Assembly (NCBI GenBank): GCA_036505215.1 | Contig: DASXTW010000085.1 | Span: 656 to 64,655, forward strand | Length of the DNA: 64,000 nucleotides | Direction: 5' to 3' | DNA from: Actinomycetota bacterium | GTDB taxonomy: Bacteria; Actinomycetota; UBA4738 | In this document: positions 1 through 64,000 of the stretch, one piece after another | How the letters are laid out: each line of letters starts with the position of its first letter | Numbering within the stretch: position 1 is the stretch's first letter | Translations under genes and position numbers: made by a program | The notes under the pieces: model-generated | Databases searched by the model: none | The model's input: the letters and a program-made list of their open reading frames with translations, nothing else | Told to the model about the DNA's origin: nothing

Positions 1-202
1 GAGCGGATCAGGGTGCTGCACTCCCCTGGCGATGAGGACGATCCGAAGGATCGGCCTTATCGGGAAGAGCGAGGCAGCTGCGAACCTCCTGGCTCGCGAA
101 GCGGTCCGTCAAAGGCGGAACGCGCTTCCGAGGAGATGAAAGTGGCGCATAGGCCAGGTCGGCAGCCTCCTGCTGCTCCGGGTCGAACGCGCCCCCGTCC
201 CG

Positions 203-1090
203 CTAGGACGTGGCCTTCTTGAACGCCCTGGTCGCTCCAGTGAGCGTGAACAGCCCGACGATGGCGATGACGCCAATCGTCTTTCCGAACTGCATCCAGC
301 TGTATCCGAAGTTCATGAAGTCCCGGGCCGTGTTGATGACGTAGGTCACCGGATTGAACTTGCCCACCGTTTCCAGCCAGTGCGGGAGCAACGCGGAGGG
401 CATCATGGCCGTGGACAGGAACAGCAGCGGGAACGTCAACAGGATGCCGATCATCATGGTCATCTCGGAGTTCTTCGTCCGAAGGGCCACGATGTTGGAG
501 AGTCCCGCCCACACGATGCCGAAGCATGCTGCAGTGAAGAGCATTACGAGTGCGCCGATCACCCCGGTCTCGATCCTGGCCCCCATGAGGAGGGCCACGA
601 CCAGCACCAGGGCTCCTTGTAGGACCATTCGGGTGGCGTCCGCCAGGATCTTGCCGATCAGCACGCTCGAGCGGTGGATCGGGCTGATCAGGAACTTGTC
701 GAGCATCCCCTGTTCGAGGTCGGCCACCATCCCCATGCCGGACTGGAAGGCCGACGTCAGAACGGTCATGGTCAGGACGCTCGGGGCGAAGAACATCAGG
801 TAGCTGGCGAACCCCTGCTGCTGGAACTGCGGGAACTCGCCGAGCTTCTTGAAGATCTGTGTGAACAGCAGGAGCCACAGCATCGGCTGGAACAGCGAGA
901 AGAACAGCATCATCGGGATCCGTACCAGCTTCTTCAGGTTGCGCCCGAAGATCGTGACGGACTCGCCGACCAGCCGAGTGGCGGGATTGCCCTGTGCTTC
1001 CGGGCGGGTGAGGAGCTCCCATCGATCGCCGGAGCCCGAATCCGCTGGCCGAACGGGCGTCCCTGACGTGGTCTCGATCGACTTCGCCAT
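203..1090 (-). CDS. ABC-2 type transporter permease (about 296 aa, multi-TM)
   Basis: Hydrophobic multi-helix protein from the ORF 203..1582, with the start taken at the internal Met (MAKSIE...) whose ATG abuts the upstream ATPase stop. Operon partner of the ABC ATPase. Confidence 0.8.
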   Translation of the reverse strand: MAKSIETTSGTPVRPADSGSGDRWELLTRPEAQGNPATRLVGESVTIFGRNLKKLVRIPMMLFFSLFQPMLWLLLFTQIFKKLGEFPQFQQQGFASYLMFFAPSVLTMTVLTSAFQSGMGMVADLEQGMLDKFLISPIHRSSVLIGKILADATRMVLQGALVLVVALLMGARIETGVIGALVMLFTAACFGIVWAGLSNIVALRTKNSEMTMMIGILLTFPLLFLSTAMMPSALLPHWLETVGKFNPVTYVINTARDFMNFGYSWMQFGKTIGVIAIVGLFTLTGATRAFKKATS

Positions 1091-1092
1091 GG

Positions 1093-2115
1093 CTATCCTC
1101 TCCTCGCTCCGCGCATCGTTGCGAACATCGAGCTGTGCGCCGTGGTCGCTTCCTCCACCCGCATGCGTTCGCCCGTGTACCTCAGGAACACCTCGTCCAG
1201 CGTGGGCGTCGTGAACGTAAGCTTGGCGATCGGCACACCCTGTTCGTCGAGGCGGCGCACCAGCGCCGACAGCGACTGCCCGGCATCGGTGACCGGCACC
1301 GCCACCGAGTGGTCGAACGCGGTTGGCTCGCCGGCGCCGGGGAACCCGGCCAGGGCCGCCTTGGCCCGCTCCACCCGTGCTCCGTCCGAGTCTTCGGGAA
1401 GGGCCAGCGTGACCACGTCCCCACCGACCGTCGCCTTGAGCTCCGATGGCGAGCCCGACACCACGATCTTGCCGTGGTCGATGATGGCGAGGCGGCTGCA
1501 CAGCCGGTCGGCCTCCTCCATGTACTGCGTGGTCAGGAAGATCGTCGAGCCGGCGCTCCTCAGCTCCTCCAGGTGGCGCCAAAGGGCATTCCGCGTTTGC
1601 GGATCCAGTCCGGTGGTGGGCTCGTCCAGGAAGAGGAGCGGTGGCTGGTGAACCAGGGCCTGGACAAGATCGAGGCGGCGGCGCATGCCGCCCGAGTAGG
1701 CCGCCGCCCGCCGGTCCCGGGCGTCGGTGAGCCCGAAGATCTCCAGCAGCTCGTCGGCCCTTCGGGCGGCCTCCGCCGAACTCATGCCGTGGAGCCGGCC
1801 TTGCAGGACGAGGTTCTCTCGGCCGGTGAGATCGACGTCGATGCCGATGAACTGGCCGGCATAGCCGATCATCCTGCGGATGGCCTCGGCCTCCCGATCG
1901 ACGTCGTGCCCGCCGACCCTGGCTCTTCCCGAGGTCCTGGGCAACAGGGTCACCAGGATGCGGATGGTCGTGGTCTTGCCCGCGCCGTTGGGTCCGAGGA
2001 ACCCGAAGATCTCACCGGGGCGCACCTCGAAGGACACGTCGTCCACGGCCCGGGTACCGTCGGGGTAGACCTTGACCAGGTTCTCCACCTCGATCAGCCG
2101 TGGAACCTCGTTCAT
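1093..2115 (-). CDS. ABC transporter ATP-binding protein (DrrA-like, ABC-2 exporter)
   Basis: Walker A GPNGAGKTTT, signature YSGGMRRRL and Walker B LLFLDEPTTGLD. Stop/start junction with the downstream permease. Confidence 0.9.
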   Translation of the reverse strand: MNEVPRLIEVENLVKVYPDGTRAVDDVSFEVRPGEIFGFLGPNGAGKTTTIRILVTLLPRTSGRARVGGHDVDREAEAIRRMIGYAGQFIGIDVDLTGRENLVLQGRLHGMSSAEAARRADELLEIFGLTDARDRRAAAYSGGMRRRLDLVQALVHQPPLLFLDEPTTGLDPQTRNALWRHLEELRSAGSTIFLTTQYMEEADRLCSRLAIIDHGKIVVSGSPSELKATVGGDVVTLALPEDSDGARVERAKAALAGFPGAGEPTAFDHSVAVPVTDAGQSLSALVRRLDEQGVPIAKLTFTTPTLDEVFLRYTGERMRVEEATTAHSSMFATMRGARRG

Positions 2116-2807
2116 CGGGTCACCCCTCTCGCCCGCTCACTTCGCGGGGTCAGTCCCTCCATGAGATTTCGCACGATCTCTCGTGCGTAGTGCTCGTCGG
2201 TTCCCAGCGCGGCTTCGTCCCCGACCAGCTCCTCGATGACGGCCTGGCTGAAGCAGGCCCCCAGGAGCGTCCTGGTCACGTGCTCGGGGGAGGCCTCCTC
2301 CGAGATCCGCCCGAGGCGCTGCTCCTTCCGAAGGTAGGTCGAGAGCGATCGCAACGCTTTCATCGGGCCGCCCTTGGTCTCGCGGAAGTGGCGGCGTTGC
2401 TCTTCGAGGAGCTCCCGTTCGGCCATCGCCCCGATCACCATCGGCACGATGACCCGGTAGAAACCCAGGGCCATCCGACCAACTTCCTCCAGGTTCTTGC
2501 GAACCGTGCCGGTTCCGGCCCGGTCCGGCAGGGTGCTGATCAGCTCCAGGAACTCAGGGAAACGGGTCCGGATGATTTCCATGAACAGGGCATGCTTGTC
2601 CACGAAGTAGCGGTAGATGCTTCCCTCGGCGCAGCCGGCTCGTTCGGCAATGGCGCGCGTGGTGGCCGCTCGAAGGCCGCGATCGTGGATGATCTCCTCG
2701 GCCGCCGCGAGGATGTGCATGCGTATCCCAGGGGGGATCTCCTCAGTGGCCAACCACAGCTCCTTCTGCGACGTCCCCGTTGGGGGAGACCGAGACTGGC
2801 TGGACAT
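2112..2807 (-). CDS. TetR family transcriptional regulator
   Basis: N-terminal TetR HTH region (ILAAAEEIIHDRGLRAATTRAIAERAGCAEGSIYRYF). The start is uncertain: the longest ORF overlaps the MFS gene by 65 nt, and an internal Met at 2720 is the alternative. Overlaps the ABC ATPase start by 4 nt. Confidence 0.75.
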   Translation of the reverse strand: MSSQSRSPPTGTSQKELWLATEEIPPGIRMHILAAAEEIIHDRGLRAATTRAIAERAGCAEGSIYRYFVDKHALFMEIIRTRFPEFLELISTLPDRAGTGTVRKNLEEVGRMALGFYRVIVPMVIGAMAERELLEEQRRHFRETKGGPMKALRSLSTYLRKEQRLGRISEEASPEHVTRTLLGACFSQAVIEELVGDEAALGTDEHYAREIVRNLMEGLTPRSERARGVTR

Positions 2808-4344
2808 GGCTCCTCACGAACAGCACCGAGACCACCGACGCCAGGATCAAGAACCCGATCGCCACCAGCATCCCGACGTGGATGGAGTGGACGAAAGCGT
2901 GCTGGACGGCCTGGCCGATGGTGGAGTTCGCCCCATCCCCTGCCGTGTTGCCAGCCGCTGCGCTGGCGCCGGCCTTCGTCACGACGACGGCAGCCTGAGC
3001 CTTGGGGATGCCGGCCTCCACCAGCCGGGCCAGGAACCCACGGTTGAAGGCTGCCGTCACGATCGCTCCGAGCAGGGCGATGCCGAACACCCCACCCAGC
3101 TCCCGGCTGGTGTTGGTGGCCGCCGAGGCCACCCCGGCGTGGCGCGTCTCCACCGACCCCATGACCGCCGCCGTCATGGGGGTCATGGTGGAGGCCATCC
3201 CGGCCGCAAGGACGATGAATGCTGGAAGGATCACGGTCAGGTAGGAGGAATCCGGCTGGGTTCGCAGCAGCAGGCCCATTCCCGCTGCTGCCACCAGCGG
3301 CCCGAAGGTCATGAACCACCGGGAGCCGAAACGGTCGGACAGCCGGCCGGCCATCGGGGCCACCAGCAGGATCACCACCGAGAACGCAAACAGCCGCATC
3401 CCCGCCCCCACCGGCGAGTAGCCCCGCACGTTCTGCAGGTACAGGGTCAGGAAGAACACCGACCCGAACATGGCGAAGAACACGGCGGCGGCGACCACGT
3501 TGGCAGCGGCGAACGTGGGGATCCGGAAGAACGACAGAGGGAGCATGGGGGACTCCCGATGGGACTCCACGTAGAAAAACACGGCGAGGAGGATCGCGGA
3601 GAGGGCGAACGCGGCGAGGATCAAGCCGTCGGTCCACCCTCGGGCGTTTCCTTCGATCAGGGCGAACACCAGGAAGAAGAGCCCGGCGGTCCCTGTGACC
3701 AGTCCGGGCGGGTCGACGCGCCGAGACCTGGTTCGATCGCGAGACTCCCGCACCACCAGGTATGTCATGACCAAGCCGATGATCCCGACCGGAACGTTGA
3801 CGTAGAAGATGCTCTGCCAGGAGACGTGCTCTACGAGATACCCGCCGATCACCGGACCGATGGCCACCGCCAGCCCGGACATGGCCGCCCAGATCCCGAT
3901 GGCCGCGCCTCGCTCCTTGCCGCTGAACGTGGCCGTGATGATCGAGAGCGAACCGGGAAGGAGCAGGGCCGCGCCGAGCCCCTGGACGGCGCGGAAGGCA
4001 ACCAGCTCCGAGGTGGACCCGGCAAGCCCGCACATCAGCGAGCCGAGGGTGAAGACGACCAGCCCCGCCATGAAGAAGCGCTTGCGACCGTACAGGTCTC
4101 CCAGCGCGCCGCCGGTGAGCATGAACGAGGCGAAGGTGAGCGTGTACGCATCGATGATCCATTGCAGCCCCGACACGCCCGCTCCGAGCTTGGTCTGGAT
4201 GGTCGGGAGCGCCACGTTGACCACCAGGTTGTCCAGCATGGGCATGAACAGCCCGAACACCATGGCGACCAGCACCCACCACTTCCGCCCGTCTTCGGTA
4301 GCCACGTGGGGCTGGGAAATCGCTCTGTCGATCGCTCGTTCCAT
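2743..4344 (-). CDS. MFS drug efflux transporter, DHA2 (EmrB/QacA) family, 14-TM
   Basis: 533 aa with the characteristic N-terminus (WWVLVAMVFGLFMPMLDNLVVNVALPTIQ) and GALGDLYGRKR motif. First gene of the minus-strand efflux operon. Confidence 0.9.
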   Translation of the reverse strand: MERAIDRAISQPHVATEDGRKWWVLVAMVFGLFMPMLDNLVVNVALPTIQTKLGAGVSGLQWIIDAYTLTFASFMLTGGALGDLYGRKRFFMAGLVVFTLGSLMCGLAGSTSELVAFRAVQGLGAALLLPGSLSIITATFSGKERGAAIGIWAAMSGLAVAIGPVIGGYLVEHVSWQSIFYVNVPVGIIGLVMTYLVVRESRDRTRSRRVDPPGLVTGTAGLFFLVFALIEGNARGWTDGLILAAFALSAILLAVFFYVESHRESPMLPLSFFRIPTFAAANVVAAAVFFAMFGSVFFLTLYLQNVRGYSPVGAGMRLFAFSVVILLVAPMAGRLSDRFGSRWFMTFGPLVAAAGMGLLLRTQPDSSYLTVILPAFIVLAAGMASTMTPMTAAVMGSVETRHAGVASAATNTSRELGGVFGIALLGAIVTAAFNRGFLARLVEAGIPKAQAAVVVTKAGASAAAGNTAGDGANSTIGQAVQHAFVHSIHVGMLVAIGFLILASVVSVLFVRSHVQPVSVSPNGDVAEGAVVGH

Positions 4345-4396
4345 GGATGATCCCTCCCGTCAGGGGGCGTCCGGCCCGTCCCAAACCCCTGTGGAG

Positions 4397-4435
4397 TGAG
4401 TGAGTACTCGCTCATTTTGAGTGAGCACTCACTCA
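4397..4435. promoter_or_regulatory. Tandem pair of 18-bp near-perfect palindromes (TGAGTGAGTACTCGCTCA / TGAGTGAGCACTCACTCA) separated by TTT; candidate TetR operator
   Basis: Read directly in the sequence. Lies 53-91 nt upstream of the MFS start on the minus strand and 128 nt upstream of gabT. Palindrome centres are 21 bp apart. Confidence 0.5.
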
Positions 4436-4562
4436 AATGTCAACTCGCCTGTCGGGGGCCCAACGAATCGGCCTCTCGCCGTGGCGCATGCCGGAGGCCA
4501 GGACGGTCGTGTAGGCTCGCCGCGCCGCCGACGCAGCCCGACTCCGTCCAGGAGGTCTCTGC

Positions 4563-5936
4563 ATGGGCAAGGCCATCCGCATGGTGACCGAGCTCCCCGG
4601 GCCGAGGTCCAGGGCGGTCCTCGAGCGCAAGGCCAAGGTGGTATGCGACCCGCTCGATATCCACGTGCCCGCGGTGATCGACCACGGGGAAGGTGCGCGG
4701 ATCACCGACCTGGACGGCAACAGGCTGTTGGACTTCTCGGGCGGATTGGGGTGCCACCTGGTCGGCTACTCGCACCCACGGGTCGTCGAAGCGGTCCAGC
4801 GACAAGCCGCCCGCTTCTCCCACACGGACTTCTCTGTCATTCCCTACGAGGTCTATGTGCAACTGGCCGAGCGGCTGGTCGCCCTCACCGGCATGCAGGA
4901 GGGCAAGGTGGCGCTGTTCAACGCCGGAGCGGAGGCGGTGGAGAACGCGGTCAAGTTCGCTCGAGCGGCCACGGGCCGGCCGGCGATGCTGTGCTTCGAG
5001 GGCGCCTTCCACGGGCGGACGCTCCTCACGATGACGCTGACCAGCCGGTACAAGCCGTACAAGTCGGGATTCGGCCCGTTCGCTCCGGAGGTGTACCGGA
5101 TGCCGTATCCATATCCCTACCGGAGCGCCCATCCCGAAGAAGCCGGCCAGCTCGCGCTTCAGTCGATCGAGCGGGGGCTCCAGACCACGATCGACCCCAC
5201 ATCGGTTGCGGCGGCGATCGTCGAGCCGGTCCAGGGAGAGGGCGGCTTCGTGGTGCCGACGCCGGATTTCCTCCGGGGCCTGGGCGAGCTGTGCCGCCGC
5301 CACGGCATCCTGGTCATCGCCGACGAAGTGCAGTCGGGCTGCGGCCGCACCGGCAGGTTCCTGGCCTCCGAGCATTTTGGGTTCGAACCCGACGTGGTGA
5401 TCCTGGCCAAGGCGCTCGCCGACGGCTATCCGTTGTCGGCTGTGGTCGCCCGCAAGGAGATCATGGATGCGCCCGGGCCGTCGGCCATCGGCGGCACCTA
5501 CGTGGGGAATCCAGTCGCGTGCGCCGCGGCCAACGCGGTCCTCCAGGTCATCGAGGACGAGGGTCTCTTCCAGAGAGCCGAGCAGCTCGGCAAGACCCTC
5601 AAGGCTCGCTGGGAAGAGGTGGCCCAGGATGTGCCACAGATCGGCGAGGTCCGAGCGATCGGGGCCATGGTGGGAGTGGAGTTCGTAGAGGACCGCGAGA
5701 CCAAGCAGCCGCACGAAGAATTCGTGAGGGCGCTGATCGGCCGGGCCATGAAGAACGGTGTGGTGGCCGTGTCCTGCGGCCCGTACCACAATGTGGTGCG
5801 CCATCTGATGCCTCTGGTCATCACCGACGAGGAGCTCGACGAAGGCCTCGACGTCCTCTCCGAGGCCGCGGTGAGGGCATCGAAAGGCCAGCTGGACGGT
5901 GTCCCGGCCGGCTCGGGGGACGTCGAAGGAGAATGA
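4563..5936 (+). CDS. gabT: 4-aminobutyrate aminotransferase / class III PLP-dependent aminotransferase
   Basis: 457 aa. Typical GabT N-terminus (ELPGPRSRAVLERKAKV) and the class III aminotransferase fold signature throughout. Confidence 0.9.
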   Translation: MGKAIRMVTELPGPRSRAVLERKAKVVCDPLDIHVPAVIDHGEGARITDLDGNRLLDFSGGLGCHLVGYSHPRVVEAVQRQAARFSHTDFSVIPYEVYVQLAERLVALTGMQEGKVALFNAGAEAVENAVKFARAATGRPAMLCFEGAFHGRTLLTMTLTSRYKPYKSGFGPFAPEVYRMPYPYPYRSAHPEEAGQLALQSIERGLQTTIDPTSVAAAIVEPVQGEGGFVVPTPDFLRGLGELCRRHGILVIADEVQSGCGRTGRFLASEHFGFEPDVVILAKALADGYPLSAVVARKEIMDAPGPSAIGGTYVGNPVACAAANAVLQVIEDEGLFQRAEQLGKTLKARWEEVAQDVPQIGEVRAIGAMVGVEFVEDRETKQPHEEFVRALIGRAMKNGVVAVSCGPYHNVVRHLMPLVITDEELDEGLDVLSEAAVRASKGQLDGVPAGSGDVEGE

Positions 5937-5943
5937 ACTGACG

Positions 5944-6669
5944 ATGGCGGATGAGAGCCCGAGTCGCCTTCCCCGGCCCGACCTGGTGGGGGGCGGCGCA
6001 TCGACGGACGCGCTCGAGGCGCTTCGAGACGAATGCGAGGAGGTCTCGATGGTCGTCGTTGGCCTCTCCGAGGCGGACTTCTCCCGGCCCACTCGGTGCG
6101 CGGCCTGGACCGTCAAGGAACTCCTCGCCCACATGTACTGGGGTCTGAACCGGGCCAAGCGGTGGCTGGCCGAGCCGCCTCCCGAGGCGGCCGACGCGGA
6201 TTCGGTTGGCTACTGGCGCAGTTACGACCCCCTGGAGGATGCCCCGGGCATCGCCGACCGGGCCACGCAGCGGGCGGCCGAGTACGCCAGCGGAAACGAG
6301 CTCGCCATGGCGTGGGACGGGCTGTGGCGGGAGGTCGTGGAGTCGGCAGGCCGCGAGGACCGATCCCGGGTCGTCTCGACGTGGGGTCCCACCCTGACCC
6401 TGGACGAATTCCTGAAGACTCGGGTTCTGGAGATCACCGTGCACCGGATGGATCTGGAGGACGCCCTGGGGCAGAAGGGCTGGGGGACAGACCAAGCCGT
6501 CTCCATCGTGGACGACACGCTGGAGGGTCTCCTGGGCGAGCAGCCGCCCAGTGACCTGGAGTGGGATGTCGTCGAATTCATCGAGGCGGGCACCGGCCGG
6601 AGGTCTCTCACGAGCAAGGAGCGAGAGATCCTGGGAGCTCTGGCAGATCGGTTCCCCTTGCTGGGCTAG
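5944..6669 (+). CDS. DinB/mycothiol-dependent maleylpyruvate isomerase N-terminal domain family protein (TIGR03083-like)
   Basis: ATG at 5944 immediately after the gabT stop. Contains the RCAAWTVKELLAHM motif of the DinB/MDMPI family. Confidence 0.55.
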   Translation: MADESPSRLPRPDLVGGGASTDALEALRDECEEVSMVVVGLSEADFSRPTRCAAWTVKELLAHMYWGLNRAKRWLAEPPPEAADADSVGYWRSYDPLEDAPGIADRATQRAAEYASGNELAMAWDGLWREVVESAGREDRSRVVSTWGPTLTLDEFLKTRVLEITVHRMDLEDALGQKGWGTDQAVSIVDDTLEGLLGEQPPSDLEWDVVEFIEAGTGRRSLTSKEREILGALADRFPLLG

Positions 6670-6689
6670 GGGGTCCAGGCCCCTCCGAA

Positions 6690-7784
6690 CTAGCGCAACC
6701 GGAACTTGGCCTGGGCCAATGTCCGTCCACCCGATGCGTTGATCGAGAGGTCGCCCTCGCAGGACTGGCACAGTCGGGACGCCACGAACAGACCGAGCCC
6801 GAACCCGCTCCGCGTCCGGGTGGCCGACATGTCCTCCTGGAAGAACGCGCCGAAGTCCTGGCTCTGGGGCGTCCAGCCCCCGGCGTCGGCAACCGAAAGG
6901 ACGGCGTAGCCGTCGTCCTTCCACGCGCTCACCTCGATGGGGCGGGTCCCGTGCCGGACCGCATTCGACAGCAGCTCGAACGCGACTCGCTCTACACACT
7001 TGTGCGGCACTCCTTCCCACACCGCGTCCTTGACGATCGCCCGGTCCGGCGGCGCGTCGAGCCGGTGCGCGGCCGTGGCGATGGCCTGCTCGACGTCGGT
7101 GATGCCCTCGGTGGAAGGACCGGCAGCCACCAGCTCCAGACCCTCGACGAGAAACTCGAGCTCGCCCACCCGGCGCAGAGCGCTCTCCACGATGGGGCGT
7201 TCCTCGGGCGAGACCCCGCTTTGCTCGAGCATCCGGATCGCGCCGGAGATGATGGTGAGCGGCGTCCGCAGCTCGTGGGACAGCACCTGGACGAACTCGG
7301 CCCTGGCTCGGGCAAGCCGTTCGATCTGAGCCCGGCGTTCCCGCTCTTCTTCCAGAAGCCTCCGGAGGTCCTCCACCGCGGCGGGGAGAACCCGGTGGTC
7401 CAGCTCGGCCTCCCCGGTGGCGGCCCGCTTGATGGCGGCGGACAGCTCGTCGATCGTGCCCCCCTTCACGACATAGCCGATCGCGCCCGCCGTGAGCATG
7501 TCCCGCACCGTGCTGGGGTCGTCCGACCAGGTCAGGGCGACGACCTTCACCCCGGGGTACTCGTCCAGAAGAGACCGGGCCGCGGCGACTCCATCCATGT
7601 CCGGCATGCGGACGTCCATGAGGACGACGTCCGGCCTGCACTCGGCGGCGACGTTGATGGCCTCCCGGCCGTCCCCGGCCTCCCCGACAACCTGGATGCC
7701 TCCGCCCAGGGCAAGCGCCTCCCGGAGCATCGTCCTGGTGCTCGAGGAGTCGTCCACGACCATGACGCGTACGGAGTTGCCCAT
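6690..7784 (-). CDS. Hybrid signalling protein: N-terminal REC receiver fused to HisKA-HATPase histidine kinase
   Basis: REC motifs (VMVVDDS ... VVLMDVRMPDMDG), H-box (LSHELRTPL) and C-terminal ATPase G-boxes (GFGLGL). Confidence 0.8.
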   Translation of the reverse strand: MGNSVRVMVVDDSSSTRTMLREALALGGGIQVVGEAGDGREAINVAAECRPDVVLMDVRMPDMDGVAAARSLLDEYPGVKVVALTWSDDPSTVRDMLTAGAIGYVVKGGTIDELSAAIKRAATGEAELDHRVLPAAVEDLRRLLEEERERRAQIERLARARAEFVQVLSHELRTPLTIISGAIRMLEQSGVSPEERPIVESALRRVGELEFLVEGLELVAAGPSTEGITDVEQAIATAAHRLDAPPDRAIVKDAVWEGVPHKCVERVAFELLSNAVRHGTRPIEVSAWKDDGYAVLSVADAGGWTPQSQDFGAFFQEDMSATRTRSGFGLGLFVASRLCQSCEGDLSINASGGRTLAQAKFRLR

Positions 7785-7836
7785 CTTGGTACCTCAGGGT
7801 AATGGTTCGACCACCGGGAACGAGTACCTAAATGGA

Positions 7837-8553
7837 GTGATATCCCCTGCCCCTAGAATCGCCGGCGTGCCGCTCGCTGGCTCACTGGCCGATCTGAGGA
7901 ACGACATCGTGGTGTGCCGGCGTTGCCCCCGGCTGGTCGAATGGCGGGAGCGGGCGGCACGGGAGAAGCGAGCCTCCTTCGCCAACTGGGAGTACTGGGG
8001 CCGCCCCGTCCCGGGCTTCGGTGATCCCCAGGCCCGGATCCTGATCGTGGGCCTGGCTCCAGCGGCCCACGGGGGAAATCGCACTGGACGAATCTTCACC
8101 GGGGATCGTTCGGGCGACTTCCTCTTCGATGTCGTCTACAGGTGCCGCCTCTCGAACCAGGCGACATCGGTCAGCGCGGACGACGGGCTGGAGCTGAAGG
8201 ACCTGTACGTTGCCGCTGTGAACCGGTGCTGCCCACCGGGGAATCGCCCCACGCCCGAGGAGCGGGACAATTGCCTTCCCTACCTGGCTCGGGAGATCGA
8301 TCTGCTCCAGAGCCTGAAGGTGCTGGTGGCCCTGGGCTCCTTCGCCTGGGACGGGGCGCTTCGCGCGCTCCACCAACTGGGGCATCCGACGCCGCAGCCA
8401 AAGCCGCGGTTCGGTCATGGTGTGGAAGCGAGAATGGGACCGTACACGCTGATCGGTTCGTTCCATCCGAGCCAGCAGAACACCTTCACCGGGAAGCTCA
8501 CAACAGAGATGCTCGAGGCCGTGCTCCGAAGGGCCATCGCCCTGGCCGACTGA
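7837..8553 (+). CDS. udgB: Uracil-DNA glycosylase, family 5 (UdgB-type)
   Basis: CRRCPRL motif and the family-5 GLAPAAHGG motif (family 4 has GEGPG). No in-frame ATG lies after the upstream gene start, so an in-frame GTG at 7837 is proposed and the start is uncertain. Confidence 0.75.
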   Translation: MISPAPRIAGVPLAGSLADLRNDIVVCRRCPRLVEWRERAAREKRASFANWEYWGRPVPGFGDPQARILIVGLAPAAHGGNRTGRIFTGDRSGDFLFDVVYRCRLSNQATSVSADDGLELKDLYVAAVNRCCPPGNRPTPEERDNCLPYLAREIDLLQSLKVLVALGSFAWDGALRALHQLGHPTPQPKPRFGHGVEARMGPYTLIGSFHPSQQNTFTGKLTTEMLEAVLRRAIALAD

Positions 8554-8616
8554 CGACCTCTCTCCCCTCAGCGAAGGCGGCCGCCTCCACGGGATGACAA
8601 GCGAGAGAACAGCCGT

Positions 8617-10686
8617 ATGCTGGGCCACATGGGGCGGCGGGCTTACCACTGGCAGGTGAGGATCCCCGATCCGAATGCGGGGCCGGTCAACAAGCGCACC
8701 GTGCGCCGCGTAGTGGCCAGCTTCAGGCCGTATCGGAACAAGGTCACCGGAGTGGGCGCGCTGATCGTGATCACCTCGGCCATCGGCGTGATCAACCCTC
8801 TGCTGATCAAGGTCATCTTCGACACCGCTCTGTTCCCTCACGTTGGCCAGCGGATCCTGCCACCACATCTCCACCGCTTGTACTGGCTGGTGGGCCTGAT
8901 GGTGGCCATCCCCGTCCTCTCCGGTCTCCTCGGCATCGTCCAGACCTACCTGGCGAACGTGGTCGGCCAGCGGGTGATGCAGGACTTCCGTAACTCGCTG
9001 TACGCCCACCTCCAGAACATGCCGCTCAGGTTCTTCACCGCCACCCGGACCGGCGAGATCCAGTCGCGCCTGGCGAACGACGTCGGCGGCGTGCAATCCG
9101 TTGTCACCGACACGGCCTCCAGCATCCTGTCGAACGTGGTCATCCTGATAAGCACGCTGGTGGCCATGCTGGTTCTCTCGTGGCAGCTCACCGTGCTCTC
9201 GTTGTTCCTCACTCCGTTGTTCGTCTGGCTGACCTACAAGGTGGGGAAGGCCCGTCAGCAGATCGCCAGGTCAACCCAGAAGTCGCTGGCCGACCTCTCG
9301 GCGATCACAGAAGAGACGCTGTCCGTGTCGGGGATCCTTCTGTCCAAGGCCTTCGGCAGGCAGCGCCACGAGATCGCCCGGTTCCGGACGGAGAACGAGC
9401 GGCTGGCCGACCTGGAGATACGCCAGCAGATGATCGGCCGTTCCTTCTTCGCCGTCGTGCAGATCTTCTTCTCGATCACCCCGGCGCTGGTGTATCTGGT
9501 GGCCGGCCTGGTCATCGCCAACCAGCCCCTGTCGGCTGTCACGATCCAGGCTGGAACGATCGTGGCGTTCACCACCCTGCAGAGCCGGCTGTTCTTCCCC
9601 ATCGGCTCGATGCTGCAGATCTCGGTGGAGGTGCAGTCCTCGATGGCCCTGTTCGACCGGATCTTCGAGTACCTCGACATGCCCCATGAGATCGTGGACG
9701 CGCCGAACGCGCGCGACCTGCCGAAGGAGTCCGTCCAGGGCCATATGCGGTTCCGGCATGTCTTCTTCCGGTACGAGGCCCGGCCCGCCGCCGAGGCCTC
9801 GGGGGAGCAGGACGGTCCGTTGGAAGGAGCGACGGAGGCGGTGGCGGAGATGGGCGGAACCGACGCCGTCACCCGTGCGGAGGTGACCACGGGCGTGCCG
9901 CTCGCAGCGGGCAACGGACAGCGTGGCAGGGAATGGACCCTCGAGGACGTCGACTTCGAGATCCAACCCGGACAGCTCGCCGCCCTGGTCGGGCCGAGCG
10001 GAGCGGGCAAGACCACGATCACGTATCTGGTGCCACGGATGTACGACGTGGGCGAGGGATCCATGGAGATCGACGGCACCGACGTGCGTGAGATCAAGCT
10101 GGCGTCGCTCGGCGAGATCATCGGGATGGTCACCCAGGAGACCTACCTCTTCCACACGTCGGTCCGGACCAACCTGCTGTACGGCAAGCCCGGCGCCACC
10201 CAGGAGGAGCTGGAGGCCGCGGCGCGAGCGGCCTTCATCCACGACCGGATCGTGGAGATGCCGGACGGCTATGACACGGTCGTGGGGGAGCGGGGCTACC
10301 GGATGTCCGGCGGGGAGAAGCAGCGCCTGGCCATCGCCCGGGTCATCCTGAAGGACCCTCGCATCCTCATTCTGGACGAGGCTACCTCGTCGCTGGACAC
10401 CACCAGCGAGCGGCTGGTCCAGGAAGCGCTCAGGCCACTGATGCGCGGCCGAACCACCATCGCCATCGCCCACAGGCTGTCCACGATCCTTGCCGCAGAC
10501 GTCATCTTCGTGCTGGATCAGGGGCGCGTGGTGGAGCGAGGAACTCACGCCGAGCTGCTCGACCGGGGTGGCCTGTATGCCCGGTTCTACCAGCAGCAGT
10601 TCCAGGGCGGGATGGTGGAGGCCGAGTGCGAGGACGGCGTCGTGCTGGCCACCGGTCAGATCCTTCAGACCCCGAAGGCTTCCTAG
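8617..10686 (+). CDS. ABC exporter, fused permease/ATP-binding protein (MsbA/type I exporter family)
   Basis: Six-TM N-terminal domain plus an NBD with Walker A GPSGAGKTT, signature MSGGEKQRLAIAR and Walker B ILILDEATSSLD. About 50 aa of low-complexity insertion precede Walker A. Confidence 0.9.
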   Translation: MLGHMGRRAYHWQVRIPDPNAGPVNKRTVRRVVASFRPYRNKVTGVGALIVITSAIGVINPLLIKVIFDTALFPHVGQRILPPHLHRLYWLVGLMVAIPVLSGLLGIVQTYLANVVGQRVMQDFRNSLYAHLQNMPLRFFTATRTGEIQSRLANDVGGVQSVVTDTASSILSNVVILISTLVAMLVLSWQLTVLSLFLTPLFVWLTYKVGKARQQIARSTQKSLADLSAITEETLSVSGILLSKAFGRQRHEIARFRTENERLADLEIRQQMIGRSFFAVVQIFFSITPALVYLVAGLVIANQPLSAVTIQAGTIVAFTTLQSRLFFPIGSMLQISVEVQSSMALFDRIFEYLDMPHEIVDAPNARDLPKESVQGHMRFRHVFFRYEARPAAEASGEQDGPLEGATEAVAEMGGTDAVTRAEVTTGVPLAAGNGQRGREWTLEDVDFEIQPGQLAALVGPSGAGKTTITYLVPRMYDVGEGSMEIDGTDVREIKLASLGEIIGMVTQETYLFHTSVRTNLLYGKPGATQEELEAAARAAFIHDRIVEMPDGYDTVVGERGYRMSGGEKQRLAIARVILKDPRILILDEATSSLDTTSERLVQEALRPLMRGRTTIAIAHRLSTILAADVIFVLDQGRVVERGTHAELLDRGGLYARFYQQQFQGGMVEAECEDGVVLATGQILQTPKAS

Positions 10687-10731
10687 GGGCCGCTCCCGCC
10701 CGAGGCAGCCCTCGTCGTCGAGCGCGGGCAG

Positions 10732-11226
10732 CTAGAGGCGCAGCCGGTATCCGAGGAGGGTCATCTGTTCGCTCACCGGCATGTCGATGTCGGTTGCCCG
10801 CTCGAACCCGAGGGATTGATACATGCGCTGGGCCGGCACCATCGGAGGCGTCGTCCTCAGGATCAGCGTCTCCTTCCCTGCCGCGCGACATCTGGCGATG
10901 ACCTCCTCGATGAGGGCACGGCCGATCCCTTCCCGCCGACGAGCTGGATCGACCCCCACCATCCGAAGGCCGGCTATCCCCGGAGTGGCCTGGCGGTCGT
11001 CGTCGCCGATCACGTCGTCCAGCTCTATGGTGGCCGACCCCACCACCCGGCCGTCCTCGAGGGCGACCAGGACGACCGTGCGTCCCACTCGTCCCGCCAC
11101 GTCCCGGACCAGATCGATGTGCTCGCTCCAGCCCGGGTCTTCCGGATCCCAGAACTCGGAGTAGGCTCGAGCAACGACATCTCCGGTCTCTTGGTACTCC
11201 TCGGGCCGAACCTCGCGGATCTCCAC
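10732..11226 (-). CDS. GNAT family N-acetyltransferase
   Basis: 164 aa with the acetyl-CoA binding motif (RRREGIGRALIEEVIARCRAAG). Confidence 0.85.
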   Translation of the reverse strand: MEIREVRPEEYQETGDVVARAYSEFWDPEDPGWSEHIDLVRDVAGRVGRTVVLVALEDGRVVGSATIELDDVIGDDDRQATPGIAGLRMVGVDPARRREGIGRALIEEVIARCRAAGKETLILRTTPPMVPAQRMYQSLGFERATDIDMPVSEQMTLLGYRLRL

Positions 11227-11271
11227 GGCGAGTTGAGCCTATCGGATCCGGCGTTGCATTGGTAAAGCGAC

Positions 11272-11730
11272 TTGACGAATTCGCTGGCGGGCGCGACCAT
11301 GCATCGAATGAACGAGCTCGATCTCAGCCATCTCCTGCTGGAAGCGTTCCGCAGCCTTGATCGGGAGATCGAGGCCGCCCTGGAGGATCGAGGCGCCGGC
11401 GAGCTCAGGCCGAGCCAGGCTCTGGCCCTGCTCCTTGTCGACAGGGCCGGGACGCGCCTGTCCGAGTTGGCGCAGCGGGCGGCCATCACGAAACAGGCGA
11501 TGATGCAGCTCGTGGACGACCTGCAGGAAATGGGGTGTGTGCGCCGCGTTCCCGATACCGAGGATGCCCGGGCCAAGATGGTGCGGCTCACGGCCAAGGG
11601 ACTCCGGCTACGGGCCAGCTCTCGCAAATCGATCCAGGCTGTGGAGTCGCGCATCCGCCGGCGACTCGGAGGCAGGCGATACGAGGCTCTCCGGGCCGCC
11701 CTGACCGAGGTCACCGAAGCAGAGGAATAG
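11272..11730 (+). CDS. MarR family transcriptional regulator
   Basis: 152 aa winged-HTH (LRPSQALALLLVDRAGTRLSELAQRAAITKQAMMQLVDDL). Divergent to the GNAT gene. Confidence 0.85.
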   Translation: MTNSLAGATMHRMNELDLSHLLLEAFRSLDREIEAALEDRGAGELRPSQALALLLVDRAGTRLSELAQRAAITKQAMMQLVDDLQEMGCVRRVPDTEDARAKMVRLTAKGLRLRASSRKSIQAVESRIRRRLGGRRYEALRAALTEVTEAEE

Positions 11731-11735
11731 AGGCG

Positions 11736-13250
11736 TTGGACGACAGGGTTGCCCTTCGGCTGGCGGCGTTCGACCAGAACGACACCATCCGGCGCATCTG
11801 GCACGAGGACTTCACGGTCTGGCGGGACGATCCCACAGAGATCACGGATCGCCTCGGCTGGTTGACCGTCAGTGAGGGCATGCAGGAGCGGGTGCCCGAG
11901 CTCGAGGAATTCGCATCGAGCTGCGCCGCAGACGGATTGACCCATGCCGTCCTGGCGGGCATGGGCGGCTCGACCTTGGCTCCGGAGGTTCTCCGGGAAA
12001 CCTTCGGTGTATCGCCGGGCAGACTCGACCTCGTCGTCCTCGACACGACGCATCCCGACCAGATCCTGGCCGTGGAGCGAAGCCTGCCCATCGACCGAAC
12101 CCTGTTCGTCATCGCATCGAAGTCCGGGACCACAACCGAGACCCTCTCCCATTTCGCCTACTTCTGGGAGAAGGTTCCGGACGGCTCCAGGTTCGTCGCC
12201 ATCACCGACCCGGGGACACCGTTGGAGAAGCTCGCGGCCGAACGTGGCTTCCGGCGCGTGTTCCTGAACCCGCCCGACATCGGGGGGCGGTACTCGGCGC
12301 TCTCCTACTTCGGGTTGGTGCCCGGCTCCCTCGTCGGCGTTGATCTGGACGAGCTGCTGGACCGCGCGATCTCAATGGCCGACGCCTGTGCCTCAGACGC
12401 CCCGGCGGCGAACAACCCGGGAGCTCGGGTCGGAGCCGCCATCGGCGAGGCCGCCCTGGCCGGTAGGGACAAGCTCACGCTCATCCTCGATCCGATCGTC
12501 CGGACGTTCGGCTACTGGGTGGAACAGCTCATCGCCGAGTCGACCGGCAAGGAGGGGAAAGGCGTCGTGCCGGTCGAAGGCGAGGACCTGGGAGACCCGA
12601 CGGTGTACGGGTCCGACCGGTTGTTCGTGGGGATCGGCGGCGACAACGTCGACAAGGGACTGGCGCCCATCCGTGACGCCGGGCATCCCGCCATCCATCT
12701 CTGGCTGGAAGATGCCATCGAGCTCGGCCGGGAGCTCTTCCGCTGGGAGTTCGCCACGGCCGTGGCCGGGGCTGTTCTCGGCATCCATCCGTTCGACCAG
12801 CCGAACGTGCAGGAGGCCAAGGACGCGACCAGGAGGCTCCTGGCTCGAGGCGACGTGCCCGACCCCGGCCACGACGACCTCGGCCGGCTCCTCCAGCAGG
12901 TCCGCCCGGGCGACTACGTGGCGATCCAGGCGTATCTGCCCAGGGACCAGGACACCGAGCGGCGCCTCCAGGAAACCAGGATGCGCCTGCGTGACCGGCT
13001 GAGGGTCGCCACCACCGTGGGGTTCGGCCCGCGGTTCCTGCATTCGACGGGGCAGCTTCACAAAGGAGGGCCGAACACGGGTGTGTTCATCCAGGTCGTG
13101 GATCCACCGGCTGAGGACGCCCCGATACCCGGACAGCCCTACTCCTTCGGAACGCTGATCGCCGCCCAGGCTGTCGGCGACCTCCAGTCGCTTCGCGCCC
13201 ACGGACGGCGGGTGGCCAGGGTTGGTCTGGCCGACCTGGAAACCGCCTAG
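11736..13250 (+). CDS. pgi: Glucose-6-phosphate isomerase (short PGI, as in bifunctional Tal/PGI)
   Basis: PGI motifs (GMGGSTLAPEV, IASKSGTTTETL, PDIGGRYSALS). The start is inferred as an in-frame TTG at 11736 just after the MarR stop; the longer ORF overlaps MarR. Confidence 0.7.
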   Translation: MDDRVALRLAAFDQNDTIRRIWHEDFTVWRDDPTEITDRLGWLTVSEGMQERVPELEEFASSCAADGLTHAVLAGMGGSTLAPEVLRETFGVSPGRLDLVVLDTTHPDQILAVERSLPIDRTLFVIASKSGTTTETLSHFAYFWEKVPDGSRFVAITDPGTPLEKLAAERGFRRVFLNPPDIGGRYSALSYFGLVPGSLVGVDLDELLDRAISMADACASDAPAANNPGARVGAAIGEAALAGRDKLTLILDPIVRTFGYWVEQLIAESTGKEGKGVVPVEGEDLGDPTVYGSDRLFVGIGGDNVDKGLAPIRDAGHPAIHLWLEDAIELGRELFRWEFATAVAGAVLGIHPFDQPNVQEAKDATRRLLARGDVPDPGHDDLGRLLQQVRPGDYVAIQAYLPRDQDTERRLQETRMRLRDRLRVATTVGFGPRFLHSTGQLHKGGPNTGVFIQVVDPPAEDAPIPGQPYSFGTLIAAQAVGDLQSLRAHGRRVARVGLADLETA

Positions 13251-13263
13251 TAGGCGAGCTCCC

Positions 13264-13911
13264 GTGTTGGAACGCGAGCTGCGTGTCGTGGACGACGTGG
13301 CCGAGGAGGCCCTGGCGATCTTCTTGGCCGCCGCGCCGAAGACGGTCGTGCTCTCGGGGGGAGGCACGCCGGAGGCTTTCTACCGGCGGCTGGCCGGCGC
13401 GGAGTACGCCTGGGAGGAGGTCGAGTTCTTCTTCGGGGACGAGCGTTGCGTGTCGCGAGAGGACCAATGGTCCAACGCGCGGATGGCCGACGAAGCCCTT
13501 TTCTCCAAAGTACCGGCGAGGAGCTATGCCATGGACGGACAGGGCTGCGACGCGGAGTGGTACGAGCGGATGCTTCGACGCCGGTTCGGCGAGGACCTCC
13601 TGTTCGACCTGGCGCTCTACGGCCTGGGGCCGGACGGCCACACGGCCTCGCTCTTCCCGGGGAGGCCGGAGGTCGAGGTGACCGATCGATGGGTTGTGCA
13701 TGTGCGCGAGGCCGGACTCGAGCCGTTCGTCCCGCGGATCTCGCTCACCGTACCGGCGCTGTCGGCCGCGAAGCTCGGGGTCTTCCTCGTGGCCGGCGTG
13801 GACAAACAGATCCCGCTTCGTCGGCTCATGGCCGGGGAGGACCTCCCGGCAGCCAGGCTGAAACCAGAGCGCCTGGTGATCCTGGCTGACCGTGCGGCCG
13901 CGGGGAGCTGA
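13264..13911 (+). CDS. pgl: 6-phosphogluconolactonase
   Basis: Pgl motifs (VLSGGGTPEAFY, FFFGDERCV, DLALYGLGPDGHTASLFPG). GTG start at 13264 just after the pgi stop. Confidence 0.75.
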   Translation: MLERELRVVDDVAEEALAIFLAAAPKTVVLSGGGTPEAFYRRLAGAEYAWEEVEFFFGDERCVSREDQWSNARMADEALFSKVPARSYAMDGQGCDAEWYERMLRRRFGEDLLFDLALYGLGPDGHTASLFPGRPEVEVTDRWVVHVREAGLEPFVPRISLTVPALSAAKLGVFLVAGVDKQIPLRRLMAGEDLPAARLKPERLVILADRAAAGS

Positions 13912-13927
13912 ACCCTCCCGGAATCCG

Positions 13928-14731
13928 CTACCCGACCGCGCCGCCCACGTGGAGCAGTGTCCCCACGCCGTAGGTGATGGCGGCCAGCGATCCCCCGATC
14001 ACCAGCATCCTGCCCCCTGAGAGCCACCCTGAACGCCCCGTGAGGAACGACATCGAGGCCCCCACCGCGAACAGGACGGTGCCACTTGCCCCGATGGACG
14101 AGAGGACGGCCGCGGTGCCGGACCCGACCACGAAGGGAAGGAGAGGAACAGCTGCTCCCAGCGAGAACATGACGAACGATGAGACCGCAGCGCCCCACGG
14201 TGAGCCGAGCTCCTCTGGATCCAGACCCAGCTCTTCGCGGGCGTGCGTGTCCAGGGCCACCTTCGGATCAGCCATCACGACTTCGGTGACCCGCTGAGCC
14301 AGCTCAGGTGGGAAGCCTCGCTGCTCGTAGATCTCCCGAAGTTCCTCGTGCTCTTCCTCGGGATCCGTGGCGAGCTCGTGGGCCTCGATGTGCAGCAGTC
14401 GTTCGAAGAGTTCCCGTTGCACCCGCATGGACACGTACTCGCCGCCGCCCATGGAGAAGGCTCCAGCCAGGAGGCCGGCCACGCCGGCCACGAGGATGAC
14501 TTTGTTCGACACGTTTGCCCCGGTCACCCCCATGATGAGCGACAAGTTCGACACCAAACCGTCGTTCACTCCGAAGATGGCGGCCCGGAGCGCGCCGCTC
14601 TTCCCCCCCAGGCCCATGGGCTCGTCGCTGCCGTGGGTGGGCCCGGGATGCGGATGGACCATTGGCATGCGATGCGACAACCTGAGCCGCTTCCTGATTC
14701 GAGACAGCACGCTTGGATCGGCGACCGACAT
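13928..14731 (-). CDS. VIT1/CCC1 family iron/manganese transporter (DUF125)
   Basis: 267 aa with the VIT family motif (FGVNDGLVSNLSLIMGV) and a C-terminal TM cluster. Confidence 0.8.
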   Translation of the reverse strand: MSVADPSVLSRIRKRLRLSHRMPMVHPHPGPTHGSDEPMGLGGKSGALRAAIFGVNDGLVSNLSLIMGVTGANVSNKVILVAGVAGLLAGAFSMGGGEYVSMRVQRELFERLLHIEAHELATDPEEEHEELREIYEQRGFPPELAQRVTEVVMADPKVALDTHAREELGLDPEELGSPWGAAVSSFVMFSLGAAVPLLPFVVGSGTAAVLSSIGASGTVLFAVGASMSFLTGRSGWLSGGRMLVIGGSLAAITYGVGTLLHVGGAVG

Positions 14732-14757
14732 GAGCCCCCTACCTCATCCTCCGTTCC

Positions 14758-15636
14758 TCACCGCTCCGCGTCTCCGTCGCCCTGCTCCCGCAGGAACCGC
14801 TCGAGCTCCGCCGCGATCGACTCGCCGGAGGGCACCTGCTCTTCACTCAGTCGTGCCCGACCGACGTTCTCATCGGCTGCCGCCTCCAGGCGAGCCACGT
14901 ACTCGGTGAGCTCGTCGCTTTCCTGCACCGCCCCGAGCACGGTCTGCTCCCAGCCCCCCACCGCCCGTGTCAGGGGGTCCGTGTCCACCGACATCCCCAA
15001 GAGCTCGGCGACTCGCTCGACCAGTGCCAGGGCTGCCTTGGGATTCGGCGCCACCGGCAGGTAATGGGGGACGGCAGCCCAGAGGCTGACCGATGGCAAC
15101 CCTGCTCTGTTGGAGGCGTCGTGGAGCACCCCGACGATGCCGGTGGGACCCTCATACTGCGACCGGGCCAGTCCGAGTCGGCCGGCGGTCTCCTCGTCCA
15201 CCGCCGACCCCACCACGGGCACGGGGCGGCTGTGCGGCACGTCGGTGAGGAACGCGCCCAGCGTGATGAGCATCGAAGACCCGATCTCCTGGGCCGTGCC
15301 GAGGACCGCCCCGGTGAACGTGCGCCACCTGACGTTCGGCTCGGTGGCGCCGAACAGGACCACGTCCCGGCCCCCGACCGAGGCCGCGGCGAATTCGCCC
15401 TTGGGCCACTCGATCACGCGGCTCACGCCTTCCTCCAGGCGTACGGTGGGGCGGGTCACCTGGAAGTCGTAGAACTCCTCCGGATCGAGCGTGGCAAACG
15501 TGGTGGCACCCCACCGCTCCTGGAGGTACCTCAATGCGATCGATGCCGCCTCCCCACCGTCGTTCCAGCCCCTGAACGCGCAGATGAGCGGGGGGCGGTC
15601 CAGGTCGGGACGCTCCAGGAACGTGACGTGCTCCAT
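14758..15636 (-). CDS. PAC2 (proteasome assembly chaperone 2-like) family protein
   Basis: Start trimmed to the internal Met (MEHVTFLERPDLDRPPLICAFRGWNDGGEA...), which matches the conserved PAC2-family N-terminus of actinobacteria. Confidence 0.65.
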   Translation of the reverse strand: MEHVTFLERPDLDRPPLICAFRGWNDGGEAASIALRYLQERWGATTFATLDPEEFYDFQVTRPTVRLEEGVSRVIEWPKGEFAAASVGGRDVVLFGATEPNVRWRTFTGAVLGTAQEIGSSMLITLGAFLTDVPHSRPVPVVGSAVDEETAGRLGLARSQYEGPTGIVGVLHDASNRAGLPSVSLWAAVPHYLPVAPNPKAALALVERVAELLGMSVDTDPLTRAVGGWEQTVLGAVQESDELTEYVARLEAAADENVGRARLSEEQVPSGESIAAELERFLREQGDGDAER

Positions 15637-15719
15637 CGACTGCCAGCATAACCGGGGCTTGCCCGACCCCGTCGCCTCAATCCGACGCAGGCTGAGCCGA
15701 TCCACTAAGCAGCCGGCTC

Positions 15720-18611
15720 GTGGTGGACGACCTGGCCATTCGGCCTGACGACCGGGCCGATCCGACCGACGAAGCAGTGGGGAGGCGAGGGAACAGACCT
15801 GTGGAGTACCCGGACTCGGAGCATTCGGCCCCGACCGACTCGCTGGTCGATGATCTCCCACCACCCCTGCCCGACGGTGTCCTCTCCGACATCACGCACC
15901 TCCTGGTCTCCGAAGGAGCACCGGACAAGGTGCTGGAGGCGGTGGCGGAGGCCCTGGCCGAGCTCGTCCCGCACGAGAGCCTCGTTCTCTACCGCGCCGA
16001 GCCCCCGCTACGCCTGCTTCGGCCGGTCCTGGTGAAGGACCCGCTCTACGAGCGGCAGATCTGGGCCATCGGAACGATCCCGTACGGGAAAGGGATCGCC
16101 GGGACCGCCGCGGAGACCCGTGCTCCTCAGCTGGTCAACGACGCCCACCTCGACCCTCGCGCCCTTCAGATCCCGGATACTCCGAACGACCCCGAATCGC
16201 TGGTGGCGATCCCCTTGTTGGCCCGAGACGAACTGAAGGGTGTGATGTGCCTCTATCGGCTGGGGGAGGAGAACCGTTTCAACGTCAGCGAGTTCAAGCT
16301 CGCCATCGTGTTCGGTGAGCTGGCCGCCCTCGCCATCGACAACGCCGAGATCAGGACGCGCCTCGAGACAGAGGTGGTCACAGACCACCTGACGGCGCTG
16401 TTCAATCACCGGTTCTTCCACGAGCGCCTCGGCGAGGAGATCAGGCGGGCCAACCGGCAGCGTTCGCGGGTGGGCCTGGTGATCTACGACATCGACGACT
16501 TCAAGCGGGTGAACGACACGTACGGTCACCTGGTGGGAGACCAGGTCCTGCAAGGAGTCGCCGCCATCTCCCGCGAAACCTGTCGAACCGAGGACGTGAT
16601 CTGCAGGATCGGGGGCGAAGAGTTCGCCGTGATCCTTCCAGGAGCCGATCTGGCCGACGCCGTGGCCCTTGCGGAGAGGCTCCGGCTGGGCATCAGCAGC
16701 GTGTCCTTTCCGATCGTGGGACGCATCACCGTGAGCGCTGGAGTGGCCCAGGGGCCCATACACGCCTCCAGCCCGCGGGAGCTCATCACCTCTGCCGACC
16801 TGGCCCTGCTGCAGGCCAAGGCCTCGGGCAAGAACCAGGTGCTGGTTTACTCGGAGGGTGTAGCGGACGGCCAGGTGGCAGGGTTGACCTCCGGCGTTGG
16901 AGGCGAGGGGGAAGCTCCGCCCCTGGCGATCGGTACCCGTCGATCCCGGGCCCGCCTGGCCACGCTCACGTCCGCCGGCGAGCCCAGATCCGCCGCCCAG
17001 CTCCGCATGCTCCAGAGCCTCTCGGCGAAGCTGAACCGCCTCAACGACGTCCGACAGATCGGAGCGGTCATCACGGCCGAGCTCCGAAGCCTGATCGACT
17101 ACCACAACTGCCGGGTCTTCCTGCTGCACGAGGACGGAGAGACCCTTCTCCCCATCGCTTTCGGGGGCGAGCTGATGGAGTATCAGGGGGAAACCTTCGA
17201 CGCCCTCCTGACCAAGGTCGGTGTGGGCATCACCGGCCACGTCGCCGAGAGCCACGAGTCCTGGTACGCACCGGACGCAAACGTCGACCCGTACGCCGTG
17301 AACATCCCCGGCACCGTGGACATCGATGAGTCGATCATGGCCGTTCCCATGCTCTATGGGGACCGGCTCATCGGGGTGGTCGTGCTGTCGAAGCTCGGCA
17401 TCGACCAGTTCGACCACGAGGACATGCGGCTCCTGGAAGCGCTCGGGGCCAGCGCCGCGGTCGCCTTCGAGAACGCCCGTCTCCTGCAGGTCGAGCACGA
17501 GGCGGCCGAAGTGGCCGGGGCGCTCCTGCGACTGTCCCAGGCGCTCACGAAGGTCAGCGACACGTCGGGCGTGCTGAGTGAAGCCGTCCGAGCCATTCCA
17601 TCGATGCTGCGCTGTGAAGAGGTCACCGCGTGGATCCGCGACTCGGGGACGGGTGCATTCCATCTCATCGAGCACCTCGGCTACGGGCCCGGGTCGGCGG
17701 ACCGGCTTCAGGACATCACCGTCCCGGCCGACGTGGCAGAGCGATTCCTTCGCTCCGTGGAGGAGCCCTTCGTGGTCTCGAACGACGTCGTGGCCCTGGT
17801 GCCACCCGAGTCCAGGACTGCGAGCTCGAGCAAGGAGACCCTGGTGGCCCCGATGCGGTGGGAGCCCGACGGGCTGGGGGCGATCGTGGTATCGGCTCCC
17901 GCGGCCGGCGAGACGTTCACCGATGAGGATCTGCAGCTGGCCAGGGGCATCGCCGACATCACGTCGCTGGCTCTGGGCAATGCTCGCCGGTTCGACGACC
18001 TCGAGCGGGCGTACGTGTCCACGGTGGAGGCGCTGGCCAACGCGCTGGAGGCCCAGGACGAATACACCAGCGATCACGCCAGGGCCCTGGCCGAGATGAC
18101 GCTGGCGGTCGGCGCCGAGCTCGGCCTGGAGGGCGAGCGGCTGAAGACTCTGGAGCTCGCCGCCCTGTTCCACGACATCGGGAAGATCGGGGTCCCCTCC
18201 GAGATCATCCGCAAGCCCGGTCCGCTCCGGGCCGAGGAGCGGCGGGTCATGAACCTCCATCCCGAGATCGGCGAGCAGATCCTGGCTCCGGTGCCGTTCC
18301 TCCAGTTGATCCGCCCGATCGTCCGAGCGTGCCACGAGCGGTGGGATGGGAAGGGGTACCCGGACGGCCTGGCCGGCGAGGCCATCCCTCTGGAGGCCCG
18401 GATCGTCTTCGTGTGCGACGCCTTCCATGCCATGACCAGCGATCGCCCCTACCGGAAGGCATTGCCGGAGAAGGAGGCCATCCGCCGGCTGAAGCTCGCC
18501 TCCGGGACCCAGTTCGATCCGAGGGTCATCGAGGCGTTCGTCCGATTGCACGCGGCAGGCCAGATCCATTACCAGCGATACGAGCCTGGCCGGCACCTCC
18601 TCGATCCCTGA
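15720..18611 (+). CDS. Multidomain c-di-GMP signalling protein: GAF-GGDEF-GAF-GAF-HD-GYP
   Basis: GGDEF domain with an intact GGEEF site (RIGGEEF). Three GAF-like segments. C-terminal HD-GYP with the HD motif (LFHDIGK) and GYP motif (WDGKGYP). Confidence 0.85.
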   Translation: MVDDLAIRPDDRADPTDEAVGRRGNRPVEYPDSEHSAPTDSLVDDLPPPLPDGVLSDITHLLVSEGAPDKVLEAVAEALAELVPHESLVLYRAEPPLRLLRPVLVKDPLYERQIWAIGTIPYGKGIAGTAAETRAPQLVNDAHLDPRALQIPDTPNDPESLVAIPLLARDELKGVMCLYRLGEENRFNVSEFKLAIVFGELAALAIDNAEIRTRLETEVVTDHLTALFNHRFFHERLGEEIRRANRQRSRVGLVIYDIDDFKRVNDTYGHLVGDQVLQGVAAISRETCRTEDVICRIGGEEFAVILPGADLADAVALAERLRLGISSVSFPIVGRITVSAGVAQGPIHASSPRELITSADLALLQAKASGKNQVLVYSEGVADGQVAGLTSGVGGEGEAPPLAIGTRRSRARLATLTSAGEPRSAAQLRMLQSLSAKLNRLNDVRQIGAVITAELRSLIDYHNCRVFLLHEDGETLLPIAFGGELMEYQGETFDALLTKVGVGITGHVAESHESWYAPDANVDPYAVNIPGTVDIDESIMAVPMLYGDRLIGVVVLSKLGIDQFDHEDMRLLEALGASAAVAFENARLLQVEHEAAEVAGALLRLSQALTKVSDTSGVLSEAVRAIPSMLRCEEVTAWIRDSGTGAFHLIEHLGYGPGSADRLQDITVPADVAERFLRSVEEPFVVSNDVVALVPPESRTASSSKETLVAPMRWEPDGLGAIVVSAPAAGETFTDEDLQLARGIADITSLALGNARRFDDLERAYVSTVEALANALEAQDEYTSDHARALAEMTLAVGAELGLEGERLKTLELAALFHDIGKIGVPSEIIRKPGPLRAEERRVMNLHPEIGEQILAPVPFLQLIRPIVRACHERWDGKGYPDGLAGEAIPLEARIVFVCDAFHAMTSDRPYRKALPEKEAIRRLKLASGTQFDPRVIEAFVRLHAAGQIHYQRYEPGRHLLDP

Positions 18612-18669
18612 CCGCCGCCCTTCCGAGGCCACGTCCTGTTTCGTCCAAAAATGGCTAGCCTCTTGACCT

Positions 18670-19041
18670 GTGGAAGGGGAGATCGCGTGGGCCATCGAGA
18701 CCTCCAAGGACGGCGAACGATGGCGCTTCTTCGGCAAGGCCTGGGCGAAGCCTGGTGAAGCTCTCTTGGTCCACGCGGCTCCTCGATTCGTGCGGTTCCG
18801 GAGGCTCGACGGCGACGAAGAATGGTGCACGCCCCTGGAACGGGCGGGCGATCACCCCATGACGCTCCTGCGTCTCGAGGAGCCCGAGCGAGAGGACCTG
18901 TGGCCAGGACCGGAGCACACCGGCCTGCCAGTCCTCCTGCCGGGTGGTGAGGAGGGCCGCCTCCTTCGCTTCGAGCACTCCCCCGACGGGGACCGCTGGA
19001 CGTGGGCGGTCGAGTTCCGCGGCCTTCGCCATCCTGGGTGA
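18670..19041 (+). CDS. Hypothetical small protein (123 aa)
   Basis: ORF only, in the intergenic slot upstream of ychF. No recognisable motif. Confidence 0.3.
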   Translation: MEGEIAWAIETSKDGERWRFFGKAWAKPGEALLVHAAPRFVRFRRLDGDEEWCTPLERAGDHPMTLLRLEEPEREDLWPGPEHTGLPVLLPGGEEGRLLRFEHSPDGDRWTWAVEFRGLRHPG

Positions 19042-19069
19042 TCCGGGCCATGGCGAACCGGGGAGTCGC

Positions 19070-20053
19070 ATGAAGGACATCGGCCTGGTCGGCGTCCCGT
19101 ATTCGGGAAAGTCCACGCTGTTCACCGCGCTGACTCGGACGGGAGCTGCCGGGGGCCGGGCCAACCAGGCCGTGGTTCCGGTACCTGACCTTCGGCTGAA
19201 GACTCTGGCCGATCTCGAGAGGTCGGAGAGGATCGTCCCGGCGCAGGTACGGTTCGTCGATGTTCCAGGTGGAACCTCCTCCCAGGGACTCGGGCAGCTC
19301 CGCGAGACCGACGCCCTGTGCGTGGTCCTTCGAGCCTTCGGTCCCGATCAGGATCCCCTGGGAGAGCTCTCGGAGGTCACCGCGGACCTGATCATCGCCG
19401 ACCTCGCGGTGGTCGAGACGGCCCTGGAGAACGCCCGGCGCAAGCTCAAGGGCCGGGGACAGGACGCCAGGCCCGAAGTGGAGATCCTGGAGGCGGCACA
19501 TGCCGCGCTCTCGTCGGAGACGCTCCTTCGCGATGCCGGACTGTCGGTCGAGGGGAACAAAGCTCTGCGGGGGCTTTCACTGCTGACCTTGAAGCCGTGG
19601 GTGGTGGTGGCCAACCTCGAAGAGAGCTCGACGCTCCCTGAGGGGCTCCCGGAGGGAACCGTCGGCGTCTGGGCCGAGATCGAGGCGGAGACGGCAGGCA
19701 TGCCGGCCGAGGAGGCGAGCGCTCTCCTGCGCGAGTTCGGGGTCGAGGAGCCTGGCCTGGGGCGTGTGGTCTCGGCTTGCTATCGGGGCCTCGACCTGAT
19801 CACGTTCCTGACCACCGGCGAGGACGAGACCAGGGCGTGGGAGGTGAAGAGCGGGGCCACCGCCCCGGAAGCCGCCGGCGTGGTCCACACCGACATGCAA
19901 AGGGGATTCATCCGAGCCGAAGTGATCCGGTATGAGGATCTGATCGAGGCTGGGGGCTGGGATGCCGCCAGAGCCAGGGGGCACATGAGGGTCGAGGGAA
20001 AGGACTATGTCGTGCAGGAGGGCGACGTCGTTCACGTCCGGTTCGCAGTGTGA
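19070..20053 (+). CDS. ychF: Redox-regulated ribosome-binding ATPase YchF/OLA1
   Basis: P-loop GLVGVPYSGKSTLF and the TGS-like C-terminus. The internal Met MKDIG was chosen as the start. Confidence 0.9.
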   Translation: MKDIGLVGVPYSGKSTLFTALTRTGAAGGRANQAVVPVPDLRLKTLADLERSERIVPAQVRFVDVPGGTSSQGLGQLRETDALCVVLRAFGPDQDPLGELSEVTADLIIADLAVVETALENARRKLKGRGQDARPEVEILEAAHAALSSETLLRDAGLSVEGNKALRGLSLLTLKPWVVVANLEESSTLPEGLPEGTVGVWAEIEAETAGMPAEEASALLREFGVEEPGLGRVVSACYRGLDLITFLTTGEDETRAWEVKSGATAPEAAGVVHTDMQRGFIRAEVIRYEDLIEAGGWDAARARGHMRVEGKDYVVQEGDVVHVRFAV

Positions 20054-20103
20054 GCCTACCTCGGGCTTCGCGGGGAGCCTCGGCAGCCGATCGAGGCCTG
20101 AGC

Positions 20104-20454
20104 TCAACCGTCTCGTGCATCTGGGAACTCCGGTGGCGGCTCGTCCACGAAGTCCAGCCGCCTGTCGAGGAGAGCGATCGTGAAGACGCGGTGAACCGTT
20201 TCGGAACCACGGATGAGGACCAGCCGCCTGCCCTCTTGTCGGGCTCGGAGGTCCGCCTCGACCACCAGCCTGATGCCGGAGGAATCCATGAACTCGAGGC
20301 CTCGGAGGTCGATCACCACCACATGGGGCTGCTTGGCCTCTGCCGCAGCCAGTACTTTCTCGACCTGTTCGATCTCTGAGATGTCGAGCTCCCCGAACAG
20401 GCTCACGAGGATTGCCCCCTCAGCCTCCCGAACGTCGGTCCGAAGTTGCGTCAC
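20104..20454 (-). CDS. STAS domain anti-sigma factor antagonist (SpoIIAA/RsbV-like)
   Basis: 116 aa with the STAS pattern (VIDLRGLEFMDSSGIRLVVEA) and a candidate phospho-Ser in DSSG. Confidence 0.8.
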   Translation of the reverse strand: MTQLRTDVREAEGAILVSLFGELDISEIEQVEKVLAAAEAKQPHVVVIDLRGLEFMDSSGIRLVVEADLRARQEGRRLVLIRGSETVHRVFTIALLDRRLDFVDEPPPEFPDARDG

Positions 20455-20463
20455 GGCCCCTCG

Positions 20464-23370
20464 TCAGCCCTTGACCTTGGCCACGAGCAGAGCCACGTCG
20501 TCCCGGGTGGCCTCCGGGCTGAACCCGACCAACGCGCGCTCGATCGCTTCCGCGATGCCTTTGGCGTCTTCCCCTCGGCAGGACCTGAGCACGGACTCCA
20601 AGCGGTCACGCCCGAAGATCTCGCCGCCCTCGCGGCGCTCCTCCAGGACGCCGTCGGTGAACAGCACCAACGCGTCACCATGATGCAGGTCGACGGCGCA
20701 GTCCGTCAGTTCAGGATCGTTGAAGATGCCGAGCAGGGCTCCAGGGCTGCCGGCGGCCTCCACCGACCCGTCCGACCTGAGGACGAGGGGGAGGGGGTGG
20801 CCTGCGACGCAGACTGTCAACCGGGCTCCGCTCTCATGCGGTTTCAGCCTGACGTAGCAAACGGTGCAGAAGATGTGGTCGGAGCGCTGCTGCATCACCG
20901 CCTGGTTAAGACGGCTGAGGATGCTGCTCGGCTTCCGCTCCTGCAGAGCCACTGCCCGCAGGGTGTGGCGAGCGAGGCTCGTGACGACGGCTGCCTCCAC
21001 GCCTTTCCCGCAGACGTCTCCGATGGTCAGGGCCCACGAGCCGTCTCCGGTGTCGAAGACGTCGTAGAAGTCCCCTCCGACCTCGTTGCCCTCGCCCGCC
21101 CACCGGTACCGGCCCTCGACCTCCAACCCGGAGATTTCCGGCAGTGCCGGCGGAAGGAGACTCTCCTGCAGCCGCGTCGCCACACGGCGAATCTCTTGGA
21201 GGAGCCTGGCATTGTCCACCGCCAGCGCCGCACGCCGGGCCACCTCTTGAGCGAAGACGAGGTCGCCTTCGTCATACCGGCGGCCTGATTCCGCCGACAC
21301 CAACGTGATGGCCCCCAGTGTGCGGCCCCGAGCCACCATGGGCACGACCATCGCCGACCGAAGTCCCAAACCCAGCACGATCTCCAGGAACCCGGGGTCC
21401 GGAGCGGACTCCACCAGCACGGACTCCGGAATCTCGGCGATCATCTCCGGCCGCCCCGTGCGGAGGACCTTGGGGACGCCGGTGGGGGCCTCCGGGTCGG
21501 GTGGATACCGGTTCCTGAGCTCCCTTGCCAACTTCACTTTCTCCGGGTCCACGTGGGTCACGGCGACCTGGCGGATGGAGCCATCCGGTTCGAGCATGTC
21601 GATCGAGCACCAGTCGGCGAGCTGGGGGACGACGAGCCGCGCCACTCCCGCCAACGTCTCCTCGAATCCCTCGATGGACGCGGCCATCAGAGGGCCCGCC
21701 TCGGCCAGGAACCGTTGAGCCTGATCCACCCGCTTGCGCTCCGTGATGTCCGCAACCACGCCGGTCATGGCCAGGACCTTGCCGGATTCGTCCTTGATGC
21801 ACAGGCCCCTGCCTTCGATCCAGCGGATCGAGCCGTCGGGCCATATCACCCGATGTTCAATCTGGAAATCCGAGCCGGACTCACGGGCCCGCTCGATCGT
21901 CTCCATGATCCACTCGCGCTCCTCGGGATGGAGCCGCTCCTGGTACTCCTCGAAGGTGCCTCCGAACGTGCCCGGGGAAAGCCCGAATATCTCCTCGAGG
22001 GTCTCGTCCCAGGCCACCGCCCCCGTAGCGATCTCGTAATGCCAGGTGCCGAGCCTGCCGGCCTCCAGCGCGAGGCGTAACCGCTCCCGACTCTCGCGAA
22101 GCCGTTCCTCAACCGTTCGCCGCAGCGTGATGTCGCGCACGAACCCCGTGAACATCGGCGGGCCGGGGAGATCGACCCGGGCGACCGTGAGCTCGATGGG
22201 GAATTCGGTGCCGTCTGCCCGCATGCCCGTGAACTCGAAGCGCTGGCCCAGGAGCGGACCCTCCCCCGTGGCCAGGAAGCGGGCCAGCCCGGCCCTGTGT
22301 CGTTCACGGAGCTCCGGCGGCACGATGAGCTGGGCCATCTCCCTTCCAATGGCATCGTCCCGGAGGTAGCCGAAGGTTCTTTCCGCCGCGGGATTGAACT
22401 CGAGGACCTTGCCTTCGTGATCAATGGTGATGATGCAGTCGAGGGCGGCCTCCACGATGGCGGACTTCCTGGCCTCACTCTCCAGGACGGCCCGCTCGGC
22501 CTCCTTGCGTTCCATGAACTGGCCGATCTGGCTGCCGATCACCGAGAGAGCCAGAAGGAGATCGGCGTCCGGCTCCTGGATGTCCCGGCTGAAGAACTCG
22601 AGGACGCCCAGGACCTCCCTCCCGAAGAGGATGGGAAAACCAAAGGCTGCGTGGATGCCTTCCCGGCTGGCGCTGGGCGCCCTGGGGAAGTTGTCGTCCT
22701 TCGTCACGTCAGGGATCCAGGCAGAACGGGCTGCCGCCCACACCCGGCCTGGAAGGCCCACGCCCGGAGGAAAGAGCGATTCGCGAGTCACCCGTTCGAA
22801 CTCGGCAACCGCAGTGCTCGGGGCATGCCATACGTCGACGCACCGAATGCCCCCGAGTTCCTGGTCGACCCGCCATAGTGCTCCCATGGGCCACTCCAAG
22901 TTCACGCAGATCGCCTGAAGAATGGTCGGGGCGGCCTCGGCGAGAGACGAGGCCTCGGCCAGAGCTCGGGTTACGGCGGTCCGGGCGGCGAGGAGTCGCT
23001 CCTGGCGCACCCGGTCGGTGATGTCCACCGACACGCTGACGATCCCCTCGATGGCTTCGTCGGCGCCTCGGAGGGGGGAGAGCGTGGTGAAGGAGAGCAT
23101 GTGACTCCCATCCTTCCGCCGGATCTGGAACTCGCCTTCCCAGCCGTGCCCCGCCAGGACGGATGCCCGGATGTCGTCTGCCCGGCTCACGTCGCTCGGG
23201 GAGACCAACAGTTCTCGGAAATCCCGGCCCAGCGCCTCGTCCCTGGTCCAGCCGAACATGGCCTCGGCGGCCCGGTTCCAGTGAGTTGTCGCTCCCGTCA
23301 AGTCGGTGGCGGTAACCGCCGCATGGACTTGATCGAGGAGATATGCCTCGAATCCAGCCGAGGGCAGCAT
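20464..23370 (-). CDS. PAS/GAF multi-sensor PP2C-type serine phosphatase (RsbU/SpoIIE-like)
   Basis: 968 aa. Alternating PAS and GAF segments, then a PP2C domain with the metal-binding motif (GGDFYDV ... LTIGDVCGKGVEAA). Confidence 0.85.
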   Translation of the reverse strand: MLPSAGFEAYLLDQVHAAVTATDLTGATTHWNRAAEAMFGWTRDEALGRDFRELLVSPSDVSRADDIRASVLAGHGWEGEFQIRRKDGSHMLSFTTLSPLRGADEAIEGIVSVSVDITDRVRQERLLAARTAVTRALAEASSLAEAAPTILQAICVNLEWPMGALWRVDQELGGIRCVDVWHAPSTAVAEFERVTRESLFPPGVGLPGRVWAAARSAWIPDVTKDDNFPRAPSASREGIHAAFGFPILFGREVLGVLEFFSRDIQEPDADLLLALSVIGSQIGQFMERKEAERAVLESEARKSAIVEAALDCIITIDHEGKVLEFNPAAERTFGYLRDDAIGREMAQLIVPPELRERHRAGLARFLATGEGPLLGQRFEFTGMRADGTEFPIELTVARVDLPGPPMFTGFVRDITLRRTVEERLRESRERLRLALEAGRLGTWHYEIATGAVAWDETLEEIFGLSPGTFGGTFEEYQERLHPEEREWIMETIERARESGSDFQIEHRVIWPDGSIRWIEGRGLCIKDESGKVLAMTGVVADITERKRVDQAQRFLAEAGPLMAASIEGFEETLAGVARLVVPQLADWCSIDMLEPDGSIRQVAVTHVDPEKVKLARELRNRYPPDPEAPTGVPKVLRTGRPEMIAEIPESVLVESAPDPGFLEIVLGLGLRSAMVVPMVARGRTLGAITLVSAESGRRYDEGDLVFAQEVARRAALAVDNARLLQEIRRVATRLQESLLPPALPEISGLEVEGRYRWAGEGNEVGGDFYDVFDTGDGSWALTIGDVCGKGVEAAVVTSLARHTLRAVALQERKPSSILSRLNQAVMQQRSDHIFCTVCYVRLKPHESGARLTVCVAGHPLPLVLRSDGSVEAAGSPGALLGIFNDPELTDCAVDLHHGDALVLFTDGVLEERREGGEIFGRDRLESVLRSCRGEDAKGIAEAIERALVGFSPEATRDDVALLVAKVKG

Positions 23371-23611
23371 GGTCAGGCTCTCCGTAAGCTTCTCGGTGTT
23401 TGGGACGTATGCTCGCCCGGCCGGTGCCCCGCTGTCACGGCCCTGACCTCCGAACGAACCCTCGTGGTATCTACCCCGTAGGTACGCGCGATTGTATAAC
23501 CGAACCGATCAAACGCCGCGGCCGCAGGAGCTCTCGCGAGTTGGTCGCCATTGTGATAAATCGCCACAAACCTGTCCGGTCTGACACTGGTCGCGGCCCT
23601 CGCGATGGCCG

Positions 23612-24661
23612 TCAGGCGCTGGACTGCCGATGGGCCCATCCCAGCACGGATTCGAGAGGCTGGTAATTGAGGATGCGTTCCCTCGGGAAAGCTGCTCGAA
23701 TCGCCAGTGCAACACCGAATTCCACGTATTGGAGCTCCCGAAGGAGGTGGGCGTCGGTCCCGATCGAGATCCACACGCCTGCATCCCGAGCCAGCTCGAG
23801 GAGCCCGCAGTCCAGATCCTGCCGGCTTGGGTGCGCATCGATCTCCAGAGCCTTGCCCTCTTCGGCTGCCGTCTCGAAGACACGAGGCCAATCGGCCGAG
23901 AGTCCCTGTCGCCGGTTGAACACCCGCCCCCTGGGATGGGCCAGTACGTGAAAGGTGGGATTGCGCAGAGCCCGGACGTAGCGATCGGTCTGGTCCTCGG
24001 CCAGGCGAAGCTTCGAGTGGAACGCACCGAGGACCAGGTCCAATCGGGCGAGAGCCTCGGGCTCCATGTCCTGAAGGCCCTCCGGAGAGAGATTCATCTC
24101 GATGGATCGGAGCACGCGCAGACGAGAGCTCCGCGCTTCCAGCTCTTGGTTCACCCGGCCGATGTCCGCTCCTTGCTCGGCCAGCTGTTCCTCGTCCATC
24201 CCTCCGGCGATCTTCAACCCCTTCGAGTGGTCCGTGATGGCGATGAAGTCGTAGTTCCACAGGGCCTCGGCCTCCGCCACCACCTCCCGGAGGGGCGCCG
24301 CGCCGTCGCTCCATGTGGTGTGCATCTGGAGGTCGGCCCGAAGCTCTCGGATCCAGTCGGGATGGCGCTCGATGGTCGCGCGGACCTCCGACTTCGTCAG
24401 GAAGCCACGACGTAGCTCGGGCGGTTCCGGCGGTTCGATCGTCTCATCCAGGAGCCAGCCGGTGATGACCCCGGCCAGCCACGGACCCACCGACCGAAGC
24501 TCGGTCAACGGGCGATTTTGCTCGAGAAGCGACGAAGCCTCCACGGGCCAGAAGAACGCCGCACGGGAGGCCCGGCCGAGCGCCTTCCCGCGGTTGCTAC
24601 CGGCTTCTGCCTGCTCCACAGCGCGGGCCAGTAGCTCCGCGATCTGCGCATTGGTCAGCAT
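23612..24661 (-). CDS. PHP (polymerase/histidinol phosphatase) domain protein, PolX C-terminal-like
   Basis: 349 aa with PHP His/Asp motifs (QMHTTWSDG, ITDHS, AHP, GTDAH). Confidence 0.7.
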   Translation of the reverse strand: MLTNAQIAELLARAVEQAEAGSNRGKALGRASRAAFFWPVEASSLLEQNRPLTELRSVGPWLAGVITGWLLDETIEPPEPPELRRGFLTKSEVRATIERHPDWIRELRADLQMHTTWSDGAAPLREVVAEAEALWNYDFIAITDHSKGLKIAGGMDEEQLAEQGADIGRVNQELEARSSRLRVLRSIEMNLSPEGLQDMEPEALARLDLVLGAFHSKLRLAEDQTDRYVRALRNPTFHVLAHPRGRVFNRRQGLSADWPRVFETAAEEGKALEIDAHPSRQDLDCGLLELARDAGVWISIGTDAHLLRELQYVEFGVALAIRAAFPRERILNYQPLESVLGWAHRQSSA

Positions 24662-24737
24662 CGCTGAGGTCTACCAGATCGCGGGGAAGAGCAGGCTGGC
24701 TACGGGACTAGCGGCGATTCAGACCGATGGTGGCGAC

Positions 24738-26516
24738 TTAGCCTCGGGAGCCAGTAGAGGCGTCGCTCGGTCGAGCCTCGAGGCCGGTGCCGAGTCGCTC
24801 CTCGAGGATCCTCCGCGCCTCCGTCGCGTCGTTTGCGCCCTCGATCGCGGCCTGGACGGCCTGGCGGCACTCCCCGCGCGTAACGCGACGCAGGGTGTCT
24901 TTTACTTCGGGGATGGCCACCCTGTTCATCGACAGCTCGTCGATGCCCAGCCCAACGAGCGCCGCGGCAACCGTCGGGTCGCCTGCGGCCTCGCCGCACA
25001 CCCCGACCCAGGCGCCGCCCGCGTGTCCTGCCTGAACCACGCCCCGGATCAAGGACAGCACGTCGGGCTCGAGCACATCGGCAATGTCGGCGACGGCGCC
25101 GATCAGCCGGTCGGCCGCGAACAGGTACTGGAGCAGGTCGTTGGTCCCGATCGACAGGAAGTCGGCATGCGCGGCGAGCCGCCCGGCGCCCAGAGCGGCG
25201 GAGGGAACCTCGACCATCACTCCAACCTCGATGTCGGCGAGGTCCATCCCCTCCTCCTCCGCAACCCGCCCGAGAGTCTCCCCCGCCTGAACGAGCTCCC
25301 GAGCGGTCGACACCAGGGGGAACATGATCGCCAGCCGCCCTGCCTCCTCGCCCGAGACCGCGGCGCTGGCCCGCAGGAGCGCGCGGAGCTGGGCCCGAAA
25401 CAGGTCGGGACGCTGGAAGCTCAGCCGAATGCCTCGGAGCCCCAGGGCAGGGTTCTCCTCGGGCTCGCGCTCGACGAACGGCAGCGGCTTGTCCGCCCCG
25501 ACGTCGAGCGTGCGGAAGACTACCCGGTTGCCCGGGAAGGCCCGAAGCACCTCCGCATAGAAGACGACCTGCTCCTCCACCGTGGGAGCGGTCGTCCGGT
25601 CCAGGAACAGGAACTCGGTGCGGACCAGGCCGCTTCCCTCCCCACCGGCCTCAACGGCCGCCGGGAGGTGCTGGATCGCGCCGATGTTCGCCGCCAACTC
25701 GACCCGGTGCCCGTCGGCCGTGTGGCCGGGCTCGTCGCGCAGGGCCACCAGTTCCTCGCGCCGCCGTTCCTCGACACCCATCCGCCGCCTGATGGCATCC
25801 CGTTCCGACGCATCGGGACCCACGACCACCCCGCCGGTCCGGCCGTCCACCGCGACGACAGCGCCCCCGCCACCGACCGCATGGAGCAGGCCCGGGCACG
25901 ACACGACCGCGGGGATTCCGAGCGCGCGGGCCAGAATCGCGGCGTGGCTGGTGGGCGATCCGGTCTCGGTGACGATGCCGGCGATCACGTCCACGGGGAT
26001 GCTCGCCGTCTGTGAAGGCGTGAGCTCGTGGGCGACGATCACCGAGCGCACGCTCGGTGCCTGGCCGGCCGTGCTCCGCCCCAGCAGGATCTTGACGACA
26101 CGGTCCCGCACGTCGTCGAGGTCGGCCGCCCGCGCAGCGAGGTACTCGCTCGCCGATGCGACCAGGAGCTCCCGGAACGTCCCGAACGCCTCGACCACTG
26201 CCCGCTCGGCGGAGGCCCCGTCCCGGATCGCCTGATCCGCCAGTCTCGCCAGCTCGGGATCGGCGGCGAACTCCGCGTGGGCCTCGAAGATCTCGGCCTC
26301 GTCTTCGCCCGCGGTCGACTCAATGGTGTGGGCGAGCTCCCGAAGTTGCTCCTCGGCGCCTTCGAGGGCCGTGCGCAGCCGGGCCGTCTCCTCTTCGGCA
26401 GTCCCGGACCGCACCTTCGGCATGTCGTCCTCGATCGGCGGCTGGGGCACGATCACGAAGGCCGGGGCGAGGGCGGCGCCGGGCGCCGCCGCTCGCCCTG
26501 TGAGCCTGGTACTCAT
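24738..26516 (-). CDS. ptsI: Phosphoenolpyruvate-protein phosphotransferase (PTS Enzyme I)
   Basis: Active-site His region (TGSPTSHAAILARALGIPAVV) and the PEP-utilising domain (SIGTNDLLQY). Confidence 0.9.
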   Translation of the reverse strand: MSTRLTGRAAAPGAALAPAFVIVPQPPIEDDMPKVRSGTAEEETARLRTALEGAEEQLRELAHTIESTAGEDEAEIFEAHAEFAADPELARLADQAIRDGASAERAVVEAFGTFRELLVASASEYLAARAADLDDVRDRVVKILLGRSTAGQAPSVRSVIVAHELTPSQTASIPVDVIAGIVTETGSPTSHAAILARALGIPAVVSCPGLLHAVGGGGAVVAVDGRTGGVVVGPDASERDAIRRRMGVEERRREELVALRDEPGHTADGHRVELAANIGAIQHLPAAVEAGGEGSGLVRTEFLFLDRTTAPTVEEQVVFYAEVLRAFPGNRVVFRTLDVGADKPLPFVEREPEENPALGLRGIRLSFQRPDLFRAQLRALLRASAAVSGEEAGRLAIMFPLVSTARELVQAGETLGRVAEEEGMDLADIEVGVMVEVPSAALGAGRLAAHADFLSIGTNDLLQYLFAADRLIGAVADIADVLEPDVLSLIRGVVQAGHAGGAWVGVCGEAAGDPTVAAALVGLGIDELSMNRVAIPEVKDTLRRVTRGECRQAVQAAIEGANDATEARRILEERLGTGLEARPSDASTGSRG

Positions 26517-26525
26517 CTTCGCCCC

Positions 26526-26801
26526 TCATCCTTCCTCTGCCTCTCCCAGCCCGGACTCGACCAGCCGGACGAGCTCGGCCAGGGTCTCGGCGGCCCCGTC
26601 GCCCTCCGTCCGGATCACGATCTCATCGCCCTGGTGGCAGTCGAGTGTCAGGACCGAAAGAACGGACTTCGCGTTGACCTCCCGCCCATCCTTCATCACT
26701 ACCACGTCGGCCGACGATGCGGCCGCGGCCTTGGCGAAGACCTTCGCCGGCCGGGCGTGGAGCCCAGTCGCGTTTCGCAGCGTCACCGTCGCCTCAGGCA
26801 C
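26526..26801 (-). CDS. ptsH: Phosphocarrier protein HPr
   Basis: 91 aa with His15 motif (GLHARPA) and the Ser46 region (AKSVLSVLTL). Confidence 0.9.
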   Translation of the reverse strand: MPEATVTLRNATGLHARPAKVFAKAAAASSADVVVMKDGREVNAKSVLSVLTLDCHQGDEIVIRTEGDGAAETLAELVRLVESGLGEAEEG

Positions 26802-28272
26802 GTGCGGGCACCCCCGCGGCCGCGGGCACCCGAGCCTGACGGTGGAAGGCCTTCAGCGCGTTGACGAGGACCCCCGTGATCACGGTGCCGACGGCGATGG
26901 CCAGGAGGTACAAGGGCCAGTGGCCGATCAGGCCGATGACCCAGATGCCTCCGTGGGGGGCTCGCAGCGTCGCGTTGAACAGGAGCGACAGCACCCCCGT
27001 CGCCGCGGAGCCGACCATCAACGAGGGGATCACGCGGAGCGGATCAGCCGCGGCGAACGGGATGGCTCCCTCCGTGATGAACGAGGCCCCCAGCAGCCAT
27101 GCAGCCTGCCCGGCCCGCTTCTCGGCCTCGTTGTACAGGCCGGGCCGGACGACGGTGGCCAGGGCCATGCCGAGCGGAGGCGTCATCCCCGCGGCCATCA
27201 CCGCGGCCATGATCTGAAGGCCGCCCGGCTTCCCCGAGGCGAGCGACAGCAGCCCGAACGAGTAGGCGACCTTGTTGACCGGCCCGCCCATGTCGAACGC
27301 CATCATGGCCCCGATCAGGATCCCCAACAGGACCTCGTTCGTCCCGGACAGGCCGTTCATCCAGTCGGAGAGGTGCCGGTTCGCCGCCGCCACGGGCTCG
27401 CCGACCACCAGCAAGATGATCAGACCGACGATCAGGGAGCCGCCGATCGGATACACCAGGATCGGCATCATCTTGCTCACGGGGCCTCTAACCGGGATCC
27501 GCTTCAGCTCATTGACGACGTACCCGGCGAGCAGACCGGCGATCAGACCGCCGAGGAAGCCGGCGCCTACGGCGCTGGCGATCAGGCCGCCCACGATGCC
27601 CGGCGCGATCCCCGGCCGGTCGGCCATGGCGTAGGCGATGAACCCGGCGAGGATGGGAACGAGCATCCCGAACGCCGTCGACCCCAGTTTGAGCAGCACG
27701 GCGCCGAGCCACACCCTGAAGGCGACGTCCACGTCCCCCGGGTACATGACCTTCCCGGCGTCGTTGATGATGGTCACCTTGGTCACGGCGACCGCACCGC
27801 CGATGGCGAAGGCGAGGGCGATGAGGATGCCCCCGGCCACTACGAACGGGATCATGTAGCTGACGCCGGTCATGAGCCACCGCCGGATCGTCTCGCCCAC
27901 GCCGGCCCCCTCGGATGTGGGCACCTCGATGGGAGACGTTGCGACGTCGACTGCTCGCGCCGGTGCCGCACTGGCCGCTGCCGCCGCCCGGTCGAGAATC
28001 TCGGCCGCCTTGTCGATGGCCTCGCGCGTCCGGACCTCGACGAATGGCAGGCCGGCGAACCGCTCTCGGTCACGGACCATGGCGTCGACGGCGAAGATCA
28101 CGGCATCGGCTCCCGCGATCACCCGCGAATCCAGCGGGGGCGCGCCCGAGGCGCCTTGCACTTCGACCTGGATCTCGTGCCCCTTGTCCCGGGCGGCGAC
28201 CTCGAGGGCCTCGGCCGCCATCTCGCTGTGGGCGATCCCGGTGGGGCAGCTGGTCACAGCGACGAACTTCAT
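26794..28272 (-). CDS. fruA: PTS fructose-specific EIIBC component
   Basis: N-terminal IIB(Fru) with the Cys site (VTSCPTGIAHS) followed by a multi-TM IIC domain. Overlaps ptsH by 8 nt. Confidence 0.9.
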   Translation of the reverse strand: MKFVAVTSCPTGIAHSEMAAEALEVAARDKGHEIQVEVQGASGAPPLDSRVIAGADAVIFAVDAMVRDRERFAGLPFVEVRTREAIDKAAEILDRAAAAASAAPARAVDVATSPIEVPTSEGAGVGETIRRWLMTGVSYMIPFVVAGGILIALAFAIGGAVAVTKVTIINDAGKVMYPGDVDVAFRVWLGAVLLKLGSTAFGMLVPILAGFIAYAMADRPGIAPGIVGGLIASAVGAGFLGGLIAGLLAGYVVNELKRIPVRGPVSKMMPILVYPIGGSLIVGLIILLVVGEPVAAANRHLSDWMNGLSGTNEVLLGILIGAMMAFDMGGPVNKVAYSFGLLSLASGKPGGLQIMAAVMAAGMTPPLGMALATVVRPGLYNEAEKRAGQAAWLLGASFITEGAIPFAAADPLRVIPSLMVGSAATGVLSLLFNATLRAPHGGIWVIGLIGHWPLYLLAIAVGTVITGVLVNALKAFHRQARVPAAAGVPARA

Positions 28273-28733
28273 AGCTCGACCTCCTTTCGGATGATGTCGT
28301 ACACGGCCTCCGGCGAGCCAGCCTCGCGGAGCGCACTTCGGAATCCCTCGTGGATCAAGCGGCGGGCCAGGCGCGAGAGGACCCGGACGTGCAGGTCGTC
28401 GGCACCTTCAGGGGCGGCGATCAGGAAGATCAGGTCGGCAGTGCTGCCGTCCTCCGCCCCGAAATCCACCCCCGCCTCGCTGTGCCCGAACGCAACCGAC
28501 GGACGGACCACGGCGGGAGACTTGGCGTGAGGAATGGCGATCCCGGACTCCATCCCGGTCCCGCCGGTCTCCTCTTCCCGCGCCCAAACGGCGTCCACGT
28601 ACGTCGGGACGTCTCTCACGCGCCCGTCCGCTTCGAGGAGCTTGGCGAGCTCCTCGATCGCGGCCCGTCGCTCTGTGGCCGCGAGACTCACCGACACGAG
28701 TGATGGGTTCGTCAGCTCCTCGATGGTCGTCAT
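28269..28733 (-). CDS. PTS fructose/mannitol-type EIIA component
   Basis: 154 aa with the EIIA type-2 active His region (GIAIPHAKS). 4-nt overlaps on both sides. Confidence 0.85.
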   Translation of the reverse strand: MTTIEELTNPSLVSVSLAATERRAAIEELAKLLEADGRVRDVPTYVDAVWAREEETGGTGMESGIAIPHAKSPAVVRPSVAFGHSEAGVDFGAEDGSTADLIFLIAAPEGADDLHVRVLSRLARRLIHEGFRSALREAGSPEAVYDIIRKEVEL

Positions 28734-29680
28734 CCGATTCTCCCCCTGTTGTCGAGAGCTCGTCCGGCGTCGATCTCCTCAACCGTGACCGCGTCAACGT
28801 CGATATCCGTCGGACCCGGCATGCCGGTGCCGGGGAGGCGAACCGCGGCGGCTCCCCACGCGACAGCTGCGCGCACAGCCTCGGCTGCCACACCGTCCGT
28901 GGCCAGGAATCCGGCCAGCGTTGCGTCGCCGGCTCCCACGGTCGACCGCGGGATGACCGGCGTCGTCCACGCTCGTGTGGCGACGGCGTCGGAGACCGAA
29001 ACGGCCCCTCTCTCTCCGAGCGAGACCAGGACATGGCCTACGCCGCGGTCGAGGAGTCCGCGCGCGCCTTCCACGACGTCGCGCAGAGTGTGGATAGGCT
29101 TGCCCACGGCCTCGGCCAGCTCGTCGGCGTTGGGTTTCATGAGATCCGGGCGCATATCGATCGATTCGGTGAGAGCGGTTCCCGAGGCGTCCACCGCGAC
29201 GCGAACGCCCACCGCGTGGAGCTTCATCACGAGGCTCCCGTACAGGTCCTCTGGGACACCGGGCGGTAGCGCACCGCACAGCGCCACCCAATCTGCGCCC
29301 CGGCTGGCTTCAACCGTGGCTTCGACCAGCTCCGCCACTTCCTGCGACGTGAGCCTGGGGCCAGGAGCGTTCAGCTTCGTCACCGTTCCGTCTGGCTCGA
29401 CGATGGTCACGTTCTCGCGGATCGGCTCGGCGATCTGCACCGGCACCACGTCGAGGCCCCGGCTCGACAGGAGGTCCAACAGCTGATCTCCTTCACGGCC
29501 GCCCGTCGGGAGGACGGCTCGAGCGGAGATGCCGTTGGCGATCAAAGCCCGGGCGACGTTCACTCCTTTGCCGCCGGGATGCACGCGGGCCGCTGTGGCT
29601 CGAACGACCTCGCCCCGCTCCAGCGCAGGAATCTCCAGAGTCCGGTCAACGGATGGGTTCGCCGTGAGGGTGACTATCAC
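28730..29680 (-). CDS. fruK: 1-phosphofructokinase (PfkB family)
   Basis: PfkB motifs (HPGGKGVNVA, GAGD). Confidence 0.85.
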   Translation of the reverse strand: MIVTLTANPSVDRTLEIPALERGEVVRATAARVHPGGKGVNVARALIANGISARAVLPTGGREGDQLLDLLSSRGLDVVPVQIAEPIRENVTIVEPDGTVTKLNAPGPRLTSQEVAELVEATVEASRGADWVALCGALPPGVPEDLYGSLVMKLHAVGVRVAVDASGTALTESIDMRPDLMKPNADELAEAVGKPIHTLRDVVEGARGLLDRGVGHVLVSLGERGAVSVSDAVATRAWTTPVIPRSTVGAGDATLAGFLATDGVAAEAVRAAVAWGAAAVRLPGTGMPGPTDIDVDAVTVEEIDAGRALDNRGRIG

Positions 29681-29801
29681 GACAGCACCACCTCCACCCC
29701 AACACCTCGAAGCCTACGCCGATCGGCCGGTGACAAGGGCGCGCCTTTCACCAGCGGGTCGACCTCTTCGATGGCATCACTTGTGCCGCTGAGCGTCCCG
29801 A

Positions 29802-30560
29802 TCACGCCAGGACCACCTCCACCCCGGCCTCCTCGAGCGCCTGCCGGTCGGACGGGCCCAGGCCCGCGTCGGTGACCAGCGCATCGACCTCCTCGATCGA
29901 CGCGAAGCGCACGGCGTCCTCTTCGCCCACCTTGGTGTGGTCGGCGATCACGACGACCTGCTGCGCCGCCCGGCACATCGATCGCTTCACCGCCGCCTCG
30001 CTGGGGTCGGGTGTCGAAAGGCCACGCTCGAGGGTCAGCCCATTGGTCCCGATGAACGCCACGTCCACCCGCAGGTCGGCCAGCTCGCGCAGCGCCCAGT
30101 CGTCGACGTGGGCGAGGGTGCGTCCGCGGACGCGGCCTCCGATCACGTACAGCTGGAGGTTTCGTCGAGCGGCCAGCTCCAGCCCCACGGGCAGAGAATT
30201 CGTGAAGACCGTGAGCTCACGGTCGGGAAATACCTGGGCTAGCGCGAGGGTCGTCGTCCCCGCGTCCAGGAGCACCGTGCCGCGGTCGGGCACGAACGAG
30301 AGCGCGGCGGATGCTATCCGGCCCTTCTCACTCGCCATCGACGCGGCCTTCTCGGCGATCGCCGGCTCCGCCCGGAAACGCTCGGTGGGGATGGCTCCCC
30401 CGTGGACGCGACGAAGGACGTTACGGCGCTCCAGGTCCGTCAGGTCTCGCCGGATGGTCTCCGGGGTCACTTCGAACCGGTTTGCGAGTTCCAAGACGTC
30501 GCCCCGACCGTTCTGCCGGACCAGCACGGCGATCTCTTGGCGTCTCTCCTCCCCGTACAT
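29802..30560 (-). CDS. DeoR family transcriptional regulator (FruR-like)
   Basis: N-terminal DeoR HTH (ELANRFEVTPETIRRDL) and a DeoR C-terminal sugar-binding domain. Confidence 0.85.
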   Translation of the reverse strand: MYGEERRQEIAVLVRQNGRGDVLELANRFEVTPETIRRDLTDLERRNVLRRVHGGAIPTERFRAEPAIAEKAASMASEKGRIASAALSFVPDRGTVLLDAGTTTLALAQVFPDRELTVFTNSLPVGLELAARRNLQLYVIGGRVRGRTLAHVDDWALRELADLRVDVAFIGTNGLTLERGLSTPDPSEAAVKRSMCRAAQQVVVIADHTKVGEEDAVRFASIEEVDALVTDAGLGPSDRQALEEAGVEVVLA

Positions 30561-30970
30561 GCCACCTCCGAGTCTGCCCGGTTAGTTCCGAGTCCGTGGG
30601 ATTCTGCCCGATTGCCCGCCTCGTTGTCAAGGCCCAGACAGAAACAAAAGTCGAAGCCCCCCTCGACGGACGAGGCCAGGCCCCGAGACGACGGGACAGG
30701 CCCGGGGCAAAGGCTCAGAGGAACCGGCCGTCGTTCGACTGTAGCTGGACGTTTGAAACCAAGCCGAACTGGGTACCCGCCTCGCACCTTATCGGTGGGG
30801 GACATGTGCGGGTTCGGGGAGTTGCGACCCCTGGTTCAGGGACGATCGGCGATCGAGAGGGGGCTCCAAACGGCGGGCGTTCCCCGCTCGGAGTCGTCGG
30901 TGATTTCCGTGCGGACCCGACGGCTCAGGCCCGTGGCGTCGCGCATCTTTCGTCTGAAGCGCTCGCCACG

Positions 30971-32674
30971 GTGGTCCTCTTCGACGAGCACCTGAGCCAC
31001 TGCGCCACCACGGCGGATGTGATCTCGGCCGCGGTGGGGCCCGGTCTCGAAGCCTTCGGGGCAAAGGCTGCGGTTATCGGATTGACCGACTTCCGGCTCC
31101 GCCTCGAGCCCGTCGTCGGCAGTCCGGGGATCGAGGGCTTCGCTGCCCGATGCGCCGAACTTGCCCTGGACGCGCCGCTGCCGATCACCGAGACCATCCG
31201 CACCGGCAGGCCGGTCGGCCAGCGACCCCTTGCGGATGGCCTCATGGGAGAAGGATCCCCGACCGATCTCGGAGCGGTTCGCGAGTGTACCCTCCCTATC
31301 CTCGGCACTCGGGGAGTTGTTGGAGCCCTCTGGCTCTTCCTCGGTCCGGACGACCCGCCGATTGACGATGCGCTTCTGCCCGTTCTGATCGGCCGGCTGG
31401 GTGCGGCCATCGACAGAGCCCGCATACTGGAGTCGGAGCGGCGGATGCGCGCTCGGGCCGAGTGGTCTGCGGCCAGGTTGTCGCGACTGCAATCGCTGAC
31501 TTCGGGTCTTTCGGCGGCGCTCGGCCCTGTGGACGTCGCCGACGTGGTCATGACCCATGCCCTCGCCGAGCTTGGCGCGACCGGAGGCACGTGCTACATG
31601 CTGGCCGAGGACCGAACCCTGCGGCCGGTGCGCTCCATCGGGGACGAGAGGGCGTCCACCAACGCGATCTCGATTACGAACGACGACCCACTGGGGACGA
31701 TCCTCAAGCGGAGCGTGGTGGTCGTCCTTCCGCCCGAGTCCGCCGCCTCTGCCGGACGCGATGACGGCAGTCTCAAGGCAGTCGTTCCGCTCGCGATCAG
31801 AGGCGAGGTCCTCGGCGCCATCGAGTTGATCTTCCCCCGAGACAAGGATCTGGACGGAGACCTCCGGTCGTTCCTGGCCGCTCTTGGGACCCAGTGCGCC
31901 CAGGCCGTCGAGCGTGCGCGCTTGTACGCCCAGCGCGCGAGGGAGGCTCATGTGTTGCAGGCCTCCCTGATGCCACCTGCCCTCCCCAGCATCCCCGGGC
32001 TCGATATCGCCGCGGCGTACCGTCCGTTCGGAGATGGAACCGTCGTTGGCGGGGACTTCTATGACGTCTATGCCCTCGGAGAAGGCCGATGGGGCCTCGT
32101 GGTCGGTGACGTGTCCGGCAAGGGAATCGAAGCGGCCGCGATCACGGCCCTCGCGCGCCACACGACTCGGGCCGCGGCGCTTCTTGGTATGGGGCCCGCC
32201 GACGTCTTGCAGACCTTGAATCGAGTGATGCTCTCGGAGCCCCTCGGCGAACGCTTCTGCACGATCGTCCACGGCATCCTCGAGCCGTCCGCGGAGGGTG
32301 TTGCCGTCACGCTGAGTCTCGGCGGGCATCCACGTCCGCTCCTGCTGGATCGACGGAAGGGAACCGTGCGCGCGGTGGGAAGACCTGGCACCGCTGTAGG
32401 AGTGCTGGCCGATCCCACGCTGCTCGAAACGCGCCTGACGCTGCACAGCGGAGACGTCCTCGTCTTCTTCACCGACGGGTGCGTCGACTTCCATGCCGAG
32501 GGCCGGACCACGTCCGACGAGACCGTGCTGCTCGGCGTGCTTCGCGAGCACGCCGAGGAAGATGCCGGCCAACTCACGAAACGTCTCGAAGATGAGGTCT
32601 TGAATTCGAAGGGAGGACCGAGCGCGGACGACGTCGCGTTGCTCGTCATGCGAGCGCGGAACGATGAACCCTAG
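30971..32674 (+). CDS. GAF-domain PP2C serine phosphatase (SpoIIE/RsbU family)
   Basis: PP2C motifs ([22 protein letters not shown]) at the C-terminus and a GAF-like N-terminus. The longer ORF overlaps the divergent DeoR gene, so an in-frame GTG at 30971 is proposed and the start is uncertain. Confidence 0.7.
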
Positions 32675-32731
32675 CCGCTCCACGCAACGGCGCGCTGTCC
32701 GTATGGAGGTTCGGGAACGAAGGGGGGACCG

Positions 32732-35700
32732 ATGAAGGCTCGTGCCAGAGGCACGGAAGAAGGATCGCCGCGCGCGCCGGCGAAGAAGCGGGCCGCCCGA
32801 CCTGCGTCGAAGAACGGCCACAGCGAAGACGGCGACCTCGTGCTCCAAGAGCTGCTCGATGCGCTCGTCGAGCTCAAGCGGGGCGACTTCCGCGTGCGAC
32901 TGCCCGCCCGACGCTCGGGTCTGCCGGGCAGGATCGGGGGGGCGTTCAACGATTGCGTGGAACTGATCGATGGGACGACGCGAGAGATCGACAGGGTGTC
33001 CAGGCTGGTGGGTCGCGAAGGCCGCGTGTCGGAGCGAATCGTCCTGACCGGGGCCGAGGGGACCTGGGCGGCCCGAGCAGCCGCGATGAACGGGCTCATC
33101 GACGATCTGATCCGCCCGATGACGGAGATCGCCCGGGTGATCGAGGCCGTTGCGCTCGGCGATCTCTCCCAGAGGGTGGCGCTCAGCATCCACGGGAGAC
33201 CGATCAGGGGCGAGTATCTACGGATCGGGAAGGCCGTCAACGCCATGGTCGACCAGCTCTCCTCGTTCGGCGCCGAGGTCAGCCGCGTGGCGAAGGAAGT
33301 TGGTACGGATGGCAAGCTCGGCGGCCAGGCGAAGGTCAGAGGCCTCTCCGGCAGGTGGAAGGACCTGACCGACAACGTCAACCTGATGGCCTCCAACCTC
33401 ACTGCCCAGGTGCGCGACATCGCTCGGGTCGCCACGGCCGTGGCGAGGGGGGACCTTTCCCAAAAGATCACCGTCGACGTCAAGGGCGAGATCGTCGAGC
33501 TGAAGAACACCATCAACACAATGGTCGACCAGCTCTCCTCGTTCGCCGACGAGGTGACGCGCGTCGCGCGCGAGGTGGGCACCGAGGGGAAGCTCGGGGG
33601 TCAGGCCAACGTGAAGGGCGTGTCGGGCACGTGGAGAGACCTCACGGACAGCGTCAACCTCATGGCGTCGAACCTGACGAGTCAGGTCCGGAACATCGCG
33701 CAGGTAGCGAGCGCGGTCGCCCGGGGGGATCTGTCCCAGAAGATCACCGTCGGAGCCGAGGGGGAGGTCGCCGCGCTTGCCGACACCATCAACTCGATGA
33801 CCGACACGCTGCGCGTCTTCGGCGACGAAGTCACGCGCGTTCGCGCGCGAGGTCGGTACCGAGGGCAGGCTTGGTGGACAGGCCGAAGTCCCCGGGGTCG
33901 CGGGGACGTGGAAGGACCTGACCGAGAGCGTGAACTCTATGGCCTTCAACCTCACCGCCCAGGTCCGCAACATCGCCCAGGTGGCAACGGCGGTCGCCAA
34001 GGGCGATCTTTCGCAGAAGATCACGGTCGACGTCCGCGGCGAGATCCTCGAGCTGAAGGACACCATCAACACGATGGTGGATCAGCTTTCATCGTTTGCG
34101 GACGAGGTCACCCGAGTCGCTCGCGAGGTGGGCACCGAGGGGAACCTCGGCGGCCAGGCGCAGGTGAAGGGCGTCTCAGGAACGTGGAAAGACTTGACCG
34201 ACAACGTCAACTTCATGGCGTCCAACCTGACCAGTCAGGTGCGCGACATCGCGCGGGTGACGACCGCGGTGGCCAAGGGCGACCTCTCGCAGAAGATCAC
34301 CGTGGACGTCAAGGGCGAGATCCTCGAGCTCAAGGACACCATCAACACGATGGTCGACCAGTTGAGGTCGTTCGCCGATGAGGTGACGCGCGTCGCGCGC
34401 GAGGTCGGAACGGAGGGCAGGCTGGGTGGCCAGGCTGAGGTATTCGGTGTCTCGGGAACATGGAAGGGCCTGACCGACAGCGTGAACTTCATGGCCTCGA
34501 ACCTGACCGACCAGGTGTGGAACATCGCCCAGGTGGCCACGGCCGTCGCTCGTGGCGACCTGTCGCAGAAGATCACGGTCGATGTCCGCGGCGAGATCCT
34601 CGAGCTGAAAGACACCATCAACACGATGGTGGATCAGCTTCGAGCGTTCGCCGACGAGGTCACCCGCGTCGCGCGCGAGGTGGGGACCGAAGGCAAGCTG
34701 GGGGGTCAGGCGGAGGTGTTGGGCGTCGCAGGCACGTGGAAGGACCTCACCGACAACGTCAACTTCATGGCGTCCAACCTGACCAGCCAGGTGCGCGACA
34801 TCGCACGGGTGACGACCGCGGTGGCCAAGGGCGACCTCTCGCAGAAGATCACCGTCGACGTCCGGGGCGAGATCCTCGAGCTCAAGAACACCATCAACAC
34901 CATGGTGGACCAGCTCTCCTCGTTCGCCGACGAGGTCACCCGCGTGGCGCGCGAAGTGGGCACCGAAGGCAAGCTCGGGGGCCAGGCACAGGTCCCCGGT
35001 GTCGGGGGCACCTGGAAGGGCCTCACGGAGAATGTGAATTCCATGGCGTCGAACCTGACGGGCCAGGTGCGGACATCGCCCAGGTCACCACGGCGGTTGC
35101 CCGTGGCGACCTGTCGCACAAGATCACCGTGGACGTCAAGGGGGAGATCCTGGAGCTCAAGAACACCATCAACACCATGGTGGACCAGCTCTCCTCCTTC
35201 GCCGACGAGGTGACTCGGGTCGCCCGCGAGGTGGGGACCGAGGGAAAGCTCGGCGGCCAGGCCCACGTACCCGGCGTATCGGGGACGTGGAAGGACCTGA
35301 CCGACAACGTGAACTCCATGGCCGGAAACCTGACCGCGCAGGTCCGGAACATCGCTCAGGTGGCGACGGCCGTCGCTCGCGGGGATCTGTCGCAGAAGGT
35401 CACGGTCGATGTACGAGGGGAGATCCTGGAGCTGAAAGACACGATCAACACCATGGTCGATCAGCTCTCCTCATTCGCCGACGAGGTCACCCGGGTGGCG
35501 CACGAGGTGGGGACGGAGGGGAAGCTCGGCGGGCAGGCCGAGGTCGAGGACGTCTCTGGTACCTGGCGCCATCTGACCGAGAGCGTCAACCAGCTTGCCC
35601 AGAACCTGACGACTCAGGTCCGAGCGATCGCCGACGTGGCAACTGCCGTTACCCAGGGCGACCTCACGCGTAGCATCGACGTGGAGGCCCGGGGGGAAGT

Positions 35701-37819
35701 CTCGGAGCTCAGGAACAACATCAACTACATGATCCGCAACCTTCGTGAGACCACACAGAAGAGCGCGGAGCAGGACTGGCTCAAGACGAACCTCGCCCGG
35801 ATCTCCCGTTTGATGCAAGGACAGCGAGACCTGCGGGAGCTCTCCCAATTGATCATGTCCGAGGTCACCCCGGTGGTGTCCGCGCAACATGGCGCGTTCT
35901 TCATGGCCGGTGCCGAGGGGAGCGACCTCGAGCTGAGACTGATCGCCTCGTACGCGTACAAGTCCCGGAAGAAAGCGTCCAACCAGTTTCGTCTGGGCGA
36001 GGGTCTCGTCGGCCAGGCGGCAGTCGAAAAGAAGCCAATACTGGTAACCGATCCCCCCGAGGGCTACATCCGGGTTTCCTCCGGCATCGGGGAAGGACGG
36101 CCCGCCGCGATCGTCGTGCTCCCAGTCGTCTTCGAAGAACAGGTCCTGGCCGTCATCGAGCTCGCCTCGTTCAAGCCGTTCACGGAAGCCAGCTTGATGT
36201 TCCTCGAACAGCTGGTCGAGACGATCGGTGTCGTTCTCAACGGCGTTATTGCGAACATGCGAACCGAGGAGCTGCTCGCCGAGTCCCAGCGACTGGCCCA
36301 GGAGCTCCAGAGCCAATCCATGGAGCTGCAGCACGGACAGGAGAGGCTGCGGCAGACGAACGCGGAGCTCGAGGAGAAGGCACGCCAGTTGGAGGAGCAG
36401 AACCGCAGCATCGAGCTCAAGAACCGCGAGATCGAGATCGCGAGAAAGGGCTTGGAAGAGAAGGCGCGGCAGCTTGCTCTGGCCTCCAAGTACAAGTCCG
36501 AATTCCTCGCGAACATGTCCCACGAGCTGCGCACTCCTCTCAACAGCCTGATGGTCCTCGCGCAGCTCCTCGCTTCGAATCCCGATGGCACTCTCTCTTC
36601 CCGGCAGGTGGAGTTCGCCGACACGATCTACGATGCGGGGAAGGATCTTCTTGGCTTGATCAACGACATCTTGGACCTGAGTAAGGTCGAGGCCGGACGG
36701 CTCGACATCACCCCCGCCGACGTGGCGGTCGCCGACATCCGCGAGTCGATCGAGCAGGGATTCCGGCCACTCGCCGAGCAAAAGGGGCTCTCCCTCGACG
36801 TATCAATCGGAGCGGAGTGTCCGCCCTCCTTCGAAACCGATCTGCAACGGCTTCAGCAGATCCTGAACAACCTGCTGTCCAACGCGGTCAAGTTCACCAA
36901 CGAAGGCGGTGTTACCGTTCGGATCGATCGAGCACCGGACGCCCTCGGCTACTCCACCTCTCAGCTCGAAAAAGCTGGAACCGTCCTCGCCTTCACGGTC
37001 AGCGACACGGGGATCGGGATCGCCCCGGACCAGCTCGATGCGATCTTCGAAGCGTTCCGCCAGGCGGACGGGACCGCCAGCCGCCGCTTCGGAGGCACCG
37101 GCCTCGGTCTGTCCATCAGCCGGGAGGTGGCGCGCCTGCTCGGCGGAGAGATCCGCGTCGAGAGCAGCGTCGATGAAGGCAGCATGTTCACGCTGTACCT
37201 CCCACGGAGCTACGTTCCAGTCGAGCCTGCGAGCCGCGAGACAGCGCGCCCCTCTCTGCACGAGCAGGACAAGGCCGCGTCGATCGAAGCACGCGACGGG
37301 CGCAGCCGCGAACTGCCAGAGCAGTCGGAGCCATTGAGCGTCGTCCTCTTCGAGCCGCAGCCGAGCGACGGGCAAGATCTCGCAGATTTCCTTCGAGCGC
37401 GGAACGGCATGCCGCTCACCACCGGAGGCGGGAAGGAGGAGCTGCTGGCCGGGAAGCAGGTCCTCATCGTCGACGATGACATCCGGAACGTCTTCGCACT
37501 CACGAACGCGCTCGAAAGCCAGGGCTCGACCGTGCTGTTCGCGGAGAACGGCCGCGAGGCGCTGGATGTCCTGTATCGCAACCCCGAGATCGACCTCGTC
37601 TTGATGGACATCATGATGCCCGACATGGACGGGTACGAGACGACGAGGACGATCCGGAGCACCCCTCAGTTCGCGGAGCTCCCGATCATCGCAGTCACGG
37701 CCAAGGCCATGAAAGGGGACCGCGAAAAGACATTGGCCGCGGGGGCCACCGACTACATCGCCAAGCCCCTGGACGTGGACGAGCTGCTGGCCAAGGTTCG
37801 GGCCCGTCTGCTCGGATAA
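32732..37819 (+). CDS. Giant hybrid sensor histidine kinase: poly-HAMP array (nine or ten 92-aa units), GAF, coiled coil, HisKA, HATPase and C-terminal REC. The reading frame is interrupted by two compensating frameshifts (+1 near 33840, -1 near 35073)
   Basis: Three overlapping ORFs (32732..34381, 33930..35213, 34460..37819) all encode the same repeat in the correct frame once joined. The repeat is [92 protein letters not shown]. H-box ([10 protein letters not shown]), ATPase motifs (GGTGLGLSI) and REC motifs (VLIVDDD ... [13 protein letters not shown]) are present. Confidence 0.8.
33110..35770 (+). repeat. Tandem 276-bp (92-codon) coding repeats, about 9.5 units; units starting at 33386, 33662, 33939, 34215, 34491, 34767, 35043 and 35318 are near-identical
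   Basis: The ATG of each MASNLT unit recurs at 276 +/-1 nt spacing. The 277 and 275 nt spacings coincide with the two frameshifts. Confidence 0.9.
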
Positions 37820-37822
37820 CCG

Positions 37823-38974
37823 ATGGCGACCATCCTGCTGGTCGATGATCGAGCCGAGAATCTGCGCGCGCTCGAGGCCGTGCTCGAACCTCTCGGACAC
37901 ACCCTGCTCAGGGCGCAGTCTGCCGACGAGGCGCTCGCGTGCCTCCTGAGGGAGGAGGTCGCTCTCATCCTCCTCGACGTGATGATGCCGGGGCTCGACG
38001 GATTCGAGACAGCAGAGCTCATCAAGCAGAGAGAGAGAACCCGCGACATCCCGATCATTTTCCTGACGGCCATCAACCAGGCCATCGAACATCACCTCAG
38101 GGGATACGAAGTGGGCGCAGTGGATTACATCAACAAGCCATTCGACGCCCACATCCTCCGCTCGAAGGTATCCGTGTTCCTCGATCTCAACGAGAAGCGC
38201 GACCTGTTGCGGGCGCAGACCGAAGAGCTCCGGAAACGGCTGAACGAGCGGGACCGAGCGCAGCGCGCGCTGGTGCGCCGGACCGCCGAGCTGGCGCGAT
38301 CCAACAGGGAGCTCGACCAGTTGGTTCAGATCGCCTCTCACGACATCCGTGAGCCACTTGACACCATGGCGGGATTCCTCGAGATCATCGCTCAGGAATC
38401 CGCCCGTTCGGCCGGGGACGATGTCCGGCTCCTGCTCACCCGGGCAATCGCCCAGGTCGAGCGCATGCGCGACGCGATCGACAAACTGGTCGGGTCGGCG
38501 AGCTCTGGCCAGGGGCTCGAAGCGAGCGAGGTCGTGGCTTTCGACAAGGTCCTCGACCAGGCGCTCGACGATCTCGAGAGCCCATTGGCGGAGAACGGCG
38601 CGCGCGTCGTCCGATCGCCACTCCCAGCCGTACGCGGAGACTTCTGGCAGCTCGTCGAGTTGGTCGAGGTCCTGATCGAACACGCCCTCAAGCTTCGAGG
38701 GGACGAAGCTCCCGAAGTGCGAATCCACGCGAGTGAAGGCTCGACGGAGCATCTGATCTCGATCGGCAACAACGGGGTTGCGATCGACCCGCGTGATGCC
38801 GCTCGGCGCTTCACCGTGTTCGCCACGATGGGCTCCCCGTCCGGTGGGATCCTCGACGTCGGTCTGGTCACGTGCCGCAGGATCATCGAGCGGCACGGTG
38901 GGCGAATCTGGCTCGAATCTCAGCCGGGAAGCGGATCCACGGTCTTCTTCACGCTTCCCCCAGCCGAGCACTGA
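37823..38974 (+). CDS. Hybrid REC-histidine kinase (receiver, HisKA, HATPase)
   Basis: REC motifs (ILLVDD ... ILLDVMMPGLDG), H-box (SHDIREPL) and an ATPase C-terminus. Starts 4 nt after the poly-HAMP kinase stop. Confidence 0.85.
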   Translation: MATILLVDDRAENLRALEAVLEPLGHTLLRAQSADEALACLLREEVALILLDVMMPGLDGFETAELIKQRERTRDIPIIFLTAINQAIEHHLRGYEVGAVDYINKPFDAHILRSKVSVFLDLNEKRDLLRAQTEELRKRLNERDRAQRALVRRTAELARSNRELDQLVQIASHDIREPLDTMAGFLEIIAQESARSAGDDVRLLLTRAIAQVERMRDAIDKLVGSASSGQGLEASEVVAFDKVLDQALDDLESPLAENGARVVRSPLPAVRGDFWQLVELVEVLIEHALKLRGDEAPEVRIHASEGSTEHLISIGNNGVAIDPRDAARRFTVFATMGSPSGGILDVGLVTCRRIIERHGGRIWLESQPGSGSTVFFTLPPAEH

Positions 38975-39735
38975 TGTTCACCCTCCTGGTGGTCGACGAC
39001 GATGCAGATTCCCGGTTGCTCGTTGCCCACGCGCTCAGGGGATCGGAGACGTTCCAGATCATCGGCGAGGCGGCGGGGGCCGAAGATGCCGTTTCCCTGG
39101 CCTCATCGTGGCATCCCGACATCGTGATGTTGGATCCGGTGCTGGTGGGAGCAGACGGCCTGTGGGCGCTGCCCCGCGTCCGCGAAGCTGCTCCGGGAAC
39201 GAAGGTCGTGCTCCATTCATCGTTCCCATCATCAGAGCTTCGATTTGCCGCCTTGTCCGGGGGAGCCGTCGGATATCTCGAGAAGAGTCGCCCCCGACTG
39301 ACCCTCGGCGACGACCTGCTTGCCGTGTGCGGTCTGCTCGATGTCGTCGAGGCTGGGATCAACGAGGCAAAGGCGCGCCTTGGTCCGAACCTCCAGACGC
39401 CACGCCTGGCGAGACGCTTCGTCAAGCAAGCGCTCGATCGATGGGGAGTGAGGAGCGAGGTCGAGCTGGTCGAGCTCCTCGTGAGCGAACTCGTCACCAA
39501 CTCCATCGTCCACGCCCGGTCCGACGTGGAAGTCTCCGTTACCGTTGCTTCGGACCTCGTACGCGTGGCCGTGTTCGATTCCAGCCTCGAACCGCCGATC
39601 CGTAGGGCGGTACGACCAGACGGGGCATCGGGTCGTGGCCTCCTCATGCTCGACGCGCTCTGTTCAGCCTGGGGAAGCGACGTCACGCCCGGGGGGAAGA
39701 GCGTGTGGTTCGAGATCAAGAACGAATTCCGCTGA
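38974..39735 (+). CDS. Receiver (REC) domain fused to an RsbW-like GHKL ATPase/serine kinase domain
   Basis: REC motifs (LLVVDDD ... IVMLD) and a C-terminal anti-sigma-factor-type HATPase_c (ELVTNSIVHA ... GRGLLMLDAL). The start overlaps the upstream stop in a TGATG junction. Confidence 0.7.
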   Translation: MFTLLVVDDDADSRLLVAHALRGSETFQIIGEAAGAEDAVSLASSWHPDIVMLDPVLVGADGLWALPRVREAAPGTKVVLHSSFPSSELRFAALSGGAVGYLEKSRPRLTLGDDLLAVCGLLDVVEAGINEAKARLGPNLQTPRLARRFVKQALDRWGVRSEVELVELLVSELVTNSIVHARSDVEVSVTVASDLVRVAVFDSSLEPPIRRAVRPDGASGRGLLMLDALCSAWGSDVTPGGKSVWFEIKNEFR

Positions 39736-39771
39736 CCCTTCGTTGTCATCGGGCTCGGTTATTCTCTGGGC

Positions 39772-40959
39772 ATGGCCCAGCTCAAAGCCAGTGAACGGGC
39801 GAGCCTCCCCGACAGCGCCTTCGCCTACGTCGACTCTCGAGGCCGGCGACGGCTGCCGATCCACGACGAGTCTCACGTGCGGAACGCGCTCGCTCGGTTC
39901 AATCAGGTCTCCTTCGAAGATGATGCGGCCCGGGAGCGCGCCCGCAAGCGGCTGCTGAACGCCGCGAAAAGGTACGGGATCGTGCCCGTGGGGTTCATCG
40001 ACGGGCAGCTCCGATCGGAGCGCAGGCACGCAGCGGCCGGCCGCCTGGTGATCGAGCTCGGTCGGATGGGCGCACCCGGCGAGCTCGAGCAGCAACTGCG
40101 AAGCGCGCTGCGGGATCCCACCCTTGCCGTTCTGCACTGGTCGGAAGCGGCCGGGTCGTACCTGGACGGCGCGGGCAAGCCGGTCCCGCTGCCTGCTGAT
40201 CAGGAGCAGCGGGTGGTGACCTATCTCGAGCGCCAGGGCCGGCCGATGACCGCGATCGTGCACGATCCGGCCGTCCTCGACGATCCGGATCTCACCGAGA
40301 CCGTGCTTGCCGCTGTGCGCTTCGTCATCGAGAAAGACCGGCTCCACGGCCAGGTCCAGGCCCGATCGACCAATGCCGCGACGCTCCCCACCGGCTTCGT
40401 CACCTTCCTGTTGACCGACATCGAGGGCTCCACGGCTCTTCTCAGGCAGCTGGGCGACCGCTACGCGGGCCTGCTGAACGACGTCCGCAGGATCGTTCGG
40501 CAGGCCGTGCTGCGGGCCGGAGGCCGCGCGGTCGATGCCCACGCCGACGAGTTCTTCGCGGTCTTCGAGCGCGTGGTCCCTGCCATCGAGGCGGCCATCT
40601 CCATCCAGCGCACGATGAGCGAGCGGACCTGGCCCGACGATCTGCAATGCCGGGTCCGTGCCGGAATCCACAGCGGCAGTCCCACCCTGACCGACACCGG
40701 GTACATCGGCCTGCCCGTCCACACGGCAGCTCGGGTCTGCTGGGCGGCCCACGGCGGCCAGATCGTCGTCTCCGGCGAGACCAAAAGAGCGGTCGAGGGA
40801 TCCGTGCCGGCCGGCGTCCGCTTCCGAAGCCTCGGCCGACATCGCTTCCCCGGGCTGACTCAGCCGGAAGCGCTCTTCCAGGTCGAGGCCGACGGACTCC
40901 TCGCCGACTTCCCGCCTCTACGGATGGGAGCCGCCTCCTCCACCGAGCCACGCCGTTAG
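39772..40959 (+). CDS. Class III adenylate/guanylate cyclase with an N-terminal domain of unknown function
   Basis: C-terminal cyclase catalytic motifs (FVTFLLTDIEGSTAL, GIHSGSPT, HTAARV). Confidence 0.8.
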   Translation: MAQLKASERASLPDSAFAYVDSRGRRRLPIHDESHVRNALARFNQVSFEDDAARERARKRLLNAAKRYGIVPVGFIDGQLRSERRHAAAGRLVIELGRMGAPGELEQQLRSALRDPTLAVLHWSEAAGSYLDGAGKPVPLPADQEQRVVTYLERQGRPMTAIVHDPAVLDDPDLTETVLAAVRFVIEKDRLHGQVQARSTNAATLPTGFVTFLLTDIEGSTALLRQLGDRYAGLLNDVRRIVRQAVLRAGGRAVDAHADEFFAVFERVVPAIEAAISIQRTMSERTWPDDLQCRVRAGIHSGSPTLTDTGYIGLPVHTAARVCWAAHGGQIVVSGETKRAVEGSVPAGVRFRSLGRHRFPGLTQPEALFQVEADGLLADFPPLRMGAASSTEPRR

Positions 40960-41017
40960 CTCGGGGGCCATTACTGGGGCTCTGGCTCAAAGATCGTGAA
41001 GCCGTGGCTCGTGGTGA

Positions 41018-41617
41018 TCAGAGGGCCTGGGCATCCCTCGTGTCAGTACTCTGTGTGTCAGGGCGCTGGTAGCGGAGGAGGACGACCCCGTTGCCGAAGG
41101 TCCGGGTCTCGGCGAGCTGGAGATCGATCTTGGTGTCTGATGCCTGGAACAGGGGCTTGCCCTGTCCAATGAGGACTGGGTGGACATAGAGCCGGTACTC
41201 GTCGATCAGGTCGTGTCGCATGAAGGCTGCGGCGATGTCGGCCCCGCCGAGCACCAGGTCCCCGCCGGGCCGTGCCTTGAGCTCCATGACCTCCTCGGGG
41301 ACGACGTCTCGGACCACGGTGGTGTTCCAGTCGGCCCGCTCCAGGGTCCTGGAGTACACGATCTTGGGCATGTCCCGCCAGATGCGGGCGAACTCGACCA
41401 TGGGGCCGGTGCTCGAGGGGTCCGTGTCGGCTGTCGGCCAGAATCCGGCCATCAGCTCATAGGTGACACGTCCGCTCAGGAACGCGCCCATCGCACTGAG
41501 CTGCTCATTGAAGTGGCGGTGCAGCTCATCATCGACCATGTGCCAATCGAGCTCACGGTCCGGTCCCTCGATGAAGCCATCAAGAGACACCGACATCATC
41601 AAGATGATCTTTCTCAT
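41018..41617 (-). CDS. Dihydrofolate reductase family protein (RibD C-terminal domain)
   Basis: 199 aa with the RibD_C pattern (MSVSLDGFIEGPD, LVLGGADIAA). Confidence 0.8.
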   Translation of the reverse strand: MRKIILMMSVSLDGFIEGPDRELDWHMVDDELHRHFNEQLSAMGAFLSGRVTYELMAGFWPTADTDPSSTGPMVEFARIWRDMPKIVYSRTLERADWNTTVVRDVVPEEVMELKARPGGDLVLGGADIAAAFMRHDLIDEYRLYVHPVLIGQGKPLFQASDTKIDLQLAETRTFGNGVVLLRYQRPDTQSTDTRDAQAL

Positions 41618-41821
41618 CGCGGTCCCTCCGAAGTCGTCCAGGTTGGGTCATTGTCCAGCATCGCCCGGCAGGCGAGGAAGCGTGCTGTCTCCATCTGTTC
41701 TTCCCGCATCTGCGTGACCTGTATGTCGACCGTCTCGAGGACTGCACGGTCACGTAGCTTCAAGAACGAGTTTTGGATCTGGCCCACTTCTGACAGGGGT
41801 GTTCGGACAATGCACGGGGTC

Positions 41822-41895
<74 letters not shown>

Positions 41896-41974
41896 TCTGG
41901 CGCCCTCATCAGACGCATCAGCATCTTAGCAACGGCCGACAGGCCACTCCCCACGACTAATATCGGCCCGATCG

Positions 41975-43666
41975 TTGGCGATGATCCAGGACACTCTGAC
42001 CCGCCTCCTCGCAGACGCCGTCTCCGCGGCCGCGCCCGACCTCGGCCTGGATCGGGCAAACGTTCCCACGCCCGAGCTTCTGAAGCCACGGGTGAAAGAA
42101 CATGGGGACTGGTCCACGAACATCGCCCTCGTGCTGGCGGCTCAGGTCGGGCGCCCGCCCAGGGCGGTGGCCGAGTCCGTGGCCGCCCGCATCCCGACCG
42201 ACGATCTCATCCTCCGGGTCGAGGTGGCGGGGCCCGGCTTCATCAATCTCTTCCTGAGCGATCGGTGGCTGCATGACCTCCTGCCCGAGATCCTGGAACG
42301 GGGTCCGACCTATGGGCGTGACCAGCCCAATGGGAAACGGGTCCAGGTGGAGTTTGTCTCGGCCAACCCCACGGGGCCGCTACATGTCGGGACCGCTCGC
42401 AACGCGGCCCTGGGGGATTCCCTGGCCAACGTGCTGGAGGCCGCCGGGTACGAGGTCGAGCGGGAGTACTACTGGAACGACACCGGCACCCAGATGGAGC
42501 TCCTGGGCGCTTCGGTAGAGGCGCGGTATCTGGAGCTCTTCGGCGTCGAGGCCGAGGTGCCGGAGGGCGGCTATCAAGGCGGGTATCTCCGCGACCTGGC
42601 CGAGCAGATCAAGCGGGATCTCGGTGACCGCTTGCTCGAGGAGGACCCTGTGAAGCGCCGCCAGATCCTCACGGAGGAGGCGCGCCGGCGCATGTGGGAC
42701 GCCATCATGCAGACCCTGGAGCGTTTCGGGGTTCGGTTCGACACGTTCAAGACCGAGGCCGAGCTGGTCGAGAGCGGCGAGGTGGCTGAGGCGGTCGAGC
42801 GTCTCCGGCGGGCCGGGTATGCGTACGACGCCGAGGGAGCCGTCTGGTTCCGGTCCACCGACTTCGGCGACGACAAGGACCGCGTGCTCATCCGTCGAAG
42901 CGGCGAGCCCACGTACTTCGCCAAGGACTGCGCCTATCTGCTGGACAAGGCGGGCCGGGGATTCGACCGCATGGTCTACGTGTGGGGAGCCGATCATCAC
43001 GGCGACGTGAAGCGTGTCCTGGGGGCTGCCCAGGTCCTCGGGATCGATCCCTCCCGAGTGCAGATCGTCCTCTACCAGCTCGTCTCTCTGTACCGCGGAG
43101 GCGAGCCGGTGCGCATGAGCAAGCGAACCGGAGACATCATCTGGCTCGACGAGCTCCTCGACGAGGTCGGACCGGACGCCGCCCGGTACACCCTCCTGAC
43201 ACGGTCGCACGACTCCGCCCTGGACTTCGACATCGAGCTGGTCAAGCGGCAGTCGATGGACAACCCCGTGTATTACGTGCAGTACGCACACGCCCGGGTG
43301 GCCAGCCTGCTCCGGGTCGCCTCCGAGCAGGGCGTGGCCCTCCGGCCCTGGAAAGATGTGAACTTCGCCCTGCTCGAGCACCAGTCCGAACTGGACCTCC
43401 TGAGAAAGCTGGGCGAGCTGCCAGAGGTCGTGGCGACGGCTGCCGAGGCGTTGGTTCCTCACCGCCTTACCCGGTATGCGGAGGAGGCCGCTGCGACCTT
43501 CCACCACTTCTACTCGGAGTGCCGCGTGATCACGGACGACGAGCGGCTCACGCAGGCTCGGCTGTGGCTCTCGACCGCCACAAAGCACGTCATCGCTGCC
43601 ACCCTTGGCCTGATCGGCGTGAGCGCCCCTGAGTCGATGGAACGGATCGGTGGAGACGCTCCCTGA
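41975..43666 (+). CDS. argS: Arginine--tRNA ligase
   Basis: 563 aa with HIGH-like motif (SANPTGPLHVGTARNA) and the KMSK-equivalent region. Confidence 0.95.
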   Translation: MAMIQDTLTRLLADAVSAAAPDLGLDRANVPTPELLKPRVKEHGDWSTNIALVLAAQVGRPPRAVAESVAARIPTDDLILRVEVAGPGFINLFLSDRWLHDLLPEILERGPTYGRDQPNGKRVQVEFVSANPTGPLHVGTARNAALGDSLANVLEAAGYEVEREYYWNDTGTQMELLGASVEARYLELFGVEAEVPEGGYQGGYLRDLAEQIKRDLGDRLLEEDPVKRRQILTEEARRRMWDAIMQTLERFGVRFDTFKTEAELVESGEVAEAVERLRRAGYAYDAEGAVWFRSTDFGDDKDRVLIRRSGEPTYFAKDCAYLLDKAGRGFDRMVYVWGADHHGDVKRVLGAAQVLGIDPSRVQIVLYQLVSLYRGGEPVRMSKRTGDIIWLDELLDEVGPDAARYTLLTRSHDSALDFDIELVKRQSMDNPVYYVQYAHARVASLLRVASEQGVALRPWKDVNFALLEHQSELDLLRKLGELPEVVATAAEALVPHRLTRYAEEAAATFHHFYSECRVITDDERLTQARLWLSTATKHVIAATLGLIGVSAPESMERIGGDAP

Positions 43667-44219
43667 CAGCGGCGTGCCCACTGCCTCGGGCGGCCGAGCG
43701 GATTTCGTCGTCCGCGCCGCCCGGCCGAAGGACGCTCGCTCGTTCCTGGAGATGTGGAGCACCGTGGTGGCGGAGAAGCAGTTCGTGCGGAGTGAGACCG
43801 TGGGCCGCTCGGTGGGGTACTACCGTCGGCACTACTTTCGCCGGTCCTGGACGGACGAGCAGGCTTCGTTGGTTGCTGTGCACGGCGATCGGGTGATCGG
43901 CCATCTCAATGTCTCCCGCGAGGAAGGGCCGATGACCCGGCACGTAGCCTCGCTCGGGATGGCGGTGGCCCCCGAGTGGCGGGGGAGAGGCGTGGGGTCC
44001 GCCCTGATGGGTGAGGTCATCCGCTGGGCGAAGGAGATGGGCGTGGAGAAGCTGGCCCTGTCCGTGTACCCGCACAACGAGGCGGCCCTGGCCCTGTACC
44101 GAAAGTTCGGGTTCAAGGAGGAGGGAAGGCTGACCGGGCATTCGAAAAAGTCGATCGGGTACCTGGACGAGGTCGTCATGGGGCTCTGGGTGAACGCCCC
44201 TCCGGGTGGGTCCTCCTGA
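43650..44219 (+). CDS. GNAT family N-acetyltransferase
   Basis: GNAT motif ([21 protein letters not shown]). Overlaps the argS end, so the true start may be slightly downstream. Confidence 0.8.
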
Positions 44220-45271
44220 TGGCTCATCAGTGGCGGGGGGTGATCGAGGAATACCGCGAGTACTTACCGGTCTCCGATGCCACCCCGATCGTCACCTTGC
44301 GGGAAGGCGGCACTCCTCTGGTTCGTTCCGAACCGCTCTCTGAAGCCACGGACTGCGACGTCTACCTCAAGTTCGAGGGCGCGAACCCGACGGGGTCGTT
44401 CAAGGATCGGGGGATGACCCTGGCCATCTCGAAGGCGGTGGAGGAGGGAGCTCGGGCCGTCGTATGCGCTTCCACCGGCAACACCAGCGCCTCGGCGTCG
44501 GCGTACGCCGCCCGGGCCGGGCTGACCTGTGCGGTGCTCGTGCCGGCGGGCAAGATCGCATCCGGCAAGATGGCCCAGACCCTCGCCCACGGGGGGAGGG
44601 TCCTGGAGATCGAAGGCAACTTCGACGTAGCTCTGGACGTCGCCCGGGCCCTGGCCGAGCGGTATCCCGTGGCTCTGGTCAACTCGGTGAACCCGTTCCG
44701 TTTGCAGGGCCAGAAGACGGCAGCCTTCGAGATCTGCGATGCGCTGGACCGGGCTCCTGACTACCACCTCACCCCGGTCGGGAACGCCGGCAACATCACC
44801 AGCCACTGGATGGGCTACACGGAGTATCGGTCCGAGGGGGTCACGTCGAGCCTGCCGGTCCTATTCGGCTTCCAGGCCGCGGGAGCCGCCCCCATCGTGC
44901 GGGGCCAGCCTGTGGCCGAGCCGTCCACGATTGCCACGGCCATCCGCATCGGCAACCCCGCCTCCTGGGAGCTCGCGGTCAAAGCCGCGGCCGAATCGGA
45001 TGGAGAGATCCTGGCCGTTACCGATCGGGAGATCCTGGCCGCATACCGTCGAGTGGCCCGCGAGGGACTGTTCGCGGAACTCGCTTCCTCGGCCTCCGTG
45101 GCCGGCCTCCTGAAGCTCTCGGAGGAAGACAGGGTTGACCGTGGATCGACCGTTGTGTGCATCCTCACCGGCCACGGTCTGAAGGAGCCGGACTGGGCCA
45201 TCGCCGGCGCCGGTCCGCGTCCGCTCCTTCCCCCTGATCCGGAGCCCGTGGCCGCCGAACTCGGCCTGTGA
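44219..45271 (+). CDS. thrC: Threonine synthase
   Basis: PLP lysine motif ([10 protein letters not shown]) and the GNTSAS motif. TGATG overlap with the upstream gene. Confidence 0.9.
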
Positions 45272-45374
45272 TACCGCGGCGGTCCAGGGGGGCAGCAGCC
45301 CCGCGCAACGGATCAGGCTGCTGCAGTCCCCCTGGTCCTTGGGCCCTGCCGAAGGCAGGGGACAAGGAGGAAGA

Positions 45375-46244
45375 ATGAGGATCGCGGCCCGCGCCCCAGC
45401 GACCGTGGCCAACCTGGGGTCCGGCTTCGATTGCCTGGCCCTCGGGCTGGATCTGTCGAGCGAGTTCGTGATCGACACCGAAGGCGAGCCGGGGGTCTTC
45501 GTCGAAGGCGAGGACGCCGCCGATCTCCCCTCCGACGCCACGAACCTGGTATTCCGCACAATCTCGTTCCTGGCCAGGGAGGCCGGCGGTGCCATGGCCC
45601 CGTTCCGGCTGGAGTGCACCAATCGAATTCCGCTGCAGCGCGGGCTGGGCTCCTCGGCCGCCGCCGTGGTGGGCGGGCTTCTGCTGGCCGACCGGCTCCT
45701 CGGGACGAACCTCTCCGCCGATGTTCTCCTTGGTCTGGCCGTCGATCTGGAGGGACATCCGGACAACGTTGCGGCATGCCTTCGGGGCGGCGTGGCTCTG
45801 GCTTACCTCTCGGCGGATGGGTGGAAGGCCGAGACGGTGCGTCCGCATCCGTCACTGCGGCCTGCCGTCCTGGTCCCCCTCTCCGAGCGACTCCCCACCG
45901 AAGACGCCCGGCGAGCGCTCCCTCGCACCGTGCCGCTCGCCGACGCCACGTTCAATCTGTCCCGGAGCGTCCTGGTGGTGCTGGCCCTCACCGAGCGGCC
46001 CCATTTATTGTCCGAAGCCCTTCAGGACCGGCTGCACCAAACCTATCGTCTGCCTCTGATACCGGCGACCCGGGCACTCTTCCAGGACCTGAAGGACGAG
46101 GGGTTTCCGGTCTGCGTGGCGGGTTCGGGCCCGGCTCTCCTCGTGTTCGAGGCAGAAGGGCGACGGGTGCGGGACCTCGGCCCGGGGTGGCGGATCCTGC
46201 GTCCCGGTATCGATCCATCCGGTGCCCGGGTCATACAGGGGTAA
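45375..46244 (+). CDS. thrB: Homoserine kinase
   Basis: GHMP kinase motif (PLQRGLGSSAAAVVGGL). The internal Met MRIAARAP was chosen as the start. Confidence 0.85.
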   Translation: MRIAARAPATVANLGSGFDCLALGLDLSSEFVIDTEGEPGVFVEGEDAADLPSDATNLVFRTISFLAREAGGAMAPFRLECTNRIPLQRGLGSSAAAVVGGLLLADRLLGTNLSADVLLGLAVDLEGHPDNVAACLRGGVALAYLSADGWKAETVRPHPSLRPAVLVPLSERLPTEDARRALPRTVPLADATFNLSRSVLVVLALTERPHLLSEALQDRLHQTYRLPLIPATRALFQDLKDEGFPVCVAGSGPALLVFEAEGRRVRDLGPGWRILRPGIDPSGARVIQG

Positions 46245-46405
46245 GTTCAACGGTCTCCGGTCAACGGGGTGCCGGGGACTGCCGAAGCCTGTGAGTGACC
46301 AATGTCATTGTTCGGCGCGGAGGCGGAAACTAGACTGGCAAAGAGGCACTTCCTCTTCCTCTTGTTGCCCGCCACCCCCGGGTCTGGGCAGGGACGAGGC
46401 TGAGC

Positions 46406-48610
46406 ATGGAGCTGCGACGAACCGACCTTCCCTCCACTGAGTCGCCCGCCGAGCGGCAGGCGCCGGTAGAGGGGATCCCTCCTCTTCTTGCGGACTTCGC
46501 CGGCAAGGTCCTGGCGATCAAAGAAGGGGAAACGTTCCTCTACTCCGACGTCGCCGGCAACCTGGACGATCGCCGCGAGTACGGGCACGGGTTCTACCAC
46601 CGGGACACCCGCTTCCTGTCTCATTTCCGCATGAAGGTCTCCGGCCGGGATCCGATCCTGCTGTCTTCCTCTTCGGAACGCGCGTACATGTCCTACGTGG
46701 ACTTGACCAACCCCGAGCTGTTCATCGATGGCGATCCGGCGGTCCCACAGCAGACACTGAACATCCGGCGAGTCCGAGCCATCTACGGCCGCCTTTTCGA
46801 GCGCATCCGAATCAAGAACTACAACCCACACGCGGTCGAGACGTCGATGACGTTCTCGCTCGCCGCCGACTTCGCGGACATCTTCCAGGTGAGGGGCTTC
46901 CGCACCGATGGCGGGGGACACCTCGAGCCGCCTCGGGTGGCTGGCTCGAGCGCGGAGTTCAGCCACCAGGGGATCGACGACGTCACCCGGAAGACCGTGA
47001 TCGCGTTCACTCCGGAGCCGGACAGGCTGGAGGTGGTGGGAGACCAGATCGTGGCGGAGTTCACACTCAGGCTGGCCCCCCACCAGACCAGGCTGATCTC
47101 CATGACCGTGGACCCGGTGATCGGTGAGGTCAGGCCACTGAGCGTCGAATTCGACTCGGCTGTGCATCAACTTCGCCGCTCCTATGAGGACTGGGAGCGG
47201 GAGTGCACACAGATCACCACCGACAACGAGGTGTTCAACAGCCTCCTTGTCCGCGGCTTGAGGGACCTCCGGGCTCTGTACACGAGTACGGACCAGGGCG
47301 GGATCATCGCGGCGGGCATCCCGTGGTATGTGGCGGTGTTCGGCCGGGACGCCTTGATCAGCTCGCATCAGCTACTGACCGTGAATCCCAAGCCTGCCCG
47401 GGATGCCTTGCGGCTGTTGGCCAGGCACCAGGGGAAGAAAGTCGATCCATGGCGCGACGAAGAACCGGGGAAGATTCTGCACGAGATCAGGCGGGGGGAG
47501 CTTGCCGGCGCGGGGGCCATCCCGCATAACCCCTATTACGGCTCGGTCGACGCCACGCCCCTGTTCGTCTTCCTCTATGCACAGTGTTTCCGGTGGACCG
47601 GGGACGTCGAGTTCGCTCGGGAGTTGCTGCCCAACGTCCGGGCCGCTCTGGAGTGGATCGACGACTACGGCGACCAGGACGGCGACGGATTCGTCGAGTA
47701 CAGGACCCAGTCACCTCGGGGAGTGCCCAACCAGGGCTGGAAGGACTCCTTCGACTCGGTGGTCCACGCCGATGGACGGTTGGCCCCCGCGCCCATCGCG
47801 CTGGTCGAGGTCCAGGGATACGTGTACATGGCCAAGCAGCGGGTGGCCGACGTGTTCGACGCCCTGGGGGACTATCGATCGGCGGTTCGGTTGCGGGAGG
47901 AGGCGGCCGAGCTGAAGCTCCGGTTCAACGACGCCTTCTGGATGGAGGACGAGCAGTTCTTCGCCATGGCCCTGGATGCAGAGAAACGGCAGGTTCGCAC
48001 GGTCGTTTCGAACCCGGGGCACTGCCTGTATGCGGACATCGTCGCCCCCGACAAGGCCGCCCAGGTGGCCCGCAGGCTGTTGCAGCCCGACATGTTCAGC
48101 GGATGGGGCATCCGCACTATGAGCAAGGGCGCGCTCGCCTACAACCCGATGAGTTACCACAACGGCTCCGTGTGGCCGCACGACAACGCCTTCATCGCCG
48201 CTGGGTTGAAGCGCTATGGCAACGTCAAGGCCACCAATCGGGTGGCCACGGCCATGTTCGACGCCTCCATCCACGCCGATTACATGCGCCTTCCCGAGCT
48301 CTTCTGTGGGTTTACCCGGCGAACCCCAAACCAGCCCGTGGGCTATCCCGTGGCCTGCTCGCCCCAGGCGTGGGCTGCGGGAGCGCCGCTGCTGATGCTT
48401 CAGGCGATCCTGGGAGTGTCTGCCAAGGCCCACGAGAACATGCTGACGGTCAACCAGCCCCACCTGCCGGTCTGGCTCAACGTTGTGGAACTGCGCAACC
48501 TGCGGGTCGGGAGCAGCACCATCTCATTGGTTTTTCGCCGGGAGGGCGAGATCACCGGCTTCTCTCTCCTCGATCGCAAGGGGGACGTCCGGGTCCTCAT
48601 GGAGGAGTGA
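46406..48610 (+). CDS. Amylo-alpha-1,6-glucosidase / glycogen debranching enzyme N-terminal domain family protein (archaeal-type GDE)
   Basis: 734 aa. N-terminal GDE_N-like region (FLYSDVAGN ... GFYHRDTRFLS) and C-terminal (alpha/alpha)6 glucosidase region (GIPWYVAVFGRD, SVWPHDNA). Confidence 0.8.
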   Translation: MELRRTDLPSTESPAERQAPVEGIPPLLADFAGKVLAIKEGETFLYSDVAGNLDDRREYGHGFYHRDTRFLSHFRMKVSGRDPILLSSSSERAYMSYVDLTNPELFIDGDPAVPQQTLNIRRVRAIYGRLFERIRIKNYNPHAVETSMTFSLAADFADIFQVRGFRTDGGGHLEPPRVAGSSAEFSHQGIDDVTRKTVIAFTPEPDRLEVVGDQIVAEFTLRLAPHQTRLISMTVDPVIGEVRPLSVEFDSAVHQLRRSYEDWERECTQITTDNEVFNSLLVRGLRDLRALYTSTDQGGIIAAGIPWYVAVFGRDALISSHQLLTVNPKPARDALRLLARHQGKKVDPWRDEEPGKILHEIRRGELAGAGAIPHNPYYGSVDATPLFVFLYAQCFRWTGDVEFARELLPNVRAALEWIDDYGDQDGDGFVEYRTQSPRGVPNQGWKDSFDSVVHADGRLAPAPIALVEVQGYVYMAKQRVADVFDALGDYRSAVRLREEAAELKLRFNDAFWMEDEQFFAMALDAEKRQVRTVVSNPGHCLYADIVAPDKAAQVARRLLQPDMFSGWGIRTMSKGALAYNPMSYHNGSVWPHDNAFIAAGLKRYGNVKATNRVATAMFDASIHADYMRLPELFCGFTRRTPNQPVGYPVACSPQAWAAGAPLLMLQAILGVSAKAHENMLTVNQPHLPVWLNVVELRNLRVGSSTISLVFRREGEITGFSLLDRKGDVRVLMEE

Positions 48611-48704
48611 GCTTAGGAAATTGGGCCTTTCGGTAGCCGAAATAAGGCCGAAAGTCCCTAATCCCCCGGCCTCCGAATGTCGATATGCGCTTCAAAGGAG
48701 GCCT

Positions 48705-50486
48705 ATGCGAGAGCATGCGCGCATCCTCCGGGCCATTCTGGGGATGCGGAGAGAAAACGGGTTCACGGTGCTCGAAACCGTCGTGGCGCTGGGGGTCATC
48801 CTCGCCGCAATGCTGACTCTCGCGTACACGGCGAACGTCGGCTTCTCCGACGCCGCCTACGCGCGTCAGCGCCAAACGGCCTCCGGGCTCGCCAACGAGA
48901 CGCTCGAACAGATCCGAGCCCTTCCCTTCGACACCTTGAAGCAGGGGTTGAGCAACTTCGACAGCCTCGGCAGTGACCCCAACATCCAAGTGGTTGGGCC
49001 CGACTATTTCTTCACGGGGGTCACCCCGAACGAGAAGATCGCCCGCGGGGACATCCCGCTCGCCCCACCCGTGGTGCCGCTGGTTCCCCACATCCAGAAC
49101 ACGAACGTGGGGACCGCCGCGACGTACAAGATCAGCTCGTACGTGACCTATTTCAACAACGTGCAAACCGCGAATACCTATAGGGTCTCGGTGATCGTCA
49201 CCTGGACGAACACTGCCCGGAAGGGCATCGCCAAGGTACAGGCGCAGAGCATCTTCTTCTCCGGCTCCGGGTGCCTGTCCACCTCCACGCACCCATTCGC
49301 CGCTCCGTGCCAACCCTTCCTCTTCGCCAATGCCTCGGGCGACGAAGGGGACATCTCGTTCACGGGGAACGTGGACGACCTCGCCATCGATGGGGCCCAC
49401 CTGCGGCTCGGAGGCGTGACCTCGAACATGCAGATCGAGCAGATCTCCGCCGTCCAGGGCACGACGGAGACGTCCGGGGTGAGCCTCGCCGTCAACGGGC
49501 AGGCCGAGACTGACACCGGTAATCAGGGCGTCACCTCGGGGGCCGACAACGACCCGGCCCCTCCCAACTCGGAGTTCAGCTCGACGTCAACGCCCGCGCA
49601 GGGAAGCAACACCCTGACAGGGACCGCCGGCGGCGGGAGCTTCTTCTCTGTGACCTCGAGCGCCGGCGACACGGGAACCACGACCAGCACGAGTTCGGCC
49701 TCGGTCAGTCCGCCGAACCCCTGCAGTGACTCGGTGGGGACGCCCCAAACGGACTCTCTGCCGTGCGGCGCGTCCAAGGCGAAGCAGGGGGGCACCGAAT
49801 CCGCCTTTGCTTTTCTCCGGCGTTCGGGCCGGGACCTCGGCACGACCTCGTTCGCCTCGGTAGACGCCTCTCCAGAGGATCTGTACGCCTTCACCAACCG
49901 AGCCGGCGCTCCCGAGTTCTCCTACTGCCCGGCCACGTCCGGTGAAGGTTGCGTCCACGCCGACGTCACCAGGACGTGGGGCGCCGTCTCGTTAGGAGGT
50001 CTTCCGGACATCTTCGCCGGCGCCTCGTTGCCGCCGGGATGGACCGGATATCTGCTGACGGGGTCGAACCTGAAGACGACCGCCTCCGCGGAGGCCGGCG
50101 TGGGCTCGGCGGCTCCGAGCGTCAAAGTCCAGGGCACCGTTTCGTACTACAACGGGCTGGGTTACACGCCACTCCCGCTGGTGGTCGGAGCGCCCGTGCC
50201 GATCCCCATTCCGCCAGTGCACGCCGAGCAGCTCGTGGGCGGCAAGCTCTTCGCGGTCGACGTCACCGCCAGCTTGACGACCGGGGGAACGCAGATCCTC
50301 GATCCGGCCGGATGCGCGCCGCCCTGCGTCCACAACGATGCGTCCGCCGTCGCCGAATCGCCCATCGTTGGCCAGATCACCTACGTGTTCTCGTACGAAG
50401 GGTCGACCTTCGTCAGCCTGACCATGAAGGTGAACCTCGGCGTGGTCCGCGCCAAGGGTACCTACAAGCCCGCCCCCAGTGGATAA
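48705..50486 (+). CDS. Large type IV pilin-like protein (593 aa) with a prepilin-type N-terminal cleavage/methylation signal
   Basis: Class III signal (RRENG|FTVLETVVALGVILAAMLTL) with Gly at -1 and Glu at +5. Ser/Thr/Gly-rich C-terminal domain. Strong RBS (AAAGGAGG) upstream of the ATG at 48705; an alternative ATG lies at 48741. Confidence 0.65.
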   Translation: MREHARILRAILGMRRENGFTVLETVVALGVILAAMLTLAYTANVGFSDAAYARQRQTASGLANETLEQIRALPFDTLKQGLSNFDSLGSDPNIQVVGPDYFFTGVTPNEKIARGDIPLAPPVVPLVPHIQNTNVGTAATYKISSYVTYFNNVQTANTYRVSVIVTWTNTARKGIAKVQAQSIFFSGSGCLSTSTHPFAAPCQPFLFANASGDEGDISFTGNVDDLAIDGAHLRLGGVTSNMQIEQISAVQGTTETSGVSLAVNGQAETDTGNQGVTSGADNDPAPPNSEFSSTSTPAQGSNTLTGTAGGGSFFSVTSSAGDTGTTTSTSSASVSPPNPCSDSVGTPQTDSLPCGASKAKQGGTESAFAFLRRSGRDLGTTSFASVDASPEDLYAFTNRAGAPEFSYCPATSGEGCVHADVTRTWGAVSLGGLPDIFAGASLPPGWTGYLLTGSNLKTTASAEAGVGSAAPSVKVQGTVSYYNGLGYTPLPLVVGAPVPIPIPPVHAEQLVGGKLFAVDVTASLTTGGTQILDPAGCAPPCVHNDASAVAESPIVGQITYVFSYEGSTFVSLTMKVNLGVVRAKGTYKPAPSG

Positions 50487-51138
50487 GCTGCTCAGGCTCC
50501 GCCGGCTCCGGTCCGAAGAGGGCATGACCCTCGTGGAGCTGACCGTGAGCATGTCGATGATGGCCGTCGTGGCGGTCATTTTCCTGACCGCGCTCGCCTC
50601 GGTGCAGCGCGGAGTCGAGCGTCAGACGGATCGCACGACGACCAACGACCAGGTGAGGCTGGCCATCGATCAGCTCGACCACGAGATCCGGTCGGGCAAC
50701 CTCCTGTACGACCCTCAGAACGAGGCTGACCCGGATCCCAGCCACGAGGTGGTGCCCTACATGTCGCTTCGCATCTACACGCAGGCGAACGCCGACATCC
50801 GGAACCCGGGCAACCAGTGCGTGCAGTGGCGGATCACCGACATTGGCGAGCTACAGAGCAGGCGCTGGGCGACCAACTGGCGGGATGACCCCCCGAACTT
50901 GGTCACGAACTTCAGAATCGTGGCCGAGAACGTGGTGAACCGGGATCCGACCGTCAACGTGCGGGCCTTCACGCTCGATCCCGATCCCGCCAAGGGAGGC
51001 CGGACGATCGTGGTGAGCCTGGTGGTGAACAGCAACTCGAAGTCTGGTCAGAACGTGACGATCCGGCAGTCGGTGACCGGCCGGAACACCGAGTACGGAT
51101 ATCCCAGCAACGTGTGCGCGGACATCCCGCCGTACTGA
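50479..51138 (+). CDS. Type IV pilin-like / pseudopilin protein (219 aa)
   Basis: Prepilin-type signal (SEEG|MTLVELTVSMSMMAVVAVIFL). Overlaps the upstream gene by 8 nt. Confidence 0.65.
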   Translation: MDKLLRLRRLRSEEGMTLVELTVSMSMMAVVAVIFLTALASVQRGVERQTDRTTTNDQVRLAIDQLDHEIRSGNLLYDPQNEADPDPSHEVVPYMSLRIYTQANADIRNPGNQCVQWRITDIGELQSRRWATNWRDDPPNLVTNFRIVAENVVNRDPTVNVRAFTLDPDPAKGGRTIVVSLVVNSNSKSGQNVTIRQSVTGRNTEYGYPSNVCADIPPY

Positions 51139-51149
51139 AAGGGACTGCA

Positions 51150-52547
51150 ATGATGAGATTTCGTCGGGAAGAGGGGTTCGCGATGATCACGGCGATCCTG
51201 GTGTCGCTCGTGGTGCTGTCGCTGAGCTTGGTGGTCATCAACTTGGCCGTCCACAACTCCTCCCAGAGCGCGTTCGACCGGGACCGCGTGATGGCCATCC
51301 ACGCGGCCGAAGCCGGCTTGGACAACTACCTGTCCGGTCTGACCAAGCTCGATCCTGTGAACCCCGTGCCGCCGTGCAACGCCAGCCTGGATGTCGGCGC
51401 CAGTCCGGTCGAGCACTACGACGTGAGCGTGCTGCTCTTCGACACGTGGCCCCCCACCGGGCCGGGCGCATGCCCGCTGCCCGTCGGTCAGGAGGCAGCC
51501 GGTGCTCTGGTGACCGCCAAGGGCACGGCGCTCTCCGCCGCCCCGGCTGTATCCAGGAAGATGGAGACGGCCGTCCGCCTGACCCCCGTCTTCGGGGGGC
51601 TAAACCAGGCCATCTTCTCCAATGACCAGCTGAACTTCCAGAACAAGCTGGAGGTAAACGGCAACGTCGGGAACGACGGCGACGTGTACACGAACGGCGA
51701 CTTCGCCCTGGGTAACAACACCGTCATCTCCGGAACCGTCTACGCGCAGGGCTACGCGAAGATCGGCCAGGGCGTGGTCAAGGCCAATGTGTGGGCCAAC
51801 AACTACGTCGACCTGAGCGGCGGTATCTCGGTGCTCGGGAACGTCACATCCTCGACGTCGTACATCACGCTGGCCAATGCGCACGTCTACGGGGAGGCCA
51901 AGGCCGGCACTACCATCACGGTCCCAGGCAACTCGCAGATCGACGGGTCCAGGACGCCGAACTCGCCGTCTGGGCCCCCGCCCCAGATCCCCCTTCCCCA
52001 GGTCCCGTACGTCCAGTCCGAATGGATAAAGGCCGGCTACACGATCGTGAACTACTCGAGCTGCGCCCTGGCCAAGACGTTCATCAACAGCGCGCCAGTA
52101 GGGAACTACGTCGTACGGATCACCCCGACCTGCGCACTTTCTTGGGGCAACAACTCCACGATCAACCTCAAGGGGAACATGGCCATCATCACCGATGGGT
52201 CGTTCACCACCGTCAACCAGACGAGCTGGAACGGCGTGGGCAGCAAGTACACCCTTTTCATCATCCGGCCCTACCAGGCAGGCCTGCCGTGCAACCCGAC
52301 CCCGTCTCCCTACGACATCAACGTGTCGAACAACACCTCGTTCAACAACCTCCAGGTGTTCGTGTACTCGCAGTGCACAATCAACTTCGGCAACAACAAC
52401 GCGTCCGGGTTCGACGGGCAGATCATCGGTGGCCAGGTCAACATCACGAACCAGATGGTGGTGAACTTCAAGCCCATCACGGTGCCCGGGTTCAACAAGA
52501 TCGGATACCGGAGCGACGTCTCCTACCTCCGGGAGGTCCCGTCCTGA
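51150..52547 (+). CDS. PilX-N-like minor pilin-like protein (465 aa), Asn/Thr-rich
   Basis: N-terminus (RREEG|FAMITAILVSLVVLSLSLVV) matches a prepilin/PilX_N type signal. The RBS (GAAAGGGA) precedes ATGATG. Confidence 0.6.
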   Translation: MMRFRREEGFAMITAILVSLVVLSLSLVVINLAVHNSSQSAFDRDRVMAIHAAEAGLDNYLSGLTKLDPVNPVPPCNASLDVGASPVEHYDVSVLLFDTWPPTGPGACPLPVGQEAAGALVTAKGTALSAAPAVSRKMETAVRLTPVFGGLNQAIFSNDQLNFQNKLEVNGNVGNDGDVYTNGDFALGNNTVISGTVYAQGYAKIGQGVVKANVWANNYVDLSGGISVLGNVTSSTSYITLANAHVYGEAKAGTTITVPGNSQIDGSRTPNSPSGPPPQIPLPQVPYVQSEWIKAGYTIVNYSSCALAKTFINSAPVGNYVVRITPTCALSWGNNSTINLKGNMAIITDGSFTTVNQTSWNGVGSKYTLFIIRPYQAGLPCNPTPSPYDINVSNNTSFNNLQVFVYSQCTINFGNNNASGFDGQIIGGQVNITNQMVVNFKPITVPGFNKIGYRSDVSYLREVPS

Positions 52548-52613
52548 CGGATCCCAACCCCGCAGGGGCGACGCAAGAGCGAAAGCGACCGGGCCGCGCG
52601 GCCCGGTCGCTTG

Positions 52614-53777
52614 TTATCGGGCGCAGCCGTCCGTGGAGACCGACTCGGTCCTGGTCTTGGCTTTTCTGAGCTTGGGGATCACCTCGGCCGACGTGAGGGC
52701 GTAGCCCACGTCCCCTTCAGTGGTAGACGCTGCGAACACGACCCCGACGACCTTTCCGCCTTTGAGGACGAACGGCCCGCCGGAATTCCCTGGGCGCACG
52801 TCGGCCTGCAGCTCGTAGACGTCGCGCTCGACGACCGAGTTGCCGTAGATGTCGCGGCCCACGGCGTGCAGCTCCCGCCGAACCGCAGCCGGCTCGGGAT
52901 CGAACGGGCCACCACCCGGGTAGCCGAGTACCGCTCCCTGGGTCCCGCGGTCGACCTCGTCGGGGTCGAGGTCCAGGGGCGGGCCGGGAGTGTTTTCCAC
53001 GTACAGGACCGCGATGTCGAGCCGGGGATCGAACAGGACGGTCACCCCGACCTGCGCCCCGCCGCTCTGGCGGACCTGCGGCGACCTGACCCCCGCAACC
53101 ACGTGCGCGTTGGTGATCACATAGTGGTCGGCCGCCACGAAGCCGCTGCCCTCCTGGACTGCACCGCACGCCTGGCCGACGATCTGCACGGTGCTGGCGG
53201 CAGAGGCGTTGACGATCCCCCTGATGTTCCTGGGCACGTCCACCGGGCTCCCCGGTTCCGGCGGGAGATCGGCGAACACCTCGGGGAAGCCGAATCGGTT
53301 GAGGAACTGGCGGACCTCCGCGAGCAGCGAGGGGGGGCGGGGGAGGAATGAGTCCAGGCCTCGGATGATTGCCGAGCTTCGAATCTGCCGGGACACGCTG
53401 GGCACCGGTCCATTGACCAGATTGAACCCCACGAACCACGTGGCCAGGAGCACCGCCACGAGGGCCACGAACGACCCCGCGACGGAGTCGGCCACGCCGA
53501 ACACGCTCTGCCTGGCCAGGGCCCAGAACTTGCTGCCGATGACCCAGCCGATGGCGTCGCCGACCCCCGCCAGAGAGAAAAGGACGACGATGGCCACGAC
53601 CGCTTGGGACAGGGGGCTCGCCACGAGCCCGGCCACGGCCGGTGCCAGAAGGGCTCCCGCCAGGAGCCCGGCGAGCAATCCCGCGTAGGCGGTGAGCTGG
53701 AGGGCGGCGCCGCGCCGGAACCCGTTCACGGACGCGACCCCCAACAGCGCGAGGATGACCAGATCCAGCAGGTTCAC
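52614..53777 (-). CDS. MarP-like membrane-anchored S1 (trypsin-like) serine protease with a CvpA-like N-terminal membrane domain
   Basis: Four N-terminal TM helices, then the catalytic triad context (TNAHVV, D, GNSGGP). Confidence 0.8.
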   Translation of the reverse strand: MNLLDLVILALLGVASVNGFRRGAALQLTAYAGLLAGLLAGALLAPAVAGLVASPLSQAVVAIVVLFSLAGVGDAIGWVIGSKFWALARQSVFGVADSVAGSFVALVAVLLATWFVGFNLVNGPVPSVSRQIRSSAIIRGLDSFLPRPPSLLAEVRQFLNRFGFPEVFADLPPEPGSPVDVPRNIRGIVNASAASTVQIVGQACGAVQEGSGFVAADHYVITNAHVVAGVRSPQVRQSGGAQVGVTVLFDPRLDIAVLYVENTPGPPLDLDPDEVDRGTQGAVLGYPGGGPFDPEPAAVRRELHAVGRDIYGNSVVERDVYELQADVRPGNSGGPFVLKGGKVVGVVFAASTTEGDVGYALTSAEVIPKLRKAKTRTESVSTDGCAR

Positions 53778-53812
53778 GAGGAGGAGATTAGCGCCGCAGG
53801 TAAACTGGCTTC

Positions 53813-54613
53813 GTGGTCACGATCGCCCACATCTCCGATCCCCACGTCGGCTCGCCGTACTTCGTGCCGAACCTGATGAACCGCGTGATCGTCGAGCTCA
53901 ATGAGCTGGAGCCCGACGTCGTGGTCTGCACGGGCGATCTCACCAACGAGGGCTACCGGCAGGAGTACAAGAACTGGGTGGCCTACCAGGAGCGGATCAG
54001 GGCACCGATCGCCACCATCCCTGGGAATCACGATGCGCGAAACGTGGGCTATCTCCACTTCGAGGAGCTGATCGGCCCCCGGCACTGGGTCCACGATGTG
54101 CGTGGGGTACGCATCGTCGGGGTGGATTCGAGCGAGCCGGATCTGAACGAAGGGCAGATCGGCCGGGAACGGTACCCGTGGATCAAGGAGCAGTTCACCC
54201 CTGCCTCCGAGCTGAAGGTCTTCGCCCTCCATCATCACCTGATCCCCGTTCCGGGTACCGGCCGTGAGCGGAGCACTGTGGCCGACGCAGGCGATCTCCT
54301 GGAGGTCCTGATCGAGTCCGGGGTGAACATTGTCCTCTCAGGACACAAACACGTGCCCTACGTGTGGCGGCTGGAGACCTTCTACATCGTGAACGCGGGA
54401 ACCTGCTCGTCCCTGCGCCTACGGGGCTACACCAAGCCGTGCTACAACATCGTCGAGGTGGAGGGGGACGAGGTGAAGATCTTCCGGAAGTTCCCCTTCG
54501 GCGGGCAGACGGTGCTGGCGCACTTCTCCCTTTCGAGCGGGGCGCAGTATCACCGGCAGCTGGAGGCGCTCGTGCAGGACGCTCGCACGAACGTCAGTCT
54601 GGCCTCCGAATAA
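53813..54613 (+). CDS. Metallophosphoesterase (calcineurin-like)
   Basis: Metallophosphatase motifs (DPH, GDLTNEG, GNHD, HHH, GHKH). Confidence 0.85.
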   Translation: MVTIAHISDPHVGSPYFVPNLMNRVIVELNELEPDVVVCTGDLTNEGYRQEYKNWVAYQERIRAPIATIPGNHDARNVGYLHFEELIGPRHWVHDVRGVRIVGVDSSEPDLNEGQIGRERYPWIKEQFTPASELKVFALHHHLIPVPGTGRERSTVADAGDLLEVLIESGVNIVLSGHKHVPYVWRLETFYIVNAGTCSSLRLRGYTKPCYNIVEVEGDEVKIFRKFPFGGQTVLAHFSLSSGAQYHRQLEALVQDARTNVSLASE

Positions 54614-54654
54614 CCCACCGCCTGTCGGGGTGAGTCGCGGCGTCGGGATTCTGG

Positions 54655-56010
54655 ATGAAGGTCATCGCTCTGGTCGACGGCGAGCACTACCCCTCGGTCA
54701 CGCGCTGGGGGTTGGATTCGGCGCGACAGGCCGGCCTCGAAGTCATACTCGCGCTCCTCGTCGGAGGCATCGAGAAGCTGGGGGCCGACCGGGGCCTGGA
54801 TCTCGGATCCGTGCCGGTCGTGCGGGGCGAGGCTGATCCCCGGGCAGCCCTCTCCGCGGCGATCAGGGAGCACTCACCCGAAGCGGTGCTGGACCTCTCG
54901 GACGAGCCGGTCCTGGGCTACGAGCACAGGATGGAGCTCGCCGCGGTGGCCCTGTCCATGGGCGTTCCTTACCTTGGCCCCGATTTCCGGTTCGACCCGC
55001 CGATCGTCGAGGCGCCCCTGCCCGTGCCCACCCTCGGGGTCATCGGAGCGGGCAAGCGCGTGGCCAAGACCGCCATAGCCGGGCATGCCGCCCGGCTGGC
55101 CGTGGGGGCGGGCCTTCGCCCGGCCGTCGTAGCAATGGGGAGGGGAGGGCCCGTGGCGCCGGTCACCGCAGGGGCTGCCGACGTCACTCTGGATGCGCTG
55201 CTCGCCACGGCGGAGCGAGGCGAGCACGCCGCCTCGGACTACCTGGAGGACGCGCTCATGTCAGGCGTCCCCACCGTGGGTGCGAGACGCTGTGGGGGAG
55301 GGCTCGCAGGGAAGCCCTTCGTCACCAACGTGGCCGAAGCCGCGCAGCAGGCGGCCGGCTCGGGAGCCGACCTGGTCATCTTGGAGGGGAGCGGCGCCTC
55401 CGTCCCGACCGTTCCATGGGACGCAGGGATCCTGGTGGCCCCGGCGACGACTCCGTTGGAACACCTCGGCGGGTACTTCGGGCCTCTGCGGATATTGCTA
55501 TCGGACCTTTTGGTCTTTATCATGGATGGTGGCTCGTCCGCCGAGCCCGACAACCTTTCGTCTCTCTATCCCTTAGTTCGTCGGCTTCACGCAGATATCC
55601 GGGTAGCCATAGCGGAGCTTCAACCGGTGGCGCTGGCCGACGTGAGAGGCAAGGATGCGTTCTTCGCAACGACCGCACACCGAGAACTGGCGGGTCATCT
55701 CGCCGATCGACTCGAGCGCACCTCAGGGTGCCGGGTGGTGAAGGTGTCCCCACATCTTGCCGACCGAGCAGCCCTGGAGGCGGACCTCGCCGAGGCGCCG
55801 CCTTTCGATGTCCTGCTCACCGAGCTGAAAGCGGCGGCGATCGACGTGGCGGCCCGGCGCGCCTTGGACCGCGGAGCCGAAGTGGTGTTCGTGGACAACC
55901 GCCCCCGGACGGCGGGTGGAGACGGAGAGATCGACGAGCTCCTCACGGAAACGATCCTCCTGGCTGGGGAGCGGGGGCGGGAGCGGACTCAAAGCGCGGA
56001 GCCTGAATGA
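54655..56010 (+). CDS. Putative cyclic 2,3-diphosphoglycerate synthetase
   Basis: 451 aa. The N-terminus (KVIALVDGEHYP) and the P-loop-like GVIGAGKRVAKT resemble the archaeal cDPGS family. Assignment rests on recall of the family plus its pairing with a 2PGK-like gene; no HMM was run. Confidence 0.5.
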   Translation: MKVIALVDGEHYPSVTRWGLDSARQAGLEVILALLVGGIEKLGADRGLDLGSVPVVRGEADPRAALSAAIREHSPEAVLDLSDEPVLGYEHRMELAAVALSMGVPYLGPDFRFDPPIVEAPLPVPTLGVIGAGKRVAKTAIAGHAARLAVGAGLRPAVVAMGRGGPVAPVTAGAADVTLDALLATAERGEHAASDYLEDALMSGVPTVGARRCGGGLAGKPFVTNVAEAAQQAAGSGADLVILEGSGASVPTVPWDAGILVAPATTPLEHLGGYFGPLRILLSDLLVFIMDGGSSAEPDNLSSLYPLVRRLHADIRVAIAELQPVALADVRGKDAFFATTAHRELAGHLADRLERTSGCRVVKVSPHLADRAALEADLAEAPPFDVLLTELKAAAIDVAARRALDRGAEVVFVDNRPRTAGGDGEIDELLTETILLAGERGRERTQSAEPE

Positions 56011-56987
56011 CCGACAAGAAGATCATCGTCATCTCGGGAGTGGATCCCGGCCTGCCCTATTCCAAGGGCTTGCGGGCGAGCGAGCTCATGGTCACCGGTC
56101 TCTCTCCCTATCGTGCCTACCAGGTGGCCGAGCAGGTTGAGCATCGGCTGCTCGAGCGCGAAGTGGCCACTGTCACCACCGAGGAACTGGACGACCTGAC
56201 GATCGACGTGCTCTCGGACCTGGCGGGGGAGCGCTACGCGACGAACTGGCTGAAGTGGAGAGAGATCACCGCCCTGGATTCACCCCTGGTCATCATGATC
56301 GGCGGGGCAACGGGGGTGGGGAAGTCGACCATAGCCACCCAGCTTGCCGTGCGCCTGGGGATCGTCCGCGTGGTGGCCACCGATGCCATCCGGGAGGTCA
56401 TGCGCGCGCTTTTCACCAGCGAGCTGATGCCAACCCTGTACACCTCGTCGTTCGAGGCCGACTCGGCGCTCCGGGAGCCCCCGCCCCGGCCCCTGGACCG
56501 GGTGATCGTCGGATTTCGGGAGCAGACGGCGGCGGTGGCGGTGGGCATCCGTGCCCTGGTGGAGCGGGCGGCCGTGGAGGGAACCAGCATCGTGATCGAG
56601 GGGGCCCATGTGGTTCCTGGATTTTTCGATCTGGAGGCCTACGAGGGAAGAGTTCTGGCGGTCCCGGTTGTTGTTACTGTTGACGACGAGGATTTGCACC
56701 GCAGCCACTTCGCGGTCCGCTCGACAGACGCCTCCTCCCGGCCATTCGAGCGATACGCCCAAGGTTTCCCGAACATCCGAAGGGTGCAGAAATACATCAA
56801 GAGCCAGGCGCTCAGCCACAACGTGCCCATGATCCCGAACTACAGCCTGGATCAGGCCCTGTCCGCGATCATCGACCTGGTGGTGGAGCGAGCCACCGAC
56901 TACATACGGAACCGGCAGCAACGCGATGGGTCCAAACGCCGGCATCCGTCCAGAGAAGCGACCCGACTGGAGGCAAGCAAGAGATGA
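56007..56987 (+). CDS. Putative 2-phosphoglycerate kinase (P-loop kinase)
   Basis: Walker A (GGATGVGKST), a size of 326 aa and a 4-nt overlap with the upstream putative cDPGS gene fit the archaeal cpgS-2pgk arrangement. Confidence 0.55.
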   Translation: MTDKKIIVISGVDPGLPYSKGLRASELMVTGLSPYRAYQVAEQVEHRLLEREVATVTTEELDDLTIDVLSDLAGERYATNWLKWREITALDSPLVIMIGGATGVGKSTIATQLAVRLGIVRVVATDAIREVMRALFTSELMPTLYTSSFEADSALREPPPRPLDRVIVGFREQTAAVAVGIRALVERAAVEGTSIVIEGAHVVPGFFDLEAYEGRVLAVPVVVTVDDEDLHRSHFAVRSTDASSRPFERYAQGFPNIRRVQKYIKSQALSHNVPMIPNYSLDQALSAIIDLVVERATDYIRNRQQRDGSKRRHPSREATRLEASKR

Positions 56988-57646
56988 AGCTGTTCCTCGA
57001 TACCGCCAACCTCGAGGAGATCCGCGAGATCAAGAAGTGGGGGGTGCTCGGCGGTTGCACCACCAACCCCAGCCTGCTGGCCAAGGAAAAGGCCGACTGG
57101 GAAGTGCAGATGAAGGAGGTCTGCGCCGAGGTCGACGGGCCCGTATCCCTCGAGACAACCCACGAAAAGGCCGATGAGATCTATGAAGAGGGCCTGAAGC
57201 TCGCCGCGGTCGCTCCCAACGCTGTGGTCAAGGTGGCCATGACCTCCGACGGACTGGAGGCAGGGAAGCGGCTGGTGGACGAGGGGATCCCCGTCAACGT
57301 GACGCTCACCTTCTCCCCGGCCCAGGCCATCCTGGCCGGCGAGATCGGGGCCACCTACGTGTCGCCCTTCCTGGGACGGCTGGATGACATCGGATCTGAC
57401 GGAATGAACGTGCTGCGTGACATCTGCGAGATCTACGACGTCCAGGGGTATGACACCCTCGTCCTGGCCGCGTCCCTCCGCCATCCGATGCACGTGGTGG
57501 AGGCGGCCCGGCTGGGGGCGGACGTGGCCACGATGCCGTTCGACGTCTTCTCGAAGCTGGTGAAGCACCCCCTCACGGATACGGGGCTGGACAAATTCCT
57601 CTCTGACTGGAAGCAGCTCCAGAGGGATCTCAAGGAAGGAGCATGA
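56984..57646 (+). CDS. Fructose-6-phosphate aldolase / short-type transaldolase
   Basis: 220 aa with a typical Tal/FSA N-terminus ([13 protein letters not shown]...TTNPSL) and the Schiff-base Lys region (VKV). Confidence 0.9.
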
Positions 57647-59226
57647 CGGTGGATTCGCGCACGATCGAACGGGCGGACCTGGAGGGTAAGGTCCTCCCCG
57701 AACTCCAACAGATCGCCGAAGGACTCGGCGTCGAAGGTCATCAGCGCTTGCGCAAGAGTGACCTGATCGATGCCATCGTGGCGAAATCATCCACCGACGG
57801 GCACGGTACGGCAGCGGCAGAGCCCGACACCGAGAACGCCGCGGCCGAGCCCGAGGCAGGATCTCCCGAAGGCAGGGGTGACGGGTCGCGCTCGCGAGAA
57901 AGAGGCTCCTCGAATTCGTCCGAGGGGGAGCGCGGCGCTGCGACGGCCGTGGCCGAAAGGGCGGCGGATGCTGGCCAGACGGTCACCGAGGAGCGTCCGC
58001 CCGCGGGCGAGCGCAGGGACCGCCGTCCCTCGCGAGAGGAGCGCCGCCGGGAGAGGGAGCGCCGTCGCGAGCGGGAACGGGAGGAACGCGAGGAGGAGCT
58101 GGCAACCGCTCCGACGCGGACGGGCATCCTGGATGTCCTCCCCGAGGGCTACGGGTTCCTGCGGACAAGCGGTTATCTGCCGGGCAACGAGGACATCTAC
58201 GTGTCGCTCTCGCAGATCAGGCGGTTCGGACTGCGCCGGGGGGACCAGATCACCGGCAAGGTCCGGCAGCCCCGGGACAACGAGAAATACCCCGCGTTGC
58301 TGCAGATCGAGACCGTGGCGGGAGTCGATCCGGAGATTGCTCGGCAACGGCCGGACTTCGACAAGCTGACTCCGCTGTTCCCCGACGAGCGATACCGCTT
58401 GGAGCATGACCCCAAATGGATCACCGAGCGGATCATCGACCTGATCGCGCCGATCGGGAAGGGCCAGCGGGGCATGGTGGTTTCGCCGCCGAAGGCCGGG
58501 AAGACCACCGTCCTCAAGCAGATCGCCGGCGGCATCCTTGCCGCCGACCCCGAGTCGCACGTGATCGTGCTGCTCGTGGACGAGCGGCCGGAGGAGGTCA
58601 CCGACTGGCAGCGGACGGTGGAGGCGGCGGAGGTCGTGTACTCCACCTTCGACAAGCCCGCCGATCAGCACACCCAGGTCACCGAGCTGGTCCTCGAGCG
58701 CTCGAAGCGGCTGGTGGAGCAAGGGATGAACGTGGTGATCCTGCTGGACTCGATCACCCGTCTTGCCCGCGCGTACAACCTGGCTGCGCCCGCGTCGGGG
58801 AGGATCCTCTCCGGTGGTGTCGACTCGACGGCGCTGTACCCGCCGAAGCGGTTCTTCGGGGCTGCCCGGAACCTGGAGGAGGGCGGGTCGCTCACGATCA
58901 TCGCCAGCGCCCTGGTGGAGACGGGATCCCGGATGGACGAGGTCATCTTCGAGGAGTTCAAGGGCACGGGGAACTGGGAGATCCGCCTGGACCGCAACCT
59001 GTCCGAGAAGCGAATCTTCCCGGCCCTGAACATCGAAGCCTCCGGCACCCGCAAGGAGGAGCGCCTCATGCCCACGGAGGAGCTGGCCCTGGTGTGGCGT
59101 CTCCGTCGGGTCCTGCACGCGCTGGAGCCGGCGGCGGCATTGGAGCTGCTGATCGACAAGATCCGGGTGACCAAGTCGAACGAGCAGTTCCTCCGGGAGA
59201 TCGCCAAGGCCCCCGTCAGCGAGTAA
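57643..59226 (+). CDS. rho: Transcription termination factor Rho, with an RD/RE-rich N-terminal insertion
   Basis: N-terminal domain, RNA-binding OB fold, P-loop (GKTTVL) and the conserved C-terminus. The low-complexity [11 protein letters not shown] insertion is typical of actinobacterial Rho. Confidence 0.95.
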
Positions 59227-59231
59227 TCGAA

Positions 59232-59456
59232 ATGGCCGGCTGGGGTGACGACCCGGTGATGGCGGAGCTCCAACAGGCCCTCGCGGATGGCTGGGAACCG
59301 GTGCGGGTAACGGAGGAAAAGGACAGCACGGGCACGGCATTCGATGTGGTGACCGTGGATAAGGGCGGCGAGCAGAGGCAGTTCCGCAGCGACCACCTGG
59401 CCTTCCACAGGTATGTAGAAGGCCTGATGGAGGATTTCGGCCTCTCCTACTCCTAG
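59232..59456 (+). CDS. Hypothetical small protein (75 aa)
   Basis: ORF with an ATG 6 nt after the rho stop. No recognisable motif. Confidence 0.35.
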   Translation: MAGWGDDPVMAELQQALADGWEPVRVTEEKDSTGTAFDVVTVDKGGEQRQFRSDHLAFHRYVEGLMEDFGLSYS

Positions 59457-59645
59457 TGCGCGAGGGCGACGGCCGGCTGTTGACGCCGCCACCCCCGCTC
59501 GCTCGCTTCGCTCGATCGCGGGGGGGGCCCCCGGCGGCTATGCGCCGGACAGCGGGCGACTGAGCGCAGGTACGAGGCGGCCACAGCCGGCGTCGGAGTC
59601 GAGTGAGGGGCTGTGTGGGAATATGGGTCGGTTGAAAGGAATGAG

Positions 59646-59861
59646 ATGAAGCAAGGAATCCACCCCGAATACGTGCAAGCGACCGTCAGGTGTTCCTGCG
59701 GCAACACGTTCACGACGCGGTCTACCAAGTCCGAGATACACGTCGAGATCTGCTCGGCCTGCCATCCCTTCTACACGGGCAAGCAGAAGCTCGTGGACAC
59801 GGGCGGGCGGGTCGAGCGGTTCCAGCGCCGGTACGGGCAGCGACCCGCTTCTGGCAGGTAA
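59646..59861 (+). CDS. rpmE: 50S ribosomal protein L31
   Basis: [10 protein letters not shown]-terminus with CxxC ... [12 protein letters not shown] zinc-binding motifs. Confidence 0.9.
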
Positions 59862-59870
59862 CGCCCCGTC

Positions 59871-60755
59871 GTGCCCGCCCAGGACCACTTCTACGGAGGC
59901 CAGGCGGTCCTCGAGGGGGTGATGATGCGCGGCCGCGATCACTGGGCGATCGCGGTTCGCCGGCCCGATCAGACCTTGCACGTCGAGGCGCACGAGATCG
60001 AGTCGATCGCCAAGCGCTTCCCGATCCTGGCCAAACCCGGGCTGCGAGGGGTCATCGCGTTGGGCCAAGCCCTCTCCATAGGGGTGAAGGCTCTGACGGT
60101 CTCGGCGAATCACGCCGTCGAGGAAGAACAACGGCTCACCAAGGGCCAGATGGTCAGCTCCATGGTCCTTGCCTTCGTGCTGTTCACCTTGGTCTTCATC
60201 GTCGGTCCGTATCTGGGATTCCGGCTGGTTCGCAGGGATGTGCCCTCGAGCCTGGTCAGGAACGTTCTGGAGGGCGTCTTCCGGGTCCTCCTGTTCCTCG
60301 TGTACCTGGCTGCCATCGGCCGGATGAAGGAGATCCGGAGGGTCTTCCAGTACCACGGTGCCGAGCACAAGACCATCGCAGCCTACGAGCACGGAGATCC
60401 GCTGCAGCCCGAGGCCGTCGACAGATACTCCACGCTGCACGTCCGGTGCGGGACGAACTTCCTTCTCATCGTGATGGTGCTGACCATCCTGGTGTACACG
60501 GCATTCGGATCGCGCGGCCTGGTGGCCGGCATCCTGTTTCGTATCGTGGCCATCCCCGTCATCGCGGGGGTTTCCTATGAGCTCCTCCGGCTGGGTGCTC
60601 GCTATACCCAGTCCAGGACCATGCGCGTATTGATGGCGCCGGGGCTGTGGCTCCAGAAGATCACCACGCGTAAGCCCGACCGAGACCAGATCGAGGTGGC
60701 CATCACGGCATTCGAGGAAGTCCTCCGGCAGGAAGGCACCCTCTCCTCAGCCTGA
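59871..60755 (+). CDS. DUF1385 domain-containing membrane protein (YqhQ-like), commonly linked to rpmE/prfA
   Basis: Family motifs (FYGGQAVLEGVMMRG, QYHGAEHKTI). Confidence 0.75.
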   Translation: MPAQDHFYGGQAVLEGVMMRGRDHWAIAVRRPDQTLHVEAHEIESIAKRFPILAKPGLRGVIALGQALSIGVKALTVSANHAVEEEQRLTKGQMVSSMVLAFVLFTLVFIVGPYLGFRLVRRDVPSSLVRNVLEGVFRVLLFLVYLAAIGRMKEIRRVFQYHGAEHKTIAAYEHGDPLQPEAVDRYSTLHVRCGTNFLLIVMVLTILVYTAFGSRGLVAGILFRIVAIPVIAGVSYELLRLGARYTQSRTMRVLMAPGLWLQKITTRKPDRDQIEVAITAFEEVLRQEGTLSSA

Positions 60756-60774
60756 GGTGCTTGAAGTCGGGTGA

Positions 60775-61593
60775 GTGGCGGCTACAGTCAGTTCCCCGAC
60801 CTTCGGTGCCAGCGAAGAGGAGTGTCGACCCGTGGCGACTCCCGAACCTGAGCGGCACGCGCTCCGTCCCTCCTACATTGCAGGGCGCGGATTCTCCCTG
60901 GGCAGGAAGGGATACGAGCCGGAGGAGGTCCACGAGTTCCTTCGGGAGGTTGCCGAGTACGTGAGCCGACTCCAGGGCGAGGTGGAGTGGCTTCGGGCCC
61001 GAAGCGAGCATCTGGAGCGCCGGAGTGACGCCGCGCAGGAGTCTGCCTACGCACGCCTTTCGCGTGAGTTCATGGAAGTCGTGCGCAGGGCAGACGAGGC
61101 GGCGGGACGGGTGCGGCTCCAAGCGGAAACGAAGGCACAGACGGACATGATGATGGCGCGCAGGGACGCGGAACGAATCCTGAACGAGGCCAGATTTGAA
61201 GCCGAGAGGATCCTGGCCGCGGCCAGGCTCGAAGCCCACGATATCGACTGGCAGTCCAAGCGGCAGGAGGTTCGCTCCGCTGGGCCTTCCGAGGCCGAAT
61301 GGCGGGGAACGGCTGACGCCCCTGGCGTGGATCTCCCCACGGTGGCCGTGGATATCGCCGCGATCTGGGATCGCGATGACGCCGCGTCCCGGCAGGAGCA
61401 GGAGGCGGTTTCGCCCAAGCTGCTCGAGGAGTCATCGCCCCCTGCCATCCACATCCCAGACGCTTGGACGGCCAACGGCCACGTGCCGCCCAGTGATGCC
61501 TCGATGGGGCAAACGAGACCCGATGACCCCGAGGACCTCGACGTGTACCTCGACGTGTCGATCTTCGATCTGTTCGAGAACCCCGAGGACTGA
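60775..61593 (+). CDS. DivIVA domain-containing protein
   Basis: N-terminal DivIVA motif (GRKGYEPEEVHEFLREV) followed by a coiled coil. The start may be downstream of the annotated Met. Confidence 0.65.
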   Translation: MAATVSSPTFGASEEECRPVATPEPERHALRPSYIAGRGFSLGRKGYEPEEVHEFLREVAEYVSRLQGEVEWLRARSEHLERRSDAAQESAYARLSREFMEVVRRADEAAGRVRLQAETKAQTDMMMARRDAERILNEARFEAERILAAARLEAHDIDWQSKRQEVRSAGPSEAEWRGTADAPGVDLPTVAVDIAAIWDRDDAASRQEQEAVSPKLLEESSPPAIHIPDAWTANGHVPPSDASMGQTRPDDPEDLDVYLDVSIFDLFENPED

Positions 61594-61684
61594 GCCCCCG
61601 ACCGGGGGGTTCGGGGGGCTCAAGCAGTGAGGCGGAGCCGAGCGTAGCCCCCCGACACGAGAGCCCGATCCGAGACAGCGATAA

Positions 61685-62788
61685 TTGCTGGATATGGCAT
61701 TCCGTGAACGGCTCGAGGAGATCGAGCACCGCTACGACGAGCTGACCCGGGAACTCTCGAGCCCCGAGGTCTCGGCGGACCCTGCCCGCCTTCGGGACCT
61801 CGGGAAGCGCCACGCGGAGCTGCATGAGATCGTCACCACGCATCGGGCCCATCAACGCGCGCTCGACCAGGCTCAGGAGGCTCGTTCTCTCGCTCGGGAA
61901 GAGAAGGACGCCGAGATGGCGGCGTTCTTTCGCTCCGAGGCGGCGGAGGCGGAGGTGAGGGCCGCCAGGCTCGCAAAGGACCTGGAACAGCTCCTGCTTC
62001 CGAAGGACCCCAATGACGACAAGAGCGTCGTTTTGGAGATCCGTGCCGGGGTGGGCGGCCAGGAGGCAGCACTCTTCGCGGGTGAGCTGCTCGAGATGTA
62101 CCGGCGGTACGCGGAGAGGCGGCGCTGGAAGTCGGATGTGTTGTCCTCTAGCCCCTCCGAGCTCGGGGGCTTCAAGGAGGTGGTGCTGGAGGTCCAGGGC
62201 CAGGGCGCGTACTCACGCCTCAAGCACGAGTCGGGCGGCCACCGCGTCCAACGGGTTCCGGTCACGGAGTCCGGAGGGCGCATCCATACCTCCACGGCCA
62301 CGGTCGCCGTCCTCCCCGAGGCCGAGGAGGTCGAAGTCCAGGTCAACCCGGACGACCTCGAAATCGACGTGTTCCGATCATCAGGGCCCGGCGGCCAGAG
62401 CGTCAACACCACCGACTCGGCCGTTCGGGTAACGCACAAGCCGACCGGCATCGTGATATCGGTTCAGGAGGAGCGCTCGCAGCGCCAGAACCGTGAGAAG
62501 GCCATGCGCTACCTCCGAGCCCGATTGCTGAAGCTGGCCCAGGACGAGCAGCAGCGGGAGGAGGCCGCAACCAGGAAGGCTCAGGTGGGAACCGGCGAGC
62601 GCTCGGAGAAGATCAGGACGTACAACTTCCCGCAGAACAGAATCACCGATCACCGAGTCGGACTGTCGGCTCACAATCTCCAGGCGATCCTGGAGGAGGG
62701 CCAGCTGGACGAATTCATCGACGCGCTGCTGGCGGAGGAGCGGCGAAAGCAGCTCGCGGGGGGCGACGGAGACTCCTCGGGCCGATGA
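61685..62788 (+). CDS. prfA: Peptide chain release factor 1
   Basis: GGQ motif (SGPGGQSVNTTDSAVR) and the RF1-type PxT region (PVT). Confidence 0.9.
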   Translation: MLDMAFRERLEEIEHRYDELTRELSSPEVSADPARLRDLGKRHAELHEIVTTHRAHQRALDQAQEARSLAREEKDAEMAAFFRSEAAEAEVRAARLAKDLEQLLLPKDPNDDKSVVLEIRAGVGGQEAALFAGELLEMYRRYAERRRWKSDVLSSSPSELGGFKEVVLEVQGQGAYSRLKHESGGHRVQRVPVTESGGRIHTSTATVAVLPEAEEVEVQVNPDDLEIDVFRSSGPGGQSVNTTDSAVRVTHKPTGIVISVQEERSQRQNREKAMRYLRARLLKLAQDEQQREEAATRKAQVGTGERSEKIRTYNFPQNRITDHRVGLSAHNLQAILEEGQLDEFIDALLAEERRKQLAGGDGDSSGR

Positions 62789-63630
62789 GACCGACGGAGG
62801 TGATCCGGCGGTCGGCCGCGTACCTCGAGGCGCACGGCGTGGACGACCCTCGCGGCACAGTGGAGGAACTGCTGATGCACTTTCTCCAAACGGACAGGGC
62901 CGGCTTGTACACCCGGACGAATGGGCTCGACACGACGACGGCCAGGCTCTTCGGCCGTGCCCTGTGCCAGCGCTGCCACGGTGCTCCTCTCCAGTATTTG
63001 ACCGGGGAGCACCAGTTCATGGACTTGGTGCTCCAGGTTGCGCCTGGCGCGTTCGTTCCCCGGCCCGAGACCGAGCGCCTGGTCGAGGTGGCGCTCGAGC
63101 TCCTCGAATCCGGGCACGCTCCGATCGTGGTGGACGTGGGCACCGGAACCGGCGCGATCGGTCTGGCAATCAAGCGCTACCGTCCGGATGCCCGAGTCCT
63201 GGCCACCGACATCTCATCGGATGCCGTCGAGGTCGCCAGGAGGAATGCCGATCGGCTGAGTCTCGACGTGGAGGTGCTGCGGGGAGATCTGCTGCACCCT
63301 CTCCCGAGGGAACTGGCCGGAAGAGTCGACTTGCTGGTGAGCAATCCGCCCTACGTCACCGAGGAGGAGTACGAGTCGCTCCCCGAGGAGGTCAAGGCCG
63401 AGCCGTATGAGGCTCTCGTCGGTGGGACCGAGGTGCACCGTCGCCTGGCCGAGGCAACGGTCGAGTGGCTGCGTCCCGGCGGCTGGCTGGTGGTGGAGAT
63501 CGGCGCCGATCAAGGGCCAATGGTTCGCGCTCTCTTCCGGGAGCATCTGGCACGCGTGGAGGTCCTCCCGGACCTCGCCGGCCGCGACCGAATTGTCAAG
63601 GGCCGGCGTGCCGCCCGCTCCGGCGTATGA
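62785..63630 (+). CDS. prmC: Release factor glutamine methyltransferase PrmC/HemK
   Basis: SAM-binding motif (VVDVGTGTGAIG) and the NPPY motif (LVSNPPYV). 4-nt overlap with prfA. Confidence 0.9.
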   Translation: MRPTEVIRRSAAYLEAHGVDDPRGTVEELLMHFLQTDRAGLYTRTNGLDTTTARLFGRALCQRCHGAPLQYLTGEHQFMDLVLQVAPGAFVPRPETERLVEVALELLESGHAPIVVDVGTGTGAIGLAIKRYRPDARVLATDISSDAVEVARRNADRLSLDVEVLRGDLLHPLPRELAGRVDLLVSNPPYVTEEEYESLPEEVKAEPYEALVGGTEVHRRLAEATVEWLRPGGWLVVEIGADQGPMVRALFREHLARVEVLPDLAGRDRIVKGRRAARSGV

Positions 63631-64000
63631 CTGTTGTGTTCGAAGTGGATCCGGAGGGACCTGACGAGGCCGGCCAGGCCATCAGGATGACCGCAGATGC
63701 GGTGAAGGCTGGGAAGCTCGTCGTTTTCCCGACCGACACGGTCTATGGGATCGCCTGCCGCCCGGACGACCCGAAGGCCACGAATCGTCTGTTCGAGGCC
63801 AAGCGCCGTCCACCGGCGCTCAACCTGCCCGTGCTGGTCTCCTCTGCCAGGGAAGCAATGGGTCTGGTCGCTTCCAACGAGGCTGCCAGGCGACTGGCTG
63901 AAGTGTTCTGGCCCGGGCCGCTCACGATGGTCCTGCGTCGGGGGGCGCGCTCGAAGGACTGGCTCCTCGGTGAAGCGACGCAGACGATCGGTGTTCGCGT
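63627..64000 (+). CDS. tsaC: L-threonylcarbamoyladenylate synthase TsaC/Sua5 (YrdC domain), 5' part; continues beyond the window
   Basis: YrdC motif (KLVVFPTDTVYGIAC ... FEAKRRP). ATGA overlap with the prmC stop. Confidence 0.85.
   Translation, partial: MTVVFEVDPEGPDEAGQAIRMTADAVKAGKLVVFPTDTVYGIACRPDDPKATNRLFEAKRRPPALNLPVLVSSAREAMGLVASNEAARRLAEVFWPGPLTMVLRRGARSKDWLLGEATQTIGVR

Follow-up and report, generated by a model that had tools for sequence, protein, structure and literature searches.

A predicted soluble poly-HAMP hybrid histidine kinase, with two frameshifts in its gene, in an Actinomycetota assembly

The poly-HAMP-GAF-kinase-REC architecture has been defined over 4778 kinases (NCBI), with the first position of the array always taken by a D1 HAMP, and fragments of the AskA array have been solved (PDB 9TRJ and 9TRK) (Coles et al. 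2026, Protein Sci; PMC13446029). The bacterial kinases AskA, AskB and Amb07 had been called group III hybrid histidine kinases (Marcos-Torres et al. 2020; PMC7643160), and OsaA, which is 1829 aa long and has over ten HAMPs, a REC domain and no transmembrane segment, is involved in osmoadaptation (PMC9739842, PMC10117811). In the fungal kinase CaNik1p, the array consists of four HAMP pairs of 92 aa (PMC3848655). For the poly-HAMP arrays of chemoreceptor type, an independent origin has been proposed (PMC13446029). Novelty is therefore absent from the architecture, the distribution, the crystal structure and the fungal kinship, all of which are published (PMC13446029, PMC7643160); with everything main about the family already in print, the discovery value of a further member is small.

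Here we describe a gene found in a 64,000 nt stretch (the window) of a contig from an Actinomycetota bacterium, probably an uncultured one. The encoded protein is very probably a hybrid histidine kinase, soluble and cytoplasmic, that belongs with Myxococcus AskA/AskB, Sorangium Amb07 and Streptomyces OsaA to the kinase-associated poly-HAMP family and has the mechanism proposed below.

Domain organisation and family membership

The whole gene is located at 32732..37819 on the forward strand, as are all features given below. As written it is split into three overlapping ORFs (32732-34381, the open frame 33801-35213, and 34460-37819). Its start is shared with that of an intact 1399-aa ortholog in an Actinomycetota MAG (L003:3861-8060), which has the same flanking genes and a GAF-kinase core 89% identical to that of the window. 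The frame was corrected by deleting the T at 33841 and inserting one base after 35073, which gave 1695 codons and one 1695-aa protein with zero internal stops; residue numbers refer to this protein.

Pfam profiles placed the domains in the order N-terminal HAMP, ten 92-aa di-HAMP modules, GAF, HisKA, HATPase_c and REC, with HAMP at E=4e-103 (10 stretches) and HAMP_2 at E=1e-91 (10 stretches). The original prediction had read nine or ten 92-aa units followed by GAF, HisKA, HATPase and REC; ten units were found, in the same order, and the profile search that it proposed on the 1695-aa translation matched HAMP, GAF, HisKA, HATPase_c and Response_reg. The GAF domain (35822..36238, aa 1031-1169; GAF_2 E=4e-20, GAF E=9e-12) is followed by a coiled coil leading to the DHp, and the GAF plus this coiled coil of about 85 aa separates the array from the H-box. 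The HisKA/DHp match (36494..36697, aa 1255-1322) contains the phospho-acceptor His1264 (36521-36523) within SHELRTPLN, the HATPase_c catalytic domain lies at 36839..37207 (aa 1370-1492), and the receiver domain (Response_reg; 37460..37801, aa 1577-1690) carries the acceptor Asp1626 (37607-37609) and Lys1678. All catalytic and phospho-acceptor residues are present, including the H-, N-, G1-, F- and G2-boxes. No transmembrane segment was found, the top Kyte-Doolittle 19-mer (1.92) lying in a charged GAF strand, and no Pfam match to the methyl-accepting domain MCPsignal was found downstream of the array in the corrected protein.

Defining features of the family were found in the corrected protein: at least five HAMPs in succession, arranged as repeats of a di-HAMP module that pairs a non-canonical C with a canonical D2 HAMP; a distinct D1 HAMP opening the array (aa 38-92); GAF, DHp, CA and REC after the array with intact catalytic motifs; and a soluble protein without a transmembrane segment. 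Residues 12-314 were collinear with AskA residues 23-327 of the 6-HAMP structure 9TRK (E=1e-108), the internal modules matched at E=4e-91, the array corresponded to both 9TRK and 9TRJ residue by residue, and an NJ tree of DHp plus CA placed the kinase core inside the bacterial poly-HAMP clade in 99/100 bootstraps. More than 8000 homologs have the same Pfam set, and where the source gives a name they are named 'HAMP domain-containing protein/histidine kinase'.

The HAMP array

Tandem Repeats Finder detected a 276-nt period at 33237-35556 (8.4 copies, 77% matches, score 2307). In the corrected protein, ten units of exactly 92 aa each span aa 93-1012, and the consensus given in the original prediction was recovered in a circularly permuted form. 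The HAMP total is 21, one D1 HAMP plus ten C-D2 di-HAMP modules, in keeping with the predicted number of about 20. The N-terminal D1 HAMP (32843..33007, about aa 38-92) aligned with the first HAMP of AskA in 9TRK, and the divergent module 1 (33008..33283, aa 93-184) with the AskA HAMP2-HAMP3 region of the same structure. Modules 2-3 (33284..33835, aa 185-368) include an atypical canonical half in module 3, whose SMTDTLRVF signature is also found in the intact MAG ortholog and in 16 metagenome orthologs. Modules 4-10 (33836..35767, aa 369-1012) end in module 10, which is divergent and closes the array with the exit helix NLRETTQKS. Pairwise identity was 72-92% among units 2-9, 54-60% between unit 10 and units 2-9, and 12-22% between unit 1 and the other units. 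The Gly-x-Trp motif (G[TR]W) was present in 10/10 modules and GDL in modules 1-10, while LGGQA, and EVGTEG or a one-residue variant of it, were present in modules 2-10.

When the HAMP profile was applied to each half-unit, the expectation that both halves would match held for the canonical half (Pfam HAMP, E=4e-11) but not for the other, non-canonical half, which had no Pfam match at E<=1. The latter half is a putative HAMP, assigned as such only through homology to the non-canonical HAMPs of AskA (>80% identity, 9TRK; PMC13446029).

The claim that the rod is unusually long is not supported. By motif count the window has 9 modules, whereas the 116 best homologs carry 9-19, with a median of 13, and attain lengths of 2000-2900 aa; this sample was ordered by bit score, which gives an advantage to long arrays. 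AskA moreover has the same 21-HAMP layout (PMC13446029). The module number varies among close relatives: there are 10 here but 7 in the MAG ortholog, whose GAF-kinase core is 89% identical. More distant orthologs include versions of about 1900-2000 aa. The modules have mutually diverged at synonymous sites (dS 0.4-0.9) with a dN/dS of about 0.07-0.17. An Actinomycetota array with ten old, individually constrained modules is a modest addition made here, in contrast to the many bacterial arrays that are described as near-identical copies; the varying module number and the conserved operon described below are two others.

A DNA-binding role for the array residues has some background, since AskB and AskA bind the mrpC promoter in vitro (PMC7643160) and PF01418 is among the precomputed Pfam matches of many homologs. 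We consider it very unlikely. In the corrected protein no HTH family matched at E<=0.01 except RHH_6, which had no stretch, and the non-HAMP matches to the array (ATG17_like, DUF1759, Laminin_II and others) had zero significant stretches and are typical repeat/coiled-coil noise; in the crystal structures, the array residues are seen as HAMP helices (PMC13446029).

Frameshifts, flanking genes and proposed signalling

Starting at 32732, the repeat grammar follows frame 'mod 2' as far as about 33840 and frame 'mod 0' at about 33841-35073, then returns to 'mod 2' until the stop at 37819; a GC3 phase plot switches frame at the same places. Frameshift 1, at 33841, is one extra T (cgcgTtcgcgcg, cgcgTtcgcg) that moves the frame from 'mod 2' to 'mod 0'; frameshift 2, at 35073..35074, is one missing base (gtgcgg^acatcgcc, expected QVR[N/D]IA) that restores 'mod 2'. 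Interrupted by these two shifts of 1 nt each, the gene as written is not intact and expressible; its product would consist of three fragments, and the gene in the window may be inactivated. Two compensating 1-nt frameshifts point either to a very recent pseudogene or to a consensus error inside the repeat.

A genuine double frameshift, which would make the locus a newly inactivated pseudogene in the population sampled, has in our judgement a little less than an even chance. Contig L002 from another JGI sample (3300036864) corresponds to window 34997-39043 with 1 mismatch and repeats the sequence of frameshift 2 identically and without a gap, but it begins just 76 nt before that site, inside the repeat, and may share the same reads. 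Other long genes of the window, of 968, 592, 563 and 734 aa, each form one uninterrupted ORF, so indels are no general fault of the assembly, and joining two repeat units in a de Bruijn graph would preserve the frame. Against a real inactivation, dN/dS relative to the intact MAG ortholog was 0.10 in the shifted block, compared with 0.135 in the part upstream, so that relaxation is not visible in the shifted block, and no further lesions were found in the gene. The site of frameshift 1 is in frame in this ortholog and in all 16 related metagenome contigs, and independent confirmation of frameshift 1 was sought but not obtained. It is barely conceivable that the split itself is functional, giving an N-terminal HAMP stub and a frame-0 HAMP rod, both free, plus a short-array kinase from an internal start: frame 0 is open at 33801-35213 with a GTG at 33930 and the downstream frame is open from 34460, but each fragment would bear 47-205 out-of-frame residues and such a split occurs in no relative (the MAG ortholog and the 16 metagenome orthologs). 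Whatever their origin, the frameshifts are a warning for the automated annotation of repeat-rich kinase genes.

Upstream of the kinase gene is a GAF-SpoIIE (PP2C) phosphatase gene (30311..32674; SpoIIE E=2.5e-39, GAF_2), whose true start is probably near 30905; its homolog in L003 aligns from residue 199 with 78% identity. Downstream, a REC-HisKA-HATPase_c kinase gene (37823..38974) starts 3 nt past the poly-HAMP stop and is kept at this position in L003 and L004 (76% identity). A homolog is also located downstream in Paenibacillus (L005) and in most Pedobacter-type loci, but was not found in the Caballeronia locus L009. The start of the following REC-HATPase_c_2 (RsbW-like) gene (38974..39735; 82% identity in L003 and L004) overlaps the preceding stop by 1 nt, and a gene for a DUF6582 protein with a weak cyclase-like C-terminus (39772..40959) is possibly the last of the operon. 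Neither a STAS nor a sigma-factor gene could be recognised in the operon, and its immediate genes showed no HPt domain. The conserved unit of kinase, PP2C phosphatase, REC-kinase and REC-RsbW-like protein suggests, by its gene order only, a partner-switching output.

By analogy with the described family and its published mechanism model (PMC13446029), the protein would form a parallel dimer with its HAMPs stacked into one continuous four-helix rod, down which alternating canonical and non-canonical HAMPs would relay the signal by opposite axial helix rotations. The relayed signal would set the kinase/phosphatase balance of DHp/CA, and His1264 would then phosphorylate Asp1626. Judging from gene context, the output may go to the translationally linked REC-kinase and REC-RsbW-like protein, which with the upstream GAF-PP2C phosphatase could constitute a partner-switching stress response like the OsaABC/SigB osmoadaptation of Streptomyces.

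Comparison with fungal group III kinases and other described systems

The original prediction equated the 92-aa period with the paired HAMPs of fungal group III kinases, and this was borne out, as fungal-type database fragments aligned with the array in register and gap-free at 63-80% identity (PMC3848655 for the fungal pair). Fragment P0236 was 68-71% identical over 269-275 aa (E=1e-130), fragment P0260 63% over 241 aa (E=3e-105), and Mortierellaceae units 70-80% identical to array units; the terminal module was collinear with the last module of P0260 and P0236. Of the two outcomes that would have counted against the prediction, a failure of the units to align with fungal HAMP pairs was thus not seen, while the lack of a HAMP profile match in each half-unit was seen for the non-canonical half. 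Its statement that the GAF between array and kinase core is missing from the fungal proteins also agrees with the fragments, since in P0236, P0254 and P0260 the last HAMP reaches the H-box region within about 25 residues with no GAF. The direct joining of last HAMP to H-box that marks group III is thus lacking here, where GAF and coiled coil intervene.

The further suggestion, that of a candidate bacterial relative or ancestor of the fungal family, fared less well. In its strong form, in which the complete Nik1/Os-1 kinase, array and catalytic part alike, would be directly related to or descended from a gene such as this one, we regard it as improbable. It is favoured by the gap-free 63-80% identity of the array, including the divergent terminal HAMP and exit helix, by the common pair length of 92 aa (PMC3848655) and by the published view that shared ancestry of eukaryotic poly-HAMP kinases is possible (PMC13446029). 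In a crude NJ tree of database fragments (DHp+CA, 100 bootstraps), however, the bacterial poly-HAMP kinases formed a clade in 99/100 and the fungal group III kinases in 100/100, but the two grouped together in 0/100. Mean core identity between the two groups was 42.6%, against 42.7% to generic hybrid kinases; the core of the window protein was 40-42% identical to fungal group III, no nearer than to generic hybrid kinases; and a GAF is present here but absent from the fungal-type fragments. Within bacteria the arrays evolve about 2-3 times slower than the cores (80-90% versus 53-66%), so a core of 42% beside an array of 67-80% could still reflect vertical divergence beyond the resolution of the tree. 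Direct ancestry of the fungal proteins finds no support in the kinase core; nor does anything single out the window gene as ancestor, because thousands of bacterial members from many phyla are equally good candidates. Two more readings are, taken together, unlikely: that array and kinase core have separate histories, the eukaryotic family having arisen by grafting a bacterial-type array onto another hybrid-kinase core, and that the two compensating frameshifts are real and mark a very recent loss of the sensor in the population, its relatives having retained the sensor.

The fungal group III kinases (Nik1, Os-1, Hik1, Bos1, TcsC) share with the window protein the 92-aa di-HAMP module, the terminal HAMP and the exit helix, and both are soluble and carry HisKA-HATPase-REC. 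They differ in having 4-6 HAMP pairs and no GAF, against ten pairs and a GAF here, and in a core that falls outside the bacterial poly-HAMP cluster (0/100). They signal via the HPt protein Ypd1, with output through Ypd1/Ssk1 to the HOG MAPK pathway, and are the target of phenylpyrrole and ambruticin fungicides. HAMP arrays of Aer2/chemoreceptor type (types A/B) also concatenate canonical and non-canonical HAMPs in a soluble receptor, but the match of Aer2 (3VOL) to the window is weak (E about 1e-5) and the output is a methyl-accepting domain, not a kinase.

OsaA of Streptomyces coelicolor (SCO5748) is, like the window protein, an actinobacterial soluble hybrid kinase, a likeness drawn from published descriptions and not from sequence. 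It adjoins a regulator modulating SigB activity (PMC9739842, PMC10117811), and its phenotype is mild. OsaB of Streptomyces combines a REC with a coiled coil; the genes downstream of the kinase gene in the window instead encode a REC-HK and a REC-RsbW-like protein. The closest described layout is that of AskA (MXAN_0712, Q1DEE3) of Myxococcus xanthus, which is identical: D1 plus ten C-D2 modules (21 HAMPs), GAF, DHp/CA and REC, with no transmembrane segment. The kinase cores compared, those of family members other than AskA, were 53-66% identical to that of the window. The host of AskA belongs to the Myxococcota and that of the window gene to the Actinomycetota; and the window gene differs from AskA in its partner-switching-type neighbours, in its frameshifts, and in modules that differ at synonymous sites, unlike the near-identical modules described for many arrays.

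Reading frame, domains and family of the kinase gene

The coding sequence at 32732-37819 (+) contains a 276-nt tandem repeat at 33237-35556 (8.4 copies, 77% matches, score 2307 by TRF), followed by non-repetitive coding sequence. In the uncorrected sequence it is broken into ORFs at 32732-34381 and 34460-37819 and an open frame at 33801-35213, all on the + strand. The recognisable protein leaves its original frame at about 33840 for the +1 frame and returns at about 35073, continuing to the stop at 37819; the GC-rich third-position phase changes at the same two places. Two compensating single-base frameshifts (33841 and 35073-35074) put about 411 array codons out of frame, and removal of one T plus insertion of one base gave a 1695-aa product with zero internal stops.

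Pfam analysis of the corrected protein bore out the domain order of the original prediction and its array of nine or ten units. Residues 93-1012 form ten units of exactly 92 aa each, and the HAMP (E=4e-103) and HAMP_2 (E=1e-91) profiles each matched ten stretches; GAF_2 (aa 1031-1169), HisKA (aa 1255-1322), HATPase_c (aa 1370-1492) and Response_reg (aa 1577-1690) follow. The catalytic residues are intact: H-box (His1264) and N, G1, F and G2 boxes in the kinase core, Asp1626 and Lys1678 in the receiver. The corrected protein is soluble, with no segment that reaches the hydrophobicity of a membrane helix. Further array matches (ATG17_like, DUF1759, Laminin_II, UPF0184 and others) lacked any significant individual stretch and were set aside as repeat noise. 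The prediction that each unit holds two HAMP domains was confirmed by Pfam for only one half: the half-unit NLT..MVDQL alone matched HAMP at E=4e-11, whereas the other half alone had no Pfam match at E<=1.

Two PDB entries, 9TRK and 9TRJ, match the array; they are 6-HAMP and 4-HAMP fragments of AskA, a kinase of Myxococcus xanthus (Coles et al., Protein Sci 2026, PMC13446029). Residues 12-314 are collinear with residues 23-327 of the 9TRK chain (E=1e-108), internal modules match at E=4e-91, and this homologous crystal structure (about 80% identity over the modules) spans the first six HAMPs. Coles et al. found 4778 kinases of this type, whose 'kinase-associated poly-HAMP arrays' consist of a first D1 HAMP and repeated di-HAMP modules of non-canonical type C and canonical type D2, followed by GAF, DHp/CA and at least one receiver; non-canonical HAMPs have little sequence in common with canonical ones but form the same four-helix bundle (PMC13446029). 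AskA has D1 plus ten C-D2 repeats, making 21 HAMPs, which is exactly the layout found here; because of this agreement, the half-unit unmatched by Pfam is taken as the non-canonical HAMP. The gene was correctly read and is a new member of a published family, possibly inactivated here. That study also covers the structure and taxonomic spread of the family, fungi and Amoebozoa included (PMC13446029), and the bacterial kinases Amb07, AskA and AskB have already been termed group III HHKs (Marcos-Torres et al. 2020, PMC7643160). The gene is not expected to surprise a specialist.

Units 2-9 share 72-92% identity in protein and only 71-88% in DNA; their synonymous divergence of 0.4-0.9 and dN/dS of 0.07-0.17 indicate old copies, each under purifying selection. 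Units 1 and 10 are divergent from the rest. In module 3 (33560-33835, aa 277-368) an atypical canonical HAMP replaces the VDVxGEILELK..MVDQL consensus, and its signature SMTDTLRVF was found at the same position in the ortholog of an Actinomycetota MAG (L003) and in 16 metagenome orthologs, so that the atypia is a conserved irregularity of the clade.

A homology search gave at least 8000 matches at E<=1e-10. Most of the top 120 are 2000-2900 aa long. This set comes from Acidobacteriota, Planctomycetota, Proteobacteria, Actinomycetota, Gemmatimonadota, Verrucomicrobiota and myxobacteria, and members named by their source are called 'HAMP domain-containing protein/histidine kinase'. LGGQA-anchored modules number 9-19 (median 13) in 116 of these 120, a sample ordered by bit score and hence biased toward long arrays, and 9 in the gene studied here. 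Longer arrays are thus common, and the rod is not 'unusually long' as had been proposed.

Origin of the two frameshifts

The first frameshift (site 1, 33841) has the junction cgcgTtcgcgcg, in contrast to cgcgtcgcg in all other units and all orthologs; the second (site 2, about 35073) has gtgcgg^acatcgcc, where other units encode QVR[N/D]IA. The closest genomes are two Actinomycetota MAGs, with a GAF-kinase core 89% identical. The ortholog in one of them (L003) is intact, 1399 aa long, and shares the start and N-terminus, its first 728 residues aligning gap-free at 86%. When the metagenomes were scanned a second time, with a 24-mer of the atypical module 3, 16 more distant orthologs came up, on contigs of 75-80% DNA identity; all 16 read through site 1 in frame, and the complete ones (L083, L084, L095 and L097) have open frames of 1932-2002 codons. 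Module number differs across relatives, with ten in the window (33008-35767) and seven in the MAG ortholog (L003:3861-8060).

The frameshifts may be real, making the gene a very recent pseudogene, or they may be consensus errors, and we give the two readings roughly equal weight. Site 2 recurs in L002, a contig from another JGI sample, which aligns over 4047 nt with one mismatch and no gap; however, L002 starts just 76 nt before the site, within the repeat, and may stem from the same reads. Real frameshifts are also favoured by the intact state of the window's other long genes, which shows that the assembly has no general tendency to indels. Real decay is disfavoured by a dN/dS relative to L003 that is still 0.10 within the shifted block (0.135 upstream of the block), and by the lack of lesions in the gene besides the two sites. 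A metagenome scan across site 1 gave no match, and none of the 16 orthologous contigs is from the same population, so that the support from another sample covers site 2 alone. Exact-product look-ups gave zero matches for the three broken ORFs, for the gene upstream and for a gene farther away in the window; the collection lacks the source contig and has only the short sibling contigs L001, L002, L099 and L100. A graph-assembly chimera between repeat units was considered unlikely as the cause, because joins via shared k-mers keep phase.

Inside the shifted block, the otherwise invariant Arg of QVRxIA is replaced by Trp in module 6 (about 34516-34518, aa 596), a non-conservative change; the L003 counterpart keeps Arg.

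Relation to fungal group III kinases

Os-1/Nik1 sequence served only as bait, and all comparisons were made on the real proteins recovered from the database, in which fungal genes are present as fragments only. These were poly-HAMP fragments of Mortierellaceae (P0196 and P0201, Linnemannia and Mortierella records), an unnamed 852-aa fragment ending in a group III H-box (P0236), a similar unnamed fragment of 340 aa (P0260), a Paraglomus fragment (P0254), a NIK1-annotated fragment (P0255), and osmosensor cores of Elasticomyces and Hortaea (P0263 and P0259). The original prediction was right to read the repeat motifs as those of the fungal family: internal units of the fungal-type fragments align with the window consensus in register and gap-free, at 67-80% identity. 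By BLASTP, the last three modules match P0236 at 68-71% over 269-275 aa (E=1e-130) and P0260 at 63% over 241 aa (E=3e-105), and this collinearity runs through the divergent terminal HAMP and the exit helix (NLRETTQKS here, NLRESLQRN there). The remark that the fungal proteins lack the GAF domain also held, as the fungal-type fragments reach the H-box within about 25 residues of the exit helix, whereas the window protein has GAF and an 85-aa coiled coil there. The repeat period equals the fungal one, since CaNik1p has four concatenated 92-aa HAMP pairs and one single HAMP (PMC3848655).

Units of P0196 and P0201 are 70-80% identical to the window array, closer than the one internal unit of P0260 (67%). 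Mortierellaceae fungi harbour bacterial endosymbionts, and the likeness of these two fragments to the actinobacterial array may reflect contamination or transfer.

The further proposal of a bacterial ancestor of the fungal family found no positive support. A crude neighbour-joining tree of DHp+CA (77 sequences, 224 columns, 100 bootstraps) was built from 25 bacterial poly-HAMP kinases including that of the window, six fungal group III cores, 11 relatives found with the fungal bait, and 35 generic hybrid kinases, which outside the family match the window core best. In this tree monophyly held in 99 of 100 bootstraps for the bacterial poly-HAMP kinases and in all 100 for the fungal cores, and a clade uniting the two appeared in 0/100. 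Mean DHp+CA identity was 42.6% between poly-HAMP and fungal cores versus 42.7% between poly-HAMP and generic cores. Whole-gene ancestry may still be true, as the fungal core may simply have diverged from the bacterial poly-HAMP core beyond the resolution of the tree. Discordance between array and core was rejected as proof of domain shuffling, because bacterial members, too, conserve the array (80-90%) much more strongly than the core (53-66%), and the fungal values fit a continuation of this trend.

Gene neighbourhood and proposed output

A GAF-PP2C (SpoIIE) gene lies upstream on the same strand (+). Its longest ORF, from 30311, overlaps in its 30311-30905 part the divergent DeoR regulator gene at 29802-30560 (-), and the L003 homolog aligns from residue 199 only; the start is therefore probably near 30905. 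Downstream, a REC-HisKA-HATPase gene (37823-38974, +) follows after a 3-nt gap, and its stop overlaps by 1 nt a REC-RsbW-like gene (38974-39735, +) encoding a receiver fused to HATPase_c_2. Next is a DUF6582 protein (39772-40959, +) with a weak adenylate/guanylate-cyclase-like C-terminus (E=5.5e-5). The order GAF-PP2C, poly-HAMP kinase, REC-HisKA-HATPase, REC-RsbW-like is kept at loci L003 and L004. A REC-kinase likewise lies downstream of family members in Paenibacillus and at most Pedobacter-type loci, and none was found at the Caballeronia locus. About 9 kb upstream lies another large PP2C phosphatase, 968 aa long (20464-23370, -; PAS, GAF, two PAS, GAF, SpoIIE), and the region around the poly-HAMP gene is rich in partner-switching-type sensors.

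From the published structures (PMC13446029), a parallel dimer would stack its 21 four-helix HAMP bundles into a single unbroken rod, in which canonical and non-canonical HAMPs would rotate their helices in opposite senses, and a conformational signal passing along the array would set the kinase/phosphatase state. The conserved gene order suggests a phosphorelay feeding a partner-switching module. Such an output would be reminiscent of osmoadaptation in Streptomyces through OsaA (the osmoadaptation kinase of S. coelicolor), OsaB, OsaC and SigB (PMC9739842, PMC10117811).

Follow-up and report, generated by a model that had tools for sequence, protein, structure and literature searches.

A family of soluble poly-HAMP kinases, to which the structures 9trk and 9trj belong, has been described for Myxococcus AskA (PMC13446029). 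The locus considered here is a 5.1-kb gene within the window, by which we mean the whole 64,000-nucleotide stretch of actinobacterial DNA that was analyzed (G+C content 66.7%). It resembles AskA of Myxococcus xanthus (class III-like; Protein Sci 2026, PMC13446029) in its alternating canonical and divergent HAMP domains and its 92-aa di-HAMP units, and AskA-type soluble poly-HAMP kinases more broadly in that the array leads into a histidine kinase core, with no transmembrane segment noted. By description, not by sequence, it can also be likened to the fungal group III hybrid histidine kinases (Nik1/Os-1/TcsC), in which paired HAMP repeats precede HisKA, HATPase_c, and receiver domains (PMC13446029; PMC11253588). 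When a two-unit segment of the array was compared with the PDB, it matched the solved poly-HAMP kinase segments 9trk_A (E = 1.4e-87) and 9trj_A (E = 6e-41). Pfam recognizes nine HAMP (PF00672) and nine HAMP_2 (PF18947) stretches (~18 HAMP domains) in the predicted protein once two bases are corrected, together with GAF, HisKA, HATPase_c, and Response_reg domains. Judged from its sequence, the locus is a known kind of gene, predicted to encode a soluble poly-HAMP hybrid histidine kinase. Its features and those of its immediate neighbors are as follows.

30971..32674, + strand: upstream GAF-SpoIIE (RsbU-like PP2C) phosphatase, identical to HEY3209145.1 (Pfam)
32732..37819, + strand: disrupted poly-HAMP hybrid histidine kinase gene, 5.1 kb, 1695 aa after two-base correction
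32732..34381, + strand: ORF 1, 549 aa; 369-370 native residues (N-terminal region and first HAMP units), then ~180 out-of-frame residues to the stop at 34379-34381
33237..35556, + strand: tandem array of 276-nt (92-aa, di-HAMP) units; 8.4 copies with 77% matches in Tandem Repeats Finder
33840..33841, + strand: site 1, TT where one T is expected (+1), in the context ACGCGCG-TT-CGCGCGCG; HAMP frame changes from 2 to 0
33930..35213, + strand: ORF 2, 427 aa (stop-to-stop 33801-35213); ~4.5 di-HAMP units in frame 0 and an out-of-frame tail past 35072
34379-34381 and 34436-34438, + strand: two frame-2 stop codons between the indels (three-frame translation, ORF list), which bar read-through
34460..37819, + strand: ORF 3, 1119 aa; ~204 out-of-frame residues, then the last HAMP units, GAF, kinase core, and receiver
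35072..35073, + strand: site 2, G/A junction with one A missing (-1), GGTGCGG^ACATC and not GGTGCGGAACATC; HAMP frame changes from 0 to 2
35822..36238, + strand: GAF domain (Pfam; residues 1031-1169 of the corrected protein)
36494..37207, + strand: kinase core, with HisKA at 36494-36697 (residues 1255-1322) and HATPase_c at 36839-37207 (residues 1370-1492; Pfam)
37460..37801, + strand: C-terminal receiver, Response_reg (Pfam; residues 1577-1690)
37823-38974, + strand: downstream REC-HisKA-HATPase_c protein, HEY3209146.1 (Pfam)
38974-39735, + strand: downstream REC-HATPase_c_2 (RsbW-like) protein, HEY3209147.1 (Pfam)

Three-frame translation places the HAMP sequence in frame 2 as far as ...FGDEVTRV (33839), in frame 0 from AREVGTEG... 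to ...NLTGQVR (35072), and in frame 2 again to the stop at 37819. GC3 phase flips at both of these places (33840/33841 and 35072/35073), and the QVRxIA motifs of the array are spaced at 276 nt except for a single 277-nt step over site 1 and a single 275-nt step over site 2. Once one T is taken out and one A put in, in silico, the result is an ORF of 5088 nt, or 1695 codons, with 0 internal stops. The initial annotation had reported an extra T and a missing A, a HAMP sequence running from frame 2 to 0 and back to 2 through three overlapping ORFs, and a clean repeat protein when these are joined. All of this holds: the two bases are confirmed by translation, by comparison with other units and orthologues, and by the 276-nt spacing; the frame switches by three-frame translation, the ORF list, and GC3 phase; and the repeat protein by the corrected 1695-codon ORF without an internal stop.

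The same annotation leaned on the exact compensation of the two indels, which stands as arithmetic, for length only. As an argument it is weak, because chance alone makes about half of all pairs of +/-1 indels cancel and the shifted frame contains two stop codons. Since these frame-2 stops (34379-34381 and 34436-34438) fall between the two sites, the protein is not rescued by the indel pair. A continuous translatable reading frame is absent from the poly-HAMP gene of the window and present in its orthologues.

Those orthologues come from two routes. A scan of genome collections with the unique C-terminal half as query gave two metagenome-assembled genomes (MAGs) at 82% identity, and the contigs L105 and L106 were reached via the neighboring phosphatase. 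The gene is intact in L004 (1399 aa) and L106 (1401 aa), and in L105 it stays in one frame for at least 1263 aa, to the contig end; all three, from three related species, keep an exact 92-aa period with no stops. The check for an uninterrupted frame in orthologues, proposed in the initial annotation, thus returned a single frame in each. QVRxIA motifs number nine in the window, eight in L105, and six each in L004 and L106, and in these relatives their spacing is exactly 276 nt throughout. The number of di-HAMP units therefore varies among orthologues at 82-85% identity (window 33237-35556; L004 3861-8060; L105 8211-11999; L106 3930-8135). The array units share only 70-87% of their DNA sequence in a pairwise identity matrix and ~90% of their protein sequence, which indicates that the array alters its length without homogenization.

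Selection on the segment between the two sites can be read from the comparison with L105. Taken in the HAMP frame, its dN/dS is 0.04 (408 codons, dS 0.59), the strongest constraint anywhere in the gene, so the disruption is very recent and the segment coded for a working sequence until then. The suggestion of a very recent event is accordingly upheld by the flawless corrected ORF, this low dN/dS, and the intact orthologues. Other decay in the gene is absent, except perhaps for two substitutions described below, and the same pattern is expected of an artefact. Protein-level searches added little: a search with ORF 1 was dominated by poly-HAMP proteins with multiple repeats, of which many are labeled partial at contig ends; one with the unique N-terminus found no same-species match, the best being at 60% identity; and exact look-ups of the three ORF products and of HEY3209145 gave no match. 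The literature, searched for the sample and run identifiers, yielded no match.

The evidence differs between the two sites. At site 2 the window reads CAGGTGCGGACATCGC, where other units read CGCGACATC (n = 3), CGGAACATC (n = 2), CGCAACATC (n = 1), or TGGAACATC (n = 1), and the relatives L003 and L004 both retain the A (CGGAACATC/GGAACATC in each). The exact downstream protein was found on two JGI metagenome contigs. One contig, L002 (JGI, sample 3300036864), aligns to window 34997-39043 without a gap and with a single mismatch, and it lacks the same A, although site 2 lies only ~76 nt from its end. The missing A is thus present in two assemblies, the window and L002. L002 is an independent assembly that may share reads with the window, and so is not certainly an independent sample; third-party-annotation (TPA) MAGs are re-assemblies of public runs. 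Because a separately assembled contig lacks this same A, the reads almost certainly carry the site 2 deletion, and on this sequence comparison it is very probably real.

At site 1 the window reads ACGCGCGTTCGCGCGCGAGG, and the other units, the orthologues L004, L105, and L106, and the same-species contig L103 read ...CG(C/G)GT(C/G)GCGCGCGAGG, one base shorter. The site falls within the most divergent unit of the array. Aligned over it, L004 shows a single one-base gap, at the extra T. L103 (JGI, sample 3300036860), reached via the phosphatase, matches window 24749-34571 at 99.9% identity, and the sole gap in these 9.8 kb is again the extra T; there are 12 substitutions besides, with a divergent last 55 nt set aside, and the gene call on L103 runs for 613 codons across site 1 without a stop. 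One assembly, that of the window, therefore carries the extra T, and its sister contig lacks it. Two Logan contigs, L107 (SRR11743100, 100% identical to window 27844-33384) and L108 (SRR11742948, 3 SNPs), end at 33384, short of site 1. In a metagenome scan, a degenerate pattern with a gap of 1-2 bases across site 1 had no match, and the conserved 26-mer adjoining the site hit 20 loci, all of them unrelated poly-HAMP genes (FAEQVT... units) and 0 with an extra base. Taken together, the alignments lean somewhat toward the extra T being a real private mutation, the alternative being a consensus error. Template switching at the quasi-palindrome CGCGCG-T-CGCGCG was considered as a source of the T and rejected by inspection, as a TT center gives no better palindrome.

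Contig ends within the array bear their own description. L103 ends at ~34571, before site 2, and L002 starts at 34997, past site 1. Short-read contigs of this and related species repeatedly break inside the poly-HAMP array (the end of L104, the ends of L107 and L108 at 33384, the end of L103, and the start of L002 at 34997), even though the window array has no exact repeat of at least 55 nt. These breaks probably trace to strain variants or further poly-HAMP genes within the same metagenome graphs. At the end of L103, 55 nt (9768-9822, window ~34518-34571) differ from the window at 9 positions, and their best unit match in the window or the orthologues is 47/55; either a chimeric end of the contig or a variant unit of the L103 haplotype could account for this stretch.

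Same-species contigs also speak to the population from which the window derives. Across five of them (L001, L002, L103, L107, and L108; ~24 kb compared) the only indel is the extra T, and with a single indel in that comparison the window contig is not generally indel-prone. A single SNP in 4 kb separates L002 from the window, and L103 and L001 differ from the window by ~0.13%, which places the deletion-bearing contigs in the haplotype group of the window. SNP sharing among L103, L108, and the window points to several haplotypes in the population. Two derived, non-synonymous changes mark the window haplotype: R to W at 34518 (TGG), at the QVRxIA position, which is R in all other units and in the orthologues, and P to L at 32838, near the N-terminus, where L103, L108, and L004 have P. 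Relaxed constraint would be consistent with both, in numbers too small to weigh. Domain matches are full-length for the other window genes that were checked. Two hits in this gene and none in the other checked parts of the window would be expected if selection had relaxed once a first hit inactivated the gene, and one real hit plus one error would also look like this.

We favor the reading that a poly-HAMP hybrid kinase gene has been inactivated very recently in this uncultured soil actinobacterium population, and from the sequence comparisons we put its probability at roughly 0.78. A narrower form of it, with somewhat less than an even chance, has both indels real and linked on one haplotype, a doubly hit pseudogene, with the sister haplotype represented by L103 intact. 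The single SNP between the window and L002, set against ~0.13% for L103 and L001, would fit such a haplotype, as would the SNP sharing among L103, L108, and the window and the derived changes at 32838 and 34518, the latter at an otherwise invariant repeat position. The site 1 insertion, however, is seen in one assembly only, L103 stops before site 2, and the 1.8 kb of the gene that L103 and the window have in common differ by one indel and one substitution, an indel share that is high for real divergence. That both indels are sequencing or assembly errors, with the gene intact in cells, is unlikely. It would account for the lack of the extra T in L103, for a perfect corrected ORF whose middle segment has a dN/dS of 0.04, and for one-base length changes in very short homopolymers at both sites, and L002 could come from the window's own reads; yet exactly the same site 2 deletion turns up in a contig assembled by another pipeline, the array holds no exact repeat of at least 55 nt (the longest is 50 nt), and the same-species comparison of ~24 kb shows one indel difference. 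Consensus-level one-base indels are also rare in short-read assemblies, the presumed platform of the window MAG. The initial annotation's preference for an artefact is thus contradicted at site 2, by the same missing A in another assembly, and at site 1 could go either way, given an L103 without the extra T. Its more specific idea of an error within a repeat is weak, and repeat misassembly unlikely, because the units are only 70-87% identical and share no exact repeat of that length. Junctions of an inserted or duplicated block were rejected as a cause, since the orthologues align continuously over both sites with a single-base gap.

Readings in which the frameshifts serve the cell fare worse. 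It is quite improbable that the split is tolerated and the pieces work separately, for example as an internally initiated HAMP-GAF-kinase-REC protein from frame 2 past 35073: the kinase half is intact and in-frame ATGs follow site 2 (e.g., at 35177 in TINTMVDQL), but no orthologue has such a split and selection has had too little time to shape one since the event. Programmed ribosomal frameshifting, transcriptional slippage, or reversible phase variation of the sensor would be in keeping with a site 1 that is polymorphic between near-identical contigs and with a net frame that is kept; we regard them as scarcely credible, since site 2 (GTG CGG ACA TCG) has no X XXY YYZ heptamer, site 1 (GTT CGC GCG) lacks a stop, a rare or stall codon, and a Shine-Dalgarno-like stimulator, and all orthologues encode the protein in one frame, no relative being frameshifted at either site. 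Slippage-type phase variation, which had been offered as a possibility, is not supported, as the tracts change from T1 to T2 and from A2 to A1, with no A or T run and no simple-sequence tract. Highly speculative, too, is the thought that array indels segregating among near-identical haplotypes (site 1 with or without the T at 99.9% identity) might serve the population as a switch that turns a cytoplasmic sensor kinase on and off or tunes its length, a kinase-bearing product being partly restored by the second indel.

Loss of a single A from GGAACATC at 35072/35073 ends the HAMP frame and separates the GAF-kinase-receiver part from the N-terminal part. Under the favored reading of recent inactivation, the T added at 33840, in the window contig only, would be either a second mutation tolerated in an already dead gene or a consensus error, and the opposite signs of the two indels would be coincidence. 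The product may now be at most a truncated N-terminal poly-HAMP fragment, perhaps with an internally initiated kinase fragment, and the conserved downstream phosphorelay genes would be left without their top sensor.

Those genes belong to a conserved four-gene signaling cluster (window 30971-39735) that consists of the phosphatase, the poly-HAMP kinase, and the two REC proteins, in an order kept in L004 and L106. HEY3209145.1, HEY3209146.1, and HEY3209147.1, which belong to a TPA MAG, are encoded exactly by the window and numbered in sequence. The flanking accessions HEY3209145 and HEY3209146 are consecutive, and no NCBI protein is deposited for the 5.1-kb gene between them, from which we infer that NCBI annotation treated the interval as a pseudogene. 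Three further loci of the window are recorded for completeness. After the cluster, at 39772-40959, lies a DUF6582 protein whose C-terminal half resembles a nucleotide cyclase by eye (FLLTDIEGST), without a Pfam report at E <= 1e-5. At 48700-52547, three consecutive genes on the + strand have pilin-like hydrophobic N-termini (FTVLETVVALGV, MTLVELTVSM, and FAMITAILVSLVV) and low first-position G+C, and they are probably a pseudopilin or type IV pilus minor pilin set. A large GGDEF - 2x GAF - HD-GYP (HD_5) protein is encoded at 15720-18611 and would be predicted to make and break cyclic di-GMP in one polypeptide.

The biological weight of the finding is small: one strain has lost, or in assembly seems to have lost, the top sensor of a phosphatase/kinase/anti-sigma-like cluster. 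Its value is rather as a worked case in which sibling metagenome contigs separate a real indel from a consensus error, and as a reminder that "compensating" frameshifts in a repeat gene need imply neither an artefact nor a mechanism.

Set against the described systems, the gene departs from AskA in having a GAF domain between array and kinase, in its place within an actinobacterial cluster of RsbU-like phosphatase and REC-kinase genes, and in its two frameshifts; Nik1/Os-1/TcsC differ from it in being eukaryotic and usually having 5-6 HAMP repeats. As a disrupted gene it is, on sequence evidence, best described as an ordinary, very recent pseudogene, possibly with one consensus error added, and it calls for no new mechanism. 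As in the ordinary frameshifted bacterial pseudogenes flagged by NCBI, its indels are of one base and fall in short homopolymers, the ORF is otherwise intact, as are the orthologues, and no protein is deposited. Unlike those pseudogenes, it carries two indels of opposite sign in one repeat-rich gene; nothing else differs.

What the first reader, a model, noticed from the sequence alone, without database searches (positions are those of the whole stretch)
54655..56987. Archaeal-type cyclic 2,3-diphosphoglycerate synthetase plus 2-phosphoglycerate kinase gene pair in a bacterium
The two translationally coupled genes (4-nt overlap) resemble the cpgS / 2pgk pair. That pair makes the thermoprotective solute cyclic 2,3-diphosphoglycerate in hyperthermophilic methanogens: 2-PG to 2,3-BPG to cDPG. 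The second gene has a clean P-loop (GGATGVGKST). The first has the KVIALVDGEHYP N-terminus and a GAGKRVAKT loop. If the assignment is right, this is a compatible-solute pathway rarely reported in bacteria. It sits next to a transaldolase, inside a block that interrupts conserved core synteny. That placement is consistent with acquisition by a thermophilic actinobacterium.
Basis: inference. Interest (0 to 1): 0.75.

Follow-up and report, generated by a model that had tools for sequence, protein, structure and literature searches.

The report
Bacterial cyclic-diphosphoglycerate synthesis gene module
An uncultured soil-type actinobacterium carries intact, coupled genes for the two enzymes that make cyclic 2,3-diphosphoglycerate, a solute the literature assigns only to heat-loving methanogens, but the genes are an old, inherited and already database-annotated feature of many bacteria, not a recent gain by a thermophile.

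Summary
ORFs 54655-56010 (451 aa) and 56007-56987 (326 aa) exist, overlap by ATGA, and carry the quoted motifs.

The 451-aa protein is a full-length homologue of crystallised Methanothermus fervidus cDPGS (E 1e-89, 39% identity; AF2 model TM 0.92 to 8ORU). It keeps 10 of 11 ligand or catalytic residues I could map. The Walker-A glycine before the lysine is Ala. The 326-aa protein matches the 2-phosphoglycerate kinase model over its full length (E 2e-87), but below the curated cut-off.

The evolutionary reading fails:
- The order thrB-(MPE)-cDPGS-2PGK-FSA-rho recurs in about 70 Actinomycetota loci, down to 41% cDPGS identity.
- GC content is unremarkable, and dN/dS is 0.04-0.14.
- Relatives appear to come mainly from temperate soils, judged from record names.
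- Homologous pairs also occur in cultured Streptomyces, Solirubrobacterales, Cloacimonadota and Thermococcus.

NCBI and IMG already name both proteins, yet the papers I read still say cDPG occurs only in hyperthermophilic methanogens, and I found none discussing bacterial homologues.

One lead is new. A distinctive metallophosphoesterase co-localises with the pair in two phyla, in different gene orders. It is a candidate cDPG hydrolase.

Verdict: a new member of a known kind, of moderate interest, and testable in culturable Streptomyces.

The parts
53813..54613 (+). Metallophosphoesterase (266 aa), 41 nt upstream of cDPGS. Candidate third partner of the module (cDPG hydrolase or 2,3-BPG phosphatase; inferred).
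   Evidence: Pfam Metallophos E 1e-20. Best solved relatives are Rv0805/Icc (5e-13) and GpdQ. All metal-ligand motifs are intact, and there is an invariant subfamily motif HHHxxPxPxxGRER...AGD (aa 140-161). It lies directly upstream of cDPGS in 10/14, 30/31 and 13/30 loci by identity band. Orthologues (35-36% identity, E about 1e-46) lie downstream of cDPGS-2PGK in Cloacimonadota-type loci L107, L094 and L082. dN/dS is 0.035.
54655..56010 (+). Cyclic 2,3-diphosphoglycerate synthetase homologue (451 aa).
   Evidence: phmmer against PDB 8ORK/8ORU gives E 1e-89 over aa 2-437, and against 9SXB E 1.6e-84. Precomputed Pfam PF27272 CpgS_N. AF2 pLDDT 92.8 and Foldseek TM 0.92 with rmsd 2.2 A to 8ORU; the next best hit, LpxK, has TM 0.4.
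54676..54687 (+). N-terminal DGEH motif (aa 8-11), invariant across the family.
   Evidence: Invariant columns D8 G9 E10 H11 in the 20-sequence alignment A1 and in the 77-sequence table.
54763..54777 (+). GGIEK (aa 37-41). E40 and K41 correspond to M. fervidus E45 and K46, which contact 2,3-DPG from the partner subunit.
   Evidence: Residue mapping; residue roles from PMC10690619, section 8.
55045..55071 (+). Walker A / P-loop GAGKRVAKT (aa 131-139). K134, R135, K138 and T139 are conserved. Ala137 replaces the family's near-invariant Gly (M. fervidus G148).
   Evidence: Among the 120 closest relatives this position is A in 85, G in 24 and S in 10.
55225..55239 (+). HAASD (aa 191-195). D195 corresponds to the M. 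fervidus Mg ligand D208.
55822..55839 (+). ELKAAA (aa 390-395). E390 and K392 correspond to M. fervidus E404 and K406 (ATP contact and charge shielding).
56007..56987 (+). 2-phosphoglycerate kinase homologue (326 aa): an ATP-cone-like N-terminus plus a P-loop kinase. Its start overlaps the cDPGS stop (ATGA, 56007-56010).
   Evidence: NCBIfam NF003259 E 2.2e-87, 293 bits (cut-off 343), covering aa 6-306 of the protein and 5-302 of 306 model positions. ATP-cone scores 23.1 bits against a cut-off of 25.8. Relatives are named 2-phosphoglycerate kinase. It is 37% identical to the kinase coupled to Thermococcus cDPGS and 43% to the Streptomyces one.
56301..56330 (+). Walker A GGATGVGKST of the kinase (aa 99-108).
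   Evidence: P-loop kinase Pfam matches start at aa 95-96.
56984..57646 (+). TalC/FSA-type transaldolase/fructose-6-phosphate aldolase (220 aa), joined by ATGA overlaps to the kinase (56984-56987) and to rho (57643-57646).
   Evidence: TIGR00875 269 bits against cut-off 246; PF00923 E 3e-54. It follows 2PGK in 14/14, 26/26 and 14/25 loci by identity band. It is absent from the Streptomyces, Cloacimonadota and Thermococcus arrangements.
57643..59226 (+). Transcription terminator Rho, the downstream anchor of the conserved block.
   Evidence: tblastn synteny; ORF.

Best explanation
The two genes encode a functional 2-phosphoglycerate kinase (2-PG + ATP -> 2,3-bisphosphoglycerate) and a cyclic 2,3-diphosphoglycerate synthetase (2,3-BPG + ATP -> cDPG + ADP + Pi). 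They are translated as a coupled pair and divert the glycolytic intermediate 2-PG into cDPG.

The pair belongs to an ancient, vertically inherited module, (metallophosphoesterase)-cDPGS-2PGK-(transaldolase/FSA). In a broad set of mostly uncultured, apparently soil-dwelling Actinomycetota this module sits between thrB and rho. It is not a recent island and is not tied to thermophily.

Shown here: homology, fold, conservation of active-site residues, coupling, synteny and purifying selection.

Inferred: that the product really is cDPG. Also inferred: that in these bacteria it serves as an anionic solute and/or a mobilisable phosphate and carbon reserve (the role discussed for Methanothermobacter), and that the adjacent metallophosphoesterase reopens or dephosphorylates it.
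For: Sequence and fold:
- cDPGS homology is full length, E 1e-89 and 39% identity to the M. fervidus enzyme, and E 1.6e-84 to the Thermococcales-type structure 9SXB.
- The AF2 model has pLDDT 92.8 and TM 0.92 to ligand-bound 8ORU.
- The residues that PMC10690619 assigns to 2,3-DPG, Mg and ATP binding (E45, K46, K145, R146, K149, T150, D208, T353, E404, K406) are all conserved.
- The kinase is a full-length match to the NF003259 2PGK model, E 2e-87.

Coupling:
- The ATGA overlap is confirmed.
- 2PGK lies next to cDPGS in 15/15, 31/31 and 23/29 bacterial loci by identity band.
- The two genes are also 4-nt-overlapped in Streptomyces sp. WAC 01529 and Thermococcus paralvinellae, and separated by 1 nt in a Cloacimonadota MAG.
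- Identities of the two proteins fall together across lineages.

Selection and synteny:
- dN/dS against L001 is 0.14 for cDPGS, 0.11 for 2PGK, 0.035 for the MPE and 0.07 for FSA.
- The order thrC-thrB-...-MPE-cDPGS-2PGK-FSA-rho-rpmE-prfA is kept down to 41-48% cDPGS identity.
- GC is 0.675 here against 0.64-0.70 across the window.

Metallophosphoesterase link:
- Orthologues accompany the pair in Solirubrobacterales (53% identity, upstream) and in Cloacimonadota and soda-lake loci (35-36% identity, downstream, as a tandem fusion).

Precedent for the proposed role: the carbon, phosphate and osmotic roles of cDPG and a cDPG hydrolase activity in Methanothermobacter are described in PMC1224877.
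Against: - No bacterial member of either family has been assayed, and the papers I read say cDPG has been found only in hyperthermophilic methanogens.
- The glycine before the Walker-A lysine is Ala137 here. It is near-invariant across the family at large but varies among G, A and S in this clade. In other P-loop proteins this substitution can weaken nucleotide binding (my own knowledge).
- The M. fervidus adenosine contact E305 is Gly292 here.
- The kinase scores below NCBIfam's equivalog cut-off (293 against 343). The same superfamily includes kinases of other specificity, for example mevalonate-3-phosphate 5-kinase.
- The metallophosphoesterase is absent from some close relatives (L007, L012, L014), from the Acidimicrobiales loci, from Streptomyces and from Thermococcus. 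It is therefore not obligatory, and within Actinomycetota its adjacency could simply be inherited gene order.
Confidence: 0.7

Rival explanations
1. First reader's scenario. The pair is an archaeal thermoprotectant pathway recently acquired by a thermophilic actinobacterium as part of an inserted block, and it makes cDPG for heat protection.
For: The module does lie between thrB and rho, which are adjacent in many Actinobacteria (my own knowledge; gene order). The window's IVYWREL fraction of 0.428 gives about 66 C by the Zeldovich formula. Judged from its name, one relative (L016, KatS3mg013) is a hot-spring MAG. The characterised enzymes come from hyperthermophiles.
Against: The same placement and order recur in about 70 loci down to 41% cDPGS identity, with neighbours diverging in parallel. 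There is no GC deviation. The same IVYWREL value (0.42-0.45 on orthologues) is found in relatives whose names point to temperate soil, so it is a lineage trait. Homologous pairs occur in mesophilic Streptomyces. Mesophilic Methanobacterium and Methanobrevibacter also carry cDPGS. The only window-specific insertion nearby is the pilin-like block at 48.5-52.5 kb, shared only with L001, and it does not include the pair.
Confidence: 0.07
2. The bacterial enzymes have diverged in specificity or role. For example, the kinase might supply 2,3-BPG as an end product or regulator, or the synthetase might cyclise or activate a different bis-phosphorylated acid. In that case cDPG is not the physiological product.
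For: Identity to the characterised enzyme is only 39%. There are Walker-A G->A and E305->G changes. The kinase is below the equivalog cut-off and belongs to a functionally mixed kinase superfamily. The NJ tree is star-like with long branches, so orthology to the assayed enzymes is not resolved. cDPG has not been reported from bacteria in the papers I read.
Against: Every residue reported to contact 2,3-DPG or Mg is conserved, including the trans-subunit E/K pair. The whole-chain fold superposes on the substrate-bound form at TM 0.92. The kinase-synthetase coupling is retained in four bacterial lineages and in Thermococcus, as expected for consecutive steps.
Confidence: 0.2
3. The genes are decaying relics or mis-called ORFs with no function.
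For: In three MAGs whose names suggest long-read assemblies (L019-L021) the cDPGS match is split across frames.
Against: dN/dS is 0.11-0.14 at unsaturated dS of about 0.6-0.7. The ORFs are intact in all other loci, and all motifs are retained. The splits in L019-L021 are as likely to be assembly indels as real frameshifts.
Confidence: 0.02

Closest known systems
Cyclic 2,3-diphosphoglycerate synthetase of Methanothermus fervidus (PDB 8ORK/8ORU; PMC10690619) and the Thermococcales-type enzyme (PDB 9SXB)
   Same: Same length class, the same two-domain architecture (CpgS_N plus an LpxK-like P-loop domain), TM 0.92, and the same 2,3-DPG, Mg and ATP-phosphate residues.
   Different: 39% identity. 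The host is bacterial and, judging from the habitats of its relatives, probably mesophilic. Ala replaces the Walker-A Gly before the Lys, and Gly replaces E305. The gene is fused into an operon with 2PGK, whereas in Methanothermobacter cpgS stands apart from any 2PGK.
2-phosphoglycerate kinase family (NCBIfam NF003259/PRK04220; COG2074)
   Same: Full-length match with a canonical P-loop and an ATP-cone-like N-terminus. It is 37% identical to the kinase coupled to cDPGS in Thermococcus.
   Different: It scores below the equivalog cut-off (293 against 343). No solved structure exists for comparison. It is translationally coupled on both sides, to cDPGS and to the transaldolase.
Class III cyclic-nucleotide phosphodiesterase-like metallophosphoesterases (Rv0805/Icc, GpdQ)
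   Same: The neighbouring 266-aa protein shares the fold-defining metal-binding motifs and is most similar to these among solved structures (E 5e-13 to 1e-9).
   Different: It belongs to a separate subfamily with an invariant HHHxxPxPxxGRER...AGD motif and conserved basic residues. It is genomically tied to cDPGS-2PGK in two phyla. Its substrate is unknown.
cDPG hydrolase activity of Methanothermobacter thermautotrophicus (Sastry et al. 1992, as summarised in PMC1224877)
   Same: It is the reaction the module would need to remobilise cDPG, and a plausible job for the adjacent phosphoesterase.
   Different: That activity is described as membrane-bound. The window protein has no obvious hydrophobic N-terminus, judged by eye from the sequence. 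No metallophosphoesterase lies within 6 kb of cpgS in the Methanobacteriales loci examined.

Membership tests
cDPGS (CpgS) family | Full-length sequence homology to a biochemically characterised cDPGS | tested here: met
   E 1e-89, aa 2-437 against residues 6-452 of M. fervidus 8ORK, 170/436 identical.
cDPGS (CpgS) family | Two-domain fold: unique N-terminal domain plus LpxK-like P-loop C-terminal domain | tested here: met
   AF2 pLDDT 92.8. Foldseek TM 0.92 and rmsd 2.2 A to 8ORU over the whole chain; LpxK reaches only TM 0.4. Precomputed PF27272 CpgS_N. The local Pfam and NCBIfam copies have no model that hits it.
cDPGS (CpgS) family | P-loop residues K145, R146, K149 and T150 that bind 2,3-DPG, ATP and Mg | tested here: met
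   K134, R135, K138 and T139.
cDPGS (CpgS) family | Glycine immediately before the Walker-A lysine (M. fervidus G148; at least 90% conserved in the family) | tested here: not met
   Ala137. The clade varies at this position: A 85, G 24, S 10 among the 120 closest. The effect on function is unknown.
cDPGS (CpgS) family | Mg ligand D208; trans-subunit substrate contacts E45 and K46; E404, K406 and T353 | tested here: met
   D195, E40, K41, E390, K392 and T340.
cDPGS (CpgS) family | Adenosine/ribose contact E305 | tested here: not met
   Gly292. This position varies widely in the family.
cDPGS (CpgS) family | Catalysis of 2,3-BPG + ATP -> cDPG + ADP + Pi | not testable with these tools
   Needs an enzyme assay or 31P-NMR.
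2-phosphoglycerate kinase (NF003259) | Score at or above the curated equivalog cut-off | tested here: not met
   293.3 bits against a cut-off of 343, although the match is full length (5-302 of 306) at E 2.2e-87. This supports family membership but not certified equivalence.
2-phosphoglycerate kinase (NF003259) | P-loop kinase core with a Walker A motif | tested here: met
   GGATGVGKST at aa 99-108; AAA_18 and AAA_33 matches.
2-phosphoglycerate kinase (NF003259) | N-terminal ATP-cone domain | tested here: inconclusive
   PF03477 scores 23.1 bits against a cut-off of 25.8 over aa 31-87. Orthologues in L094 and L110 pass.
2-phosphoglycerate kinase (NF003259) | Pathway context: encoded with cDPGS | tested here: met
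   ATGA overlap. Adjacent in 69 of 75 non-Methanobacteriales loci with enough downstream flank.
2-phosphoglycerate kinase (NF003259) | Catalysis of 2-PG + ATP -> 2,3-BPG | not testable with these tools
   Needs an assay.
Recently acquired genomic island | Compositional deviation from the flanks | tested here: not met
   GC is 0.675 at 54-56 kb against 0.64-0.70 elsewhere. GC3 is 0.79-0.86, like the neighbours.
Recently acquired genomic island | Patchy presence among close relatives, or a variable insertion site | tested here: not met
   Same site and order in all 16 closest genome loci and about 55 metagenome loci.
Calcineurin-like metallophosphoesterase | Metal-binding motifs DxH, GD, GNHD/E, H, GHxH | tested here: met
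   D9/H11, G41-D42, G71-N72-H73-D74, H140-142 and G177-H178-x-H180, invariant in 15 orthologues.
Calcineurin-like metallophosphoesterase | Activity on cDPG or 2,3-BPG (the proposed role) | not testable with these tools
   Supported only by gene-neighbourhood inference.

The most novel reading that the evidence does not exclude
cDPG is not confined to methanogens. Soil Actinomycetota (including culturable Streptomyces) and Cloacimonadota make it as a stress solute and/or phosphate-carbon reserve. The conserved HHHxxPxPxxGRER-type metallophosphoesterase encoded beside the pair is the cDPG hydrolase (or 2,3-BPG phosphatase), for which, to my knowledge, no gene has been assigned. Together the three genes would form a synthesis-mobilisation cycle.
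Probability: 0.3. Interest if true: 0.7.

Novelty: new member of a known kind. Interest (0 to 1): 0.5.

Why it matters
cDPG is treated in the literature, and by the groups trying to produce it commercially, as an extremolyte unique to hyperthermophilic methanogens. An intact, selected, operon-coupled pathway in abundant soil Actinomycetota and in cultivable Streptomyces would have three consequences:
- It would move cDPG from 'archaeal heat adaptation' to a wider stress or phosphate-storage role.
- It would offer mesophilic, genetically tractable hosts and enzymes for production.
- It would give a concrete gene candidate for cDPG breakdown.

The claim is easy to test, by 31P-NMR of a Streptomyces strain and two recombinant enzymes.

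Tried and rejected
1. Local Pfam-A and NCBIfam scans of the 451-aa protein returned nothing. This reflects library age, since PF27272 is newer, and is not evidence against homology.
2. The IVYWREL growth-temperature estimate gave about 66 C. I rejected it because orthologues from relatives whose names point to temperate soil give the same fraction.
3. Promoter and terminator consensus scans gave counts no different from shuffles, with no site at a gene boundary of the module.
4. Rfam found only a tRNA-Arg, and no riboswitch or leader near the module.
5. The NJ tree of 77 family members is star-like. It defines the window clade but cannot give the direction of any archaea-bacteria transfer.
6. 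Loci L019-L021 have frame-split cDPGS matches and were left out of the alignments.
7. Literature searches for bacterial cDPGS or 2PGK, or for a link between cDPG and metallophosphoesterases, found nothing specific. One 2005 paper notes COG2074 in Thermus and Deinococcus.
8. The paper's contact 'P335' did not map: residue 335 is Phe in the deposited sequence. I did not use it.
9. I did not model the metallophosphoesterase. Only window or the search for homologous proteins sequences may be submitted, and a single-sequence model would not identify a substrate.
Full report
**Observation**

The window contains, on the + strand, a 451-aa ORF (54655-56010) and a 326-aa ORF (56007-56987). The stop of the first overlaps the start of the second in ATGA. 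Identical ATGA overlaps join the second ORF to a 220-aa ORF (56984-57646), and that ORF to rho (57643-59226). A 266-aa metallophosphoesterase (MPE, 53813-54613) ends 41 nt upstream. A MarP-family protease lies divergently before it.

**Identity of the 451-aa protein**

The local Pfam and NCBIfam copies have no model that hits it. [quoted passage not shown]
- M. fervidus 8ORK/8ORU: E 1e-89, aa 2-437, 170/436 identical.
- 9SXB, named cDPGS: E 1.6e-84. This entry proved to be a Thermococcales-type enzyme.

An AlphaFold2 model built on a 20-sequence alignment has mean pLDDT 92.8. It superposes on substrate-bound 8ORU at TM 0.92 and rmsd 2.2 A. The next fold, LpxK, reaches only TM 0.4, which is the relationship the crystallographers described.

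I mapped the residues that PMC10690619 assigns to catalysis.
- Conserved: E45/K46 (trans-subunit 2,3-DPG contacts), K145/R146/K149/T150 (P-loop), D208 (Mg), and T353, E404 and K406. In the window protein these are E40, K41, K134, R135, K138, T139, D195, T340, E390 and K392.
- First deviation: E305 is Gly292, at a position that varies widely in the family.
- Second deviation: the glycine before the Walker-A lysine is Ala137. That glycine is at least 90% conserved across family representatives. Among the 120 closest relatives, however, it is A in 85, G in 24 and S in 10, so the clade tolerates small residues there.

**Identity of the 326-aa protein**

It matches the NCBIfam 2-phosphoglycerate kinase (2PGK) model NF003259 over its full length (5-302 of 306 positions). 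The match has E 2.2e-87 and 293 bits, which is below the curated equivalog cut-off of 343. It has a canonical P-loop and a sub-threshold ATP-cone N-terminus. No solved structure exists for comparison. Its close relatives are named 2-phosphoglycerate kinase by NCBI and IMG.

**Is it already known?**

The exact 451-aa sequence is in NCBI as 'MAG TPA: 2,3-diphosphoglycerate synthetase [Actinomycetota bacterium]'. More than 7,900 proteins score E<=1e-10. An exhaustive scan of 1.84 billion cluster representatives finds 930 clusters at E<=1e-3 and 203 at E<=1e-30.

Named representatives include cultured Streptomyces species, Solirubrobacterales, Acidimicrobiia, Cloacimonadota, Thermococcus and Methanobacteriales, the last including mesophilic Methanobacterium and Methanobrevibacter.

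By contrast, the papers I could search describe cDPG as found exclusively in hyperthermophilic methanogens. I found none that discusses bacterial homologues of cDPGS. A 2005 comparative-genomics paper only notes COG2074 in Thermus and Deinococcus.

**Genomic context and inheritance**

The window order is argS, GNAT, thrC, thrB, a GDE/MGH1-like glycoside hydrolase, a pilin-like block, MarP(-), MPE, cDPGS, 2PGK, FSA, rho, rpmE, DUF1385, DivIVA-like, prfA, prmC.

That placement is itself conserved:
- In 21 species-level genome loci, all Actinomycetota MAGs, L001-L016 keep MarP | (MPE) | cDPGS | 2PGK | FSA | rho | rpmE at 56-85% cDPGS identity.
- In 80 metagenome loci the same order persists down to 41-48% cDPGS identity. 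One example is L066: thrC-thrB-MPE-cDPGS-2PGK-FSA-rho-rpmE-DUF1385-prfA.

| cDPGS identity to window | 2PGK adjacent | MPE directly upstream | FSA downstream |
|---|---|---|---|
| >=65% | 15/15 | 10/14 | 14/14 |
| 50-65% | 31/31 | 30/31 | 26/26 |
| <50%, not Methanobacteriales | 23/29 | 13/30 | 14/25 |
| Methanobacteriales | 0/9 | 0/8 | 0/8 |

(All counts.)

GC content is unremarkable. dN/dS against the closest relative, at dS of about 0.6-0.7, is 0.035 for the MPE, 0.14 for cDPGS, 0.11 for 2PGK and 0.07 for FSA. The only lineage-specific insertion nearby is the pilin-like block at 48.5-52.5 kb, shared only with L001. This is vertical inheritance of an old module, not a recent island.

**Thermophily**

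The window's IVYWREL fraction (0.428) would predict about 66 C. Orthologues give the same value in relatives whose record names indicate temperate soils, namely the Angelo meadow, Microflora Danica and soil-MAG-catalogue series. That reading of the names rests on my own knowledge. The index therefore reflects lineage composition. I have no evidence that the host is a thermophile.

**Independent arrangements**

- Streptomyces sp. WAC 01529 carries cDPGS (47% identity) overlapped by 4 nt with a 2PGK homologue (43%), with neither MPE nor FSA nearby.
- Thermococcus paralvinellae has the same 4-nt-coupled pair, next to a mannosylglycerate-synthase-type glycosyltransferase.
- Methanothermobacter has cpgS on its own.
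- A Solirubrobacterales MAG has folP-MPE(53%)-cDPGS(39%)-2PGK(46%)-rho.
- A Cloacimonadota MAG has a 5'-nucleotidase-type MPE, then cDPGS, 2PGK, a CBS protein, and a 499-aa tandem MPE whose first half is 35% identical (E 2e-46) to the window MPE.
- Two soda-lake loci at 45% GC show the same layout, cDPGS-2PGK followed by the tandem MPE.

The best solved relatives of this MPE score only 5e-13 (Rv0805/Icc). The 35-53% identity across phyla therefore marks a specific subfamily. Fifteen orthologues share all the metal ligands, an invariant HHHxxPxPxxGRER...AGD motif and five invariant basic residues.

**Mechanism proposed**

[quoted passage not shown] It then closes the ring with release of Pi, as proposed for the archaeal enzyme. 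Translational coupling would keep the two steps stoichiometric.

I infer, and have not shown, that the product is cDPG. I also infer that in these bacteria it acts as an anionic solute and/or a phosphate-carbon reserve. That role is debated for Methanothermobacter, where a cDPG hydrolase activity is known.

The MPE is a plausible hydrolase or phosphatase that returns carbon to glycolysis. The supporting evidence is its recurrence with the pair in two phyla in different gene orders. The evidence against is its absence from the Streptomyces, Acidimicrobiales, Thermococcus and Methanobacteriales contexts examined, and from three close relatives.

**Verdict**

The enzyme assignment is supported, with the caveats above. 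The 'recent acquisition by a thermophile' reading is not supported. The pair is a new, and already database-annotated, bacterial member of two known families.

Its interest lies in three points:
- The contradiction with the literature's 'methanogen-only' view of cDPG.
- The existence of cultivable carriers.
- The MPE lead.

Interest is 0.5.

Noticed in passing
window 53813-54613; L107 7733-9232; L094 8327-9844; L109 4148-4945: A distinct metallophosphoesterase subfamily (invariant HHHxxPxPxxGRER...AGD motif) accompanies cDPGS-2PGK in Actinomycetota, where it lies upstream, and in Cloacimonadota and soda-lake loci, where it lies downstream. In the latter it is a tandem fusion whose second half has lost the DxH, GD and GNHD motifs.
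   Followed up: partly
window 46406-48610 (+); L110 3467-4609: A 734-aa GDE_N_bis / MGH1-like (mannosylglycerate-hydrolase-like) glycoside hydrolase lies between thrB and MarP. It is conserved there in many relatives. In Thermococcus the cDPGS-2PGK pair lies next to a mannosylglycerate-synthase-type glycosyltransferase. There may be a wider clustering of genes for glycerate-derived solutes.
   Followed up: partly
window 48483-52547 (+): Three ORFs (667, 219 and 477 aa) have prepilin-like hydrophobic N-termini and essentially no Pfam hits, apart from one weak Bactofilin match. The block is shared only with the closest relative, L001, so it is a recent lineage-specific insertion between the glycoside hydrolase and MarP.
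   Followed up: partly
window 57643-57646: rho starts with an ATGA overlap on the stop of the transaldolase/FSA gene. The essential terminator gene is therefore translationally chained to cDPGS-2PGK-FSA by three consecutive 4-nt overlaps.
   Followed up: no
window 55045-55071: The residue before the Walker-A lysine of cDPGS varies among Ala (85), Gly (24) and Ser (10) in the 120 closest relatives. It is near-invariant Gly in the rest of the family.
   Followed up: partly
L019, L020, L021 (cDPGS region, about 5150-7700): In three MAGs whose names suggest long-read assemblies, the cDPGS match is split over two or more frames while the neighbours look intact. These could be assembly indels or real pseudogenes.
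   Followed up: no
window 24738-30560 (-): A complete fructose-type PTS operon: DeoR regulator, PfkB-family kinase, IIA, IIB(C), HPr and enzyme I.
   Followed up: partly
window 15720-18611 (+), 20464-23370 (-), 34460-38974 (+), 39772-40959 (+): A dense cluster of large signalling proteins: GGDEF-GAF-HD-GYP (963 aa); PAS/GAF-SpoIIE phosphatase (968 aa) next to a STAS-like ORF (the STAS reading is by eye only); a HAMP-GAF hybrid histidine kinase (1119 aa) with a second response-regulator kinase; and a DUF6582-adenylate/guanylate cyclase.
   Followed up: no
window 41822-41895 (-): A single tRNA-Arg (CCG) just upstream of argS. It is the only Rfam or ARAGORN hit in the 64 kb.
   Followed up: no
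window 30836-33193 (-): A 785-aa ORF chosen by the GC3 filter has no Pfam hit and comparatively low GC3 (0.73). It may be a mis-call or a novel protein.
   Followed up: no
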